Below are positions 1 through 64,000 of a DNA stretch of 64,000 bases, one piece after another. The notes under the pieces are model-generated. The model was given only the letters and a program-made list of their open reading frames with translations. It did no database searches and had not been told where the DNA came from. Every line of letters begins with the position of its first letter. Position 1 is the first letter of the stretch. Source of the stretch: Podarcis liolepis. Lineage: Eukaryota. The stretch lies in the NCBI GenBank assembly GCA_965112155.1, contig OZ218104.1. One strand, 5' to 3'. Made by a program: the position numbers and the translations under genes.

Positions 1-992
1 GGATTGTAGAGGGATGTGGGAAGAGGAAACATGGGTTTCAACTTCTATCAGCTGGTTGAACAGAGAGTTATTTTAACATCACAAAGCTGCTATTATCAGC
101 CAAGCAGCCAAGCTCAGCTAAGCAGGTACCACAATAGTCCTGCTCCCTTTGGCTTGATACCACAACACAGTGTTACCAAAAAAGCTTTCCTTGCCCTACC
201 ACAACCTATTGGGCATACTAGGGCAGAAGGGACGAGGTACATATGAGATTTAGCAGCCAGGTAAGAACCAAAGAGTCCTGCTCTCAACTGACAAAATGGC
301 TATCTAGACTATCATATAGTTTCTCACAGTAACTAACTCCATGCTTCTTGAAAGCCCACAAGCAGGAAATAAGCACAAGAGCACTCTCCCTACTTGTGCT
401 CCCCAGCAACTGGTGTTCAGAGGCTGAGCACTTCCAGTATTGGGCTAGCCCCCAGGCATAATGGTTGGTAGCCACTGGTAGCCTTATTCTCCATCAATTT
501 GTCTAATCTGCTTTCAAAGCCATCTTGGTTGGTGGCCATTGCTACCATCTTGTGCTAGCAGATTCTATAGTACACTGAATTGTGAACAGTGAGAGCTTTT
601 GTAACACGAGGCAGAAGATCTTAATTCTATATATCTCTGAGAAAGTCCTATGTACTGGATTCCTAGTTCATAGCATTCTTGACACAACCTCCCTCATATT
701 CTGGGGGTTGTACCATCTCTGGCTGACATTGTGAGGGTAAAATGTGAGTGCTGCTGTATATCCAGTTGATACAGGAAAAAGAAGATGGAAAGACATACTG
801 GACTGAGAAGCCAAGCAGAGGGATTCCTGAGCAAGGGCTGATGGTTAGGGAATGCTCGTTATGCCTTGGATATTTTCTGTTTCAAGGCTGGCCCTGGACC
901 ATTTGAATTAATGAAAAAAATCTGCCTCTGCATAGCTGCAGAGTAATTTTCCCTGAATACTGAGTAGTCATAATTAGAAAGGTTGCCACTTC

Positions 993-1140
993 AGATCTTC
1001 AGGTATCTGAAGAAGTGTGCATGCACACGAAAGCTCATACCAAGAACAAACTTAGTTGGTCTCTAAGGTGCCACTGGATATATTTTTTAAAAAAATTATA
1101 TATTTCTACTACGTCAGACCAACACGGATACCTACCTGAA
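993..1140. mobile_element. Interspersed repeat fragment (lizard retroelement end, possibly Penelope-like)
   Basis: Sequence ctgaagaagtgtgcatgcacacgaaagctcatacc...ttagttggtctctaaggtgccactgga recognised as a common lizard interspersed repeat; family assignment uncertain. Confidence 0.45.
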
Positions 1141-1475
1141 TCCACATCTGCATAAATAGGTTTGGGGTGGGGAGATGTACTCCTCACCCCAGTAAAATGC
1201 CTCAAGTAATTTGCATTTCACGTGTACTAAAGCCATTATTTCGCCTTTCATCCGCTGGGCTCTGACAACATTTTCTGGGATACGCGGCCAAATTCAATCC
1301 CGGAACTACATGTCGCTACATCAGGGTGCTGCAGCCTGTTTTCCTGGTTACACAAGTTGGTTCACATACCTCCTATACGGCAGTGAGAAACGAGAACTAT
1401 AGCGCCTGCGCAGTGCAAGCCCGTAAGATAAACAAAAAGCGCATGCGCTTAGGGAGCCTGAGTGATAGGACAATA

Positions 1476-14669
<13,194 letters not shown>

Positions 14670-17600
14670 GGAAAGCAGGGCCAGCCTGAAAAGAAACGCA
14701 TGGCACATTGTCCATTGATCAAGCACCAAGGCCTGTTTCTTTGGCTGGGGGCAGCATTGCCGAGAGACCAGCTGAGCCTCACTTTGCCATGGAATCATGG
14801 AACACTGTCAGGCTCCCCTTCCACCAAAGGACCAGCAACAATGTTCAAGGACCACTGTCTGCAGCAAGCAACCTTCTTCAGTTCTCCCCCTCCAACGAAG
14901 GACATGAACTGGGATGGTTGCTTGGAGCAGAGAAAAGCAGGTGCCCTCTCCTGAGCTGATCACAAACAGCCTCTGTGCCTCCAGTAAACTCATCGACCAT
15001 CTGACACACACAGACCCAGCAGTCTGGGAAGGTGAGAGCAGGCGAGGAGTATCCTTTCCAGGAGACCGCTCTTCTCAAGGGACCAAGGGCTGCCTTATTA
15101 TGCTCAGTGCCTTCACTCCAGCTTCCCCCCTGCTTTCCCTTCCCTTCCCCTCCCCTGCCAGCCTGCCTTGCAAATGGGCAAGAGTGAACAGCAGAAGGCC
15201 ATGCAGAAGAATTTCTGTGAATCTTGAGAACCCCGTGGACTTATCTAAGGGTGGAAGTGAATAGGTCTGAATAGGAACATGGTGCTAGTTTAAATGGTGC
15301 TACTTGAATCCTTAGCTTCTAGTTCCGTTGGCATAAGGGACCCCAGAGGATTCTGGGGGCAGGAGCCCCAAGAAAATCCAAAAGGGCCACTCCAGACCAT
15401 GGCTGTCCTGTGTGCAACATCAGCTGCTTTCCCATTGCCTGCAGAGTAACCTCCTTTACACAGTGCCTGTTATTTCTCACCACCAAATGCCTTCCCTGCA
15501 GAGGAGGCTTTGTCTTGAGGGCAGCAGTGCAGGAACTCCCTCCTGGTGGTTTAGGCAGTTTATACTTCAGTCTCACCCGAGTCCCGGCAAAGGAGCAGCT
15601 CAGGGCACCTTTGGGCCCTTTACTTCCTGCTGCTTTTGCCTTGGAAATGTCACCTATGGTGGGCAACCAGTGGACTTCCATGCAAGACATCTTAGTGGCT
15701 TCGGGGCTCTATCTCCTAGATCAGTGTTGGAGCAGTCAGGGCAGGAGGATATGCAGCCCAACACACCCCACCACCACTTCCAACACTCCTTTCTTGGCAC
15801 AAGGAAAAAATTTGCCAAAAAGCTTAGAATTCGTACCTGTGAGGGTTTTGATGTGGGTGTGTTGTGTCAACTCTATTGTAGCCGCTGCCTTTGGAACCAC
15901 TTCATCCAGCCTTCCGCCAGATGCCAAATCAACCTGGCATTTGCCCATGTATTGCCTACTGGGCAGAAGTCATCCAGAACCCCCTGCCCCACGTTGGCAA
16001 AGCCTCCCATGTAAAACCTGTGTGTCAGCCTTGCTCTTCCGTCTCCACTCCACCCCCACTGCTAGCTGCTTCTGCTGTTTACTCACTTGAATGCTGGTCA
16101 TTCCAAAGCATTTGACCGACCGGCTTCTGAAAAAGTGACTCAGCAGAAACAACGCTGACTAGCTCAGCAAAACTGCTGGCTTTACTGAAAGTCATATTTG
16201 CTACAATCAAAGACCAAAATAAGTTTGGGCACCACCTTCTTCCAGGAGTCCAGCATAGGAGCCGTCTTCTGCATGATGAGTTGCTTTTTTCTTTCCCTGT
16301 CCTTGAGAACCTTTGCAGGGAGTTGCATTTTCACATGAAAGGTGCCCCACATCTACCATATAGGTATAGGTCAGACTTATGTGTCCTTTTTGCCCAGTAA
16401 TGCTGCATACCCCAGCCTTTCCCACCAGGGGTCCTCCAGATGTTTCAGAACGGGCTGATGGGAGCTGTAGTAATTGTAATGGTTTTGTCTGTTTTTATAG
16501 TCTTTTCTGTTGTTAAAACCTGACCTGGGACCTTAGGGTTGAACCAGCGGGCCACAAATCTTATAAATAAAACAGCTCAGAGCATCTGAAGAGGACCAGG
16601 TTGGGGAAGGCCAGCCTGCCCTGACTGTTGCAACTCTCCAGGGCCTTGAGCAGAGATCATATGGATTGTGGGCACCTCTGAGACGCCTCTTGGTTTGCAC
16701 TCACTTCAGTAGGTTTCCCCTTCTTCTCCTCTTCAGCTTTTTGCGCACATCCCATAAATTTAGCCCTGTATAGAAGGAGAGACAGTGTGCTGCTGAAGTG
16801 TGTGCAAGCGTAACCTACTTTAAAAATGAAACACTCAAGCGCTAGCCAGCCCCCAAAAGACAACCAGGTTTCTAAAGAAGAGGAAACCTGTATCTTTTGT
16901 AAACAAAGACAGATGTGCAAACCTTGGTAAGCAGATCTGCAGGGAGGGCAACAAGGAGCAATAGATAAAGTACCAAGAACATTACAGATAGCAGTGGTGT
17001 GATGTGTCAGTGTGGACACTACTGAATATATATCTCAGGTAAAATGGGAGGTATATGGAGGCTGAAGGAGGTGTGTAGGATTAGCAGGTTGTGACAAAGC
17101 CACTGATGAGGGGGAACAAATCGGGTTGGGCAGAAGTCATCCCCAGTTGAGCCTCAGTGTTATCAGTAGAGAGCAAGAAAACACAGTTTGCAAAAAGCAG
17201 ATTTTGTGGGCTCTGTAGCTGCTGGCTGGAAACTTACAGCACCCCACCCCCACCTCACTTCCATTGTGCTGTGGATTCTGACTTCAGCAGCCTTTCCTTC
17301 CATGCAAGGACTAGGGAAGGAATCTATTGGACTTGGGAATGCAAGTGTATTTATTTGATAAACAGCCTGTTTTCTTCTGCATGTGGGTTTGTTTGTTTCC
17401 TTGCTTCACATGAACAAAGCAAAACAACAGAAAAAGCAATGATTTTGCTTTAATGGTTCAGACTACATTGCCAGGACACACCCTGTGATCTATTGCTGGG
17501 TCTGTTCCACAGCTTTAGTGGCCACTGCTGTCTGACTCCAGGAGTTGGGGGACAGCAATAAATCATAACTGGGCACATTCAAACTTCAAACCCCAAGTGC

Positions 17601-20600
17601 AGAAACCTGGATTATACACGTCTGTTGGGTGAATGACAAGACAGTGGTGTGCAGAGCATCATCAAGGTCAGACCTGGGTCTGCACGGTCGATTGGGCAGT
17701 TTTCCTGCTCATGGCACCAGCAAGTGGATTGTGTGACAGAGTCAAAGCTACAGCCCAGCCCCAAGAACAGCAAAGGACACGTTGGGTCATCCTTAGGTGA
17801 TATCCAGCACACTTCTGATTGGCTCCTGTAAAAGCTGTAGTTCTGCCTCAGCCAGAGCAACTGAGACTTTGTTTTGCCAGCTCTTACACCTGGCCCAATG
17901 AGAGGCCAAGAGCTGGGCAAGAAGTATCTGGAAGTGCCACCTCCTGCCTTCCTGACCCCTGTTCATTGTGTGCCTGCAGAAAAGCTCTGGTTGGTCCTCT
18001 GTGCCCAGGTGAATACTGTTGCGTGTGCTGAGCATTGCAGAGGCAGCAAAGGAGCCCCCAGACAAGCAACTGGCTAGACCTGTTGGCATGAGGAAGGAGG
18101 GCGCGAGAGAATGGTATGGGTCATTCTAGCTGCTGCTCCTAGAAAATTTGGTTCTGTCGCTTTAAGAAACCCTGATTGCTGTGAAGGACAGCCTCCAGCT
18201 CCAGGGGTGATCTGTCAGGCTTATTGAGGCTGACTTCTCCCACCTGCGCACAATGCAAGGCCACAGAAATTGTGCTTTGCCAGGAGTGAGCAACTCAGAG
18301 GTGAGTCTCCAAGCATGAAGGGGCTGGACTTGATGGAAACATGAACTCGCCACCTGGAAGAGCTTTGTGGCCTTTGCCTTCAAGTGGCCTTGATGCTGTC
18401 ACTGTTCCAAGTGAGAAAAATGTAGCGCGCCAGGGAAGTCTGTCCTGGCCAAGCAGAGCTGTGTGGCCTTGGCTCCCCTGCTCCCCTTGCCTCTGAGCCT
18501 CTGTAATTGTGCTGATCTGGTGGTATCCCTGCTGCAGCATCCTGCCTCCACTTTGGCCAACAAAGCTGACTGTTCCTCAGATCATAGCAAGGATGAAACC
18601 AGCCTCACGTCCTCCAGAAGAGGCTGCTTTTCGGTGAGGTCCCTCTTCTTCCACAAGCCCCAGTTAGATCCAGCTTAAATTGGCACAGAGACTCAGGGTT
18701 CCAGGGTTGGCTTCAGGTTCCTGTGTTATAAACAACAAACTGGGTTTCGTGAACTGGAAGGGTGTGGATGCACTTGAGAGCATCCTTGCAGACAGCTGAA
18801 TTTGGCTGTGGAAGCAAAGGATCAACTTGGGAAGCAGGCAGCTGTTGTTCTCCCTGAGCCCCCTCTCGGCACATGCACACACATATTCCCTGGTGGCTCA
18901 TATGTCATCTGGGCATCATGATACACCAGCATTTCCACTTCAGCTGGCTGCGAGATCGGCTTGTGCTGCAATCAGCAGATGCTTATCCGTTAAGCCGTGA
19001 AACTCTGGACAGGCCTCAGAGTCCTCGTCATCTACGCTCTGCGCTCCACAATGGGGCTTGAAAGTTTATCTCCTCTGGCGTGGCAGGCAAAAAGTGGAGA
19101 GGGCTGAGGGCTGTGCATTTTTGAATTCCCAAAGAGGAGGAAGGAGGGCATCTGCAGCTCCATTTGTCTTGACACAAATCCCTCTTGCCTTAAGATGCCA
19201 GCATTTTGCTGCAGAGGATGGAGGCTGCTGCTTGCTACAGACTCATCCCAGGAATGCATGAGAAGATTTTGTCGCCCTCTGGTCTGTTTGGCAAGGAAAC
19301 CGGCTTTAAACTAAGGCCCAGACCACCTCTCTTAGTGGCTGTAAAGAAATGCAGCATTCCCTTCGCCCATGGCTACTGTGGTGTCTCAGGCTGTGGAGCC
19401 TCTAACCCCCCCCCCACTCCCTCCCCCAGAAAGATGCAGTCACCCAGAACAGGGCTGTGCAGTTACTCTGCAGGCTTTGGGGCTTGTGCAGTGCCCCCAT
19501 CTCTGTTGGAGGTCCGGAGAGTCAGTGTGGTTGATAGATTAGAGGGCTGGGCTGAGCTCCGGCCTGTGGTCCCACCTAACTGAATGGCCTCAGCTGCAAG
19601 TCGCCACCTCTCAGCCTCCGGTTCAATGTCACTGACAGGCATGTTTCGATAGCAAGCCCAGTAAGGACTGCGGCACATTTGCAAAGTGAATGGAGCAACA
19701 TGATTTGAATGGTGTAGGGCTGGGAGAGAGAAGCTGCTGTTCCTGCCCCATCCTGGCTTTCCCATCCTGAGAAGGAGAGGGGGGGAGAGAGAGGATGCAA
19801 CCCTCTGGGTCTAGCTAACTGGGTGCCAACAGCAGGTGCCCAGTCTGCCAAGTGGCAACACCAAGTGGCTGACCGGCCCTGGTGAGGAAGGTAAGGTAAA
19901 CTGGGCTCCCAAACTTTCTGAGGCCCAAAAACCTCAATAGGGTACAAGAGGGTGTGTAAGCCTTGGGAGGAGCCTGTGCTGAAGGGGACCCCAGAGACTG
20001 AACTAACTCCCTTGTCCCTGCTACAAGGGCATTCAGGCACCAGAGTGCCACCACTAGGGAAAACACAAGCTGGGTCCAGCACTTGGCTGAGAGCTTCTGG
20101 TTTAATGCACAACAGGGCAAGAAGCAGTCTCAGCAGCGTGCCTCTTTCCACTGGCACAAAGAGGCCTCCCCAGTTCACATGGGGATGTACCATAGGACGG
20201 GCTTAGCTGCTCAATTCAGTCCTGCTCCTTCCTGGCTTCCAAGCAGTTGTTTGTCACCCTCGCCGGCCGTGGAGGGAGCTCTTCCTCCTCATGAGAATGC
20301 ACAGAGTTGCAGGAGGAGAAGCGTGCAGCTGCCCTGAGGCTGAGCCAGGCCAAGCCTGTGGATGCTGTGTGCTAAGAAGACCAAAACCCCAAAGCAGCAG
20401 CTGGGAGTTAAGGCCACTGGGAAGAAAATGTGCTTTCGGAAGTGAGGGCTGGTTCCACCCTTTCCCAGCAGGTCCTCCTGGCAGCTGGACTTTTGGCTTC
20501 ACCACATATCCTGGAAGTGTTGTAGAAATGGTTCTGAGTTTCCCCCAGGTTCCTTTGGTATAACAAGGTTCCTTTCCCTGGCTGAGACGCTGCCTCCCAT

Positions 20601-21064
20601 CACCCCCAGCATTGCTCAAGGCACGTGGCTGAAGAAGGGGGGCTTTTTCTCTATTGCTGTGTGCTTCAAGCCGCTCTCCCTCTCCCATTTCTACTCGTCC
20701 CCAGCAAGGTAGCCTCTTGTTGGTGTGTCCATCGCCACAGGCTTTGTTGAGAAGGTAGCAGCAGAAGGTTCAAAAGTGCCTAAAGGAAACAGGGCCGCAG
20801 CCGTCTCCCCTAGACGTGGCATCTGCTGCCTGGTGTTAATGGCAGTGCAGAGAAGGTCCTGATGGGCAAATGTAACTCATGGCCGGGGGCTAAGCGAAAT
20901 GATTTTTACACAACCAGCAAGACTGGCAAATGTCTTGACCTGGGAGGGAGGGAGGGAGGCAGAGGAGGAGGCAGAATGAATGTCTCTTAAGGTCACAAAT
21001 TGCTTGGAATTTGTGGTTAGTGCAAGAGTGAGTGTTGGCACCTTGGTCTGGATTCTGGCTCTCG

Positions 21065-24000
21065 TTATTCTTCTTTCGGCTTCTCCACAGTAAGGAAAGT
21101 GTCTGCTTTGCTGGCCTGGAGCTCCGAGTCGCTGAGGTGCTTCTTCTCCCGGCCCTGATCACCTTTTGACCTCGTCCAGGATGGGGAGCGCAGGTAGCCG
21201 GCCCGGGGGTTAGGGTGGGGGTGGGGGTGCAGACCTATGCCGAGAGAAAGAAAGGCAGGTCGGGACTGACCAGCAGACCTGGTTGCTTCCTCACACCGAC
21301 AGACCTTTCGTTAGGACTGCCGTATGTCCGGAATTTCCCAGACATATCTGGGGATTTGTCCACCAAAAATAGCGTCCAGGCAGAGTTTTCAGAAATTGTT
21401 TAGAATGTCTGGGAAAATCCGGGTATATGACAGCCTACACTGGAAGTGTTGGATTGTTGTTGTTGCTGCAAATTCCCTATTTTAAAAAGCTCAAAACTTT
21501 CTTTCTTCTTTCTTGGAGATTTTGCAAAAATCAGGGCTCAGCCACACTTTCGTCTGCCCATATTCTGATTGCATTGTATACCAACTACCGTATTTTTCGC
21601 TCTATAACACGCACCCGACCATAACACGCACGTAGTTTTCAGAGGAGGAAAATCCGTAGGCATGCCACCCATAGGCATTTCCTCCATAACACGCACAGAC
21701 ATTTCCCCTTACTTTCTAGGAGGAAAAAAGTGAGTGTTATGGTGCAAAAAATACGGTAATTCCCCCCGGTCTAAGAGCTTCCCCATTGTTCTGTGGCTGT
21801 GCCTTGAGAAAAATCCATTGTACCCATTGACTCAATAGCTCGGTAAGCAACATCTCTCTTCGGATTTTCTATGCATCTGAGAAGATCCAGTTCAGTGGGT
21901 AAGAACTGATTTTCGCAAGGCACAGCTGCAGAACAATGAGAAAACCTCTCGGACCCTGGGGAATTACCGTATTTTTCCATGTATAACACGCCCCCATGTA
22001 TAAGACGCCCCCTATTTTGGGGGACTCCAAATTAAGAAAATGGAAAATGGCAGCCAGTTGCCAGCAGCCCTTCTCACAGCCACCAATCATCAGCACTATC
22101 GCCACTAAGAATCTCCTGCTCGCAGCTGCGACCAATCGCCCAACCCCACTCTACCCAAGTATAAGACGAGGGATAATTTTAAAGCTAATTTTTAAATTAA
22201 AGACCCTCATCTTATAGACGGAAAAGTACGGTAATCGGGGCACAATGCAATCAAAATACAAGTCAAGTTTGGGCGAGCCCTTAATTTGTGACCCATCTTT
22301 CCACATACTGGGTATCAAAGGCAGCTATCTGAAGCAATGTACAATAAAAACAAAACAAATATCCAAAGCAGATAAAACAACAGCAGAGCAGAAGAGAAGC
22401 AGATTAAAACAGTAACCAACTTAAAATTCTCAGTGAGAAACACAAAGTCCTCCCACTCCGGCGAGGGGCAGCTAGTCATGCGCAACGCCAGCTCCCAGCT
22501 GTGTCCACATCAAAGGACACATCCAGCGAGTTCCGTGGGGCCTTGATGAGCAGCTCACGTGGGTCTCCCTTGCTATACTTGCGGCCTGTGCAGCCAATAC
22601 ATTTTGCAAGGCCTGCTCAAAATCGAATAAGCTCCCTTTCCAGACACAGCCTCCCAGTGAAAGAGGGAGGACTTTGAGCCCCGCATTTTCTGTGAAGAAG
22701 TAGAACAGAGGTGTGGGATCCGCTGGGTGTTTTTGGCAGATCCCCTGAGAGTCTGCTCACCTCATTCTGTGTGATGCATACACATGATGGCCGATAATAA
22801 CAAATCAAAAAGCCGACCTGCAGCCTGGATTTCCCTCCCTGCCTCTTCTTGTCTGCTGAGAGTGCAGGGAACTCTCCTCATTAATTCCACTCACACTTTC
22901 CCACCAAGGAGGCTGATCTGCATTTCCACTCCATCTGTGTCACTGGGATGCAGCTGCTGCCTCCGCAGACACCATCGCAGACACCCTCTCCATACCCCTC
23001 TCAGCACAGCTGCTCATCGTGTCATTGCTCTGGGAGGGGCAGGAGAAGAGGGCCTGGAATCATGGGATGGGGGAGCCCTCCCTCCTCCCTACACACATAG
23101 CGCACAAGCCCTCCCTAGAGCAATAGCTTGCACATCATCCTCAAGCAGATAATGAGGACATCATCACTCTGAGGAGAACCAGCTTGCCCCAGGGAGAAGC
23201 TTGATATTTTCCACAATCAAAGAGAACATCCTCTAAGCCAAAGTGTCTCCCTTTCTGAGACACCTGTCAAATGCTATCTGTTTTCTGAGACTCTTGGCAC
23301 AGCTGGGCTGCTTAATGAGGCGCACACACACCCCTACCGGCATGCTTGATTAAGCAGATTTCACACTGTCACTCCATGCTTAGGTTCCTTATCATCACAG
23401 GTGGGGCTGATTGGCTCAGGTGACCTTTCTGCCGCAGCAGCTCTGCCTGGGGTGATGTGCAAGCCCCACAAGGCAGTTGCCAGGCACTCTTCCCCCCGCC
23501 ACTGCCCTAGTCTTTGTGCCCTAGATCTTGCCTAGCTGATTAAAAGTATCTTACTCTGTTTGCAATCCTGTTCCCACTTAACTGGGAGTAAGCACCATAG
23601 AACTCAGTGGGACTTACCTCTGGCTAGAGATGGATAAGATTACGCTGCAAGAATTGGGCCTCATAGACTCACTCTTGTGCACTGAACATCGACAGTTTTT
23701 TAAAAAGTAATTTTGAGAATTAGATGCATGACAAAAAAGAAATTAGGGCACCTGAGTACAGAAACATACTTTGCGGAGCCGTAAGGCACCATACAGAGTT
23801 GCCATTTTGCAATTGAATATGCTTCAGGTTGGAAGGCAACAGATCTCAGGGTGTACATCTGATGCTTAGGCCCTTTGTGGCTTCATGTCTGAACTGCTTC
23901 TTGTTAAACTTAAAGCCTGGGGAGGGGAACAAGAGATCAGACTTATACTGATATCAATAAAATCCTACTGAATGGGGTAACAACATTAATCCCGGCCAGC

Positions 24001-25989
24001 AGGAACTATGGTATAAAAAGGAAAGCATTCTAAGAAGCTGCAGAAACGGCAACTTTGTTTGTGGTTAGAAAATTTTATAGGATCAAAACTGGAGAGCAGA
24101 GTCGCCTCTCCAGATAGGCTTCTCCTAAGTAATCTCACACTTGCAAGTGAGATTACTAGAGGGTGGGATGGGTGGAAAGGTGTCAGCTGACACCCCCCCC
24201 CCCCCCAGGATAAGGCACTTGCTTAGCTGCTTTGCAAAGCCAATTTATATGACACTGCCTCTGCCCACATGCCTAGCAGGATGAGTGCCACATTGATCTG
24301 CAGCTGTTGGCTCGACCCAGCAGTCTCATCTTGCGCTCTTTTGTCAAGGATGATAGGAGTTGTAGTCCAGCAACATTTCACGGCCCACAGCTTGCTGATC
24401 CCTCTTTTGAATCCCAACATGTTTCTCCCCCAGCCTTTGGAGCTATCTTAGGTCTATGCAGATGTATGCAGTTGGAATTGACTAATTAGTTCCTCCATTT
24501 TAAGGCTTGCATAATTAATTGGTTTAAGATTCAATCGAGAGACCATGCTTACCAGCAGGGGATTCATTGCCTGTATTCTCATCGTCGGAGTCAGCAAAGA
24601 CCTCCGCCAGCTCCTGGTCAGACATGTCTGTAAGCTCAGTTAGGTCCAGAAGGTCAAAGTGCACCTCGAGGGAGGAGACGCTGCTCAAAGGTTCTGTGGA
24701 GACAAGATGTCAGTGAGAACCATGACCGGTTAGGCAGTGTGGGAACAGATGAGAAGGCTCTCTGATAGGGTCAGTTGTCCTGGACTCGGACATGCCCTCC
24801 CCACACTGCAGATGGTCTGCAAACTGAGGCCTGAGAGGGAACACTGGCGGGTTAATGGCAGAGGCAAGATTTGAGCCAGGGACTTTCCTGATTCCGTAGC
24901 TCAGCCTTTTAGCCTCTGCACTTTAAATGAATGCAAAGTATGCTTCTTATTTGTGGTCAGCTCCCCGATGGGCCTTTCTGCAGCTCCCAGGAGATGCAGC
25001 TGTAAGGGAGTCCAGGGTCTCAGGGGGAGTTGCTGAGCTGGGCTAGGGGCCCAGAAAGCTCTTTGCCTTCTCCTACAGCCAGCAGAGAGCCAACTCCTTC
25101 CTTCCAGGTTTTACTTACGCCTGCGCTCCGCAACCTGCAGCAGCCCGGAAGTGGGGATTGGGATCCCTCCTTCTTCCTCAGCAGGGGGGCTGTGGGGCTC
25201 TTCCACCAGTCCATGTATGGGTACAATAATGGGGGCCAGCCGCTCTGGCGTTTGGGCCCCTTTAATCAGCTCTGAAACGACAAAGGTTTGCATCTGCTTA
25301 CAGGAGACATGGTAGGAGAGCAGAGGGAGAATCACTACCCAGGCCTGATCAGACCCACCCAGCATCAGCATCCCTTTTCAGTTCAGGTGGATACAGTCAG
25401 GCTTGGTGGCCAACAGGTAGGAGAGGCCTGTTTCCCATACAAGCCCCCCCCCCCAATTGGCATGAAGGAAGCTGAGTGGGACTGCCCTTTGTTTCTGCAG
25501 CGAATTCTGGGAACAGACCCCTAAACTGACACCAGCCTGGATGGCTACTAGCCACGATGGTTCTGCCTCCACAGTCTGAGGCTGTAATCCTTCTGAAGAC
25601 CACTTGCTGGGTGCTATGGCACTCAGGTTCTGCTTGAGGGTTTCCCACAGGCACATCATTGGCCACTGTGAGAACAGGATGCTGGACTAGACGGGCCAGT
25701 GGCCTGTTCCAGCAGGTTTTTCTAATGCTTCTCTGTTCTTAAACTCCAGCTCCTTATCCAGGCCACTCCTACAACTTATTCATGGCAGATGAGAAACCAA
25801 GGAACAATTTCCATCCCCTGCTTCTACCAAAGCTCAGATGTTGGGTCACCGTTCAGCTGAGCTACAGTATTCCTCTTTTCTTTGGCTCTCCATTTTTGCA
25901 TTTCTTCACCCTCCTGTACTGAATTCGGCTGCAGGGATTAATCCAGCCTGCCGCGTCAACCATGCCTAGCTGCAACTTGGCTGTCTCCC

Positions 25990-26020
<31 letters not shown>

Positions 26021-29000
26021 ATCCCCTCCTTGCATCTAGCAGAGACTGGCACCATGTCAAAAACGTTTCCCACGGTTCTTCCACTTAAACTTCAGCTTAA
26101 GATATTTGCTGTTGCTCTTCCTGCAGGTTCCTCCTGCGGCCTCACTCCTTAGTAGCTTTCTGTTCGACTCCAAGCCCTTAACCAAGCCTCTGTCAACCAA
26201 AGGCCTTCCAGATTCATGGGTGGTAAGCCTGTCAGTGGCTCCTAGCCACGATGGCCATGCTCTGCCTCCACAGTCAGAGGCAACCTGCTTCTGAACAGGA
26301 GTTGCTGGGAATCAAAGTGAGGAGAGGGCTCTTGGGCTCAGCTCCTGCTTGAGGGTTCCCCACTGGCATCTGGGTAGCTACCCTGAGAAAAGGACACCTG
26401 GATTTACATCCATACATATAAAATTTCATATGGAAATCTGTGCCCTCTTTTTTACGTAATTGGATTGCCAGCCTGCAATACCCCTGTGGTCTTTGTCCCC
26501 TCATCTTCCCTTCCTATTTCCCTCTTTACGTGGCTCCCATTCAGGCCAAGCCAAGTCAAACAGATGCACTTCTGTGGGCTCATGGTCTTAGAATCATAGA
26601 ATTGTAGAGTTGGAAGGGACCCGGAGGATCGTCTGAGTCCCACCCCCTGCAATGCAGGAATAGGCAGCTGTCCTATACTAAGGTTACCAGGTTTTTTAAA
26701 TGAATCCAGGGACACTTATTGTTTGCTATGTACATGTGAATGCTGAGAAAGCTGTAAATCCGGGGACTGTCCCCGGGAAACGGGGACATCTGGTAACCTT
26801 ATCCTATACCGGGATCGAACCTGCGGTCTTGGCATTATCAGCACCATGCTCTAACCAACTGAGATATCCAGGCTTCAAAGCATCATTGTGCAGCTTTCTT
26901 CTAGGATGGGCACCCCAAACTGAAAAAGGGGGTAAATGAGCAAAGCAGCTGTGAGGCTGTTAACAAAGGGGCTGTGTTTGCAAAGGCAGACACCTGATAC
27001 ACCCCCCCCCCCTTGTTTCCTTCCTTCTCCTTGCCCTTCCTTCTGTTTGCTCAGCCTTGGATGAAGAGCTCATCCAGGAAAGGGGGAGGGAGCCTTATCT
27101 CCCCCTTCCCCGGTACTAAGCACCCCCTGCCTCATAACTCTAAAAGGACTCCTAGAGCTACCCAGAGAGGTGTGGGACAAAACAGGAAGAGCAGCAGCTG
27201 GCTTTGCCTGAAGAGCGGCAAAGGAAGAAAGGTTGGCACTTTCTCCCAGGGCAACTTACAGATGGGTACCAAGAACCTGGGGCTCCTGCTAAGGAACCAG
27301 CTGCTGCTGGGAGTTGCAATGACAAAAGACTGGTCTGTTTGAGAGCAGGCCAGCAGGCAGACCCAGAACAAAGGCTGGTCTGTCAGGAGGAAGGAAGATG
27401 CCACCAGAGCTACTGTCCTGACTGTGAGCCATGGGCTGTGTGTGCTCAGATGTCGCCCCACTGACCCCATACTCCATGGCCATCAGTTTTGTACCCAAGG
27501 GGTGGAAGACATGCCAGCAGCCTTGGCTTCTGTATGTGCAGGTAATCTCAGCAATGCAATTGCACAAGAGTCTAGAACAGTCACACAATGAGAGACTCTG
27601 AGCCAGCAGCCTTCCCCAACCTGATTCCCTCCAGCTGTTTTGGTGCATGATTCCCATCAGCAGCACTGGCTGGGAATGATGAGAACTGTGGTCCAAAGCA
27701 GCTGGAGGGCACCAGACTGGGGAAGGCTGCTGTAGTAAATCCTATTCTTTGGTGTTCCCTGTAGGTCATAGCTCAGGTTTCCCCAGATGCTCTGATGAGA
27801 CGTTCACTTTGCCCAGTGTTGGCAGCTAAGTCAGGGGCTTGTTGTGGTACACATGACCCTCCCCAGGTGCCAGGACTTTACATGTGTCCCCCCCCCTTTA
27901 CATCATGGCTGGTGCCAGAAAGGCTGTGTCTGCACAGTCCACTCATATAAAGGCTTCAGCTAGAGAGACACAGAAAAGCAGAACCTCCGAGCTTGGGAAA
28001 TCATTCTCCGCCTCGTCCATTGTGCCAAGGCCACACACAGGCACTGCCCCAGCACCATGCTAGCTATCAGGCAACTGGCACCCTACAACAGGGGCACATG
28101 AGGTTTGTGCCACAAATGAGTGGCAGGCTGGGTCCTACCCGCTCATTAACAGGCAGGATGTTGGTGCTGTTACCCAGAGCATAAATGCAAATCCCCGCTA
28201 GCTAAGCATGCATGTTGATGTGCTGGGAAGACCCATGGTCAACGCTGCTCTCGTTTTTCACATCACTCTTCCCCACAAAACTACCCTCCTCCAGCACTTG
28301 TGTCCTGAATTTGAGTCCTTCAGCGTACCCTTACATGATTGCAAGTGTGTGTGCGTATGTGTGCACTTCCAGAATTTTGCTGTGGCATCACACTGGAAAA
28401 ACAAAGTGCTCTTTAATTTCCATGCCTCCTCCTCTCATCCACAGACATGCAGCAGCAGCGCAATGTGCCCAGCAGGAGGAGGGTGGGGGAGTTGGGCATT
28501 GATTCCCAATAGAGATGTACTAGCAGCACTGAATGAAGCAAGGGGCAATATTCCCTAATGGACTGGAGCTAAGGGGAAAGGGAGCCCACAGCCCTTGCTT
28601 GCTCCAGGGGCAATGAACCTATTAGCATTGAGCAGAGAGAACAAGAAGTCTCCATTTAGCCAGCTCAAAGCAAGGGCAGTGAAAGGGGGGAATTTCAGTG
28701 AGAGCAACATCTTCTTTTCCCGAGCTGCTGACAACATTTGGGGTTTGAGAATGCCTCCCAAACTACGTTGTGAGCAATCAAGCCATGGATACAAAGCTGC
28801 TGCTTCGTCTTCATCTTCTTCTTTGCCAGTTCTGCAGTCAGCATGCTCTGATCTATTTGATTGGGATGATGGGGCCCTGGGGAATACATGGACTAGTGTG
28901 GGTAAAAATCTGGTTCTTTTTTAACCTAAGAGTCATGAAGGGGCTTTGGGGGTGCAGCACTGCCAGCAGGGGTGGTGCTCATTTCAAAGGGGCCGCCAAT

Positions 29001-29656
29001 AGCCAAGAGCATCCACTGTCCTTTTCCAACAGTAGATACAGAACAAACACGCTTTTCTCCTAGCCCAAACAGAGCTGTTTACTTAACTGTGTCTGGATTC
29101 TTTCCAAACTCTTTGCATTTCATCCAACCCATTCTACAGGTTGCAGAACTCCTTGCTGAGTCAGAATTGCCTGTTTAACCTGCAGCAGCTCGTGGTGATC
29201 AGCAGATTCCACCTTACAAACAGCTCTAGTAGGAAATGCTTTTTTCCTCCAGAAAAGAGAAGTACCGGGGCTATGGTTTGTCTTGAAACCCACCCCCACT
29301 GGTTTGTTGATTTTGCTGGTTAGTTTTCTGCATGCATATGTAGTCTGCTTTCGTGGTAAAGTGGCCACCAATGCAACTATTTAAAATCGTCTTAACAACC
29401 AATAAAAACCAATCTAAACAAAATTAAGACAGATGTTTAACCAGCTAAGTATTTGGGGATTTGCTGCATCCCAGTGGTAAACAATATATACTCTGCACAT
29501 GTTCAGAGGTGCTAAACATGTTCCTCATTCTGCAGCTGAAACCCGGCATGGGAACCATTTTCTGGGCACATCTGGAATTTTGAGGGAGTGCCAATGCCTC
29601 TGATCTCTTCTCTCCCTAGAACAGCCCCCATCCCGAGAGACAGAAAGAGTGAAAAT

Positions 29657-29691
<35 letters not shown>

Positions 29692-32600
29692 TGTTCTGCT
29701 TTTCCAAAGGATCTAAATAAAATACGTAATCTGAGCCTTGAAAAACACATAGAAGTGAAAGAGGATGTGGGAAAGAGCAACATTCTTCCAACTTCCTCCT
29801 TTAGTGCTATAGCTACACACTTTTCAAGGGGGAGAAAGTAGGACCACCCCCCTCACAAATTCATGGGCAATAAGACAGTGAATGGGGGTGGGTAGGCCAA
29901 AAGCCTTTGTGGACACCCAAGCAAGACCTCAAGGGTGCCATTGTGCTCATGGGTGCCAAGTTACCAACTCTTGGCTTGTGTATGTGTATTATTATATAGA
30001 TTCACATGATATTCCAGTCTGGGGGGAAAGGACAACAATTCCCCCCAACTCTTCTTGCGGAGTAGAAGCTGCCAGGATCCTCTTTTCTTTTTTACAGTAT
30101 TGACTCATCGTTAAGCCTTGGTTTCTTTTTGAAATATCACTGACATGCTTTTGATTGGCTCAAAACACAGTAGCCCAGACTCAGGAGGTCACTAGTAACA
30201 GCCACATCTAAATGTCAGATTTATTTTTCTAAAGGAGGGTGTGCAGTGTTAATAAGGAAATTTTGGGGTCATTCCTGCTGTGGGGGTGGGGGGGCAGGAA
30301 AGAAGGGAGATGCTGTGTTAAAGGATATTATTTCTGCTTGCTCCCCAATGGAGCACCATAATGCAAAAATCATTCCTTCATAGTGTGTTTCTATCTCTAA
30401 CAAAAGAGTCTTAGATAAGGTTTTGTATTCTCATGTGCCTGCTGCTTTTATGATCTCTTCTGCTTCCTCTTAAATGAATGCATATCCTTCCCCATCTACC
30501 CCACCAGTCTCCATCTCCCTTCCCTCCCTCTGTTGCCTCTTCTGTGTCAGAAATGTAGGCTGCAGAGCAGGGACAGGGACAACCTGCGGCTCTCAGGCTC
30601 ATTGCAAAAACGCTCTGCAAGCCATCAGTTCAGGCCTCTGACAAGAGGGATCTGTTCCTCCCCTGGCAGTCTGCTGGGTGGAGAGGGAGAGGAAGCAAGA
30701 AGAGGGGTGTCAGAAAGAGAGAGGAGGGGTGTCAGAAAAAGACGAGGGGGGGGGAGGATGTCAAAAAGACAGAGAGAACAAAGGGTGCCAGAAAGAGACA
30801 GTGGTAGGCAGGGGAGGGGGAGAAGGGGCTGCTGGAGACAGAGAGAGATGGAGAAGAAGGGGTGCCTAAAAGTGAGAGAGAAAATAGGGAGCAGTGGAAA
30901 AAATGGATAGCAAGGAGAGAAAGAAAAGGAGATGTCCATTTTTGACCCTGGCCCCACCCACTGCTGTTATCTGTTTTGCCAACCAACAGTATATAAACCC
31001 TACAGATCACCCTAGGGAAGGAGGCCCTTGCCTTGAGAGAGAGAGAAAAGTTCCTTGCTGCTCCTGCCAATGAATGCCTGGACTCCTCCTGCTCAATATA
31101 TTCCTCACCTATCTGTGCCAATAGGAGGCTGGTCTGCGCCAGCCCTTGTGTATGTAAAGTGCCCCCCCCCCCCAGGGCTGCACTCCAGCAGGAGAGGTTC
31201 TGCTAACTCCAACTATACTAGAGCCATCCCTGAGTGTCTGATGAAATGCGTCTGGCCAGATCTTGGAATCAGGTTTGAAAATGTGTGCGTATTTAAATAT
31301 TAAAATCATGCCGATGCATTATAAGGCATTAATGTTAAGCATCTGGTTGCCAGATTCAGGAACTGCATCTTTCTTCTGAGGCTCCTAAATCTGACAACAT
31401 CCCTAACGGAGAATGTTGAGAGGGAATCCAATTAGGAGAATTTGCTGGTGACTGTTGAGTTGGAAGGACTGGAGCTGTCTGGGGAAATCACCCCAGCTGC
31501 TCTGCGCTGGTTGCCCCTTCCCCCTGCATCCCCCCCCCAATCTACATCCTCCCCACAAAAAGGAGGGAGCCTGCCTACTTCTCTCAACTCCCATCATCTC
31601 AGCTCCTCTCCCAGCTGCCTCCTCCAGCATCCTTCCTGCAGCTGAAGGAAGGGGGCTTGGAGGAGTGGGGGGGGGGCGTGTGGAGATTCTCACAACTGGT
31701 GCTGACTCATATTATGTGAAAGGCGCTCCAGGTCACCGGGCCTGGACTGATGGAAGCTGCGCGTTTGGTACGGGGAATAAACGACTGGCTGCGGATACTC
31801 AAAACAAGAGCTGCCAGGAATCAGGCCAGTCAGAGATGGAAGCCTTTCCATAAATGTGTATGGGGTGGAGTGAGGGGAGGAGGAAGGTAGCAGGGGCCTG
31901 AATGAAATTCACGCTTTATCTCTCCAATATTATTCAGCACCCCTTCCCGCCCCCTGCTAGTGGCAAAGAGAGTTGGGGTAAAAGGGCAAGACACGCATCA
32001 ATCAGCAGCTCAAGCCCTGGGGAGGGTGCTGATTGAGTTTATTCAGCGAAAAGAGGGGGAAAACTCTGCACATGCTCAAGGGCGCTCTTGCGCGAGGCCT
32101 ATAATGAAAAACAAGCAAAGCCCGGCGGGGTCCTGGGCCAACTCGCCTCATCCTGAGCCCCTGTGAAGCACAAGGGGCCCCCAGTTGCGGGTTCCGATGC
32201 TGGCCTGTCTTAGCATCTTCCCAACGGCAGGGCAGCAGCGAGGAGGCGCTTCCCTCCGGCGGCGGAGAAGCAGCCTGCCCGCAGGCTTGCGTGGTCAGGG
32301 GAAACTGGTCAGGGCATCGGGCTGCTGGGCTGCCTTTCCTCGCCTGCTGGGCTCCAGATGTGGCACAGGGACGATACCCTCGAGAGGTGCCACAGCTGGG
32401 GCAGCTGAGAGACCTTCTGCCTGCTTCTAGGAGGGATAGGGAAGAGATCTTTCTCCAGCTTGGAGCAAAGTGGAGAGGGCGCACACTACTTGCCCTGGGC
32501 AAGACCCTTGGAGCTGCTGCCTCCCTCCCGCTCCACGCAAAGCAGCCGGCCAGGCTACTTGCAGCCCCAAGTGCCAAGCAGGCGCCCCGCAAGGCAGCCA

Positions 32601-33219
32601 GCTCCATCGGTCCCTCCAAGCACGCATCACCCCGGAGCATCTTGCAAAGCGGCAATGGACAAACCTGCCCAAACGCGACTTCCCCACCGCGCCCAAGGCA
32701 GCCACACCCTCCCCGGCCCAGAGGTCCAGACTCCACTCCGGGAGCATTCTGGTCACACCCCACTGCGCGCCCCATCCATCCTCCGCGGACACACTCCGCG
32801 GCGCCTCGCCTAAGCTGGGGGCGCGCGGCGGGGATCCCCAATGCGCCCTCCGCCCGAGTCACCACCAACTAAGAGCGATGCCCCCCTAGCCACCGGCCTG
32901 GTGATCCCTATGATTCGCGGCCGGGAACTGGTCAGTCCACTTGGGGACCCTTCCTGGCCAGCGCGGGGAGGGAGAGGATGGCGGCCCCGTCCAATTGCCC
33001 CCTTGGAGCGTCCGAGGCGCCCTTCTGCCCGTCCGGGCAGCTCCTGCGCAGCAGCGCCCGCTGCAGGCGAGACGGTGCCCCTCACCGCGGCATCGGGGCG
33101 GCGGCCCCACTTGCTCCAGCGATCCACCAAGGGAGGGAGCGAGGGCGCCCGCTAGGGCTGCGTCCCCCGTCGCGAGCGGCACACTTACCCGGGGTGGCGG
33201 CCCCTCCCGGCCCCTCCAT
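21065..33219 (-). CDS. DBNDD1: Dysbindin domain-containing protein 1 (164 aa, 4 exons)
   Basis: Exons (minus) 33219-33189 [10 protein letters not shown], 25271-25119 ..[17 protein letters not shown], 24693-24553 [40 protein letters not shown], 21234-21065 ..[24 protein letters not shown]; GT-AG, all phase-1 introns, 495 nt. Confidence 0.93.
21586..21758. mobile_element. Tc1/mariner-type MITE
   Basis: Imperfect TIRs ccgtatttttcgc..ataacac / gtgttatgg..aaaaaatacgg flanked by TA dinucleotides. Confidence 0.7.
21965..22233. mobile_element. Tc1/mariner-type MITE
   Basis: TIRs ta-ccgtatttttccatgtataa / ttatagacggaaaagtacgg-ta. Confidence 0.7.
25990..26016 (+). repeat. (TG)n microsatellite
   Basis: About 13 TG units. 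Confidence 0.9.
26588..26868 (-). mobile_element. tRNA-derived SINE with CR1-like tail, interrupted by a hAT MITE
   Basis: Plus strand shows tagaatcatagaattgtagagttggaagggacc (CR1-like 3' end, antisense) and gggatcgaacc...ctctaaccaactgagata (antisense tRNA head). Confidence 0.65.
26679..26801. mobile_element. hAT MITE nested in the SINE
   Basis: TIRs taaggttaccag / ctggtaacctta and a perfect 8-bp TSD tcctatac (26671-26678, 26802-26809). Confidence 0.85.
29658..29688 (+). repeat. (CA)n microsatellite
   Basis: About 15 CA units. Confidence 0.9.
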
Positions 33220-33850
33220 GCGTCCGGGCTGCTGCAGCCGCTGCGTTCGTGCGCTCCTCCGCCTGACGAGCCGTCGCCGCCTCCGTGCGCGCCGCTCTGG
33301 TCACTGCACCAGCCGCGCCAGCAGCCCGAGCGCTCATCGCCGGGGAGGAGCAGGAGCGGGCCCGGCCGGCCGGTTCGGGCGGGGGGCGAGGCAGGAAGGC
33401 AGGCGCAGCAGAGCAGCGGCGGCCGCGGCAGCCCCCCACCTCGGCCGTCGAGGAGCGCCGCTAGGCACTGGCCGAGGGGAGGGGGCGGGGGCGGGGTGCG
33501 CGGGAGGCGGCCGCGCCAGCGAGCGAGTGGCCCGCCCGCCGCTCCGCACACCACCGGCTCACCCAGCGGGCTGCTGGGCTGACTTGGGCGTTCGGCTCCC
33601 TCCGGAACCTTCCCCGACCGCCTCGCGAAATCGGAGCCCTGGAACGTCGAAAAGGCGAGCGCCCCTGAGCACGTGCAGAGTTCCCGGCGCAATCCGCATC
33701 CCGCTGAAGTCAGGGGAAGGGACCTTCTGGGTGGCAGGCTTGCAGCGGGGCAGCGGGACCCAGGGCCAGGGAGGATCAGAGACAGAGGCCTCCTTCAGAG
33801 AGGCGGGGAGAGGGCGCTGCGCGGCCTTCACTCCTTTCTTGTGAGGACCC
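32050..33850 (-). promoter_or_regulatory. CpG island / promoter of DBNDD1
   Basis: Very GC- and CpG-rich, contains DBNDD1 exon 1 and GC boxes gggggcgggggcgggg at about 33481-33496. Confidence 0.8.
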
Positions 33851-36479
33851 CGGAAGCAACACAGCCCTTAGTCTGACCCAGAACCATAGCCTTGTTTTGA
33901 CATTCTTATGGGGAAGTCTGTTGCTAAGAAGGAAAAACCTCCAGTTTCAGGGACAGTCTACCAGAGCATTTCAGTTGCTGGGTGGGGCAACAGCAGAGGA
34001 GGACTGGGAGTTGTGGGTTTGAGGGTGGAACGAGGATGATGCCTGGTGGGCATCAAACTGAGCACTGCAAGAAATTCATAGTGAATAAGGCTGTCCAGGA
34101 CTGCTGATGATGGCGGCCGTGTACAGAATCAGATGCAGCTGATAGGAGTCACAGGTGGGGAGACAGCTCCTGTTGTACTTATGTTCCACTTCTGGGCTTC
34201 CCATTGGGGCACCTGGCTGGCCACTGTGAGAACAGGATGTGGGAGTAGATGGGCCTTTGGTCTCATCCAGCAAGGCTCCTATTACGAATTTACTGCACCC
34301 CCAATAAATCTTTGGGCTCCCTAGGACAGCACCACTTCTCTGTGTAGACATTAAGAACCGTCTGTCTCCCACCAGGCTCAGTATCCCTGGGGAACCAGCA
34401 AGCCCAGATGGAGATTTGCTTTTCTTTTTTTTCCTGGAAGAGCCACAGAGAAGCTTCTTTCTCATCAGTCGCGCTTTGCACCTCCCATGTCCCCAGCGGG
34501 GAGTGGAGAGAAGCTGGCATCTCTGCCAGCTGAGCTGCACTAGGCTTTTATTCCAGTCTCTGGCTACAAAACCTCCATTTTCTTTATCCCACCCCACTCT
34601 ACTCCATCCCACCCCCAAGCAAGAGCTTCTAAAAACAGATCCAGGCGCGAATCCAAGCAGAAAGCCCCAATTAAGCAATGCCAACAGGAGAAACCCCCTG
34701 GCTGTTGTCTTCCTGGAACAAGGTATCCGTGCAGGACCGAAGCAGAAGGCAGAAGTCTAAACACTGCTCTAGCAGGCTCAGGGTGAAAGCGAATAGTGGG
34801 AATCAATGTGCCATAGGCAATGCAGAGCATCCTAAGCTAGGCAAGTGGGTCCCAATGTTTCCTGGAATCCAGCCTCTGTCAGAAATCCTTTAGTTCCACC
34901 ATAGAATAAATACAAATCAAATAACTCAATAAAATAATGGTTGATTAGTTGGCCCTGCAGGTGCACTCTGCACACTGTCAGAAGTGCTCTCCACATAGCT
35001 GTGTGAAGCAGCAGGCCACCCTTTTTCACTGGTGGGGTCACTTTGCTTGCTTACCCGTTTCCTTCCTTCTCACCACATGAATCTCAAGAAATGTTACTTG
35101 CTTAGGGTCAAGACCAGCCTCCCCCAGCTTGGATCCTCTAGATATTTTGACCTGCAACTCCTGTCAACTCCAGCCAGTGCAGCTGTGCTCCCATCACCCC
35201 CAGCATCCTGCAGCTCTGCTGGCTGGAGGTGATGGGAGCTTTAATCCAGGTTTGGAAAGGTTGGCTAATGCAGGAGCTGCATGTTCCTGGCCTCTCTGGG
35301 GAGGTCCAAGTAGTCCATCCTGTGCACAGTACACAAATAGCTTCTACCATCAGTACCAGAGGGGACAATGCCATGACAGACGACCCCCCCCCCCAGTGGG
35401 CTAGGGGTGCACAGGTGGACAGAGCCTCTTAGCCTGTGCAACCAAGCAATTAGGTAGAGGATGGGGCTTCTGGGTAATTAACACAAGGCCCTTGGGGTCA
35501 AGGCTAAATGTGAGGCCATTGTTTCACCCTTGGAGTTAAAACAAACTTCCAGAGCTCAGCAGGCAAAGCTGAGGAGGCCTGTAATTGGACTCCACCTGCC
35601 TCTCCTCTCATTGCCTCTGCCTAAATCACTCATCATCCTGTTTCCTGGCTCAGACACTTTCTGCTCCTCCTCCTGATTCCCCCTACCACCAGCTTGGTGA
35701 TAGCCCCTCCTAATCTCAGATTGCGACTGAGAAACAGGTTACCTAGTAGTTAAAGAAATGTGCTCTGCACATAACCCAGAGGCATTTTCCTTGTTCTCAG
35801 TGGACATTTTTCTGGGCTGAGCTCCAGCATCCCAGACTCAAATTGATGGTTACTCAAGAGGGTGTGGGGGCATAAGGCAGGGATGAGGAATCTGTGGCCC
35901 TCCAAATGTTTCAGTATTCCAGCTCCCATCAGCCCCAGTCACACATAGTCAGTGGATAAAGGCAACGCAACCAGGAGACAACGCTACCAGGAGGTCCCCT
36001 AGTTCTAAAGCACAGTTGCAGCAAAATTAGCAATGGGCAAATATTTTCAATAAGCATCTGCAAATGGTCCAGGTAATTCCTTGATCTAAACCTCTAATGT
36101 TTTGATACTTGTCCTATTCCTGTCACTGTATTTTGTTGCAATGGACTGTGATTAAAAGCAATAAAAACGACTTGCTTGCTTGCTTGTTTATACATTTATG
36201 CATACTGTGCATCTTCCATGGTGCCTTGTAGGGTTGGACAGGCGGCGAAGGCAGCTTCCCTGCTCCCACAGAGCTCACCACCTGAAACTGCAAGGAAACC
36301 CGCAGAGGTGGCGGCGGCGGTGGGCAGCTGCCCTTACTAGACCTCAATGAATTCTTATTGCTATTGTCGTCGTCGTAGCCAATTGAGTCATAAGCCTTCC
36401 TTGCTTTGCTGCATCACTGGCAAGGTCTGCCTCCACCATTTCCCAGCCCTAGAAGTCCCATAGAGTCCCATAGGGCTTA

Positions 36480-36930
36480 CTCCCAAGTCAGAAGAAGGAG
36501 CAGTTCAGCTTCCAAAGGCTGCAAGCGAGGATGAGGCTGACAACGGGCAAGGGGTGGGGCTTCTGGGCCTCCGTTGCTAGGGCTGGGGCCCGTTGCCAGG
36601 GGCGGGCCCGGCGGAGCCGGAACTCTCGCGAGGCCGGGGCGGCGGTTGCTCGGAGACGCGGCGACTCGGAGCCTGGGCAGCAGCCGGAGAGGGGACTCAG
36701 TCGCCACCATGGTGAGGCCGGAAGTGGGGCGCGCTTGCAATGAGGGGGCCCTGGGGGGCTCCCCGGGGAGCTCCCTCAAAACCTGGGCGGTGCTGGGGCT
36801 CCTGCCCGCCAAGAGGCCCCGACCCTCCACCCCAGAAGCGCGGGGGCTGGACGTGCTCAGCGACAGACCGAACTCTGCACATGCTCAGGGGCACTCATTC
36901 CTTCGTCACTCTTCCTTACGCGTGCCAAGA
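36480..36930 (+). promoter_or_regulatory. CpG island / promoter of GAS8 with RFX X-box-like sites
   Basis: GTTGCTCGGAGAC (36645-36657) plus half-sites GTTGCTAGG (36573) and GTTGCCAGG (36592); perfect Kozak gccaccATG at 36709. Confidence 0.7.
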
Positions 36931-39900
36931 GTAAGCCCAAATATAAGCCTTGAGCCCTGGTAAGCACTGCTCTCACCACCACCACCAACCCCTATTTTAC
37001 AAGTGTGCCTCTTCAACGCCATGGAGCAATTGCACAGGCAAGTAGGTGCTGGCAGCCAGAACCCATTTGTCCTTTGGAGAGAGGGAGGGATGCGTGGATC
37101 CCCTTCCTAGAGAAAACGGCACTTCATCATTGCCCAAATGGGTTATCAGCATGAATTCACAGCCTCCGTCCTTCCTTTGGCTCCCCACTTCATCCATCAC
37201 ACTGAAGATGCTCTCTTCTCCTCTCTTGTCCTTTCCCCCACTACCACGTTTGTTCAGGCTCCCAAAAAGAAAGGAGAAAAGAAAGGTGGCAAGAAGAAAG
37301 GTGCAAAAAGCCCTGTGGTGGATGTTGTCTCCCCGGAGGGCATGACCAAAGAGCAGGTGAGAAGGGGGTCACTTTGCAGTGGCAACAGGGGGGGTATATT
37401 CTTAAAAATGTGTGGATGGGAAATAGAAACTACAATGCAAAGTGGTTTCTTGCCAACAAGAGGGAAGCCAATCAACCTAGAGTTATTTAGGGGACTCCAT
37501 TTCCTAGCAGCCCCAGGACGAGGGGAGTTGTAGTCCAGCAACACCCTGCAGGCCACTCATGTTTCCCACCCCTGGCCTGTATCACATTAGAGAATGGTCA
37601 AGGTGTCTCTCATTTTGGGGTGGAGTGATGTATGGGGTGATTGGCCTACCCTCATTATCTCCGACCTTCCTGGCTAGGAGTAAGACCAAGTGTGAGTCAT
37701 GCAGTCCCTCAGCTGGCTTGTTGCAGGTACACTCTTTCCATCCCTCTGACACTTCACTACAGCACTGAGGACCAGCATTGGGAGAAGCCACTATTTTGTT
37801 GTTCCTTACTACATCCTTCTGCATTCCATAGGGTAGCAAATATAGCTAAGCTCACAGTTCCATTTTACTTTTTGGGTACAGGTATTGTGAGAATATTGCA
37901 CAGGAACAGCCTTTGCCATCCTGATGCCTTCCAGGTGTTTTGGGCTGCATCTCCCATTAACCCCAGCCAGCAAACCCATCAGTGTAGCTGATGGTAGATG
38001 ACAACCAGCACATTTGGAAGGTACCAGGTTGGCAAAGACTGCCCTAAACATTCTAAGCTGATTTAGCCACTTCCAGAGAGCAACAGACTCATGCAGCCAA
38101 GCCTCTCTCTAACCAGATAATTCATTCACCTATTTATCATGCATTCTGAAATGAAACAGTTGCACCCTTTCTGAAATTAGCCATGCTTCCCATGCCAGTT
38201 CACAGGAAAACCTTGGCTTGAAAAGAAAAAGTAAAAGCTTTGGAATTCACTGTCAGAAAAGGCACAATGCCAGTAGTGGCGATGGTGGGCTCCCAGTCCT
38301 TCCTCTCGGCTCCAGCCCGACTGTTGGCTGACCCTCTTCTTGGCTTTGCAGCTGGAGGAACACATGGGCCGCATCCGGGAGGAGCTGGACCGTGAGCGGG
38401 AAGAACGCAACTACTTCCAGCTGGAGCGAGACAAGATCCACACTTTCTGGGAGATCACTCGGCGGCAGCTGGATGAGAAGAAGGCTGAACTACGAAACAA
38501 GGACCGTGAGATGGAGGAAGCCGAAGAGCGTCACCAGGTGGAGATCAAGGTAAGAGCCTGTGGACTTCACAGATCACAGAATTGTAGAGCTGGAAGGAAT
38601 CCCAAGGGTTATATAGTTCAACCCCCTGCAGTGCAGGAATCACAGCTAGCATCCCTAACAGGTGAGTGATAAAAACATGAGCTGCTTTGTATGGAGTATG
38701 TATTTAAGTAAAATAAAACATTTCCCATTGGTACTAACCCAACAACCTTTTACTAGGGACCTTTTGCCTGTGAAACATGCTCTCTGCAACCATTGACCCA
38801 TGGTGCCTCCACTTGTGGTTGAGCAGCTAGATATTGGCTTGGGCAGCCCCGCAATGTTGTGGATGGAAAGTGGGGAAATGGCTACGGCATTGGAGGGGTC
38901 TGTTCTTTTGGCATAAAGACATAGAGGCTCACATGCTCCTGAATCTTCTTCACTTCCTGGTACTTGATGAACTTGGAGCCACAGCACTGCAGACAGAGTT
39001 GGTCACCAGCTTGGTTGGTCTGGCACCCCTGGCTGGGGCACCTCAACTGACTTCCATCCCCTTCCCCTGAGTAGCCACAAGTACCTCTCATTTACTCAGG
39101 CCTCTGCAAAAGAGAGTACCTTGGCCGATGAGGGCCAACGCTTGCCTCATCTTCCTTTTGTCTCAGGTTTACAAGCAGAAGGTGAAGCACCTGCTGTACG
39201 AGCACCAGAACAACATCACAGAGCTAAAGGCAGAGAGCACAGTGTCTATGAAGCTGGCCCAGAAGGATCACCGGTCCCAGGAGATGGAACTGCGTAAGGA
39301 CATGCGCACCTTGAAGGTGGAGCTGAAGGAGCAGGAGCTGTCCAACGAGATGGTGGTGAAGAACCTTCGGCTGGTGTGTCTAAAGTGATGCCGGACTTGG
39401 CTGCTGGGCTGGGCTCAGGCCAGCTTCTGCTGAGTGCATGGTGTGCGGGTGGGAAGAGAGGGGTGGTGGTTCTTAAACCTCAGTTGTTCCTCCAGAGCAA
39501 ACCAGCCTTAGCTTTGCTTCTGAGCTAGGGAGGAGTATACACAACATCTGTCACTAACCAGTTTCATCATCTTGACAGAAACAACAAGAAGACATAACAC
39601 GATTGCGCAATGACTTTGAGAGGCAGGTGAAAGGTCAGTTCTGGGGCTCGCCACCAAAAGCTGAAGGGTTTGGGTTCGGAAGGGAAGGCTATCTTTGTGC
39701 CCAAGGAAGGATCAGTGGGCCACAGTGTCACTTCATCCCTTGGGCGCCCTTTCTCTCACACATGCAGTGACAAGGGAGCTGCTTCCTTATGGCACAGTCT
39801 CACTCTTCTGGAAGGTGTATGTGTGTGACTTTGTAGCAATGGTGCGTAAAGCCCATCTCATGAGTCCGCTCTATGTTGTGTGTAATTGAGGCTAAGTAGC

Positions 39901-42900
39901 AGCTTGATAGAGAGCACAGATTTGCGTAGGACCTGTCTTGCATACCAGCTCCTGTCTGTTTTGCAGTCATTCCGAGGGCAGGGCCTGAGGCTTACTTGAA
40001 ATGCCACATGCATTATAAGGTGTAACTTGACAGCAGTTCTAAGCTCCTCATCAAATTAAATGTGTCAAAATAGCTAGGCACAGAAGTGCCATTTGCTAGG
40101 CCTTCTATGTATTCCATCTCTGCCGGGAGCTTTGTAGAATGCCAGGCTCCATGGGCCCATCCTTTGCTCAGAGTTGTTTGTATATAGTCTGAGCACCTCC
40201 AGTGCCTTTGGGTGACAACATTTTCCAGTCAGCCTAGAGTCTTGCTTCACCCTCTTGTTGGAGCTGGAGAACACTTTGCCCCATCTCCTCTTCCACACAG
40301 CATAGAGGAACAGCCCACAGATAGAGGCATGCATAGCCTTGTCACTTTTTTGCCTAGTAGAGCACTCAGTCTGCCCTGGGCGCTGCTTCCCCAGAGATCG
40401 AGGCCAAGTATGAGAAGAAGATGCGAGTCCTACGCGACGAGCTAGACTTGCGCAGGAAAACTGAAATCCATGAGATTGAGGAGAGGAAGAATGGACAGAT
40501 CAACACACTGATGAAGAATCACGAGAAGGCTTTCAGCGACATCAAGAACTACTACAACGATGTCACTCTTAATAACCTGGCACTTATCAACACCCTCAAG
40601 GTAAAAGACATGCACCACACGACACCATCCCCAAATCAGCCTGTTGCCAGATTCAGGTAGTGGAAGGTCTAAGTGGATGGTGTTCATTGGGCTTTCTATG
40701 TTTTGTTGTTTTGTTCTGCTTTGGCTGATTTCTGTACTGCCATTGCTTTAGAGCCACTACATGTTGCATTTGTTTGCTTTGCCATTGTGGATACCTTGAG
40801 TCCTGGAGCTCCTCTCTTGTGCATCTCACTATGGACCAACCCCTGTTGTAGTTGAAGGTCATGTGTTTCCCATTTGGGGAAACGAACCATTCTGGTTTGG
40901 GGGGAAAGTCTGTTTCTATATTTTATATGTCAACCGCGTTTGTTTGGAAAATTGTTCCATTCACTTCAGTGGGCCAGTCAAATGAGTCAGGGTGCATCCT
41001 TGGTTATCCTCAGGTGATTCAGAGCTGTTGTTTCTCTTTGCCTTGGTGGTGGTGGGTCCCATGGGAGGTTTGAGGAAGCATGTTCCAGACAGGTGGTCAG
41101 GACTGGTGGGATGGGGCTTGCTGCCTGTTTTTGAGGACCTGAGGCACACACAGCCTCCTTTCTCTGTGTGTGTCTTGGAGTACAGGAGCAGATGGAGGAG
41201 ATGAAGAAGAAGGAGGATCATCTGGAGAAGGAGATGGCTGAAGTGCTGCTGCAGAACAAAAAGCTGGTGGAGCCACTGCAACGAGCCCGTGAAGAGGTGG
41301 CAGAGCTGCAGAAGAAACTGGCGCACTATGAAAAGGACAAGGCCATGTTGCATGTGAGTCCCACGGCTCTGCATTCACCTTTGCTTCCTGAGTGTCCTGG
41401 CCAATGAACTCTGGGTTACTTAGTATGACTGACTCTCTGCTAGTTTGGTGTGAACAGCACTGGGCTATTTCTGCACCAGCCCACTTTCATGCCACAGATT
41501 TTTATTTCCACTTTTGATAGCAGTTTGCATTGTCTCTATTCTCATGTGCCCTTTATTTCCAGAGTTAGGCCCCACCCTTTCTGTGATGTCCTTCAGTGCT
41601 AACAGTGGTCATTTAGAGTCTAGACAAATGTTACTGCGCCTTCCATTCTAGTTGTTGTCCAGCACTTTGCTTTTTATTTTTATCAGTGTTTCAAGATGAG
41701 AGTTTCGTGATTTTACATGCAGCCACGTACTCACGACCAAAGATGTCTTTTTAGGTTTTGTTCCCTTCTGATGCTGCACACTCCACCAAAGTTGTTGGTG
41801 TGTCTGAATGCACAACAGTTTTGCCATAATCAAAAGTAGACTCAACTGCATTCAAAATACAACTGCAGAGCAATTGAGTTACTATGTGAAGAGGAAGGCA
41901 GGGGGCCATGAGGATCATGAAACATGCTGGAAGTTGGGGGCAAGAGACCCCTGAGCTGATATTTCCAGGATGAGAGACTTGAATGATGCCCAGTCCCTGT
42001 GGAGCAGATAGAGGAACATAGTACTTTCCCATTCTTACAGTTTCTCCTTTGCACTGTCTGGTTTGGAGGTCAAAACCCATCAGTCCCTTCTGTGCCCTAG
42101 GAACTCTGTACGGCTGCTTTAACCTCCTTCTCTTCCCTTTCCAGCACACACATGCCCGTTTGAAAGTCACCGAGAAGGAATTAAAGGATCTCCAGTGGGA
42201 ACATGAGGTGCTGCAGCAAAGGTTCATCAGGGTAGGGATCAAGAATCACTGCTGTGCTGTGGCTTAACTTAGAGTTGGGAGAGGGTTGGATTTGATGGAT
42301 GGGCTGTGGGACAAGATGAAAAAGATGGGCCCATTTTCTGTAGATATCCGGTAGAGAGGTCTATATAGCCACCCACCCACCCACCACCCATTGGGCCTTG
42401 AGAATTCTGTGGTCCTGGTTGTTTCTTGATGAGACCTTTAGAGCAGATGGACAAGTCTGAGCCAAAACTGCCTGCAATATACATTCCCTGTCATCTCCAA
42501 ATTAGCTGTGTAATTTTTTGCGGTTCTTTTGGATTGCTTGAGCAGCTGGACTTTGTGTTTGTCTGAACAGCAGCATGTCTACTGCTGGTCTGGTCTGGTC
42601 ATCAGTATGACTTAAAGAAGTGGGGACTATGATACTGGAGAGGGGCAGCTAGAATCATAGAATCATAGAGTTGGAATAGACCACAAGGGCCATCGAGTCC
42701 AATCCCCTGCCAAGCAGGAAACACCATCAGAGCACTCCTGACATATGGTTGTCAAGCCTCTGCTTAAAGACCTCCAAAGAAGGAGACTCCATCACACTCC
42801 TTGGCAGCAAATTCCACTGTCAAACAGCTCTTACTGTCAGGAAGTTCTTCCTAATATTTAGGTGGAATCTTCTTTCCTCAGAGGGGGGGGGATGGAAGGG

Positions 42901-45900
42901 AGGGGCTCTCTTCAGTATAACTCATTAAGACATGGGGACAGGTTTGCGTGCCATTCAGCATTGATCTGAGACCTCATTAGCTGCCTTTGAAAACTGGCTG
43001 CAGTGGTCCTATCTTAATGAGGGGGTCTCTTACTAACAAGAATTGGGTCAGGCTGCCTCCCATCCCTCCTCCCCCCACAGATCCTTGCAAAGTGCATTGG
43101 GAGAGAAAGGAGGCCTTTCTGTCCCCAAAGGCATCATTCTCTTGCTCTCCTGAGGCTGCTTAAAGCCCATGGCCTAGTCTGCCATGCCTTGCTGGGTGGT
43201 CTGTTTCTGTCCCTGAAATGGGGGAAAGAGGTTGCTGCAGATTCCTCAGTTCTGTGGCTCCTGAGGAGGAGGCAAGCAAGCGTGCTAGGGGCTTCTGTGG
43301 AGCTGCCCTCTATGACTGCTGCAAGGCCGGGGGTTGAAAACAGGGGCATGACTCTTCCTGATAAAGGTCAGCATATGGGAGCACAGCAAGGCAGTGGGTG
43401 GGCATTTGCATGACATGCACGCACACGCGCGCGCGCACACACACACACATAGCACAATGCAAGAGGATGGTTTTAACTGATAAAAACCTAATCACCACCA
43501 GCCCTGTCTTCCAGCTCCCACTGCCTTCCCTAATAGCCTGAGGGGCTGCCTCAGAGCTCTGCATTGCTCCTCCCTCTGTGACTCACTAAAGTCCCAACTT
43601 TTGGAATCATTGCAACATATTTTAATCTGTGTTGGTTTGTGACAGAGGGGGTGGGCAACTGTTGTCATTGGGTAGCTGGCTTTTTATTTTTGGAAGAAGA
43701 CTTTTACGCATGAATGTTAGGACTATAGACAGTTGCCTAAATACACAGCCAGACCCTTGGTCCATGCAGCTCCGTCTTGTCTATGCACTGACTGGCAGTG
43801 GCTCTCAAGGCTTCACCTTTCCAAGCCCTCCCTGGAGATGTGCGGGATGCAACTTTGGACATTCTGTATGCCAAGTGTATGGGCCTACGGCCGTAATAAA
43901 TTATTATTATTATTATTATTGTATGCCAAGCATGTGCTCCACCACTGATCTCCAGGCCTTTCCCGTGTGCTCACAGTGGACAAGCAAAACACACCAAAAC
44001 CCAAAGCACCTTATTAACAGACAGAATACCTGGTTTAGGGGCTTCATGGAGCACCCAGTCTGTGCCAAGGCTCAGAGCAGTGCTTTCTTTGACTCTGGGG
44101 TTGATGGTTGTCTGCACAGGTGCAGGACGAGCGAGATGACCTGTACCAGAAATTTACCAAAGCCATTAATGAGGTGCAGCAGAAAACTGGCTTTAAGAAC
44201 TTGTTGCTGGAGCGGAAGCTTCTCGGCCTCTCCAACATCCTGGAGAAGAAGGAGGTGCAGCTCAACGAGGTCCTGGCTGCCACCAACCTTGATCCCGGTG
44301 CTCTCAGTGTGGTCACCCGCAAGCTGGAGGTACTGTGCTTCTAATCACCATGGGGATTATAGAGATAGCTTATAGATATTTTTCTAATACCCTTCAGTTA
44401 AACAAACAGCTCCCAAGCCAGATGAGAACAATTGGTCAGATTCCTTCTTGCTGCTGTTTCAGATGGGGTTTGTCCCTGGGTTTCATATTACCAAGATGGA
44501 TTAGGCAAGATCTAGGTAAAACCTTGCAATGCACAGGAGAAAGGTGCACTGGCTAAAAGGGAGCTGCCAGGGGCTCAAGGTGTGGGCAAGTGCAGGGAGC
44601 CATCCTATAATAAGGGACTCTGCCCAACTGACAAGGGGAAGTTAGTTTTTCTCTGAGCACTCCCCCTCATTCAGGGGCAATTGATAAATGTAGCCTGCGC
44701 TGTAGTTCAGAGTTGTGCCCTTAGTTGTGCACAAGAGGCCCACAAGCATGAAAAGCCTTTGCCTCAGCCCTCCAAACAATCCAGAGCATGTACAGTAGTA
44801 CCTCGGGTTACAAACGCTTTGGGTTACAAACTCCGCTAACCTGGAAGTAGTATCTCAGGTTGAGAACTTTGCCCCAGGATGAGAACAGAAATTGCATGCC
44901 GGTGGCACAGCAGCAGCGGGAGGCCCCATTAGCAAAAGCGCGCCTCAGGTTAAGAATGGTTTTGGGTTAAGAACGGACCTCTGGAACAAATTAAGTTCAT
45001 AACCCAAGGTACCACTGTACCAACATTTCCATTTGCCAAGCAGGTTCTGAATGCACACGCACACAACTGGCCTCCAGTTGCCTCGGGTTGGCTAGAAGTT
45101 GCTAGGAGGTGTTTGTTTCCAGCAGCAGCTATAGAAGTCAGTCACATGGGCAGTACTGTGGGCAAAAGGGACCCTCGCAGCAGTGACTGAACCAGTGGTG
45201 GGGTGAATTGCTCTACTGGGGAATGCTTTCCCTTCCTATCTGACCTGAGCCTCTTTGTTGCTTTCTTGGGACATAGAATGCACAAGCAGTCAGCAAGTGT
45301 CTGTTGTGCTTCTGGCTGTGAGAATACACTTGGCATGAGGGTGCTGTGCCTGGGGAAATGTGCAGGAGCCAGACTGAAAGGGGAAGTTCCAGTGGTCAGA
45401 GACTTCAGTTTCTTTTCCCTCTGGCTGGTGGAGTTGGAAGAGATTCTGCATGCAAATCTGCTGAACCTATGTGCCATTTATTCTGGTCCCAGAATCCGTT
45501 CAGTACACAGAGCACACGTGCCCCTTTGCAGCATGAGAACTGAAGCGGCAATGTGCCCTCGTTGCCAGGGCGGTGTTTCCTGCTCTGCTGCTCAGTCTCC
45601 AACGGAGATGGAAAGGGAGAGAGAGAATGAGCTCCTGGCTGCATTCTCGGTTCCTTGCCTCCCTCCTTCTCTCCCTGCGGCCACTTGGGACTGTCAGAAC
45701 CTTCTAGCCACACAAGCGTGGCTTGGGGATTGCTTGCCACACAGCTTTCTCTCAACTCGTTCCACTCCATGGGGTTTCCCTGTTGCTGATTTCCTAGCTG
45801 CCCGCTTTCTTTGCTAAGGTTGGGTTCAATCTAACAGCGCCTTGTTACACAGCAAGGCTATCTGCACTTTCAAAGCATTCCCCTGGCACGCCAAGTTGTT

Positions 45901-47616
45901 TCTGGGGAGCAGGGGCTGCCCATCATGCTGCCAGGGCCCCTCCCCTCTGTGTTTCCAGCCCCAAGAGTCAAGGGAAGCTCTCCACCATAGGGACCTCTGT
46001 GGCCTCCTCACTCTTCAGGCTTCCTGTCCTGTCCAGTCTCTGAAATGCCTGATGGGATGGAAACAGAGTTATCTACCATGACTTGGCCTGCCTGGGAAGG
46101 GGGTTTAGTTAGCGGCTTCCACATTCCAAGCACGGCTGGCGCCAGTAACTGGAGATTCTTCCCAGAGGCAGCTGCTCCTTCCACCAGGCCTCCCACATTC
46201 CTACCTTCAGCTGCTGCTTGCGCAGGAGGCACATCCACAGGGGATTCCCTGGGTATTGTAGCACCAGTTCCTGTGCCAAATAGGGCAAAAAATGGCTTGG
46301 TGGCAGAAATGCCAGCCCACAGCTCTCATCTCCCATTACCGGCGGGCAACGCAGATGAGCCTTAATTTGAGTCACAAAGAGGAAATTGTGCAAGGAGGCA
46401 AGAGGCGCATTAGCTCCTGTTTGTAGATGGAGTGCTCCACTGTGATTGCTATGCCAAGTGTGGGATGCAGTACTGTATACAAAATTCAGCACCCATGAGA
46501 ATCTCGGGTTTTACCTGATTTTGTAATAGCAGGTTTCTAAACCTCATGGCCGTAGAGAGGCTTGGAAATACATTGGCACTGCCTAATGAAATCACGGAAG
46601 CCAACAACAGACAGATTAGGACTTTCAGCATGCAGAATTTGCAGAAAGGAAAGAGCCAAGCACGAGACTGTGCTGCAGAAGGGCACCTAACTTTGCATAG
46701 GCCTGTCATGGCCCATTAAGAAAGGCCAAAAGCTCTGGCTGGGCCTTGACTAGTCCCCTTGTGGGCCAGTTCACTTGCCTGATGTGTTAACGCCCAAACA
46801 ACCTTCTTTCACAGGATGTGCTGGATTCGAAAAACAATGCCATCAAGGATCTGCAGTACGAGCTAGCCAGAGTGTGCAAGGTAAGAGCTCCAGCTGAGGA
46901 GAACCCTATAATTGTACTTGAATGTCTGTTGGAGCAAAATGTAGAGAGCAGGTCTCTTTAGACACAACCCAGGAAGGAAATATATTTTCCCTAGCAGTTG
47001 GCTTTTACTTATGCCTTGTTTGAAAGCCATTTATGCTAGCAGGAATTCACTATCCTGTGGCAGTGAGTTCCATAGGTTAATGCCAAGAAATGTGAATAAT
47101 TACTTCCCCTGTCTTTTCTAATGCCCACTGCCTATCCATCTCAGTGAACGGCTGATGGGTTTGACAAATGTTGTACTAGCCATCGCTTCATCTGACCTAC
47201 CAAGTTGCATTGTATTCACCTCCAGCCCCATTTTTCTAAATTAACAAGTTTGTTCTAAGCATTTGTTCCTTGAGATGGTCTAGCCTGCAACCATTTTAGT
47301 TGGCCTTTTCCTGCTCTCTTGCATCCTTTTGGAGAAATACGGATGCAGCCACCACTGCCATGGGTGCATTACCAGAGCATAGACAAGAGAAGTTGCCTTA
47401 GGTGGCTGTGTTATGGTATGTGATGTTTGATCCCTCTCCTCAACCTGCAATTGCCTCCCATTGCAGGCCCACAATGACTTGTTGCGGACGTACGAGGCCA
47501 AGCTCACAGCCTTTGGGATCCCTTTGGACAATTTGGGCTTCAAGCCCCTGGAAACCTCCGTGATCGGCCACACGCTGGGCCAGGGTCCTGCTGGGTTTGT
47601 CTCAACCCCCACGTAG
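36709..47616 (+). CDS. GAS8: Growth arrest-specific 8 / dynein regulatory complex subunit 4 (482 aa, 11 exons)
   Basis: Exons 36709-36711 (ATG only), 37258-37356, 38352-38549, 39167-39373, 39579-39633, 40395-40600, 41186-41353, 42145-42231, 44120-44329, 46815-46880, 47467-47616; 1449 nt open; MAPKKKG..., [53 protein letters not shown] match DRC4. Confidence 0.95.
42650..42878 (-). mobile_element. CR1 LINE 3' end fragment
   Basis: tagaatcatagaatcatagagttggaa...ctcttactgtcaggaagttcttcctaat is the antisense CR1 3' terminus with (ATTCTATG)n-type tail. Confidence 0.75.
44791..45019. mobile_element. Tigger/mariner-type MITE
   Basis: TIRs ta-cagtagtacctcgggtta / taacccaaggtaccactg-ta. Confidence 0.8.
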
Positions 47617-48392
47617 CACAGCCTGACATCATACTTTGGAATGCCTTCAGCCTAAGCCTTGTGTGCAAGCAAGCCACTGTCCCGCTCCTGCTGTGGCCGT
47701 AGAGGAGAGGGAGGGAGAGAGCAGCCCCCTGGAATGAGATTGTGTCTGCTCCAGCCCTCATTTGTATTAAAGAGGCCCTGTGGTGGGCTATTCAGTCTTC
47801 AGTCTCTGCAAAGCCTCCCTTTTTCTTTCCCACCCACGTCAAGGCAGAGCTTGGGGACTTGAAAAGCATCTTCCTCTTGATTAATGAGCCCCTGAACTAC
47901 TTAATCCCACCTTATCTAGAGCCTCCAAAGTCCTCCACACCAATGTTGGGTCCACTCAAGCACCTCTGAAGAGCCTGGCTCCTGGATCCAGGCTAAAGGA
48001 CTACCTAGTCCAGCATCCTGTTCCCCACAGTGGCCAAGCAGATGCCTCTGGGAAGCCCACAATCAGGACATGAGTGCAGCAGCCCTCTCCCCACTCATGT
48101 TCCCCAGCAACTGAGGGAGCCCTACCTAATCAGTAGAGCACATGTGTGTTAAGGACCCAGACCCAATTCATGGCATCTCCAATTTAAAACAAGAGGCTTA
48201 CAAGTATCAGTCTTTAGATTAATCTCACATTTACTACCAGGCAGCTGCTCATGGCCAAGCCCCCAGCCTGAGGCTCGGGCCAGAGGTGGCCGTGGATGCA
48301 ACCACAGCTCTCCATCCGCTGGACTGCATCAGCTCTCTCAGAACAGGCACCCCGGTTTGCTGAAGCAGCCCCTCCTGCTGGCCGGTCTCCCA

Positions 48393-49310
48393 CTAGCTTC
48401 CCCTGTAGGTGGTGTAGGAATAGGGGCTGAGCAGCAAGGGGATGTGCACTTTTTCTTCCTCTGTGATGGTGAAGACAATCTAAACAGAGAGACAAGAGGA
48501 TGCATAAAGACAAGGGAGGGGGGAATAGCAGGAGGTTGGTAGTGCTCTTTGGTTTGAGATCCTTTCTTCGCTGCACTGGGCCTAGCCCATGAGAAGACAT
48601 TTGTCAGGGGCCCAAATGCCTGGTCCGGAGCACCCCTAGTGCCCAGTCCTCGCACACTTCTGGCTTTGTGCTCTTTCAGGGATGTCCCATGCACAACATC
48701 TAGCTCTCCTACCAACCACCTGGGCCTCTTCCTGCAGGTTTCTGAGGGACTTCACAGCGTGCAGCCTTCATAATGTGAAGTTTATGCTGATTTCTCCCAT
48801 ATTCCAACGTTGTGCTTCTCCTGCCAGGAAGTACATCCCTCAAAGGGCAGTGAGTGGTGGTCCCTGCCATCATCAGTCCTCCCTATGTTGGAAGGAGCCT
48901 CCCCCCCCTTCCAGGTGTGAGTTTCATCTGGGAACCAAACTTACTTCCACATAAGGGTAGAAGCTGCTGTATCCTTGTTGCTCCCAGTACTCCCTCGTCT
49001 CAAAGCGCAGCTTATAGGTGCCAGGTTTCAGCTCCCTGGGCATCGGGCTGTTTCTGTCCAAGCGCCCATCAGGGTTTGTCTTGCTGGAACGGAATAAATG
49101 AGGCTGAAACTGCAACGGCCCCAGCCCTACCGAGGGAGGGAGATTGTCTCGCTTCATCCCCTCCTACCTCCTCATGAGCTCTGCCCACGGACGTTGGGGG
49201 TCCTCCAGCTTAGAGAAGTGCATGGCCAGGCCTTGGGCAGGGAGGCCGGTGAGCACGTTCAGTGCGTGGACAGTCAGGAAAGCGTGGTGGACCTCATCGG
49301 AACTAGCCAC
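48393..49310 (-). CDS. URAH: 5-hydroxyisourate hydrolase (transthyretin-related) coding exons
   Basis: [47 protein letters not shown] / [39 protein letters not shown] / [28 protein letters not shown]; the HIUase C-terminal YRGS signature is present; position next to GAS8 matches the mammalian URAH/URAHP locus. Confidence 0.93.
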
Positions 49311-52300
49311 CTGGGATTCAGAACGGAGAGCCGGGTGGAGCAAAAGCCTCTGTATGAGTTCCTCCCCCTCCCAGTTTCCTAGGTCCATCGATTCCCAAAG
49401 GAAGATGTCCTTGCCACCTTCAGCAGCAGGCCCTTATTTTCCAAGCTCTTTCTTGCTGCCCTCAGCAGTTTTTCCTGTTTTTAAATGTTTGCTTTTTCTC
49501 CCAGGTGCTGTGTGCACGGGAGCTTTCTGTGAAGTGTTGTGGTTGTGGAGAGAGAGGGAGGACCCCACCCCACCCACTTCTCACCCATCCACCAGCTGTG
49601 TGTTCAAATACAAACTCTGCTGGCTCCTGGGTGAGAGGTTTTGTTGGGGGGGGGGTTAAAGACAAGATGCCCTCGGCAGACCCTGCTTGCTTGCTTGCTG
49701 CTGTCCACATTGCCCATTCATTTGCCCAAATTGTAGCCCTGCAGCTTGACATAGTGCCTGCCACTGTTTGTACAGAGAGGGCAGGTGAGCAAGTAATGAA
49801 GGTGCAGAGGAGGTTCAGGGGCAGTGAAGGTCAGCAGTGGTCCCCACTGGCTGTGTCAGGATGGGCCTGGGCAGGTGCCTTACAACGCCAGCCTCTTGAG
49901 AGAAGCCCTGCCTGACAAGTGCGTTCCTCTGCTCTTAAGCACGGCAGAGCAGTACTCCTGGGTTTCAAACAGAGGTCCTTCCTAGCCCTATCTGGAGATG
50001 TTGGGGATGAACCTAAGAACACTGAGTTATGACCCCTCTCCACCCAGAAGGTGGGACTGAACAGTGGCAGCTCTCCTTCCTGCTCCATGTATTATTTCAC
50101 TGCCTTCTTAAACATTTGATCCCTGGCCACAGAGTTCCTTTACTTTTGGCCCATGCCAGGAAACTCCCCAAGACAATCAAGAGTGTGGCATTCAAGCTTC
50201 TTGTTTTTCTTGAGCTGCCAGAAATATAGATTCCCACCCCCTTGCCAAGTTTCCCAATGAAACACCAAAGCAGGAAGGCTTTCCCTTCTCTTGGGCTGAG
50301 CCCACCCACCATCCTAGGATCTCTCACCACCTGGGGTCTCCCTCCTCCGTCCCTCTGTGGTAGTTGGTTTCTCTCATCCATTCTGGGGCATTTCTGATGC
50401 AGCCCCTTCTAACTCCACTTCCTTCTTGCCTTCCACTGGCAGGCTGCCTGCCTGTCATGACTCAGCAGAAAGTCTTAACCCTTTTGGTGCCACGAGGGCA
50501 GGCTCAACCGGGTGCCCCCTGAAAACATGAGAAAGGGGCCCAATTCATTTCAGGGCAAGGGGGGAGGGTTCCATCTCCATCTCTACTCAGCCTAATCTGT
50601 AAAATATGCATTTGAAGTTCTTGGGACTTCTCACTGGAGTAAAATGCAGCAAGCATTTTGTGGGAGAATAGTCAATACTGTCATGCCTCAGCAAGAGCAA
50701 AAATGAAGATATAGGAGCAGTCACATGGTTACCCGGGAGTATTTGTGAGTTCCCAGTCCTTACTTGGATCACTGCTGTTGCTGTAGTGCTAAGACCTTCT
50801 CCTAAGCAGTCTGTAGCCTGCAGGATCAGAGTGTATTGGGGGGTTACCTGTAAACAAATAATTCCATTAGCATTTGGGCAAAGGGGATCAAAGCACCACA
50901 TGGCAAAGCAGTGTTGTATAAGATCCTGAGAGCCCCACTGGCCAAGTAACTTGAGGAAACTTTAAACTCACTAGGGTACTTCCAGATACAGCAAACTGAA
51001 ATGGGACACAGCTGTTATTCTAGACCAGGCACAGGCAAACTCGGCCCTCCAGATGTTTTGGGACTACAGTTCCCATCATCCCTGACCACTGGTCCTGCTA
51101 GCTAGGGATCATGGGAGTTGTAGACCAAAAACATCTGGAGGGCCAAGTTTGCCTATGCCTGTGGTAGACCACCCTTAATATTAGGAAAATGTGAAAAGAA
51201 AATGCTTAATTCTTGCAAACCATACCATTAAAGCACATGACTTCCCCCAAAGGATTTGGGCAAATGTAGTTTGCCCCTCACAGAGCTACAATTCCCAGCA
51301 CCCTTGACAAACTGCAGTTCCTAGGATTCTTTGGAGGAAGCCATGTGCTTTAAATGTGTACAGCTTATGTCCACTTCATCTTCTGTAGGGCAGCCCTCCA
51401 GATATTGGAAGGCGGCAGTCATGCTGTTCATCTGCTCCAGACTCAAAGCCTTCCCTCTTCTCTTTCAGAAATCCCTTGCAAGCCCCTCCCCATCCTGCTT
51501 GGTCCCCCCCCCCCCAGCTAGCCTCTAATCCACCAGTGCCTTATGGCCCAGTGTTTCCACTAGGAGTAAAGCACAGCAGCAGAGCCAAGGGTTGCCTCAA
51601 AGGGGAAATTTAGCATCATTAATCATGCCCTCTCCCTACACAGCCAAGACCCAGCCACTTACCGTTCTGTCAAGTCCTGGTTTGTTCAAGCTGATGACCC
51701 CTGTTTTATTATCGATGGCAAACATTTGGCTCTGTGGCTTTGTGGGGGTCTGGATAGCGAGGGAGTAGGTGATTACCCCATTGTAGGAATTCACAGCATC
51801 ATCCATGTCAGTGGCTGATACTTGTGTCACAAAGGTACCTGGGTGCGTGTGCCACAAAAGTCCAAAGTTCAGCTTCTGAAGTGCATCACACACATACCCG
51901 CAACATAGCCAGATCATCCCAGCTTGGAGGTCAAATTGACTCTGCCCCAGACAGCTCCAAAATTACCTCTTAGCCTCTGCAAACTGTGCAGCAGCTGGGT
52001 GCGATCTGCACTGCCTTTATGCCAGTCCGCAAGTTATGGTGGGCTCAGTAGTGACTGCCCAGGCCATACAGGTAGAAAGAAGCACAGTTAGGGGCCTGGG
52101 GTTTGCACACAATATTATACCCCCTCCCCCTGTGGGTTCTCCTTCCATAAAGAATGGGCAAAGGATATGGGCATTCAGAGGCAAATATTAGGGGTTTCCA
52201 TACAGTCAGTTCGTTCATGCATGTGCAACCAGACAGACAGACACGTACCTGGTGGGGCTCCTTCTGCTACGGAACCATGGAAGATGCTCTGGGTAAAACG

Positions 52301-54553
52301 GGGCTTGTTGTCATTCTGATCAAGCACCTTGATGACGATCTCTGTGCGGTTCCCCACAGGCTGCCCAGTTGCACTTACAGCGTGAAGAAAGAGCTGCAGA
52401 GCAAGCAGGGTAGCAATTGAGACACTCCCCAAAGCTGCCTCTCACCCTCCCAGACACCTTCCCACAAGAGTGTAGAGCTGCCCTTCTCTTCACACCGAGA
52501 GCACCCAGGAATTTACATTAGGGGCTAAAAAGTATTTAGATACTGTATGCTGAGAATTCAAAAATGAAACTAAGCTGAACTTTCTCCTCCTTCCCATAAA
52601 TAATGGTTGCTAATACTATTGCTTCCCGGGGATTCCCCAAAAGCTGACATAAAGCAGCAGCAAACATGTGATTTCCACTCTTTCCCTGCCCCATAACACG
52701 TAGCAGCCTTCCTCAACCTGGTGCTCTCCAGCAGTTTTGAACTGCGAGTCCCATCAGCTCCAGCCAGCACAGCTATATGATGCTTGGGCTGATGGCAGCA
52801 GTAGTCCAAAGGATCTGGAAGGCACCAGGTTGGCAAAGGCAGTTTTAAGAGGTGCTGGGAGGTTCCAGGGTGGCAGAAGCTAGCACAAAGGGACTTACAA
52901 TGTATTTGTCTTTGGTCTCTCTGTCCAATGGCATGGTCACCATCAGCCAGCCTGTCTCTCTTTCAAGGATGAAGATGCCTTGAGGAGGTCTGTCTGCACC
53001 AGTCCCAGTGACACTGTAGAAAGTCATGCCATCTTTACCTACCTGGTAGCAAATGAACGTGTCAAAACTGAGAAGGTCTGTTTTCTTGTTGCCTCCCTCT
53101 ATGCCTCCCTCAGAGGTAGAACACAGAGAGGGATTCTGAGCAGGTTCATAGGAGGAAAAGAAGTCCTCCAAGCATAGTGGTTCTGAGCTGTTCAAGGCAC
53201 ATGAAGAGAAAGAGGCAGTTGCCCTCTCTGTCTATACCTGCAGCAGACGCTTGGGGTAGGGACCGATGCCATTCTCCATGACCAATATTGGAGGCAGAAG
53301 TTGCAAATCCCTTTTCTGCCTCTTCAGATCAAGTCTGGATTCTGGAAAGGTCAGCACTTCTGCCCAAGCAAATAGGAATGAGACCTGCAAGGGGGAAAGA
53401 GAGTTGCATTATTTTTTTAAAAAAACCCTCATTCAGAGCCCAATCCCATGGCATCTTCTATGTGAAGACAAGTTTGGCACTCCTTAAGATTTGTAGGGAT
53501 CTCAGGACAGGACAGTGCTGGACCTCAGAATTCCATCCTGGAACATGTGAAGGAAGACACGTCCTGGAATCTGGACACACCTCTATGTCAAGAGTATCTT
53601 CCTTCTATCTTAAATGTCAGTATTGGGTTTGCATGCTTGTTATTTACCTGAAGTCCTTTCACTTCATCTATGGACCTGCCACAGGTAGCAACCAGTCTGT
53701 TTTGCAGCCTCTATTGAGCAGTAGTCAAGGGTAGAGCTGATAAAGGGGAGATGGGCCAAGAGGCCTTGCCACGGCTCCCACACCCATGGCCAACATCTTG
53801 TTGACCCCTTGGGCTAGCCTTATTTGTGTTATCTGATCCCTCTCCAAGGCTAGATGCTTTGCAGCCCATGGAAGATTCAAGGTCCCTGTTTACAGTTTAA
53901 AGGTTGGTGCTCCCTAGTGGTTGTTTTTAAAGGAAATGCATGTTTGCTGATTCAACATTAGTTTGGAACATTGGCAACTGCTCTTATCTTCTCGAAACCT
54001 ATTTGCTTTGAACAACTATGCTGCCAGTAGAGTACAGTGTAGAGAGACACAAGCCCAATATTATGAAACCTTCCTCAGCCCAGTAACATTCCCATGCTCA
54101 CTCGGTGGTCACATCTCCCCCACACTCTGTTCATGCTCCTCTTCATCTTTATCCTCACACCCCAGCTCTTCCACAAGGCCATGGCAACACAGCTGGGGGA
54201 CAGCACCTGTACTTTGCATGCAGGAATTCCCAGATTCAAACCCAGCCGCTGCCATCCTGAAGGATTTCTGGTTTCAGCAGCACAGCAAAATCACTGCCTG
54301 GAGCCTTGGGGAATTGCTACTAATAAACACTAGTTGGACGAAGAGCCTGGCCTGGTGTGATAAAGTTGGTTCATGTGTTGGTACCTCTTCTGCACCTACA
54401 AAACACTTAACCCAGCCCCTCCACCATTAATGCCAAGAAGATCCTTCTACAACACCAAAGATACTTGCCCCTCTTCGCTTGCTCTTTGGAGGACAATCCT
54501 ACCTGAGAGTGAAGAACCAGGAAGAGCAGGAGGCTGACCCTAAAGAAGCACAT
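48393..54553 (-). CDS. Predicted chimeric secreted protein: cadherin signal peptide + mini-propeptide + EC1-EC2 fused to 5-hydroxyisourate hydrolase (371 aa, 9 exons)
   Basis: Exons (minus) 54553-54503, 53384-53238, 53042-52899, 52393-52249, 51838-51663, 50847-50764, 49310-49168, 49083-48945, 48479-48393; all GT-AG, phases 0,0,0,1,0,0,2,0; 1116 nt with no internal stop. The junction 50764->49310 (caa|gtaagg ... cccag|gtggct) is inferred, not observed in RNA. Confidence 0.72.
50764..54553 (-). CDS. Truncated type I (CDH1-like) cadherin module: signal peptide, short propeptide, EC1, EC2
   Basis: [17 protein letters not shown] | [49 protein letters not shown] | [36 protein letters not shown].. 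| [22 protein letters not shown].. | [18 protein letters not shown] | [28 protein letters not shown]; the 145-nt and 176-nt exons match CDH1 exons 6 and 7; HAV motif present; no EC3-5, TM or cytoplasmic exons seen downstream. Confidence 0.88.
51026..51161. mobile_element. hAT-type palindromic MITE
   Basis: TIRs caggcacaggcaaact / agtttgcctatgcctg, internal inverted repeat, imperfect 8-bp TSD ttctagac/tggtagac. Confidence 0.75.
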
Positions 54554-56432
54554 TGTCCTGCTTCAGCTCTTGCTCCTTGCCTTCTGCAAAACTCTGGCAA
54601 AGGGATGGCAACCCAGGTAACTTAAGCTAGAGCAAAGTCTGCCTGGCAAGTCCCTTTGGGGGAAGGGTTAAGGGCAAATTGGCAAGCCTGGGGTATTTTG
54701 ACACACCACATGGAAGCAGGCCACAGTTGATTCAGCATGTGGGACCAAGTGAAGGGCGTGTGCTTGTGCCCTAGGAACATCTCTTGCAGGTGGCACTGCC
54801 CTCCATTGTGCAAGTCTCATTTATTCTGGCAGGGTAAGGGTTCATTTGGGAGCAGGTATTCTCAGGACTCAAGCCTCTGAAGCTCTTTCGAATATCAGAG
54901 CTCAGTTTTATGGCCTTTTGCCCTTTGTTTTGATTCAGAGCAGAAATTTGCAATAAAACATGGAGCGGAGGAGGGTGTTGTTATGAAAACAGAGGAAGCC
55001 ATTTTCCTTGTGCAGAAACAGAGGAGGGGCTGCCCAGTCCCCCTTTCACAGTAGCAGGAGAGTGCCATGCCTAGTCCTGACCTCATGGCAGACATAGCTT
55101 CCTCAGAAGGCAAACCAGGTGCCCCACAGGTTGAGGGCCTTGAGGAGCAGGCAGAGGCTCCTGGAACAAGTGATGAGGAGGGCCCCTGGTGAGATACCTG
55201 CTGAAGAACCCTTGGAGCCGTCAGAAGAGGTGAAAGTGCCCCCTGCCCCGCCCCGGTCCTCAAGAGCACCGGTGCCAAAAGCTTTTGGTCCAGATTGAAG
55301 AGCAACGATACAGCTTGCCTTTATAGAACCAGAGCCCCCAGTCTACCTGTGAATGTGAAAGCCTTGATGCTCCTTCACTGCCAGCATTTGTGGTTAGAGA
55401 GTGGTTTAGGAGGCCAGAGTATATAAGACCCCTCTCCTGCCCTTTGAGCCTTTCAGTCGCCAGAAATAACACAGATCTCTGGCTCCTTGTTCCTGGCTTT
55501 GGCGCCCCCACCCCCCTGAACTCTCTGTGTGATCGACTGTGGACCATTTCCTGACTTTGCTTCTACATCACATGTTGGACCTAGACAGATTCTGTCTGCT
55601 GGACCTATGGAACTCTGCCCTCTTGGCTAAGTGTCTTGGTAAAGGCTTTTTACCCTCCTGTGACCGAGACCCTAGCCCTGGAGGAAGGTGCTCTCCTGGA
55701 ACATGAGAAAGTGCTGCAAGAGTAAGTAGAAGGAGGCAGACACTCACACATGAGCACCACTGTATTATATCGAAAGACCAACCAGGATCTGGTCCCCATT
55801 TGTCTTGACGTTGTCTTTAAATCCCCATAGCAGAGATTTCTCCATGAAGTTGTTAACAGCAAGCTGATGTGCAGATAGCAGCAGCAGAGGTTTTCCACAT
55901 TGGTGCACAAAGAACGGCTGCCCACCATTCAACCTCTGAACGAGGTTTGTTGCTTTATATTATAAACTGGTTTCAAGCTAACATGGTTGGCAGAAGCATT
56001 GCACTTGGCCACCACAAGAGGGCACTGTGAGTATACAGAAAGGTTTCAGCCTCTACTTATTCACCCACTTCGACCACCAGAGTGGTATTTAAGTAAAAGA
56101 CCCCAGACTGAGTGATCTGGTGGAAGCACTTCTCCAGGCCAATGCAAAACAGGTAAGGTATTATTATTATTCCTGTCATCTTAATTTTAAATAGTAATGG
56201 AATAAAGAAGAAGAATTGAAAGAAAGGCAGGGTGTAAGTGTAATAAAGATTAAATTGTTGTTATTATTTATTGATCCTACAATTTTCTCCACATTTTTAT
56301 GAAGATTTTGGAAGGAGCAGTCCTTTCTCTTATGCTTATAAATTAAGAGGCATGAAAGGAAAGAGGAAGTAGAAGAACAAGCAAAATTCCAAATCATTTA
56401 CTTCGGTTTTGCTGGCCAAGTGGCCATAGGAT

Positions 56433-56760
56433 TTGTCAGAAGCCCCCCAAGGCCAGTGGAACTTGAGATACGCCACTGACGAAATATGCCAAGCAATGTC
56501 TGCCAATGAAGACGTGACATTAGCAAAAAATAAGCTGGTACTTACACTCAAGATCCAACATCACTCAGGAATTCAAATGGGGCATAAAGCGACACCAGGA
56601 CCAGACGGCTTTGGTAGCGCTTTTGATAAAGCTTTTCAGGAGACTTTAATGCCTTCTTTAATTTTGCTGTTAAATGACGTTTTGAGGAGTGGTATCCTTC
56701 CAAAGTGCTTGGTCCACATCAGAAATAATTGTTATACCAAAACCAGGAAGAGATGCTGTG
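56433..56760 (+). mobile_element. Degenerate L1/Tx1-clade LINE ORF2 fragment (start of the RT domain)
   Basis: Translation KATPGPDGF..AFDKAFQETLMPSLILLLNDVLRSGILP resembles the KAPGPDGF motif at the start of non-LTR reverse transcriptases. Confidence 0.7.
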
Positions 56761-57479
56761 CCTGTCATCACCTTTCATTAGGCCTCTGTCCGCACAAACG
56801 ACATGAATTAAAACCCTATTCACATTCATAGGAGAGCAAATTGAGGTTGCCTCTTGTTTCCCCCATTCTCCCCCCTTTCCCTGTAACCAGTAGCAATTGC
56901 ACTACATCTAAGCCCACGTATGAAGGGTTACTGGGGATTTATTAAGCGTCTGTGCTGGTTATATGGTATGCATGCAATCTAATTAATGGAAAGCTTTATC
57001 AATGCTTAAATTAGAATTAGATAAATTTGAGGGGGGGAATAGGGAGTCTTGGAGCTAATCCTAAGAAGTTACTAATAATGTGTTACGATATGTGGGAACA
57101 AATTATGGTAAGCTTAAGCAACAGAAACCCATTCCACACTGTAGGACAAATTTCAGATATATGAGGTAAAAAATAATCCCATATACTGTAAATTGAATAA
57201 ATTATGTTCCATAAATTATACTTTTCAAAAAATGTGGGTACATCCTTTTATTAGACTTCTTTGTTCCTGGAGGTTTCTTCACGCTGACCAGAGAGGAAAT
57301 CCAGACGGGGCATCAAATTTGGAAAAAGAGGAGGAAGGAGGAGAGACAGAGAGGAAGGAAGGGAAGGAGAGGGAAGGATAACTCTGTTCAGTTGAACATC
57401 TTCTCCTGTGACTCCTTTGTTGAGTCACAGATGAGGCAGGTTGAATAGGGGATGATTCCACACTATTCCCAGGAACATT

Positions 57480-58400
57480 TAATTATTTTTTTTGTAATTT
57501 CCAGTTATATACATTTCAATAGTTTTACAGGCATTTTAACATTTTAACATTTCAAAACTCGACTTCCTCTTTCTATGGTTCCTTAAATTTCTATTTATTA
57601 TTTCCTGCATATTCTGATTCTTTTATTCATCTGCTTGAATTATTTACTCTTATGAAGCTGCAGGTCATTACAATAATCCTGCCAATGTCCTTATTTGTAT
57701 GCAATTTATTTGTACATATTCAGTAAACCATTTCCATTCTTTTATAAAAAGTTTGTTGTCTTGATTTCTTATTTTTACAGTAAGTTTTGCCATTTCTGCA
57801 TAGCCCATGAGTTTTTGTATCCAGTCGTCTTTCGTTGGGACGTCTTCTTTCCATTTTTGGGCTAATAACATTCTTGCCGCTGTAATCGCATACATAAATA
57901 AATTTCTATACTGTTTAGGTAGTTCGACCCCTATAATTCCCAGAAGGAAAGCTTCTGTTTTTATTTTATTTTTACAAATGTTATTTTAAACATCTTTTTC
58001 AATTCATTATATATCATTTCCCAGCAAGCTTTAACCAGGACCACCACATATGATAGAAAGTACCTTCTTTCTCTTTGCATTTCCAACACTTATTTGATTT
58101 TGATTTATACATTTTTGCCAGTTTACTCAGTGTTAGATACTTGCTATATAACATTTTCATATAGTTTTCTCTGAAACCATAGCATGCTGTAAATTTTATA
58201 TGTGTGTTCCACAATTGTTCCCATGCTTCCATATCTATATTATAACCAATATCTATTGCCCAATGTATCATTGAAGATTTTACTTGCTCCTCCTTTGTTT
58301 CCCAGTCCAATAATAACTTATACATTTCAGACAGCACTTTAACATTACATTCCAACAGATCTCTCTCCATTTGTGATATCTGTTCCCCAAACCCTTGTTT
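57480..58400 (-). mobile_element. L1-clade LINE ORF2 C-terminal fragment and 3' UTR
   Basis: KCWKCKEKEGTFYHMWW (CCHC-type knuckle) and ITAARMLLAQKWK; AT-rich, frameshifted. Confidence 0.8.
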
Positions 58401-59527
58401 CTTATCTTTCTACTATTCCTAGGAACATTAAACAAGAAAAGACAAAGTATGTCAAAGAGTTTTTCTCTCAGTCTGCTCTTCCTCAGAAGGTCTGCTGGGC
58501 CTTGGAGTCTCCTGCGATAACCTAGTATCTCTATGTATGGGTGGGGGGTGTTGGTTTTTGTTTTATGGATCAAATTCCAATGGCAAAGCATATTAATTGT
58601 ATTTCCCCTCCTTACAACAACAACAACAACAGTATTTAATTAATTAATTCGATTTCTTGACCGTCCTTTACCACAAGGCTCCAGGTTGCCTTGCAACAAC
58701 AAAACATACAATTACAAAACAAACAGAACAGTTCCCTACATAAAACAATGCACATTTAAAAAACAACAACACAATTCCATGTTTAAAAATAGTTCCAGTA
58801 GAGATGTAGACTGGGATAAACACCCCCACTTAAAAGGTTTATACTACCTTAACCTCCCTAGAGAAATAGGTGAGATATAAATTCAATAAGTTTTTGGTGT
58901 TTTGGTGTTTTTTTTTAAATTACCCCCCCCCCGTACTGTCCTTTGGAGCCCAATTGCTCTCCAAGATGGGAAGCAGATGGCTTGGCTGCGCAAAGACTTG
59001 CCACAGACCTCACTCCTTCAGAACATATCACGGAGGCTGAAAATGCACTTGTGATAAAAGAAGGAGATGGGGGCAGTGAGTGACCCCACTCGCTATTCAC
59101 CATGCATGATACCAGGAGGGGCGAAGAGGGTTTGGCTTTGCACAAATGAAATTGCAGTTGCAGGTCTGCCTGATCCATTTACCTGTTAATGCCATTATGT
59201 GGAAGCAGTTCGTTCCCTTATTTAGCCCTCAGCGACTTAGGCTCCAGTATCTGAAACACAGCCACCTTATATTTGCACCCTCTTGGACATTAAGATTGGC
59301 AGGGGGGGCCCTCTTGGTAGTTCCACCACCCACCCAGTTCTCTATGGCAGCCCCAAAGCTGTGAAAATCCCTCCCCACCTGGCACCACCTTTATGCAGCT
59401 TTCCTCCTGTACTGAAGATGCAGCTCACTGGCCAAGCTACCGGTTGAGGATACAAGTTTTAGGACCCACCTTAGCTCTTGAGCGCAGTTGCTTTAACTTA
59501 TTTTAAGTTGTTCTAACCCTCCTGGAA

Positions 59528-59853
59528 AGGGACACGGGTGGCGCTGTGGGTTAAACCACAGAGCCTAGGACTTGCCGATCAGAAGGTTGGCGGTTTGAAT
59601 CCCCGCGATGGGGTGAGCTCCCATTGCTCGGTCCCTGCTCCTGCCAACCTAGCAGTTCAAACGCATGTCTAGTGCAAGTAGATAAATAGGTACCACTCTG
59701 GCGGGAAGGTAAACGGCGTTTCTGTGCGCTGCTGGCCACATGACCCGGAAGCTGTACGCCGGCTCCCTCGGCCAGTAAAGCAAGATGAGTGCTGCAATCC
59801 CAGAGTCGGCCACGACTGGACCTAATGGTTAGGGGTCCCTTTACCTTTACCTT
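59528..59853 (+). mobile_element. Full-length Sauria SINE
   Basis: gggacacgggtggcgctgtgggttaaaccac head, gaatccc B-box-like motif, (ACCTTT)n tail, 14-bp TSD taaccctcctggaa (59514-59527, 59854-59867). Confidence 0.9.
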
Positions 59854-62800
59854 TAACCCTCCTGGAATATCATGGTGAAGACTGGGTAAGAATATCATCG
59901 TCATCATCATCATCAAAGATAGCTCGGTCAGTAAAGCATGAGACTCTTAATCTCAGGGTTGTGGGTTCACATTGGGCAAAGGGTTCCTGCATTGCAGGGA
60001 GTTGGAATAGATGACCCTCAGGAACCCTTCCAACTTCACAATTCTATGATTTCTATAATTTTTAGCTTTAAGTGCAAGCTGCCTCAGTCACTATACAGAG
60101 CAAGGCTGGGGGAGAGAGCAGGGAGAAGGGGAAGCTTCAGAGTGTCTTCTCCAAGTTATAGGACATAACTAAAACATCTCACAGTGCTGGTGAAGGGTGG
60201 GTAATAAGAAAATAAATAATTTTAATACTACTACTGCAAATGATAATAACCAGGCACATCCAAGGGTAAGGACCTCATTGCTATTTCCAGGGTGAATTGA
60301 CAGTCAAAAACAATTGCATATTAAAGGAATTTTTAAAAGCAACAATAACTATACAGTTTAAAATAACAGCATCAGTTCAGATCGAGAACAGATAACCACT
60401 GGGATAAGGATTTTTGAAAGGTTGGTTGAAAGAGGGATGTCTGTAGCAAGGACTGGCCCAAGGTCACATGGTAAGCTTCATGGCCAAGTGGAGATTTGAA
60501 CCCCGGTCTCCCAAGTCCTAATCCAATGCTCTAACCACTACACCACACTGGCTCCCACCTTCATGTTGAGACTGCAGTTCAACCCTGTCATCAAAGCAGC
60601 CATTCCCTCCAGATGTTTTGGACTACAACTTCCACCAGCCCCTGCCAATGCAGCTGTTCCCGTTAGCATCATGTGGCCATACTGACTGGGGCTGATGGGA
60701 GTTGTAGTCCGAAGCACCTGAAGGACACCTAGTTGGCGACGGCTGCATGGAGGCCTTGCAGTGGCCCAGTGGGGGTTGGGAGGAAAGGGACCTGGAAACC
60801 TCCCAGCTTATCCTGCCAGCCATGCATGGATGAGCCGGAACGAACAGCCGACTCGTGGGCTGTGAGCAAAAGGAGATCAAGGCTGCGTTTGCAAATGCCA
60901 AAGGGATGGAATCACTCATGAACCAACGGACAGGCCCTGGTGGGGGAAGGGAGGGATTGCATACAAAACAACCGAAACCGCTCCCTCTGCCCTGCTGAGG
61001 GGAGAAAGAAGCACCTTCTGTTTGCATTCCGGCCCATCCAGCCTGCTTTCATGGACAAGGAAATGCAGATCAGAAGGTGTGGGAGAGGAAGTCGGATGCT
61101 TTCTCTGGAAATATAGTTGGCAGGTGGCAACCTGTTGAAAGCTGAGCTCCATCAGGATATTGTGCCACAGAGAAGCCTCAGGTGTCACCTCTGTGCCCAA
61201 ATAAGGAAAGCTCAGCCTGCCATGAAAAGGCACTCTCCTGGTTCTCCTGTCAGGATCTCCTTGGAGACCTTTAAAGCAGGCATTGGGAACCTCTCTTAGC
61301 CTGAGGGCTGCATGCCCTTGTGGGGAACTTTCCGAGGGCCACATGCTAAGGGTGGGTGGGGCCTGAGGCAAAAGTGGGCAGTGCAATGAGTTTCATGCAC
61401 AAAGCTAGTTTCTACGCACACTCTCTTCAGCCCATTCCTGCCCACTTGGAGGGTGTAATCTCTTCAGGCAACTGAAGCAATGTGAACATTATAGGAGCAA
61501 CAGCCTTGCTTTTTGCACAGCCCTGAGAGTCACCTTTCCACCATCTCTAGGAAGGGCTTGGGAGAGATTTCTCTCTGAAATCCTGGAGAGGAGTAGACGG
61601 TGCTAAACTAGCTAGGCTCACAGTTAAATATTTGTTTATGCTTATTGATATCCAGCCTCTTCCACCCATGCTGGGTGTTCTGAGCAGCATACAAATACAG
61701 TAAAACACTAAAATCTTAACCACTCCTGCTGCGGCCTTGGTCATTGCTGACTGTGCCACAGGATGGTTTAGCTATCATTCATGCTTTGTTGTCTATGTGG
61801 TTTGCCTCACACCTGGCTGAGTATATTATATGGAGGCCATTCTCTTGGCATAGTGGTGGCGTCACCCGCTCTCTCCCTGGTGTGATTTATTTAAATGGTT
61901 CTGTCATTCTAGAACAGTTTCCTGATTCCTGATTCCCAAGACAATCCCCTGGATGCTTTAGGAAGCAGATAAGTGAGGCAGAAAGCAATGGGCCATTCCC
62001 TGCCCTCACCCCAGTTGCTTGCCACCCTAGCAACCAATATTCAGAGGCAGATTACCTTTGCACATGGAGGTTTTCATGTAGTGATTGTGGCCAACAACAG
62101 TCACAGGCAGGCAGCTCTTCCTTCATGAATTTGTCTGATCCAGGGCTTGGGGAGACTGTGGGCTTTCTCCAGATGTAGATGGACTACAACTTCCAGCAGC
62201 CCAGGTCATTGATTGCACTGGGAGGCTGATGGGAGTTGGAAGTCCAAGAGCACCCAAAGGGCCACAATGTTCCTCATCCCTCATATGATTCTTGTAAAGG
62301 CCTTGAGCCTGCTAAGAGCCCATTTTCATGGCCCAAACTGGACACAAAGTCCTTCAGCCTTTTGCCAACTATTGATTCCATAACACACTTACCTGCATAT
62401 ATTATAGCTGTGGTTTCATATTACCCAAGTACCTGTTTTTAGCCTATTCATTGGAAAACTGATTAAAGAGCATTAATATTTTAAGAAGAAATACAAGTGA
62501 CCTTTAAATAATGTTTTTGGCATTCTGGTTTTTTAAATTAAAAAAAGTCTGTGGATCTTCTGATTTGATTAGGGTTTTGTGTCTTTGTTATTAATATCAT
62601 CATCACTGATTTATTAATCATGTTCTAAATCCCCACCTCAAGGTAATTTACACATAAGATAATTAAAAGTGAGTTAAAACCACACAAAAACCACAAATAA
62701 ATTTAAAACTAGTCTAAAACCTTAGCAAGTGGGCACTCATCTCTAGCTGGGAAAGCCTGACAGGTGAAGGAAGCTATACCTCTGAGCATGGCAAAAGGGC

Positions 62801-63329
62801 CTTTTCTGACTGTTGTGAAGCTGTCCACAGGTACCTTCAAACAGGAATGAGAACTCAGGGTCTTAGCTTAAATCTTTATGGAAGCTCAAACCCCAGCGCC
62901 TCTCTGCTGCAGACGCTTTCCAGCGTCTTCTGGAATATTTCGCTGTCTCCCAAATTGCCACAAAGTCCTTCCAGGATCTTCTACCACTCGGGCAATGATG
63001 GTCCCTGCACTGGGGGCTCCTTCACTGGTGCTCTACATCCAGGCCCTTGCAAATCTTAGCTCCCACAACCTTGGAGAGCTCGTGCCTTGGGGTCCGGGGC
63101 TCCTAGCGGGAGAAGCCTTGAGGAAGGGATGGCCAGGATCGAGCCCCAAGGAGAGTTGCAACAACGTGGGGGGACGGACGGAACGAGACTCAAAGGCGTG
63201 GGACTCAAAAGTGGGAGCGAGAAACCAAAGATAGATTTGGACAATCCCTTTTTGAGGATATCACTGTAAAAGTTTTATTTCCTTCTTTGGGTACTTTTTA
63301 TTTTGACAAATGCAGCCTCCAGCTGAACC

Positions 63330-63817
63330 CTCGTTAAAAATGCCGAGAGCTAAAATCGCGTTTAGCGCTGTAGGGAGGTGAAAGCAATTTGGAAGCGGGT
63401 GCTGAATCAAGAGGGAGGCTCCCCCTGCCAGAAAAGCGCCCCCCGCGTAACCGAAACACAGCCGTCGACACCAAGTTTCAGGTGTGTGTGGGGGGGGAGA
63501 GGTCCGCCCCCTCCCCTTGCAGCGATGGAGCCGGTCTCGCCCCCTGCCCGCCTTTGCAAGACCCGGGCGAGCGGGGAGGGGCCGGGGCGGTGGCAGCGGG
63601 AGCCCCGCCCGCGGAGCCTCACCTGGCGCGGCGGCTTTAAAGGCGCCGGGCAGGCCGGGCGGAGCCCCGCAGTGGTAGAAGCAGGCGAAGCAGGCGGGCG
63701 ACGCGAGGGGGCCTCCTTCAGCCCAGGCAGCTCCAGGCGACGCAACGCGGGACGCGCCCGGAGCTCCGACGAGGTTTCCCTTTGCCGACGGCGGCGCTTT
63801 CGCTTCTCGTCGCGGCG
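63330..63817 (+). promoter_or_regulatory. CpG island promoter/5' UTR of the CDH3-like gene
   Basis: CpG-rich; GC boxes, E-box CACCTG at 63620-63625, TATA-like tttaaa at about 63636-63641. Confidence 0.65.
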
Positions 63818-63868
63818 ATGGGGCTCCCGCGGAGCTGCCTGCGGGCCCTCTTGTTTCTCCTCCTCGAG
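63818..63868 (+). CDS. CDH3: Exon 1 (signal peptide) of a type I cadherin, probably P/B-cadherin; the gene continues beyond the window
   Basis: MGLPRSCLRALLFLLLE followed by a consensus donor gag|gtgagt (phase 0) within a CpG island; resembles human CDH3 exon 1 MGLPRGPLASLLLLQ. Confidence 0.65.
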
Positions 63869-64000
63869 GTGAGTACCTAACTAAGCGGGTCCCGAAGGAC
63901 GGTGTCGGTAAACAGCAGATCCCGGGGAAGGAGAGCGGAGGGGCGCATCAGTGCCCTGGGCGAGATGTTGTTCCTCGAGGGGAGGGGGGCACAGGGGCAC

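Follow-up and report, generated by a model that had tools for sequence, protein, structure and literature searches.

Does the 5-hydroxyisourate (HIU) hydrolase gene (HIUase, gene URAH) of the lizard Podarcis liolepis encode an enzyme that leaves the cell, and if so, how old is that arrangement? The initial annotation of a 64,000-nucleotide stretch of contig OZ218104.1, called hereafter the window, had proposed that the HIUase was rerouted from peroxisome to secretion by capture of a cadherin 5' end. In the minus-strand frame of the URAH locus, nine exons add up to 371 stop-free codons that specify a predicted signal peptide, a furin-type site, cadherin repeats EC1–EC2 and a HIUase domain. The exons and their neighbours are the following.

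54503..54553, minus strand: exon 1, 17 codons with a phase-0 donor, predicted to encode the signal peptide; N-terminus identical or near-identical in Podarcis and Lacerta models
53238..53384, minus strand: exon 2, end of the signal/pro region, furin-type RQKR, mature start D43 and start of EC1; Trp2 absent in Podarcis
52899..53042, minus strand: exon 3, cadherin EC1 with LDRE calcium motif (Pfam Cadherin, E=5.1e-07)
52249..52393, minus strand: exon 4, last part of EC1 with HAV, then the DxNDN linker and the first part of EC2
51663..51838, minus strand: exon 5, cadherin EC2 with DxD calcium motif (Pfam Cadherin, E=4.6e-08)
50764..50847, minus strand: exon 6, last EC2 strands, with a phase-0 donor at the domain boundary, which is the fusion junction (splice sites, secondary structure of the model)
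50328..50381, minus strand: internal alternative first exon, 18 codons, with a longer donor at 50310; matches Lacerta agilis isoforms X1/X2
49168..49310, minus strand: exon 7, HIUase part 1, with His264, equivalent to His12 (Pfam, alignment to 2H1X)
48945..49083, minus strand: exon 8, HIUase part 2, with the Asp50 and Arg52 equivalents (Pfam E=3.6e-10, alignment to 2H1X)
48393..48479, minus strand: exon 9, HIUase part 3, with the His103, Pro105 and Leu107 equivalents, YRGS and the stop (Pfam E=4.7e-10, alignment to 2H1X)
63818..63868, plus strand: first exon of the adjacent cadherin, CDH1/CDH3-type, oriented head to head with the fusion gene
40361..47616, plus strand: exons of GAS8, which meets the fusion gene tail to tail and is a synteny marker of URAH (Pfam GAS at 40361-40657 and 42022-42264; a putative last-exon ORF ends at 47616)

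The name CDH1/CDH3-type for the exon at 63818-63868 is a putative assignment from the N-terminal sequence.

All eight introns of the frame are of the GT-AG type and phase-compatible. The ten splice donors examined fit 6-8 of the nine consensus positions, against a background of 51 GT sites out of 298 in the locus that score at least 6. The three HIUase exons (49310-49168, 49083-48945 and 48479-48393, minus strand) have AG/GT borders and phases 0/2/0. In the product, a short pro-piece ends with RQKR, and an 11-residue linker joins EC2 to the HIUase. A search with the exon 7 peptide retrieved a 371-aa protein of Podarcis lilfordi with Cadherin and Transthyretin domains, identical to the window product at 369 of 371 positions, which is labelled 'cadherin-1-like' by NCBI and 'hydroxyisourate hydrolase' by UniRef. 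The 371-aa models of P. muralis and P. raffonei are identical to the window product at 361-367 of 371 positions. Since all eight introns are GT-AG, the 371 codons are free of stops and NCBI models of the same 371 aa exist in three Podarcis species, the fusion frame is not due to chance.

The order of genes in the window is DBNDD1-GAS8-URAH-cadherin: an AFG3L1-like gene, DBNDD1 and GAS8 flank the fusion gene on one side, and the cadherin exon 1 on the other. In human, the corresponding order is GAS8-URAHP. DBNDD1, URAH and CDH1 are recorded as neighbours in chicken (PMC7667380). In a tree of HIUase sequences, the window gene falls inside the sauropsid URAH clade. By synteny and tree, the fusion gene is the URAH locus, orthologous to vertebrate URAH. 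Searches of the 64-kb window gave no second HIUase copy and no prodomain exons (tblastn, self-blastn), nor any EC3 or transmembrane exons (tblastn). First exons of the fusion gene and of the neighbouring cadherin are both 51 bases long and end in phase 0; this CDH1/CDH3-type cadherin is the likely parent family of the captured exons.

The HIUase domain itself is complete. The Podarcis protein P0001, which differs from the window product at residues 26 and 242 only, matches the Pfam Transthyretin/HIUase profile from position 1 to 109 of 109 (E=4.9e-34), and the single exons account for profile positions 1-31, 37-82 and 83-109. His264 (49268-49266), Arg304 (49064-49062) and His355 (48446-48444) align with His12, Arg52 and His103 of the zebrafish HIUase 2H1X, and YRGS (48407-48396) with its Tyr116-Ser119. 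All ten active-site residues listed in PMC13751858 (His12, Asp50, Arg52, His103, Pro105, Leu107, Tyr116-Ser119) are found in P0001, so that the catalytic His, Arg, second His and YRGS reported by the initial annotation are confirmed.

Its broader statement, that the enzyme site is preserved, is true of Podarcis and of most birds and squamates, and fails in turtles. The catalytic core is intact in 29 of 30 squamate and 21 of 22 bird sequences, and in none of seven turtle sequences (eight were examined; record P0417, which has no HIUase domain, is left out of the count). The full set of ten residues is kept in only 16 of the 30 squamate sequences, mainly because of Ser119Asn, and the Pogona HIUase carries Arg52Cys. 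Among the 33 fusions that were aligned, His12, Arg52, His103 and Tyr116 are invariant. Judged by the intact cores of birds and squamates, catalysis is probably still under selection in these two groups.

Upstream of the enzyme, EC1-EC2 of Podarcis has the PEN-type, LDRE, DxNDN and DxD calcium motifs and HAV. Calcium motifs of the EC1-EC2 junction are retained nearly throughout the 33 aligned fusions (LDRE in 33, DxD in 33, DxNDN in 32, PEN-type in 30), and the EC2 motif that would serve the absent EC3 is lost in 15 of the 18 birds of this alignment, a pattern that fits long selection on a two-domain module. Of the 33 fusions, 27 have the furin-type site, which in Podarcis is RQKR with its last residue at position 42. 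Trp2, the strand-swap anchor, is also present in 27 of 33, three of the misses being models without that exon; it is absent in Podarcis. The N-terminus is hydrophobic and of cadherin type: the highest 19-residue hydropathy window of the 371-aa product begins at residue 6. Past residue 30, no 19-residue Kyte-Doolittle window exceeds 1.14, and no segment reaches transmembrane level. The Podarcis fusion thus has two cadherin repeats and is devoid of the five-repeat ectodomain, the transmembrane helix and the cytoplasmic tail. An AlphaFold model computed from the 33-sequence alignment (mean pLDDT 74.9, pTM 0.40) has three beta-rich domains, and its best structural matches are crystals of E-cadherin EC1-2 (E=7e-27); in sequence, the cadherin part from Podarcis is about 55-58% identical to E-cadherin EC1-2 of solved structure. 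The proposal of a captured cadherin 5' end is therefore supported, as the HIUase lies in frame behind such an end, with its predicted signal peptide.

In full-length squamate, turtle and bird forms, only 30-57 residues separate the initial Met from the furin site, and there is no prodomain. Three freshwater turtles and four birds share one exact position of the junction at the end of EC2, from which lacertids and snakes deviate by no more than two residues; in geckos, Elgaria and Hemicordylus the fusion runs to the natural end of the same cadherin exon. As a possible mark of secretion, sequons for N-glycosylation were counted: they were found in the linker of 13 of 28 birds, 3 of 7 turtles, the single coelacanth and 2 of 29 squamates, and in none of 20 amphibians, mammals and teleosts, although sequons within the domain occur in 4 of 9 mammals and 4 of 5 teleosts. 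A tree of the cadherin part, which took in proteins of the fusion locus only, places turtles with birds (95/94), apart from squamates; Podarcis (0.65, indicating fast divergence), the coelacanth and a frog record have long branches in it.

Where would the product go? A six-frame scan of positions 47600-64000 for the peroxisomal signal PTS2 (R[LIV]x5[HQ][LA]) gave five matches, none of them usable: the sole strict match is antisense, and of two minus-strand matches one has a stop and the other has no Met in the 25 preceding residues. The initial annotation had found no PTS2 exon, and the PTS2-bearing first exon that it named as counter-evidence was not found in this interval either. PTS2-like nonamers occur in the N-termini of 7 of 11 non-sauropsid entries, versus 0 of 47 sauropsid ones. 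In the account of Mori et al. 2023 (PMC10517255), the uricase of reptiles has lost PTS1 and is gone from the liver, where Urah is still highly expressed; the supplementary table of the same work has Urad absent for 11 of 11 sauropsids and contains no Urah entry for Alligator. Loss of PTS2 from sauropsid URAH parallels the loss of PTS1 from uricase.

The gene has a second possible start, missed in the initial annotation. An ATG-led exon (50381-50328) inside intron 6 splices in frame to exon 7 and would yield a HIUase of 140 or 146 aa with neither signal peptide nor PTS2, a product that would be cytosolic. Models of gecko, skink, agamid, viper and monitor have kin of this exon, and several species show an Arg at position 4-5. 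In local alignments with squamate N-termini, six of eight scored above shuffles at p<0.05. A decayed PTS2 exon was considered as its origin and found no support: scores against a profile of eight PTS2 nonamers did not exceed those of shuffles (window p=0.41; sum over eight species p=0.22).

Shorter forms are found elsewhere as well. The signal exon is joined directly to the HIUase in models of Lacerta, Anolis sagrei, Pogona and Candoia, and the Lacerta, Anolis and Pogona models retrieved have lost most or all cadherin exons. Among the entries listed for chicken, all URAH proteins are 124-163 aa long, including a 127-aa NP_ record, and for this reason the liver expression may come mostly from the leaderless form. 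The move from peroxisome to secretion is consequently upheld in part: PTS2 is gone and a signal peptide is predicted, but the internal leaderless exon of squamates and the short chicken entries indicate that some of the product would be cytosolic, so that the rerouting is partial.

These short forms raise the question of whether the fusion exists at all. All records of it are predicted gene models, and the functional product could be the leaderless cytosolic HIUase, with the fusion a minor product of read-through from a decaying cadherin duplicate next to it, which gene predictors or leaky splicing have joined on. Short isoforms annotated in many species, and as the sole kind in chicken, agree with this, as do the conservation of the internal exon among squamates and the fast divergence of the lacertid cadherin part. 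So do some odd models: those of Zootoca (64% identical to Podarcis in the cadherin part, 98% in the HIUase) and Anas (728 aa) seem to be joined to other cadherins, and one Bombina model begins with unrelated sequence. Against this explanation, a six-exon, prodomain-less cadherin frame is open in squamates, turtles and birds alike, its junction coincides with the EC2 boundary, Neoaves have selectively lost the calcium motif of EC2-EC3, and turtles group with birds in the cadherin-part tree as vertical descent predicts. Moreover, the window offers no transmembrane or EC3 exons with which the cadherin exons could end otherwise. We regard read-through as improbable. The loss of the prodomain, the position of the junction, the pattern of calcium motifs and the cadherin-part tree all argue against a prediction artefact, and the fusion is probably real, in spite of the chicken annotation, the odd Zootoca, Anas and Bombina models and the fast-diverging cadherin part of Podarcis.

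The distribution of the fusion was then used to estimate its age. A search with the HIUase part among proteins of 204-650 aa gave 68 matches, 48 of which combine the Cadherin and Transthyretin domains. Squamates account for 23 of these entries (18 species) and birds for 24 (23 species), and there is one further record. An exhaustive search that started from a rhea HIUase, and in which 10 of 150 matches were looked up by name, added the turtles Chrysemys, Mauremys, Lepidochelys, Eretmochelys and Pelusios, and also cadherin-HIUase models of two amphibians, Bombina (a toad) and Gastrophryne (a frog), and of the coelacanth Latimeria. None of the matches named in this way (10 of 150 representatives) came from crocodilians, tuatara, lungfish, sharks or lamprey. 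The Pfam domains are Cadherin_pro, Cadherin and Transthyretin in Latimeria (XP_006009667.1), Cadherin and Transthyretin in Bombina, and Cadherin_pro and Transthyretin in Gastrophryne. A 361-aa EC1-EC2-HIUase record groups with frogs (support 100/97). The mammalian and teleost entries examined were unfused. An ESM Atlas cluster of 73 chordate members, 100% with Cadherin and 99% with Transthyretin, was the first match for the lizard and coelacanth proteins alike. Lengths of the Urah entries in the table of Mori et al. (PMC10517255) are 365 aa for pigeon, 728 for duck, 332 for python, 258 and 624 for gecko, and 457 and 497 for coelacanth.

The HIUase tree broadly tracks the species tree, with fused and PTS2 forms intermixed inside frogs; it puts turtles with squamates, a grouping that short alignments can produce. 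A topology with separate clades for fused and PTS2 paralogues was rejected by an AU test (p=0.00013) on 19 chosen sequences, in which the 12 fused ones were held together against the 7 with PTS2. This points away from an old pair of paralogues and towards one gene lineage with alternative 5' ends, or towards joins made repeatedly where cadherin and URAH have long been neighbours.

The initial annotation had suggested an independent recruitment tied to uricotely, and this finds no support. Fusion models exist in the coelacanth, Bombina and Gastrophryne, which are not uricotelic (Latimeria and Xenopus are recorded as ammonia/urea excreters by Mori et al., PMC10517255), so the cadherin-URAH join likely predates uricotely. 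Could these models be unrelated read-through artefacts, and the capture an adaptation to uricotely made by the sauropsid ancestor, or by lizards only? Junctions in the frog and coelacanth models do lie at differing cadherin exons, and together with the odd start of a Bombina model this indicates that some of them may be artefacts; the prodomain-less form and the absence of PTS2 are also sauropsid-specific in our sample. On the other side, the coelacanth has two isoforms that differ little in length (457 and 497 aa), of which the entry is one, and its cadherin part, 58% identical to turtle and 48% to Podarcis, with a branch of 0.87, is unlike canonical E-cadherin. This strong divergence suggests a dedicated copy rather than a read-through of canonical E-cadherin. 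The 361-aa record that sits with frogs weighs in the same direction, and a lizard-only origin is ruled out by the bird and turtle fusions. A capture linked to uricotely is thus unlikely. In the sample, the sauropsid-specific changes, as read from the sequences, are the losses of PTS2 and of the cadherin prodomain. On the older-join account, the join would date from lobe-finned fishes or earlier and would have existed side by side with the PTS2 form, which mammals would have retained; the sauropsid ancestor would have dropped PTS2 and prodomain when peroxisomal urate breakdown ended, keeping secreted and cytosolic forms.

What could a secreted HIUase do? Our working model, which we hold to be moderately likely, is that of a URAH gene with an in-frame, truncated copy of an E/P-type cadherin and likely two promoters, whose long form is a predicted secreted HIUase tetramer with four EC1-EC2 arms that clears extracellular 5-hydroxyisourate. 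The predicted signal peptide would route the long form, and the shorter splice form from signal peptide to HIUase, into the secretory pathway, where a furin-like protease would cut off the short pro-piece. HIUase domains would then assemble as a tetramer of about 146 kDa of polypeptide (4 x 36.6 kDa, calculated for the 329-aa chain that begins at D43), as expected because the active sites of this family lie in the central channel of the tetramer, and calcium would stiffen the EC1-EC2 arms. In species with Trp2, the arms may engage one another or E/P-cadherin and hold the enzyme on the surface of epithelia; in Podarcis, where Trp2 is lost, they would probably be a carrier only, probably with no strand-swap. 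From the internal promoter, a cytosolic HIUase would be made.

The likeliest substrate would be HIU that arises in body fluids when abundant urate is oxidised, whether by peroxidases, by oxidants or by the slow uricase of skin; a non-hepatic source is proposed because no hepatic uricase or OHCU decarboxylase remains. Loss of URAH is tied to liver disease in mice (PMC7667380), which fits HIU being harmful.

Catalysis may, on the other hand, be incidental, the HIUase serving to tetramerise the arms into a soluble four-armed ligand or decoy of E/P-cadherin that modulates epithelial adhesion or binds cadherin-targeting microbes. Turtles are in line with such a role, since they retain EC1-EC2, furin site and Trp2 without a single intact catalytic core; the frequency of Trp2 among fusions and the sauropsid lack of Urad and liver uricase are compatible with it too. 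It is difficult to reconcile with the intact cores of nearly all bird and squamate sequences, with the missing Trp2 of Podarcis, and with the Lacerta, Anolis, Pogona and Candoia forms, which skip the cadherin domains and retain signal peptide and enzyme. We consider it rather unlikely.

A third role, carriage of thyroid hormone or another small ligand by the secreted domain, would make of it a second transthyretin. The signal-peptide-plus-HIUase isoforms have the architecture of transthyretin, the gene is expressed in liver, and the turtle active site has decayed. However, Tyr116, which blocks the channel, is kept in 33 of 33 fusions, and position 16 holds Val, Leu or Thr and in no case Ala. 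In Podarcis these positions are Tyr368 (116) and Val268 (16), with YRGS present and the open-channel Thr116/Ala16 absent. Opening of the thyroxine site by Y116T plus I16A is described in PMC13751858. With Tyr116 invariant and residue 16 never Ala, thyroxine binding is unlikely, and we give a carrier function very little credence. The parallel to transthyretin drawn in the initial annotation is therefore good for location only, and not for hormone binding.

Comparison with known systems helps to place the gene. Like vertebrate URAH (EC 3.5.2.17; 2H1X), it has a full PF00576 domain, ten active-site residues, YRGS, GAS8 synteny and a place in the sauropsid URAH clade; it differs by the absence of PTS2, by its signal peptide, furin site and two cadherin domains (or its leaderless exon), by Leu in place of Cys53, and by partner enzymes that are absent from liver. 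With type I classical cadherins (CDH1, P/B-cadherin CDH3, Xenopus EP/C-cadherin), it shares signal peptide, furin-type site, EC1-EC2, HAV and calcium motifs, but it has no folded prodomain, EC3-5, transmembrane helix, catenin-binding tail or Trp2, and it ends in an enzyme. The Urad-Urah allantoin synthases of plants, diatoms and bacteria, as described in PMC13751858, similarly have a tetrameric HIUase core that tolerates an N-terminal fusion, and enterobacterial periplasmic HIUases are a case of export of the active enzyme, that of Salmonella being of importance in the urate-rich hen gut (PMC4324301). What sets Podarcis apart from these two is its vertebrate host and a partner that is an adhesion module and not the next enzyme. 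CRUOX, the cysteine-rich uricase of reptiles (Mori et al. 2023), belongs to the same pathway, and there too a peroxisomal signal was lost in sauropsids and the gene retained; CRUOX changed through a promoter shift and a gain of cysteines and moved to skin, whereas URAH is still expressed in liver and has a different exon architecture.

Transthyretin is likewise a HIUase fold behind a signal peptide, encoded by a liver-expressed gene. In contrast to it, the Podarcis fusion retains the catalytic residues and Tyr116, has cadherin domains in its long form, and is the URAH orthologue, not a duplicate. By sequence and orthology, the window gene is a member of the HIUase family, neither a transthyretin nor a classical cadherin. 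In mouse, Dsg2 presumably lies between Dsg3 and Ttr. Mouse Ttr is on the forward strand, about 124 kb after Dsg3, which is also forward, with Cdh2 about 4 Mb off (PMC3781070); Ttr is thus, like the Podarcis gene, downstream of a cadherin-family gene on the same strand. A more far-reaching scheme, to which we assign a low probability, would have an undescribed vertebrate cadherin-HIUase gene at least as old as lobe-finned fishes: an ancestral HIUase downstream of a cadherin would have gained the cadherin signal exon and, after an early vertebrate duplication, one copy would have become transthyretin and the other the cadherin-URAH fusion. The TRANSTHYRETIN lead, that a shared ancestral cadherin-HIUase neighbourhood was the source of the signal exon of transthyretin, is similarly speculative and more probably wrong. 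If this origin of transthyretin were true, lacertids, anoles, agamids and boas would again be trimming the fusion to signal peptide plus HIUase.

Full-text searches of the literature gave no account of a fusion between cadherin and HIUase, or of its peptides, and an earlier mention may exist (e.g. in Keebaugh and Thomas 2010 or subscription papers). The word 'cadherin' has no occurrence in the preprint, the journal text (PMC10517255) and the supplement of Mori et al. 2023, figures aside, nor in the 2026 review PMC13751858 or in PMC10120013. The architecture is in databases already as automatic models, and otherwise appears to be undescribed. An adhesion module joined to a metabolic enzyme is unusual. 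The database name 'cadherin-1-like' hides it, and can confound counts of E-cadherin expression in birds and reptiles.

A secreted fusion would help to explain why birds and reptiles keep a seemingly unneeded URAH, and it offers testable reasons for that retention, namely an extracellular HIU scavenger or a four-armed soluble cadherin. Reciprocal decay, of catalysis in turtles and of the cadherin part in lacertids and iguanians, is a natural experiment on the function of each half. If the signal exon of transthyretin is also derived from a cadherin, the locus would explain one step in a textbook case of evolution from enzyme to carrier.

Four genes flank the fusion gene, in which cadherin domains EC1-EC2 are joined to HIUase, in the window:

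5262-13942, plus strand: exons of an m-AAA protease, with AAA, lid and Peptidase_M41 domain matches
24527-24709, minus strand: dysbindin-domain exon of DBNDD1
40361-47616, plus strand: GAS8 exons
63818-63868, plus strand: exon 1 of a presumed CDH1/CDH3-type cadherin whose promoter is GC-rich; it faces the fusion gene head to head

DBNDD1 and GAS8 serve solely as synteny markers. By its position, the protease is AFG3L1; its matched exons are open in the window, and human AFG3L1 is a pseudogene. The cadherin, whose type we take from its N-terminal sequence, has a first exon equal in length and phase to the signal exon of the fusion gene. Between the promoters of these two genes lies an AT-rich segment (56001-58400; GC content of 0.37 over 56001-58000), which reads like a retroelement remnant.

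Two further possible 5' variants of the fusion gene were located:

about 53710-53648, minus strand: candidate cassette exon of 21 codons, which the 392-aa X1 model of Podarcis muralis inserts after exon 1 and before exon 2
49388-49311, minus strand: unspliced extension of 26 codons 5' of exon 7, with the in-frame ATG at which a UniRef Podarcis entry (148 aa) begins

No PTS2, the peroxisomal signal, was found in the 26-codon extension, and the 148-aa form is probably a prediction.

Among relatives, seven turtle proteins (P0262, P0402, P0403, P0266, P0418, P0267, P0269) mostly retain the fusion. None of the seven has arginine at the active-site position Arg117, and six also carry a substitution at Arg52 or His12, so that, judging from these residues, turtle HIUase has likely lost catalysis. 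For ground squirrels, Arg52His was found in P0224 and a C-terminus other than YRGS in P0113; constraint on the sciurid enzyme is possibly relaxed.

Fusion models occur in pairs in two Gekko species (P0009/P0024, P0017/P0022) and in Bombina (P0271/P0424), which suggests local duplication of the chimeric gene. Zootoca P0002 (605 aa) is 98% identical to Podarcis in HIUase, but only 64% in the cadherin part, and has a prodomain; either this HIUase is fused to a different cadherin paralogue, or the model was put together wrongly. Numida and Prinia share 88% identity in HIUase and only 68% in the cadherin part. The cadherin parts of galliform birds and duck (P0035, P0034, P0261) form a separate clade, retaining the EC2 LDRE motif, and may have undergone gene conversion from the adjoining CDH1.

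Follow-up and report, generated by a model that had tools for sequence, protein, structure and literature searches.

A two-start locus of Podarcis joins cadherin EC1-EC2 exons to the HIU hydrolase gene URAH in an arrangement shared by squamates, turtles and birds

The HIU hydrolase (HIUase) encoded by URAH is the textbook case of an enzyme giving rise to a secreted protein, transthyretin, which originated when the whole gene was duplicated, no longer has the catalytic residues or the C-terminal YRGS, and binds thyroid hormone. In fish, URAH is peroxisomal and carries a PTS2 signal. The first two extracellular domains of the cadherins, EC1-EC2, are the textbook adhesive unit. Transthyretin is a secreted homotetramer, made in the liver in vertebrates (PMC4324301). 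Natural N-terminal fusions on a tetrameric HIUase core are known from the Urad-Urah allantoin synthases (PMC13751858), and in sauropsids, which lack URAD and liver uricase, Urah is still highly expressed in the liver (PMC10517255).

Here we describe a locus of Podarcis liolepis at which cadherin and URAH exons lie in one gene. The window, that is, the whole stretch of DNA that was analysed, is 64,000 nucleotides long, and the fusion gene consists of nine minus-strand exons between 54553 and 48393 that sum to 1116 nt. Read exon by exon, every intron is bounded by GT..AG and the phases match throughout. The reading frame was checked through these exon phases; the whole-protein analyses were done on a public protein, P0030, whose exon borders are identical to those of the window. 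In transcript order, with an optional cassette exon and an alternative URAH first exon (U0) included, the features are as follows.

54503..54553, minus strand: E1, 51 nt; start codon at 54553, 17-residue hydrophobic putative signal-peptide exon with a phase-0 end
53648..53710, minus strand: optional cassette exon between E1 and E2, 63 nt, 21 residues, phase 0
53238..53384, minus strand: E2, 147 nt; propeptide remnant, RQKR furin-type site, start of EC1
52899..53042, minus strand: E3, 144 nt; EC1 core with LDRE calcium motif (Pfam Cadherin, E 5e-7)
52249..52393, minus strand: E4, 145 nt; end of EC1 (HAV), DQNDN calcium linker, start of EC2
51663..51838, minus strand: E5, 176 nt; EC2 (Pfam Cadherin, E 5e-8)
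50764..50847, minus strand: E6, 84 nt; last EC2 strands, a shortened cadherin exon whose GTAAGG is the fusion donor
50328..50440 (about), minus strand: U0, alternative URAH first exon; ATG at 50381, 18 codons, phase 0
49168..49310, minus strand: U1, 143 nt; first shared HIUase exon, with the first catalytic His
48945..49083, minus strand: U2, 139 nt; HIUase exon with the DGR arginine (Pfam E 4e-10)
48393..48479, minus strand: U3, 87 nt including the stop; second His and C-terminal YRGS (Pfam E 5e-10)

Searched singly, E3, E5 and E6 matched the Pfam Cadherin family and U1-U3 the HIUase/Transthyretin family. E1 matches residues 1-17 of P0030 at 100% identity, with a helix at residues 3-15 of the AlphaFold model, and E4 likewise shows 100% identity. 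By comparison with Zootoca cadherin-1, the counterpart of E2 is the cadherin exon that closes the prodomain; the mature N-terminus that it encodes reads DLQLLPP instead of DWVIPP, and only about 25 residues lie between the signal peptide and RQKR. The EC2 domains of cadherin-3 and cadherin-1 are the nearest solved sequences to E5 (E 4e-16), and EP-cadherin, cadherin-1 and cadherin-3 are the best solved matches of the cadherin part as a whole. EC1-EC2, of the E-/P-/B-cadherin type, shares 55-63% identity with type I cadherins and contains HAV as well as the LDRE/DQNDN/DxD calcium motifs. After a linker of ~10 residues follows a complete HIUase domain (positions 1-109 of 109 in the PF00576 profile, E 5e-34, residues 261-370 of P0030), with the catalytic His, Arg, His and the terminal YRGS found in the window as well as in P0030. 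The HIUase exons are nearest to zebrafish HIUase (solved 2h1x among the best matches), and U2 on its own is matched by solved HIUases.

In P0030 Pfam thus recovers two Cadherin domains and one HIUase domain, with no match to the cadherin prodomain (PF08758) or cytoplasmic domain (PF01049), both of which are matched in the full-length Podarcis cadherin-1 (P0131). A tblastn search with a full-length lizard cadherin-1 as query found no EC3-EC5, transmembrane or cytoplasmic exons in the 64 kb, and a GC-rich island at 32-34 kb held no convincing ORF. An earlier note on this DNA had proposed nine same-strand exons with GT-AG introns, encoding 371 aa and lacking these downstream cadherin parts; the exon reading and the tblastn search agree with it, as do the joints described below, and the cadherin-plus-HIUase architecture for which it had suggested searching was recovered by Pfam and recurs in squamates, turtles and birds.

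Sequencing runs X1, X5, X7 and X23 were compared with positions 48560-54559, a stretch that excludes U3. Run X1 is presumed to be RNA, as its spliced contigs argue. These contigs carry all eight predicted joints, with ends reading CT..AC, which is GT..AG on the minus strand. Six joints occur in both X1 and X7: E1-E2 (53382->54501), E2-E3 (53039->53235, which leaves E2 spliced on both sides), E3-E4 (52393->52899), E4-E5 (51834->52245), E5-E6 (50843->51659) and U1-U2 (49083->49168). The fusion joint, 50764->49310, for which the earlier note had proposed a search for spanning reads, was found in X1 alone among the four runs (one study). There it appears as 49308->50762 (cut +2, that is, 49310|50764) on a contig with a mean depth of 1069.5, which leads from E6 across U1 and U2 to U3, the start of U3 being read at the loose end of the contig at 48945. 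Over the cadherin exons the mean depth in X1 is ~530-830. The raw reads of X23 gave an exon depth of about 1 and no countable joints; near the cassette exon there were a few X23 reads only. The cassette is intact in the window at 53710-53648, with AG/GT flanks, and is the additional exon of isoform X1 of Podarcis muralis (P0072, 392 aa).

The joined contig holds just 28-30 letters of E6, slightly under the 31-letter bridging rule, and some long public models (605-974 aa) are plainly merged or messy, as might be expected if a genome mis-assembly or a de Bruijn-graph chimera had been copied into annotation. We give such an artefact next to no credence. Consecutive 31-letter words of the X1 contig cross the fusion joint, and its break falls at the expected fork between spliced and unspliced forms. 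The joint lies exactly at GT..AG, with 2 shared letters, too few for a graph chimera at a word length of 31; many species, assembled independently by different projects, show the same arrangement and junction, and the window is without any N.

A different reading would divide the locus into two products: a short secreted EC1-EC2 protein made by read-through of the E6 donor to a stop ~47 codons on, and URAH made from U0 only, with E6->U1 a minor by-product. An ORF at 50587-50901 does pass the E6 donor to a stop, unspliced E6/intron contigs are present (depth 28.5 in X1, 3.8 in X7), and in X7 a single contig spans E1 to E6 while the U0-U3 contig is separate. This division is nevertheless very improbable in our judgement, given that the spliced X1 contig stands at 1069.5 against 28.5 for the unspliced one, that the minus strand between E6 and U1 contains neither AATAAA nor ATTAAA (the lack of a canonical hexamer had been pointed out before), and that in dozens of species the gene models terminate with the HIUase domain. 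Since its stop codon lies in the last exon, the fusion mRNA is no obvious target of nonsense-mediated decay.

The same locus also yields URAH without the cadherin exons. U0 sits within the 1.45-kb gap between E6 and U1, with a GTGAGA donor after 50328, and the phase-0 acceptor of U1 serves both E6 and U0. The U0->U1 joint, 49307->50325 (cut +3), was found in X5 (depth 21.4) and X7 (depth 15.9) and is not present in the X1 contigs; X5 holds almost exclusively the stand-alone form. A start in U0 gives a 140-aa HIUase without a signal peptide, which, unlike the fusion isoform, is of the size of a small stand-alone HIUase. Its U0-encoded residues match the N-terminal residues of isoform X2 in Lacerta agilis (P0075) and resemble those of Pogona isoform X2 (P0026). 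The locus therefore has two starts, both of which use the HIUase exons U1-U3, and by way of U0 URAH is independent of the cadherin exons. The earlier note had seen no PTS2-type URAH first exon; inspection by eye likewise found no PTS2 motif in U0 or upstream of U1, but URAH does have a first exon of its own, with RNA support in X5 and X7.

Two other starts were considered and set aside. The in-frame ATG that immediately precedes U1, at 49388 (ORF 49164-49388; the 148-aa Ensembl P. muralis model P0077), was rejected as the main start because X1 depth is 28.5 upstream of 49310 compared with about 1070 on U1, and because X5 and X7 splice U1 to U0. The 140-aa Ensembl P. muralis model P0018 (exon 50095-50030) has no supporting joint in X1, X5, X7 or X23.

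Models of 371 aa exist in three further Podarcis species, P. lilfordi (CAI5782301.1), P. muralis (XP_028595730) and P. raffonei (XP_053255873.1), and agree with the window at 98-100% in their exons. Models of 365-400 aa in which the parts follow one another in this order were found in snakes, geckos, Elgaria, Hemicordylus and Rhineura, in pleurodire and cryptodire turtles (for example, Chrysemys picta XP_005308254.1) and in many birds (for example, Columba livia XP_005504889.1). In an alignment of 15 species, the domain order and the position of the junction are common to the species compared. The fusion gene is thus old, common to squamates, turtles and birds, and no lizard novelty.

Among other lacertids, the Lacerta agilis models omit E2-E5 and the Zootoca models splice other cadherin exons onto the U1 acceptor. 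A sturgeon model hints at possibly older lineages. All these public models are automated predictions, not experiments. They bear the label 'cadherin-1-like' or, in UniProt, 'hydroxyisourate hydrolase', so that the suspicion that automated annotation might already model the fusion was well founded in the three Podarcis species; the names are misleading, and the models come without function, isoform logic or evolutionary account. The earlier note had been aware of no description of the fusion, and our full-text literature search found none either.

Within the 15-species alignment, His264, His355, Tyr368 and Gly370 of the HIUase domain are invariant; the variants seen are DGH and YKGS in turtles and YRGN in geckos, Elgaria and Rhineura. 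Conservation of the catalytic residues could, however, stem merely from exon sharing with the stand-alone isoform. In the cadherin part the calcium motifs are mostly kept; D106/R107 in the first LDRE and the core DQND are invariant. Trp2, Lys14 and Glu89 are missing in Podarcis, and at the Glu89-equivalent position the three congeners have G, E or R; the fusion proteins of most other species retain DWVIPP and VEDPME. Classical homophilic binding is unlikely in Podarcis, because these strand-swap determinants have been lost.

Four copies of residues 250-371 were modelled as an HIUase homotetramer, which scored 0.92 compared with 0.00 for the best of 3 controls, a result that may reflect the model's memory of solved HIUase and transthyretin tetramers. 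In the calibration of this score, 21 of 30 solved homo-pairs attained the mark, compared with 0 of 23 solved single chains. The runs of the tetramer model agreed fully (100%) in their contacts, and partner pLDDT was at least 84.

The cadherin modules of the fusions do not form one clade (AU p 9e-95), and a single origin of the module read straight from the tree was accordingly rejected. Because of this, a single origin is argued from the shared exon architecture, with conversion afterwards. In most species the module nearly equals the full-length cadherin of that same species, which points to gene conversion between the two. As to origin, the module looks like a partial tandem copy of a neighbouring full-length cadherin that is still exchanging sequence, not a one-off shuffle. 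The earlier proposal that exon shuffling had built a new multidomain protein thus holds for the in-frame EC1-EC2/URAH splice, seen at the level of RNA and ORF; the origin appears instead to lie in the partial tandem copy with exchange, and the arrangement, being shared by squamates, turtles and birds, is old.

The Podarcis module sits on a very long branch (0.95) and is strongly diverged. Between Podarcis congeners, 9-10 of 207 residues are changed in the cadherin half, most numerously in E4, and 1 of 122 in the HIUase half, which makes the module about five times faster. Relaxed constraint in lacertids would fit the long branch, the fast change and the skipping of E2-E5 in Lacerta agilis as well. 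These same observations, together with the lost Trp2, Lys14 and Glu89, the promiscuous acceptor of the Zootoca models and the existence of a stand-alone isoform with its own first exon (X5, X7; P0075), could be taken to mean that the fusion is conjoined or read-through transcription with no selected protein function: a decaying truncated cadherin duplicate would splice by chance into the URAH acceptor, and the stand-alone HIUase alone would matter, at least in lacertids. We consider this unlikely, though it is the most serious of the alternatives. Both in the window and in three Podarcis species, the 249 codons of the cadherin side are undamaged and so are all their splice sites, the fusion is far dominant in X1, with depths from hundreds to about a thousand, the intact-frame architecture has been kept in squamates, turtles and birds, and the EC-domain core and much of the calcium motifs are conserved.

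We therefore favour, as the probable explanation, a two-start transcription unit that makes a 371-residue chimera and a 140-residue HIUase and that would have arisen and would act as follows. A partial tandem copy of a cadherin gene, comprising the signal exon together with the exons from the end of the prodomain up to and including EC2, would have landed upstream of URAH and captured its phase-0 acceptor, and in many lineages it would then have kept exchanging sequence with the parent gene. The chimera would enter the secretory pathway and be cleaved after RQKR, and its HIUase domain would assemble it into a tetramer bearing four EC1-EC2 arms. We infer that a secreted, furin-processed, HIUase-tetramerised product with four such arms is likely. 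In animals whose urate is very high, it might be retained at epithelia that bear cadherins and hydrolyse HIU outside the cell; or, in soluble form, it might offer classical cadherins a multivalent ligand or decoy. Bolder, and decidedly tentative, is the idea that squamates, turtles and birds, and possibly older lineages, share a functional secreted HIUase tetramer with four arms of the E-/B-cadherin type. It would modulate classical cadherin adhesion as a multivalent ligand, or else clear, at epithelia with cadherins, the 5-hydroxyisourate that arises from the very high urate of uricotelic animals. On this idea the chimera would also be a main reason why URAH survived in a clade without URAD and liver uricase, and the HIUase fold would have been exported a second time, independently of transthyretin.

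A conserved, well-expressed HIUase-cadherin gene of reptiles and birds has been hidden under the label 'cadherin-1-like', and expression studies of 'URAH' or 'CDH1' in these animals may be counting the chimera; the high liver expression of URAH (PMC10517255) may be a case of this. If the protein is real, it would offer a testable reason for the retention of URAH in uricotelic animals, which have otherwise lost or relocated the urate-degrading pathway. It would also be a natural case in which adhesion domains are mounted on an enzyme tetramer as their scaffold, and one in which a single exon set serves an intracellular enzyme and a secreted chimera whose added module is kept parent-like by gene conversion.

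Compared with the described systems, the fusion resembles transthyretin in being an HIUase-fold protein with an acquired signal peptide, here a predicted one. Unlike transthyretin, it shares its HIUase exons with the enzyme isoform and keeps His, Arg, His and YRGS, and its predicted export would use borrowed cadherin exons that add two adhesion domains. Judged by sequence, its HIUase domain is of the HIUase type and not of the transthyretin type, because YRGS and the catalytic residues are retained. With the Urad-Urah fusions of plants, diatoms and bacteria it has in common another domain placed N-terminal to HIUase, which there forms a tetrameric core (PMC13751858); those proteins, however, are intracellular and have the enzyme of the next pathway step as partner, whereas the partner in the chimera is an adhesion module of extracellular type. 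Like the classical type I cadherins, the fusion has extracellular cadherin repeats, calcium motifs and a furin-type RQKR site before EC1, and like T-cadherin and shed soluble E-cadherin it is without the transmembrane and catenin-binding parts. It differs from the type I cadherins in having two EC domains only, no prodomain, no membrane anchor and, at its C-terminus, an enzyme domain.

The chimeric gene that an earlier note proposed on the minus strand at 54553-48393 is real, and that reading was essentially right with respect to exons, domains, RNA joints and public models. Six cadherin-derived exons (E1-E6) and three HIUase exons (U1-U3) sum to 1116 nt, encoding a fusion protein of 371 aa, and an exon-by-exon check of lengths, splice sites and phases confirmed that all introns are GT..AG and that the phases are compatible. 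The locus also has an alternative URAH first exon (U0) and a cassette exon.

Features of the cadherin-URAH locus
E1, 54553-54503, minus strand, 51 nt
Cassette exon, 53710-53648, minus strand, 63 nt, intact, phase 0, between E1 and E2
E2, 53384-53238, minus strand, 147 nt
E3, 53042-52899, minus strand, 144 nt, Pfam cadherin repeat
E4, 52393-52249, minus strand, 145 nt
E5, 51838-51663, minus strand, 176 nt, Pfam cadherin repeat
E6, 50847-50764, minus strand, 84 nt, Pfam cadherin repeat
U0, ~50440-50328, minus strand, within the 1.45-kb E6-U1 gap; ATG at 50381, 18 codons, GT donor after 50328, phase 0
U1, 49310-49168, minus strand, 143 nt, Pfam HIUase/transthyretin family
U2, 49083-48945, minus strand, 139 nt, Pfam HIUase/transthyretin family
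U3, 48479-48393, minus strand, 87 nt, Pfam HIUase/transthyretin family

The Pfam assignments bear out the proposed cadherin plus transthyretin-family architecture; among solved structures, the nearest sequence matches were EC2 of cadherin-3 and cadherin-1 for E5 and HIUases (e.g. zebrafish 2h1x) for U2. Also as claimed, tblastn over all 64 kb with full-length lizard cadherin-1 as the query matched no cadherin exons other than E2-E6, and the E6-U1 interval has neither AATAAA nor ATTAAA on the minus strand. The exons had been described accurately, but U0, which lies inside the gap, had been overlooked. An additional in-frame ATG lies at 49388, immediately upstream of U1. The cassette exon translates identically to the 21 additional residues in isoform X1 of Podarcis muralis (P0072, 392 aa), and it may be what is left of a prodomain exon. 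Elsewhere in the window, 32000-34000 is a GC-rich island (GC 0.68), probably the CpG island at the promoter of a gene nearby, in which the ORFs are GC-biased and spurious.

RNA contigs (runs X1, X5 and X7) and raw reads (X23) were placed on 48560-54559. Contigs of X1 contain the joints E1-E2, E2-E3, E3-E4, E4-E5, E5-E6, E6-U1 and U1-U2, all bounded by CT..AC, i.e. GT..AG on the minus strand, and a loose end at 48945 continues into the start of U3. Mean contig depth on the cadherin side was 530-830, and the contig E6 -> U1 -> U2 -> U3, which contains the predicted fusion splice 50764->49310, had a depth of 1069.5, as against 28.5 for the unspliced contig over the gap. The joined contig covers just 28-30 letters of E6, ending where the spliced and unspliced forms have their last 30 letters in common; the unspliced contig ends there too (50791), and this break is the behaviour of word-graph assembly at a real fork. 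With only two letters common to both sides of the E6-U1 joint, the contig cannot credibly be explained as a graph chimera. No U0 joint was found in the X1 contigs; those of X5 and X7 instead splice U0 to the U1 acceptor (depths 21.4 and 15.9), and one X7 contig runs from E1 into E6 (depth 15). Both isoforms therefore exist, in proportions that vary among samples: the locus has two starts and common HIUase exons, and the fusion mRNA can dominate. The X23 reads cover E6, U1 and U2 at a depth of ~1, too few for joint listing; their first mates lie on the plus strand, which in most stranded libraries means minus-strand RNA. Most X23 reads are drawn to a SINE-like repeat in the E5-E6 intron (50960-51160; a related piece lies near 52750-52830), where RNA-contig depth is 5,000-130,000 and which gives rise to false joints, such as 52773->51109 "going back".

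Queried with the U1 exon, a set of 1.84 billion representative proteins yielded several long sequences with a C-terminal HIUase part and cadherin domains, labelled "cadherin-1-like", "B-cadherin-like" or "hydroxyisourate hydrolase", from Zootoca, Gekko, Erythrolamprus, Chrysemys and others. As had been guessed, automated annotation already models the fusion: a region-restricted search recovered P0030 (CAI5782301.1, Podarcis lilfordi, 371 aa), with twins in P. muralis and P. raffonei, and the window exons have the same borders as P0030 and match it at 98-100%, which identifies the window as Podarcis DNA, closest to P. lilfordi. Models of 365-400 aa combining cadherin and HIUase occur in squamates (snakes, geckos, Elgaria, Hemicordylus, Rhineura), pleurodire and cryptodire turtles, and many bird orders; none were seen from crocodilians, tuatara, amphibians or mammals in these searches, which cannot establish absence. 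The chimera is an old gene common to squamates, turtles and birds. Alignment of 15 species revealed a common plan of signal peptide, short "VLTFPE..RQKR" remnant, EC1, EC2, short linker and HIUase, with the junction just past the last EC2 strand ("AVIxV"); some lineages retain a full cadherin exon, including the DxNDN motif, ahead of the junction. U1 begins in phase 0, and E1, E2, E3, E6 and U0 all finish in that phase, which keeps the stand-alone and intermediate isoform models in frame: U0->U1 (140 aa), E1->U1 (139 aa) and E1->E6->U1 (167 aa) in Lacerta agilis, a U0-like form (142 aa) and one that splices a signal-like exon to U1 (178 aa) in Pogona, and E2->U1 in Heteronotia.

Longer models of 605-728 aa (P0001 and P0019, Zootoca vivipara; P0009 and P0047, colubrid snakes; P0051 and P0060, ducks) splice EC3, EC4 or further exons of the adjoining full-length cadherin to the same URAH acceptor; they represent genuine read-through isoforms or else predictions that were merged. 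A messy sturgeon model (P0126, Acipenser sinensis, 974 aa, flagged UNVERIFIED_CONTAM) has EC2 directly before a divergent HIUase/transthyretin-like domain that does not have the first-strand His; it hints that the junction may predate sauropsids, or may have arisen twice, or it may be a merged model.

In the Zootoca models, the EC3 or EC4 exons spliced to U1 are those of true cadherin-1, which places a full-length cadherin gene upstream on the same strand; on chicken chromosome 11, URAH is recorded as adjoining a gene called CDH1, beside DBNDD1 (PMC6339939, PMC7667380). In a maximum-likelihood tree of the EC1-EC2 segments of 18 fusion proteins and 22 full-length cadherins, the fusion modules did not form one clade (forced monophyly costs 510 log-likelihood units, AU p 9e-95) and grouped with the full-length cadherin of their own species. 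Over 211 positions, module and same-species cadherin differ at 3 residues in Elgaria, 5 in Hemicordylus, 10 in Dermochelys, 12 in Carettochelys, 19 in Eublepharis, 39 in snakes, 69 in Rhineura and 81 in Podarcis. Because all of them share the unusual exon architecture, this pattern suggests one ancient partial duplication, after which the adjoining parent gene repeatedly converted the copy; the alternative is independent re-duplication. In Lacertoidea, snakes and Neoaves, such conversion appears to have stopped.

In classical cadherins, as established by E-cadherin structures, strand swapping and X-dimer formation are determined by the Trp2-containing DWVIPP, a basic residue 14 and the Glu89 region. 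Most species retain DWVIPP, basic residue 14 and VEDPME around Glu89. Podarcis has DLQLLPP and Ile at position 14, and the Glu89 equivalent (residue 128 of P0030; E4, 52249-52393) is Gly, Glu or Arg across three species; in P. lilfordi, the residues GNRT here form an N-glycosylation sequon where the Trp2 pocket used to be. Between Podarcis species, 9-10 of 207 cadherin residues differ, as against 1 of 122 in the HIUase, a pattern that would fit relaxed constraint or, alternatively, a switch of binding partner. The main rival reading is non-functional conjoined transcription of a decaying cadherin copy, at least in lacertids; it is the less likely one, given intact reading frames in three Podarcis species, clade-wide conservation of the fusion and its very high expression in X1.

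The HIUase part has both histidines, the DGR arginine and YRGS; in some squamates the C-terminus is YRGN. In emydid and geoemydid turtle fusions (P0014, P0022), the arginine is replaced by His (DGH) and the C-terminus is YKGS, so turtle HIUase activity may have been lost or changed. The AlphaFold model of P0030 (15-sequence alignment; mean pLDDT 72.8, pTM 0.37) comprises an N-terminal helix (3-15), a disordered stretch (14-43) and three folded beta domains. As a predicted four-copy assembly, residues 250-371 of P0030 scored 0.92 vs 0.00 for the best of 3 controls, with 100% of contacts agreed between runs and pLDDT of at least 84, a pass that may reflect model memory of solved HIUase/transthyretin tetramers; in calibration, 21 of 30 solved homo-pairs reached this mark and none of 23 single chains did.

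Consistent with the earlier note, which was aware of no published description, our full-text search found none of a cadherin-HIUase fusion, subscription journals being mostly outside its scope; the only fusions taken up in an October 2026 review of uric-acid enzyme evolution are Urah-Urad ones. The chimera, although modelled by annotation pipelines, has apparently never been studied, and it touches on both chimeric genes and export of the HIUase fold. In sauropsids, URAD is missing, uricase has moved to the skin and Urah is still high in liver (Mori et al., PMC10517255, in which the word cadherin is absent); a secreted chimera made in liver would fit this unexplained retention, a proposal of ours and not of that paper. 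The fusion product would be secreted and cleaved after RQKR, and its HIUase domain would tetramerise it, arranging four EC1-EC2 arms around an enzyme core. N-terminal additions to the HIUase tetramer do occur naturally, the Urad-Urah allantoin synthases being an example (PMC13751858).

Follow-up and report, generated by a model that had tools for sequence, protein, structure and literature searches.

Gene structure and locus

We asked whether two gene families are joined into one gene at a locus of Podarcis liolepis, and what has kept the cadherin part of it. The window, meaning the whole stretch of DNA analysed, comprises 64,000 nucleotides of contig OZ218104.1 (assembly GCA_965112155.1). The original prediction, made from the letters alone, placed a fusion exactly at the end of the second extracellular cadherin domain (EC2), where a splice donor leads into an exon of hydroxyisourate (HIU) hydrolase (URAH), and read the state of the calcium ligands as a sign of selection on a two-domain module. 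The gene is an expressed, widely conserved cadherin-HIU hydrolase chimera, previously only auto-annotated and with no description found in print, and is itself more interesting than that single-site argument.

The gene occupies 54553..48393 on the minus strand, where nine exons, each preceded by AG and followed by GT at its intron borders (GT-AG throughout), are joined in frame to give 371 codons and a stop. The product contains, in order, a predicted signal peptide, a prodomain remnant, RQKR, cadherin EC1, EC2, URAH and a terminal YRGS. Exon 1 (54503..54553) encodes the start codon and a hydrophobic leader (predicted signal peptide, aa 1-17; the most hydrophobic 19-residue window begins at aa 6); its joint to exon 2 (53384/54503) is present in RNA runs X1 and X7, and the exon is also found in the database proteins P0001, P0004 and P0005. 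Exon 2 (53238..53384) carries the prodomain remnant, RQKR (aa 39-42), the start of EC1 without Trp2 and the MEN ligand; exon 3 (52899..53042) has a 4-residue deletion at its start and encodes the EC1 core with LDRE intact; and exon 4 (52249..52393) covers the end of EC1, in which the Trp-pocket positions 89, 90 and 92 are altered, the DQNDN linker and the start of EC2 with Glu119 kept (52264-52262). The EC2 core is encoded by exon 5 (51663..51838), which keeps DMDD and Asn143 and has LDRT, Glu182 being replaced by Thr (codon 51665-51663), and the EC2 end by exon 6 (50764..50847), with the ATD ligand and AVIQ as its last residues. URAH is split among exon 7 (49168..49310; a Val codon predicted to complete EC2 strand G, a short linker and the catalytic His, with no Met ahead of the domain), exon 8 (48945..49083; the catalytic Asp-Gly-Arg) and exon 9 (48393..48479; His-x-Pro-x-Leu, terminal YRGS and stop). 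All nine lie on the minus strand, and the exon phases of the cadherin arm are those of CDH1.

The window product differs at 2/371 residues from Podarcis lilfordi CAI5782301 (P0001), which stood in for it in the searches and the AlphaFold model, and at 4-10/371 from three other Podarcis proteins; all four have the same junction. Pfam recognised two cadherin stretches and PF00576 in P0001; the cadherin cytoplasmic domain PF01049 was not matched by P0001, and a hydrophobicity scan found no transmembrane segment downstream of the leader. The five EC domains, membrane helix and catenin tail of a type I classical cadherin are thus represented by two EC domains only. The RefSeq/UniProt models XP_028595730, XP_053255873 and CAI5782301 describe the same protein and junction under automatic names only ('cadherin-1-like' or 'hydroxyisourate hydrolase').

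Head to head with the chimera, the first exon of a neighbouring classical cadherin (63818..63868, plus strand) was recognised by its translation and GT donor, with a GC-rich flank; we take it to be CDH3-like. Further neighbours are an AAA/M41 protease gene at 5-14 kb of the window and, at 36-44 kb, what is presumably a GAS8-like gene, one exon of which gave no match in a Pfam search. Chicken URAH adjoins DBNDD1 and CDH1 (PMC7667380, excerpt), and in Phrynocephalus the locus tags of URAH and a cadherin follow one another directly, so that the window likely holds the usual URAH locus, with the CDH3/CDH1 cluster next to it in back-to-back orientation.

Fusion junction and splice donor

Exon 6 ends in phase 0 at CAA/GTAAGG (donor at 50758..50766, minus strand) and exon 7 opens in the same phase with GTG (Val). 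The junction is as originally described: the CDH1-like match stops at AVIQ at the end of exon 50847-50764, the GTA of the donor lies on the ancestral Val codon, which aligns to Val211 (mature E-cadherin numbering; V or I in 24/24 full-length cadherin controls), and the URAH exon (49310-49168) starts with a Val of its own. In the AlphaFold model of P0001 (mean pLDDT 76.6, pTM only 0.42), the last EC2 strand extends over residues 241-251, spans the junction and includes Val250, consistent with the proposed restoration of this strand by the URAH Val, and Foldseek ranked E-cadherin EC1-2 first with this model. The donor had been called strong. With a consensus matrix, rather than MaxEntScan, it scored 83, the best among nine GT sites in 50847-50550 and mid-range among the eight coding donors of the gene (72-91), which makes it good, not outstanding. 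Reading through exon 6 into the intron meets a stop codon at 50587..50589 (minus strand), where one had been predicted at 50587.

Transcripts

Four runs (X1, X7, X11 and X23) of 24 listed were surveyed, and the joints reported are among those listed for them. X1 consists of contigs whose run type, RNA, is a guess; it was counted as RNA because eight GT-AG joints appear in it, and these represent all eight introns of the chimera gene. The fusion joint 49310/50764 (listed as 49308/50762, cut +2, minus strand) is one of them, which shows the donor in use, and its depth of 1069.5 equals that of the URAH-internal joints and is about 37 times the 28.5 of a contig keeping intron 6, contig depths being a poor gauge of expression. 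X1 thus contains the in-frame splice joining exons of two gene families that marks an expressed chimeric gene.

X7, of low depth, has five cadherin-side joints at depth 15 and a contig that continues past exon 6 into the intron at depth 3.8; the fusion joint is absent among its listed joints, and the cadherin exons end apart from URAH. In the same run URAH is joined unbroken (depth 15.9; joint 49307/50325, cut +3) to an alternative first coding exon within intron 6 (50328..50381, minus strand), which matches the Lacerta isoform P0011 and leads to a short URAH with neither leader nor cadherin. X11, from organism C, covers URAH at a depth of 2719-3320 but, at 90% likeness, has next to no depth over the cadherin exons; one of its contigs skips 51919-53773. 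X23 (raw RNA, read at about 12 in 100) was nearly silent, with two reads on one URAH joint and 0 on the fusion joint, a result that says nothing on other tissues. The fusion joint is therefore among the joints listed in one of the four runs only (X1); the chimera predominates in one sample, and another contains a form with URAH alone. The original prediction made no mention of the alternative URAH-only first exon.

The URAH half

PF00576 matched P0001 with 117.6 bits (cut-off 25.3; E 5e-34), and the URAH part matched zebrafish HIU hydrolase 2H1X with E 7e-24. The window product has all ten HIUase active-site residues (list from PMC13751858, excerpt), including His12, Arg52, His103 and YRGS, at H264, D302, R304, H355, P357, L359 and Y368-S371, and the His/Arg/His set with YRG(S/N) is intact in 52/53 chimeras. 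Transthyretin, a secreted offshoot of the HIUase fold, lost this active site by Y116T and I16A (PMC13751858, excerpt). Unlike transthyretin, in which loss of the YRGS Tyr and Ile16 to Ala open a channel, the window product keeps the Tyr, has Val in place of Ile16 and bears cadherin domains. From what is known of the HIUase family, it would be a homotetramer whose active sites lie in a central channel.

Described metazoan HIU hydrolases are mostly peroxisomal by an N-terminal PTS2, or cytosolic (PMC4324301, excerpt); the chimera has a hydrophobic leader and two cadherin domains where PTS2 would sit. A search with a PTS2 pattern found no such motif in the 60 residues before the domain in 43/43 rows listed. 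In all 24 squamate rows the 12 residues preceding the URAH domain contain no Met, and an upstream exon is therefore required. Among five Podarcis sequences, 13/206 cadherin columns vary vs 2/122 URAH columns (p=0.058). Some of the variable cadherin columns are non-conservative changes.

Distribution and cut points

Both PF00028 and PF00576 occur in 53/82 homologues (204-650 aa; several are isoforms), from lacertids, an amphisbaenian, snakes, geckos, an anguid, a cordylid, a turtle and many birds, as well as the axolotl, a frog, the fox and the meerkat; an Atlas cluster of 73 members carries both domains. These orthologues are automatic gene models, and some of them, from carnivores and Zootoca, may represent read-through. 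Forms in which the leader is followed by URAH with hardly any cadherin exons, or none, also occur (P0005, P0010, P0074; X11), two of them Lacerta agilis models in which most or all cadherin exons are missing (P0005, P0010). The tetrapod-wide spread had no part in the original prediction.

The URAH exon appears, from the proteins and from exon-skipping isoforms, to start 11 residues before the first strand in most groups. The cut on the cadherin side varies: lacertids and snakes have the donor at codon 211, the turtle and Neoaves have it after codon 212, and geckos, Elgaria, Hemicordylus, galliforms and the axolotl have it at the native exon end or close to it, together with a DxNDN-like motif. 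In one Zootoca isoform the cut coincides with the EC3 end and once more falls on a Val position. The first residue of the URAH exon is Val only in lacertids, snakes and Rhineura. The Val-for-Val splice is specific to lacertids and snakes. Position 211 is V or I in 48/48 chimera rows, so the last EC2 strand is always completed, by two routes; Gln at 210 is common to turtle, lacertids and snakes and occurs in no control.

The tail of the reedfish protein P0059 scored 9.0 bits (E 0.047) on the URAH profile, with a maximum of 3.9 in 500 shuffles; it had no PF00576 match, and 14 other proteins tested alongside it on that profile gave no signal. A fish origin of the chimera is a lead only. Giant cadherins dominated a profile search of cluster representatives, which yielded no information on chimeras.

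History of the cadherin part

We built a midpoint-rooted tree of the cadherin part from 69 rows and 209 columns, after dropping three partial rows. It left the chimeras ungrouped, with 10 changes of the label 'fusion', at least six of them forced by well-supported branches, and a single origin of the label in 0/200 bootstrap trees. One monophyletic cadherin arm is accordingly not supported by this tree. Three arms come very close to a full-length cadherin from the same genus or a sister genus, with identities of 98% in Hemicordylus, 95% in Zootoca and 91% in Eublepharis, and galliform chimeras cluster with CDH1 of birds; in Podarcis, by contrast, identity between the arm and CDH1 is 64% overall (52-76% per exon, branch 0.57). 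The simplest reading is an old fusion onto which the adjacent cadherin gene has been repeatedly copied, since the acceptor is shared and turtle, lacertids and snakes have Gln210 in common; the direction and order of the copying we infer. Independent fusions in separate lineages are possible as well. Our literature search found no paper on conversion in the CDH3/CDH1-URAH cluster.

Calcium ligands

Forty-eight chimera rows (one or few per species, extra isoforms omitted) and 24 full-length CDH1/CDH3-type controls were aligned to Podarcis CDH1. Ligand positions followed the canonical motifs XEX, DRE, DXNDN, DXD and XDX (PMC6769022, excerpt). Their numbering was checked against the Podarcis CDH1 reference. 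The ligands were intact in all 24 controls. The window product keeps 11/11 EC1-EC2 positions (MEN, LDRE, DQNDN, DMDD, ATD and Asn143), as the original prediction had stated. Its companion statement, that the EC2-EC3 ligands are lost, is right for LDRE to LDRT and for the missing DxNDN; within EC2, however, Glu119 (AEG) and Asp180 are kept and only Glu182 is changed, and DxNDN is absent because the fusion cut lies before it, so that it was cut off and has not decayed. The asymmetry read from the window alone (0/11 EC1-EC2 vs 1/3 EC2-EC3 ligands changed) is at chance level (Fisher p=0.21).

Orthologues gave a clearer picture. Counted by lineage majority, with three partial rows omitted, and with lineages taken as independent, which the phylogeny only partly warrants, the seven lineages without DxNDN have 1/77 EC1-EC2 ligands changed vs 6/14 at Asp180/Glu182 (p=3e-5), or 6/21 vs 1/77 with Glu119 included (p=3e-4). 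Decay of the EC1-EC2 ligands in relatives, which would have spoken against the predicted module, is thus confined to that one change in 77. In eight lineages with a DxNDN-like motif, 0/88 EC1-EC2 and 1/16 Asp180/Glu182 positions are changed. The Asp180/Glu182 substitutions differ among Podarcis, Rhineura, Neoaves, frog and carnivores, and the asymmetry stays at p<=1.6e-3 with any one of four lineages left out. In a same-exon control, ligands sharing an exon with the EC2 DRE were changed at 1/21 vs 6/14 (p=0.010), significance that is gone without Neoaves (p=0.13). The predicted contrast between the two sites therefore appears among orthologues, but not uniformly: Glu119 is E in 48/48 chimera rows, and snakes and turtle, with the same short cut, keep LDRE. 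Carnivore models retain later EC repeats.

Other control-invariant sites were changed at 21/321 vs 1/77 for the EC1-EC2 ligands, a difference short of significance (p=0.09); retention of the fold is thus better shown than retention of calcium binding. The Podarcis arm, 64% identical to Podarcis CDH1, nonetheless keeps 11/11 ligands (chance about 0.007 at a uniform 36% change), and Neoaves keep Asp134, Asp136 and Asn143 in an exon 47-60% identical to CDH1 with its DRE lost. A lone terminal repeat can hold one calcium, as seen at the end of EC4 (PMC6769022, excerpt); by analogy, this may be why the EC2 half site persists. Selection on a two-domain calcium module, as opposed to pseudogene decay, thus draws support from orthologues and RNA and not from the single E-to-T change in the window; the comparison with other invariant sites (p=0.09) and the eight lineages keeping a DxNDN-like motif weigh against it.

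Adhesion interface of the cadherin arm

Strand swapping in classical cadherins uses Trp2, Lys25, Glu89, Asp90 and Met92, and the X-dimer Lys14-Asp138 (PMC9335211, excerpt). At Trp2, Lys25, Glu89, Asp90, Met92 and Lys14 the window product has Gln/Leu, a deletion, Gly, Asn, Thr and Ile, all changed or deleted; residues 25-28 of EC1 are deleted and its N-terminus is one residue longer. With the adhesive interface decayed too, the claim that only the now-redundant calcium site has decayed is wrong for the Podarcis gene. The original prediction thus held in part as observation and in part as interpretation: its junction stands, its 'only' and its asymmetry within the window do not. Loss of the adhesion interface in Podarcis had gone unmentioned in it. 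Trp2 is kept in 39/48 chimera rows, the other nine being four Podarcis rows and five that are partial or missing that exon. RQKR at aa 39-42 is a convertase site before EC1, with cleavage predicted, and such a site precedes Trp2 in most chimera rows.

Discussion

Given the observed gene structure, its splice use in one run, its intact active-site and EC1-EC2 ligand residues and its tetrapod-wide gene models, we consider it on balance probable that the product is a secreted, convertase-trimmed HIU hydrolase tetramer with four cadherin arms, which calcium at the EC1-EC2 linker is predicted to stiffen; its secretion and cleavage are suggested by the leader and RQKR. An inverted partial copy of the neighbouring CDH3/CDH1 cluster would have been linked to the first exon of the URAH domain through its old phase-0 acceptor. 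Dropping of EC3 would then have led to new donors at the EC2 end (codon 211 in lacertids and snakes, after 212 in turtle and Neoaves), always retaining Val/Ile211 and hence the EC2 fold. The EC2 DRE may then have relaxed in 5/7 such short-cut lineages, the EC1-EC2 linker staying, and in other lineages the arm would have been repeatedly overwritten from their own CDH1, restoring DxNDN. The enzyme would act extracellularly, removing 5-hydroxyisourate; Trp2-bearing arms might tether it to E-cadherin or to itself in most species, and in Podarcis, where the adhesive residues are lost, the arm would be only a rigid stalk, adding size.

The strongest rival to this reading makes the arm a passenger: selection would keep a secreted or expressed URAH, and the cadherin exons would supply a promoter, start codon and leader, kept tidy mainly by CDH1 copying and by the need to fold for ER exit. 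The near-identity of the Hemicordylus, Zootoca and Eublepharis arms to local cadherins, with 10 label changes and 0/200 bootstrap trees, is what it would lead one to expect, as are the leader-to-URAH forms (P0005, P0010, P0074; X11), the Lacerta models without an arm, the vanished Podarcis adhesion residues, the p=0.09 for EC1-EC2 ligands vs other invariant sites, and an arm more variable than URAH within Podarcis (13/206 vs 2/122). Conversion could indeed hold ligands in place with no selection at work, but this does not apply to Podarcis or to the EC2 exons of Neoaves, given their low identity to CDH1: the Podarcis arm keeps 11/11 ligands, and Neoaves keep Asp134/Asp136/Asn143 with the DRE lost. 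Snakes and birds, moreover, retain two whole domains though single-exon skips would stay in frame, and we regard the passenger arm as rather unlikely.

The roles may also be reversed, with URAH a tetramerising scaffold or ligand carrier, its catalysis incidental, for a soluble, four-armed cadherin whose task would be to cross-link or block E-cadherin junctions. Trp2 in 39/48 rows behind a convertase site in most would suit such a molecule, and HIUase has a precedent as a secreted carrier, having given rise to transthyretin (PMC4324301, excerpt), but a catalytic signature intact in 52/53, including the Tyr whose loss opens the transthyretin channel, and the finding that in Podarcis it is the URAH half that is conserved, the arm having lost its adhesive residues, make a scaffold improbable. 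Least of all do we credit the view that transcripts of a decaying cadherin pseudogene occasionally read on into URAH and that automatic annotation has exaggerated the result. It could explain the separate contigs of the two halves in X7 and the intron-keeping contigs in X1 and X7, and all orthologues are predicted models; for X1 it is largely refuted by a fusion joint as deep as the URAH-internal joints (1069.5) and about 37 times the unspliced contig, and six open, in-frame cadherin-side exons and an architecture recurring across tetrapods with one conserved acceptor also oppose it.

Among known systems, the vertebrate HIU hydrolase (2H1X, PF00576) shares the domain, the ten active-site residues and YRGS, and in chicken also has CDH1 as a neighbour. 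Type I cadherins CDH1/CDH3 (1EDH, 2O72, 3Q2V) are 56-58% identical, with the same EC1-EC2 fold, and like them the chimera has a convertase site and EC1-EC2 calcium ligands; unlike them, it lacks EC3-5, membrane anchor and catenin tail, and in Podarcis also Trp2, Glu89/Asp90/Met92 and Lys14. Urah-Urad fusions (allantoin synthase of plants, diatoms and bacteria) show that URAH tolerates an N-terminal fused domain, but their partner is the next pathway enzyme (PMC13751858, excerpt), whereas that of the chimera is an extracellular adhesion module. No published description of a cadherin-URAH chimera was found in a search outside which subscription papers and bioRxiv supplements lay. Work by Keebaugh and Thomas from 2010 is said to treat URAH in birds and reptiles. 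In the portions available, the uricase preprint 10.1101/2023.06.02.543418 and PMC13751858 do not mention cadherin, and those of PMC4324301, PMC5138847 and PMC7667380 contain no description of the chimera.

The favoured secreted enzyme can be taken further, to an overlooked tetrapod cadherin-HIU hydrolase, four-armed, docked through Trp2 on E-cadherin junctions, clearing extracellular oxidised urate, perhaps reaching back to bony fish and matched to its target by repeated CDH1 copying, an extension that we put forward tentatively, as possible though doubtful. Peroxidases and oxidants can make 5-hydroxyisourate from urate. Urah is highly expressed in reptile and bird liver despite the loss of liver uricase, and removal of 5-hydroxyisourate speeds reptile-type uricase about three-fold (10.1101/2023.06.02.543418, excerpt). 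If the docking reading is true, HIUase would have reached the extracellular space a second time, independently of transthyretin, and the strong URAH expression in birds and reptiles after liver uricase loss would be explained; should the main product be the secreted chimera, the enzyme would act in another compartment than assumed. The locus also offers a natural exon-shuffling series, with one acceptor and several donors respecting domain ends, in which the site-specific relaxation of one calcium motif and repeated overwriting by a neighbour gene can be followed. Expression counts for 'URAH' and 'cadherin-1-like' in chimera-bearing animals may reflect one transcript.

Conservation and exon composition of the cadherin part

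Glu119, one of the EC2-side ligands of the EC2-EC3 calcium site, is encoded by the minus-strand codon 52262-52264 and is glutamate in all 48 aligned chimera rows, including those that have lost its calcium partners.

One contig of run X11, derived from organism C, connects 51919 to 53773 with 14 letters in between, as if exons 2-4 had been deleted in this organism. Lacerta agilis gene models resemble this contig, in which the leader is followed directly by exon 6 or by URAH. On the minus strand, the sequence at 53612-53701 matches an additional exon, 21 residues long, present in Podarcis muralis isoform X1 (P0008); no splice joint for this stretch was found among the joints listed for the four runs. 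In the chimera P0033 of Emydura, both the convertase site and the first strand of EC1 are doubled.

Alternative URAH starts

Run X7 revealed splicing from an alternative first exon within intron 6 (50328-50381, minus strand), giving a short URAH that possesses neither the leader nor PTS2. An open frame with an ATG lies immediately 5′ of the URAH acceptor (49311-49388, minus strand) and is used by the UniProt model P0013, with few supporting reads in runs X1, X7, X11 and X23.

A possible fish relative and proteins of repeated EC1-EC2 units

P0059 from Erpetoichthys is made up of EC1-EC2 units in tandem, and its tail, within the last 60 residues, weakly resembles the first URAH/transthyretin exon (9.0 bits, higher than 500 shuffles); it is a possible fish relative. 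P0098, P0300 and P0312, which include fish proteins, are built from repeated EC1-EC2 units, and in some of these proteins a convertase site precedes every unit; they may be tandem partial CDH1 copies fused by gene callers.

Neighbouring genes and repeats

A high-copy repeat in intron 5 (51026-51313) had very high depth in each of the four runs. Upstream of the chimera gene, 57668-58639 contains LINE-like ORF fragments. Head to head with the chimera, a GC-rich promoter with E-box-like sites and a plus-strand classical cadherin first exon occupy 63261-63947. Plus-strand exons at 4600-14500 belong to an AAA/M41 protease gene, which we take to be AFG3L-like and which appears to be coding in this sequence. 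In human, the gene at the corresponding position is a pseudogene.
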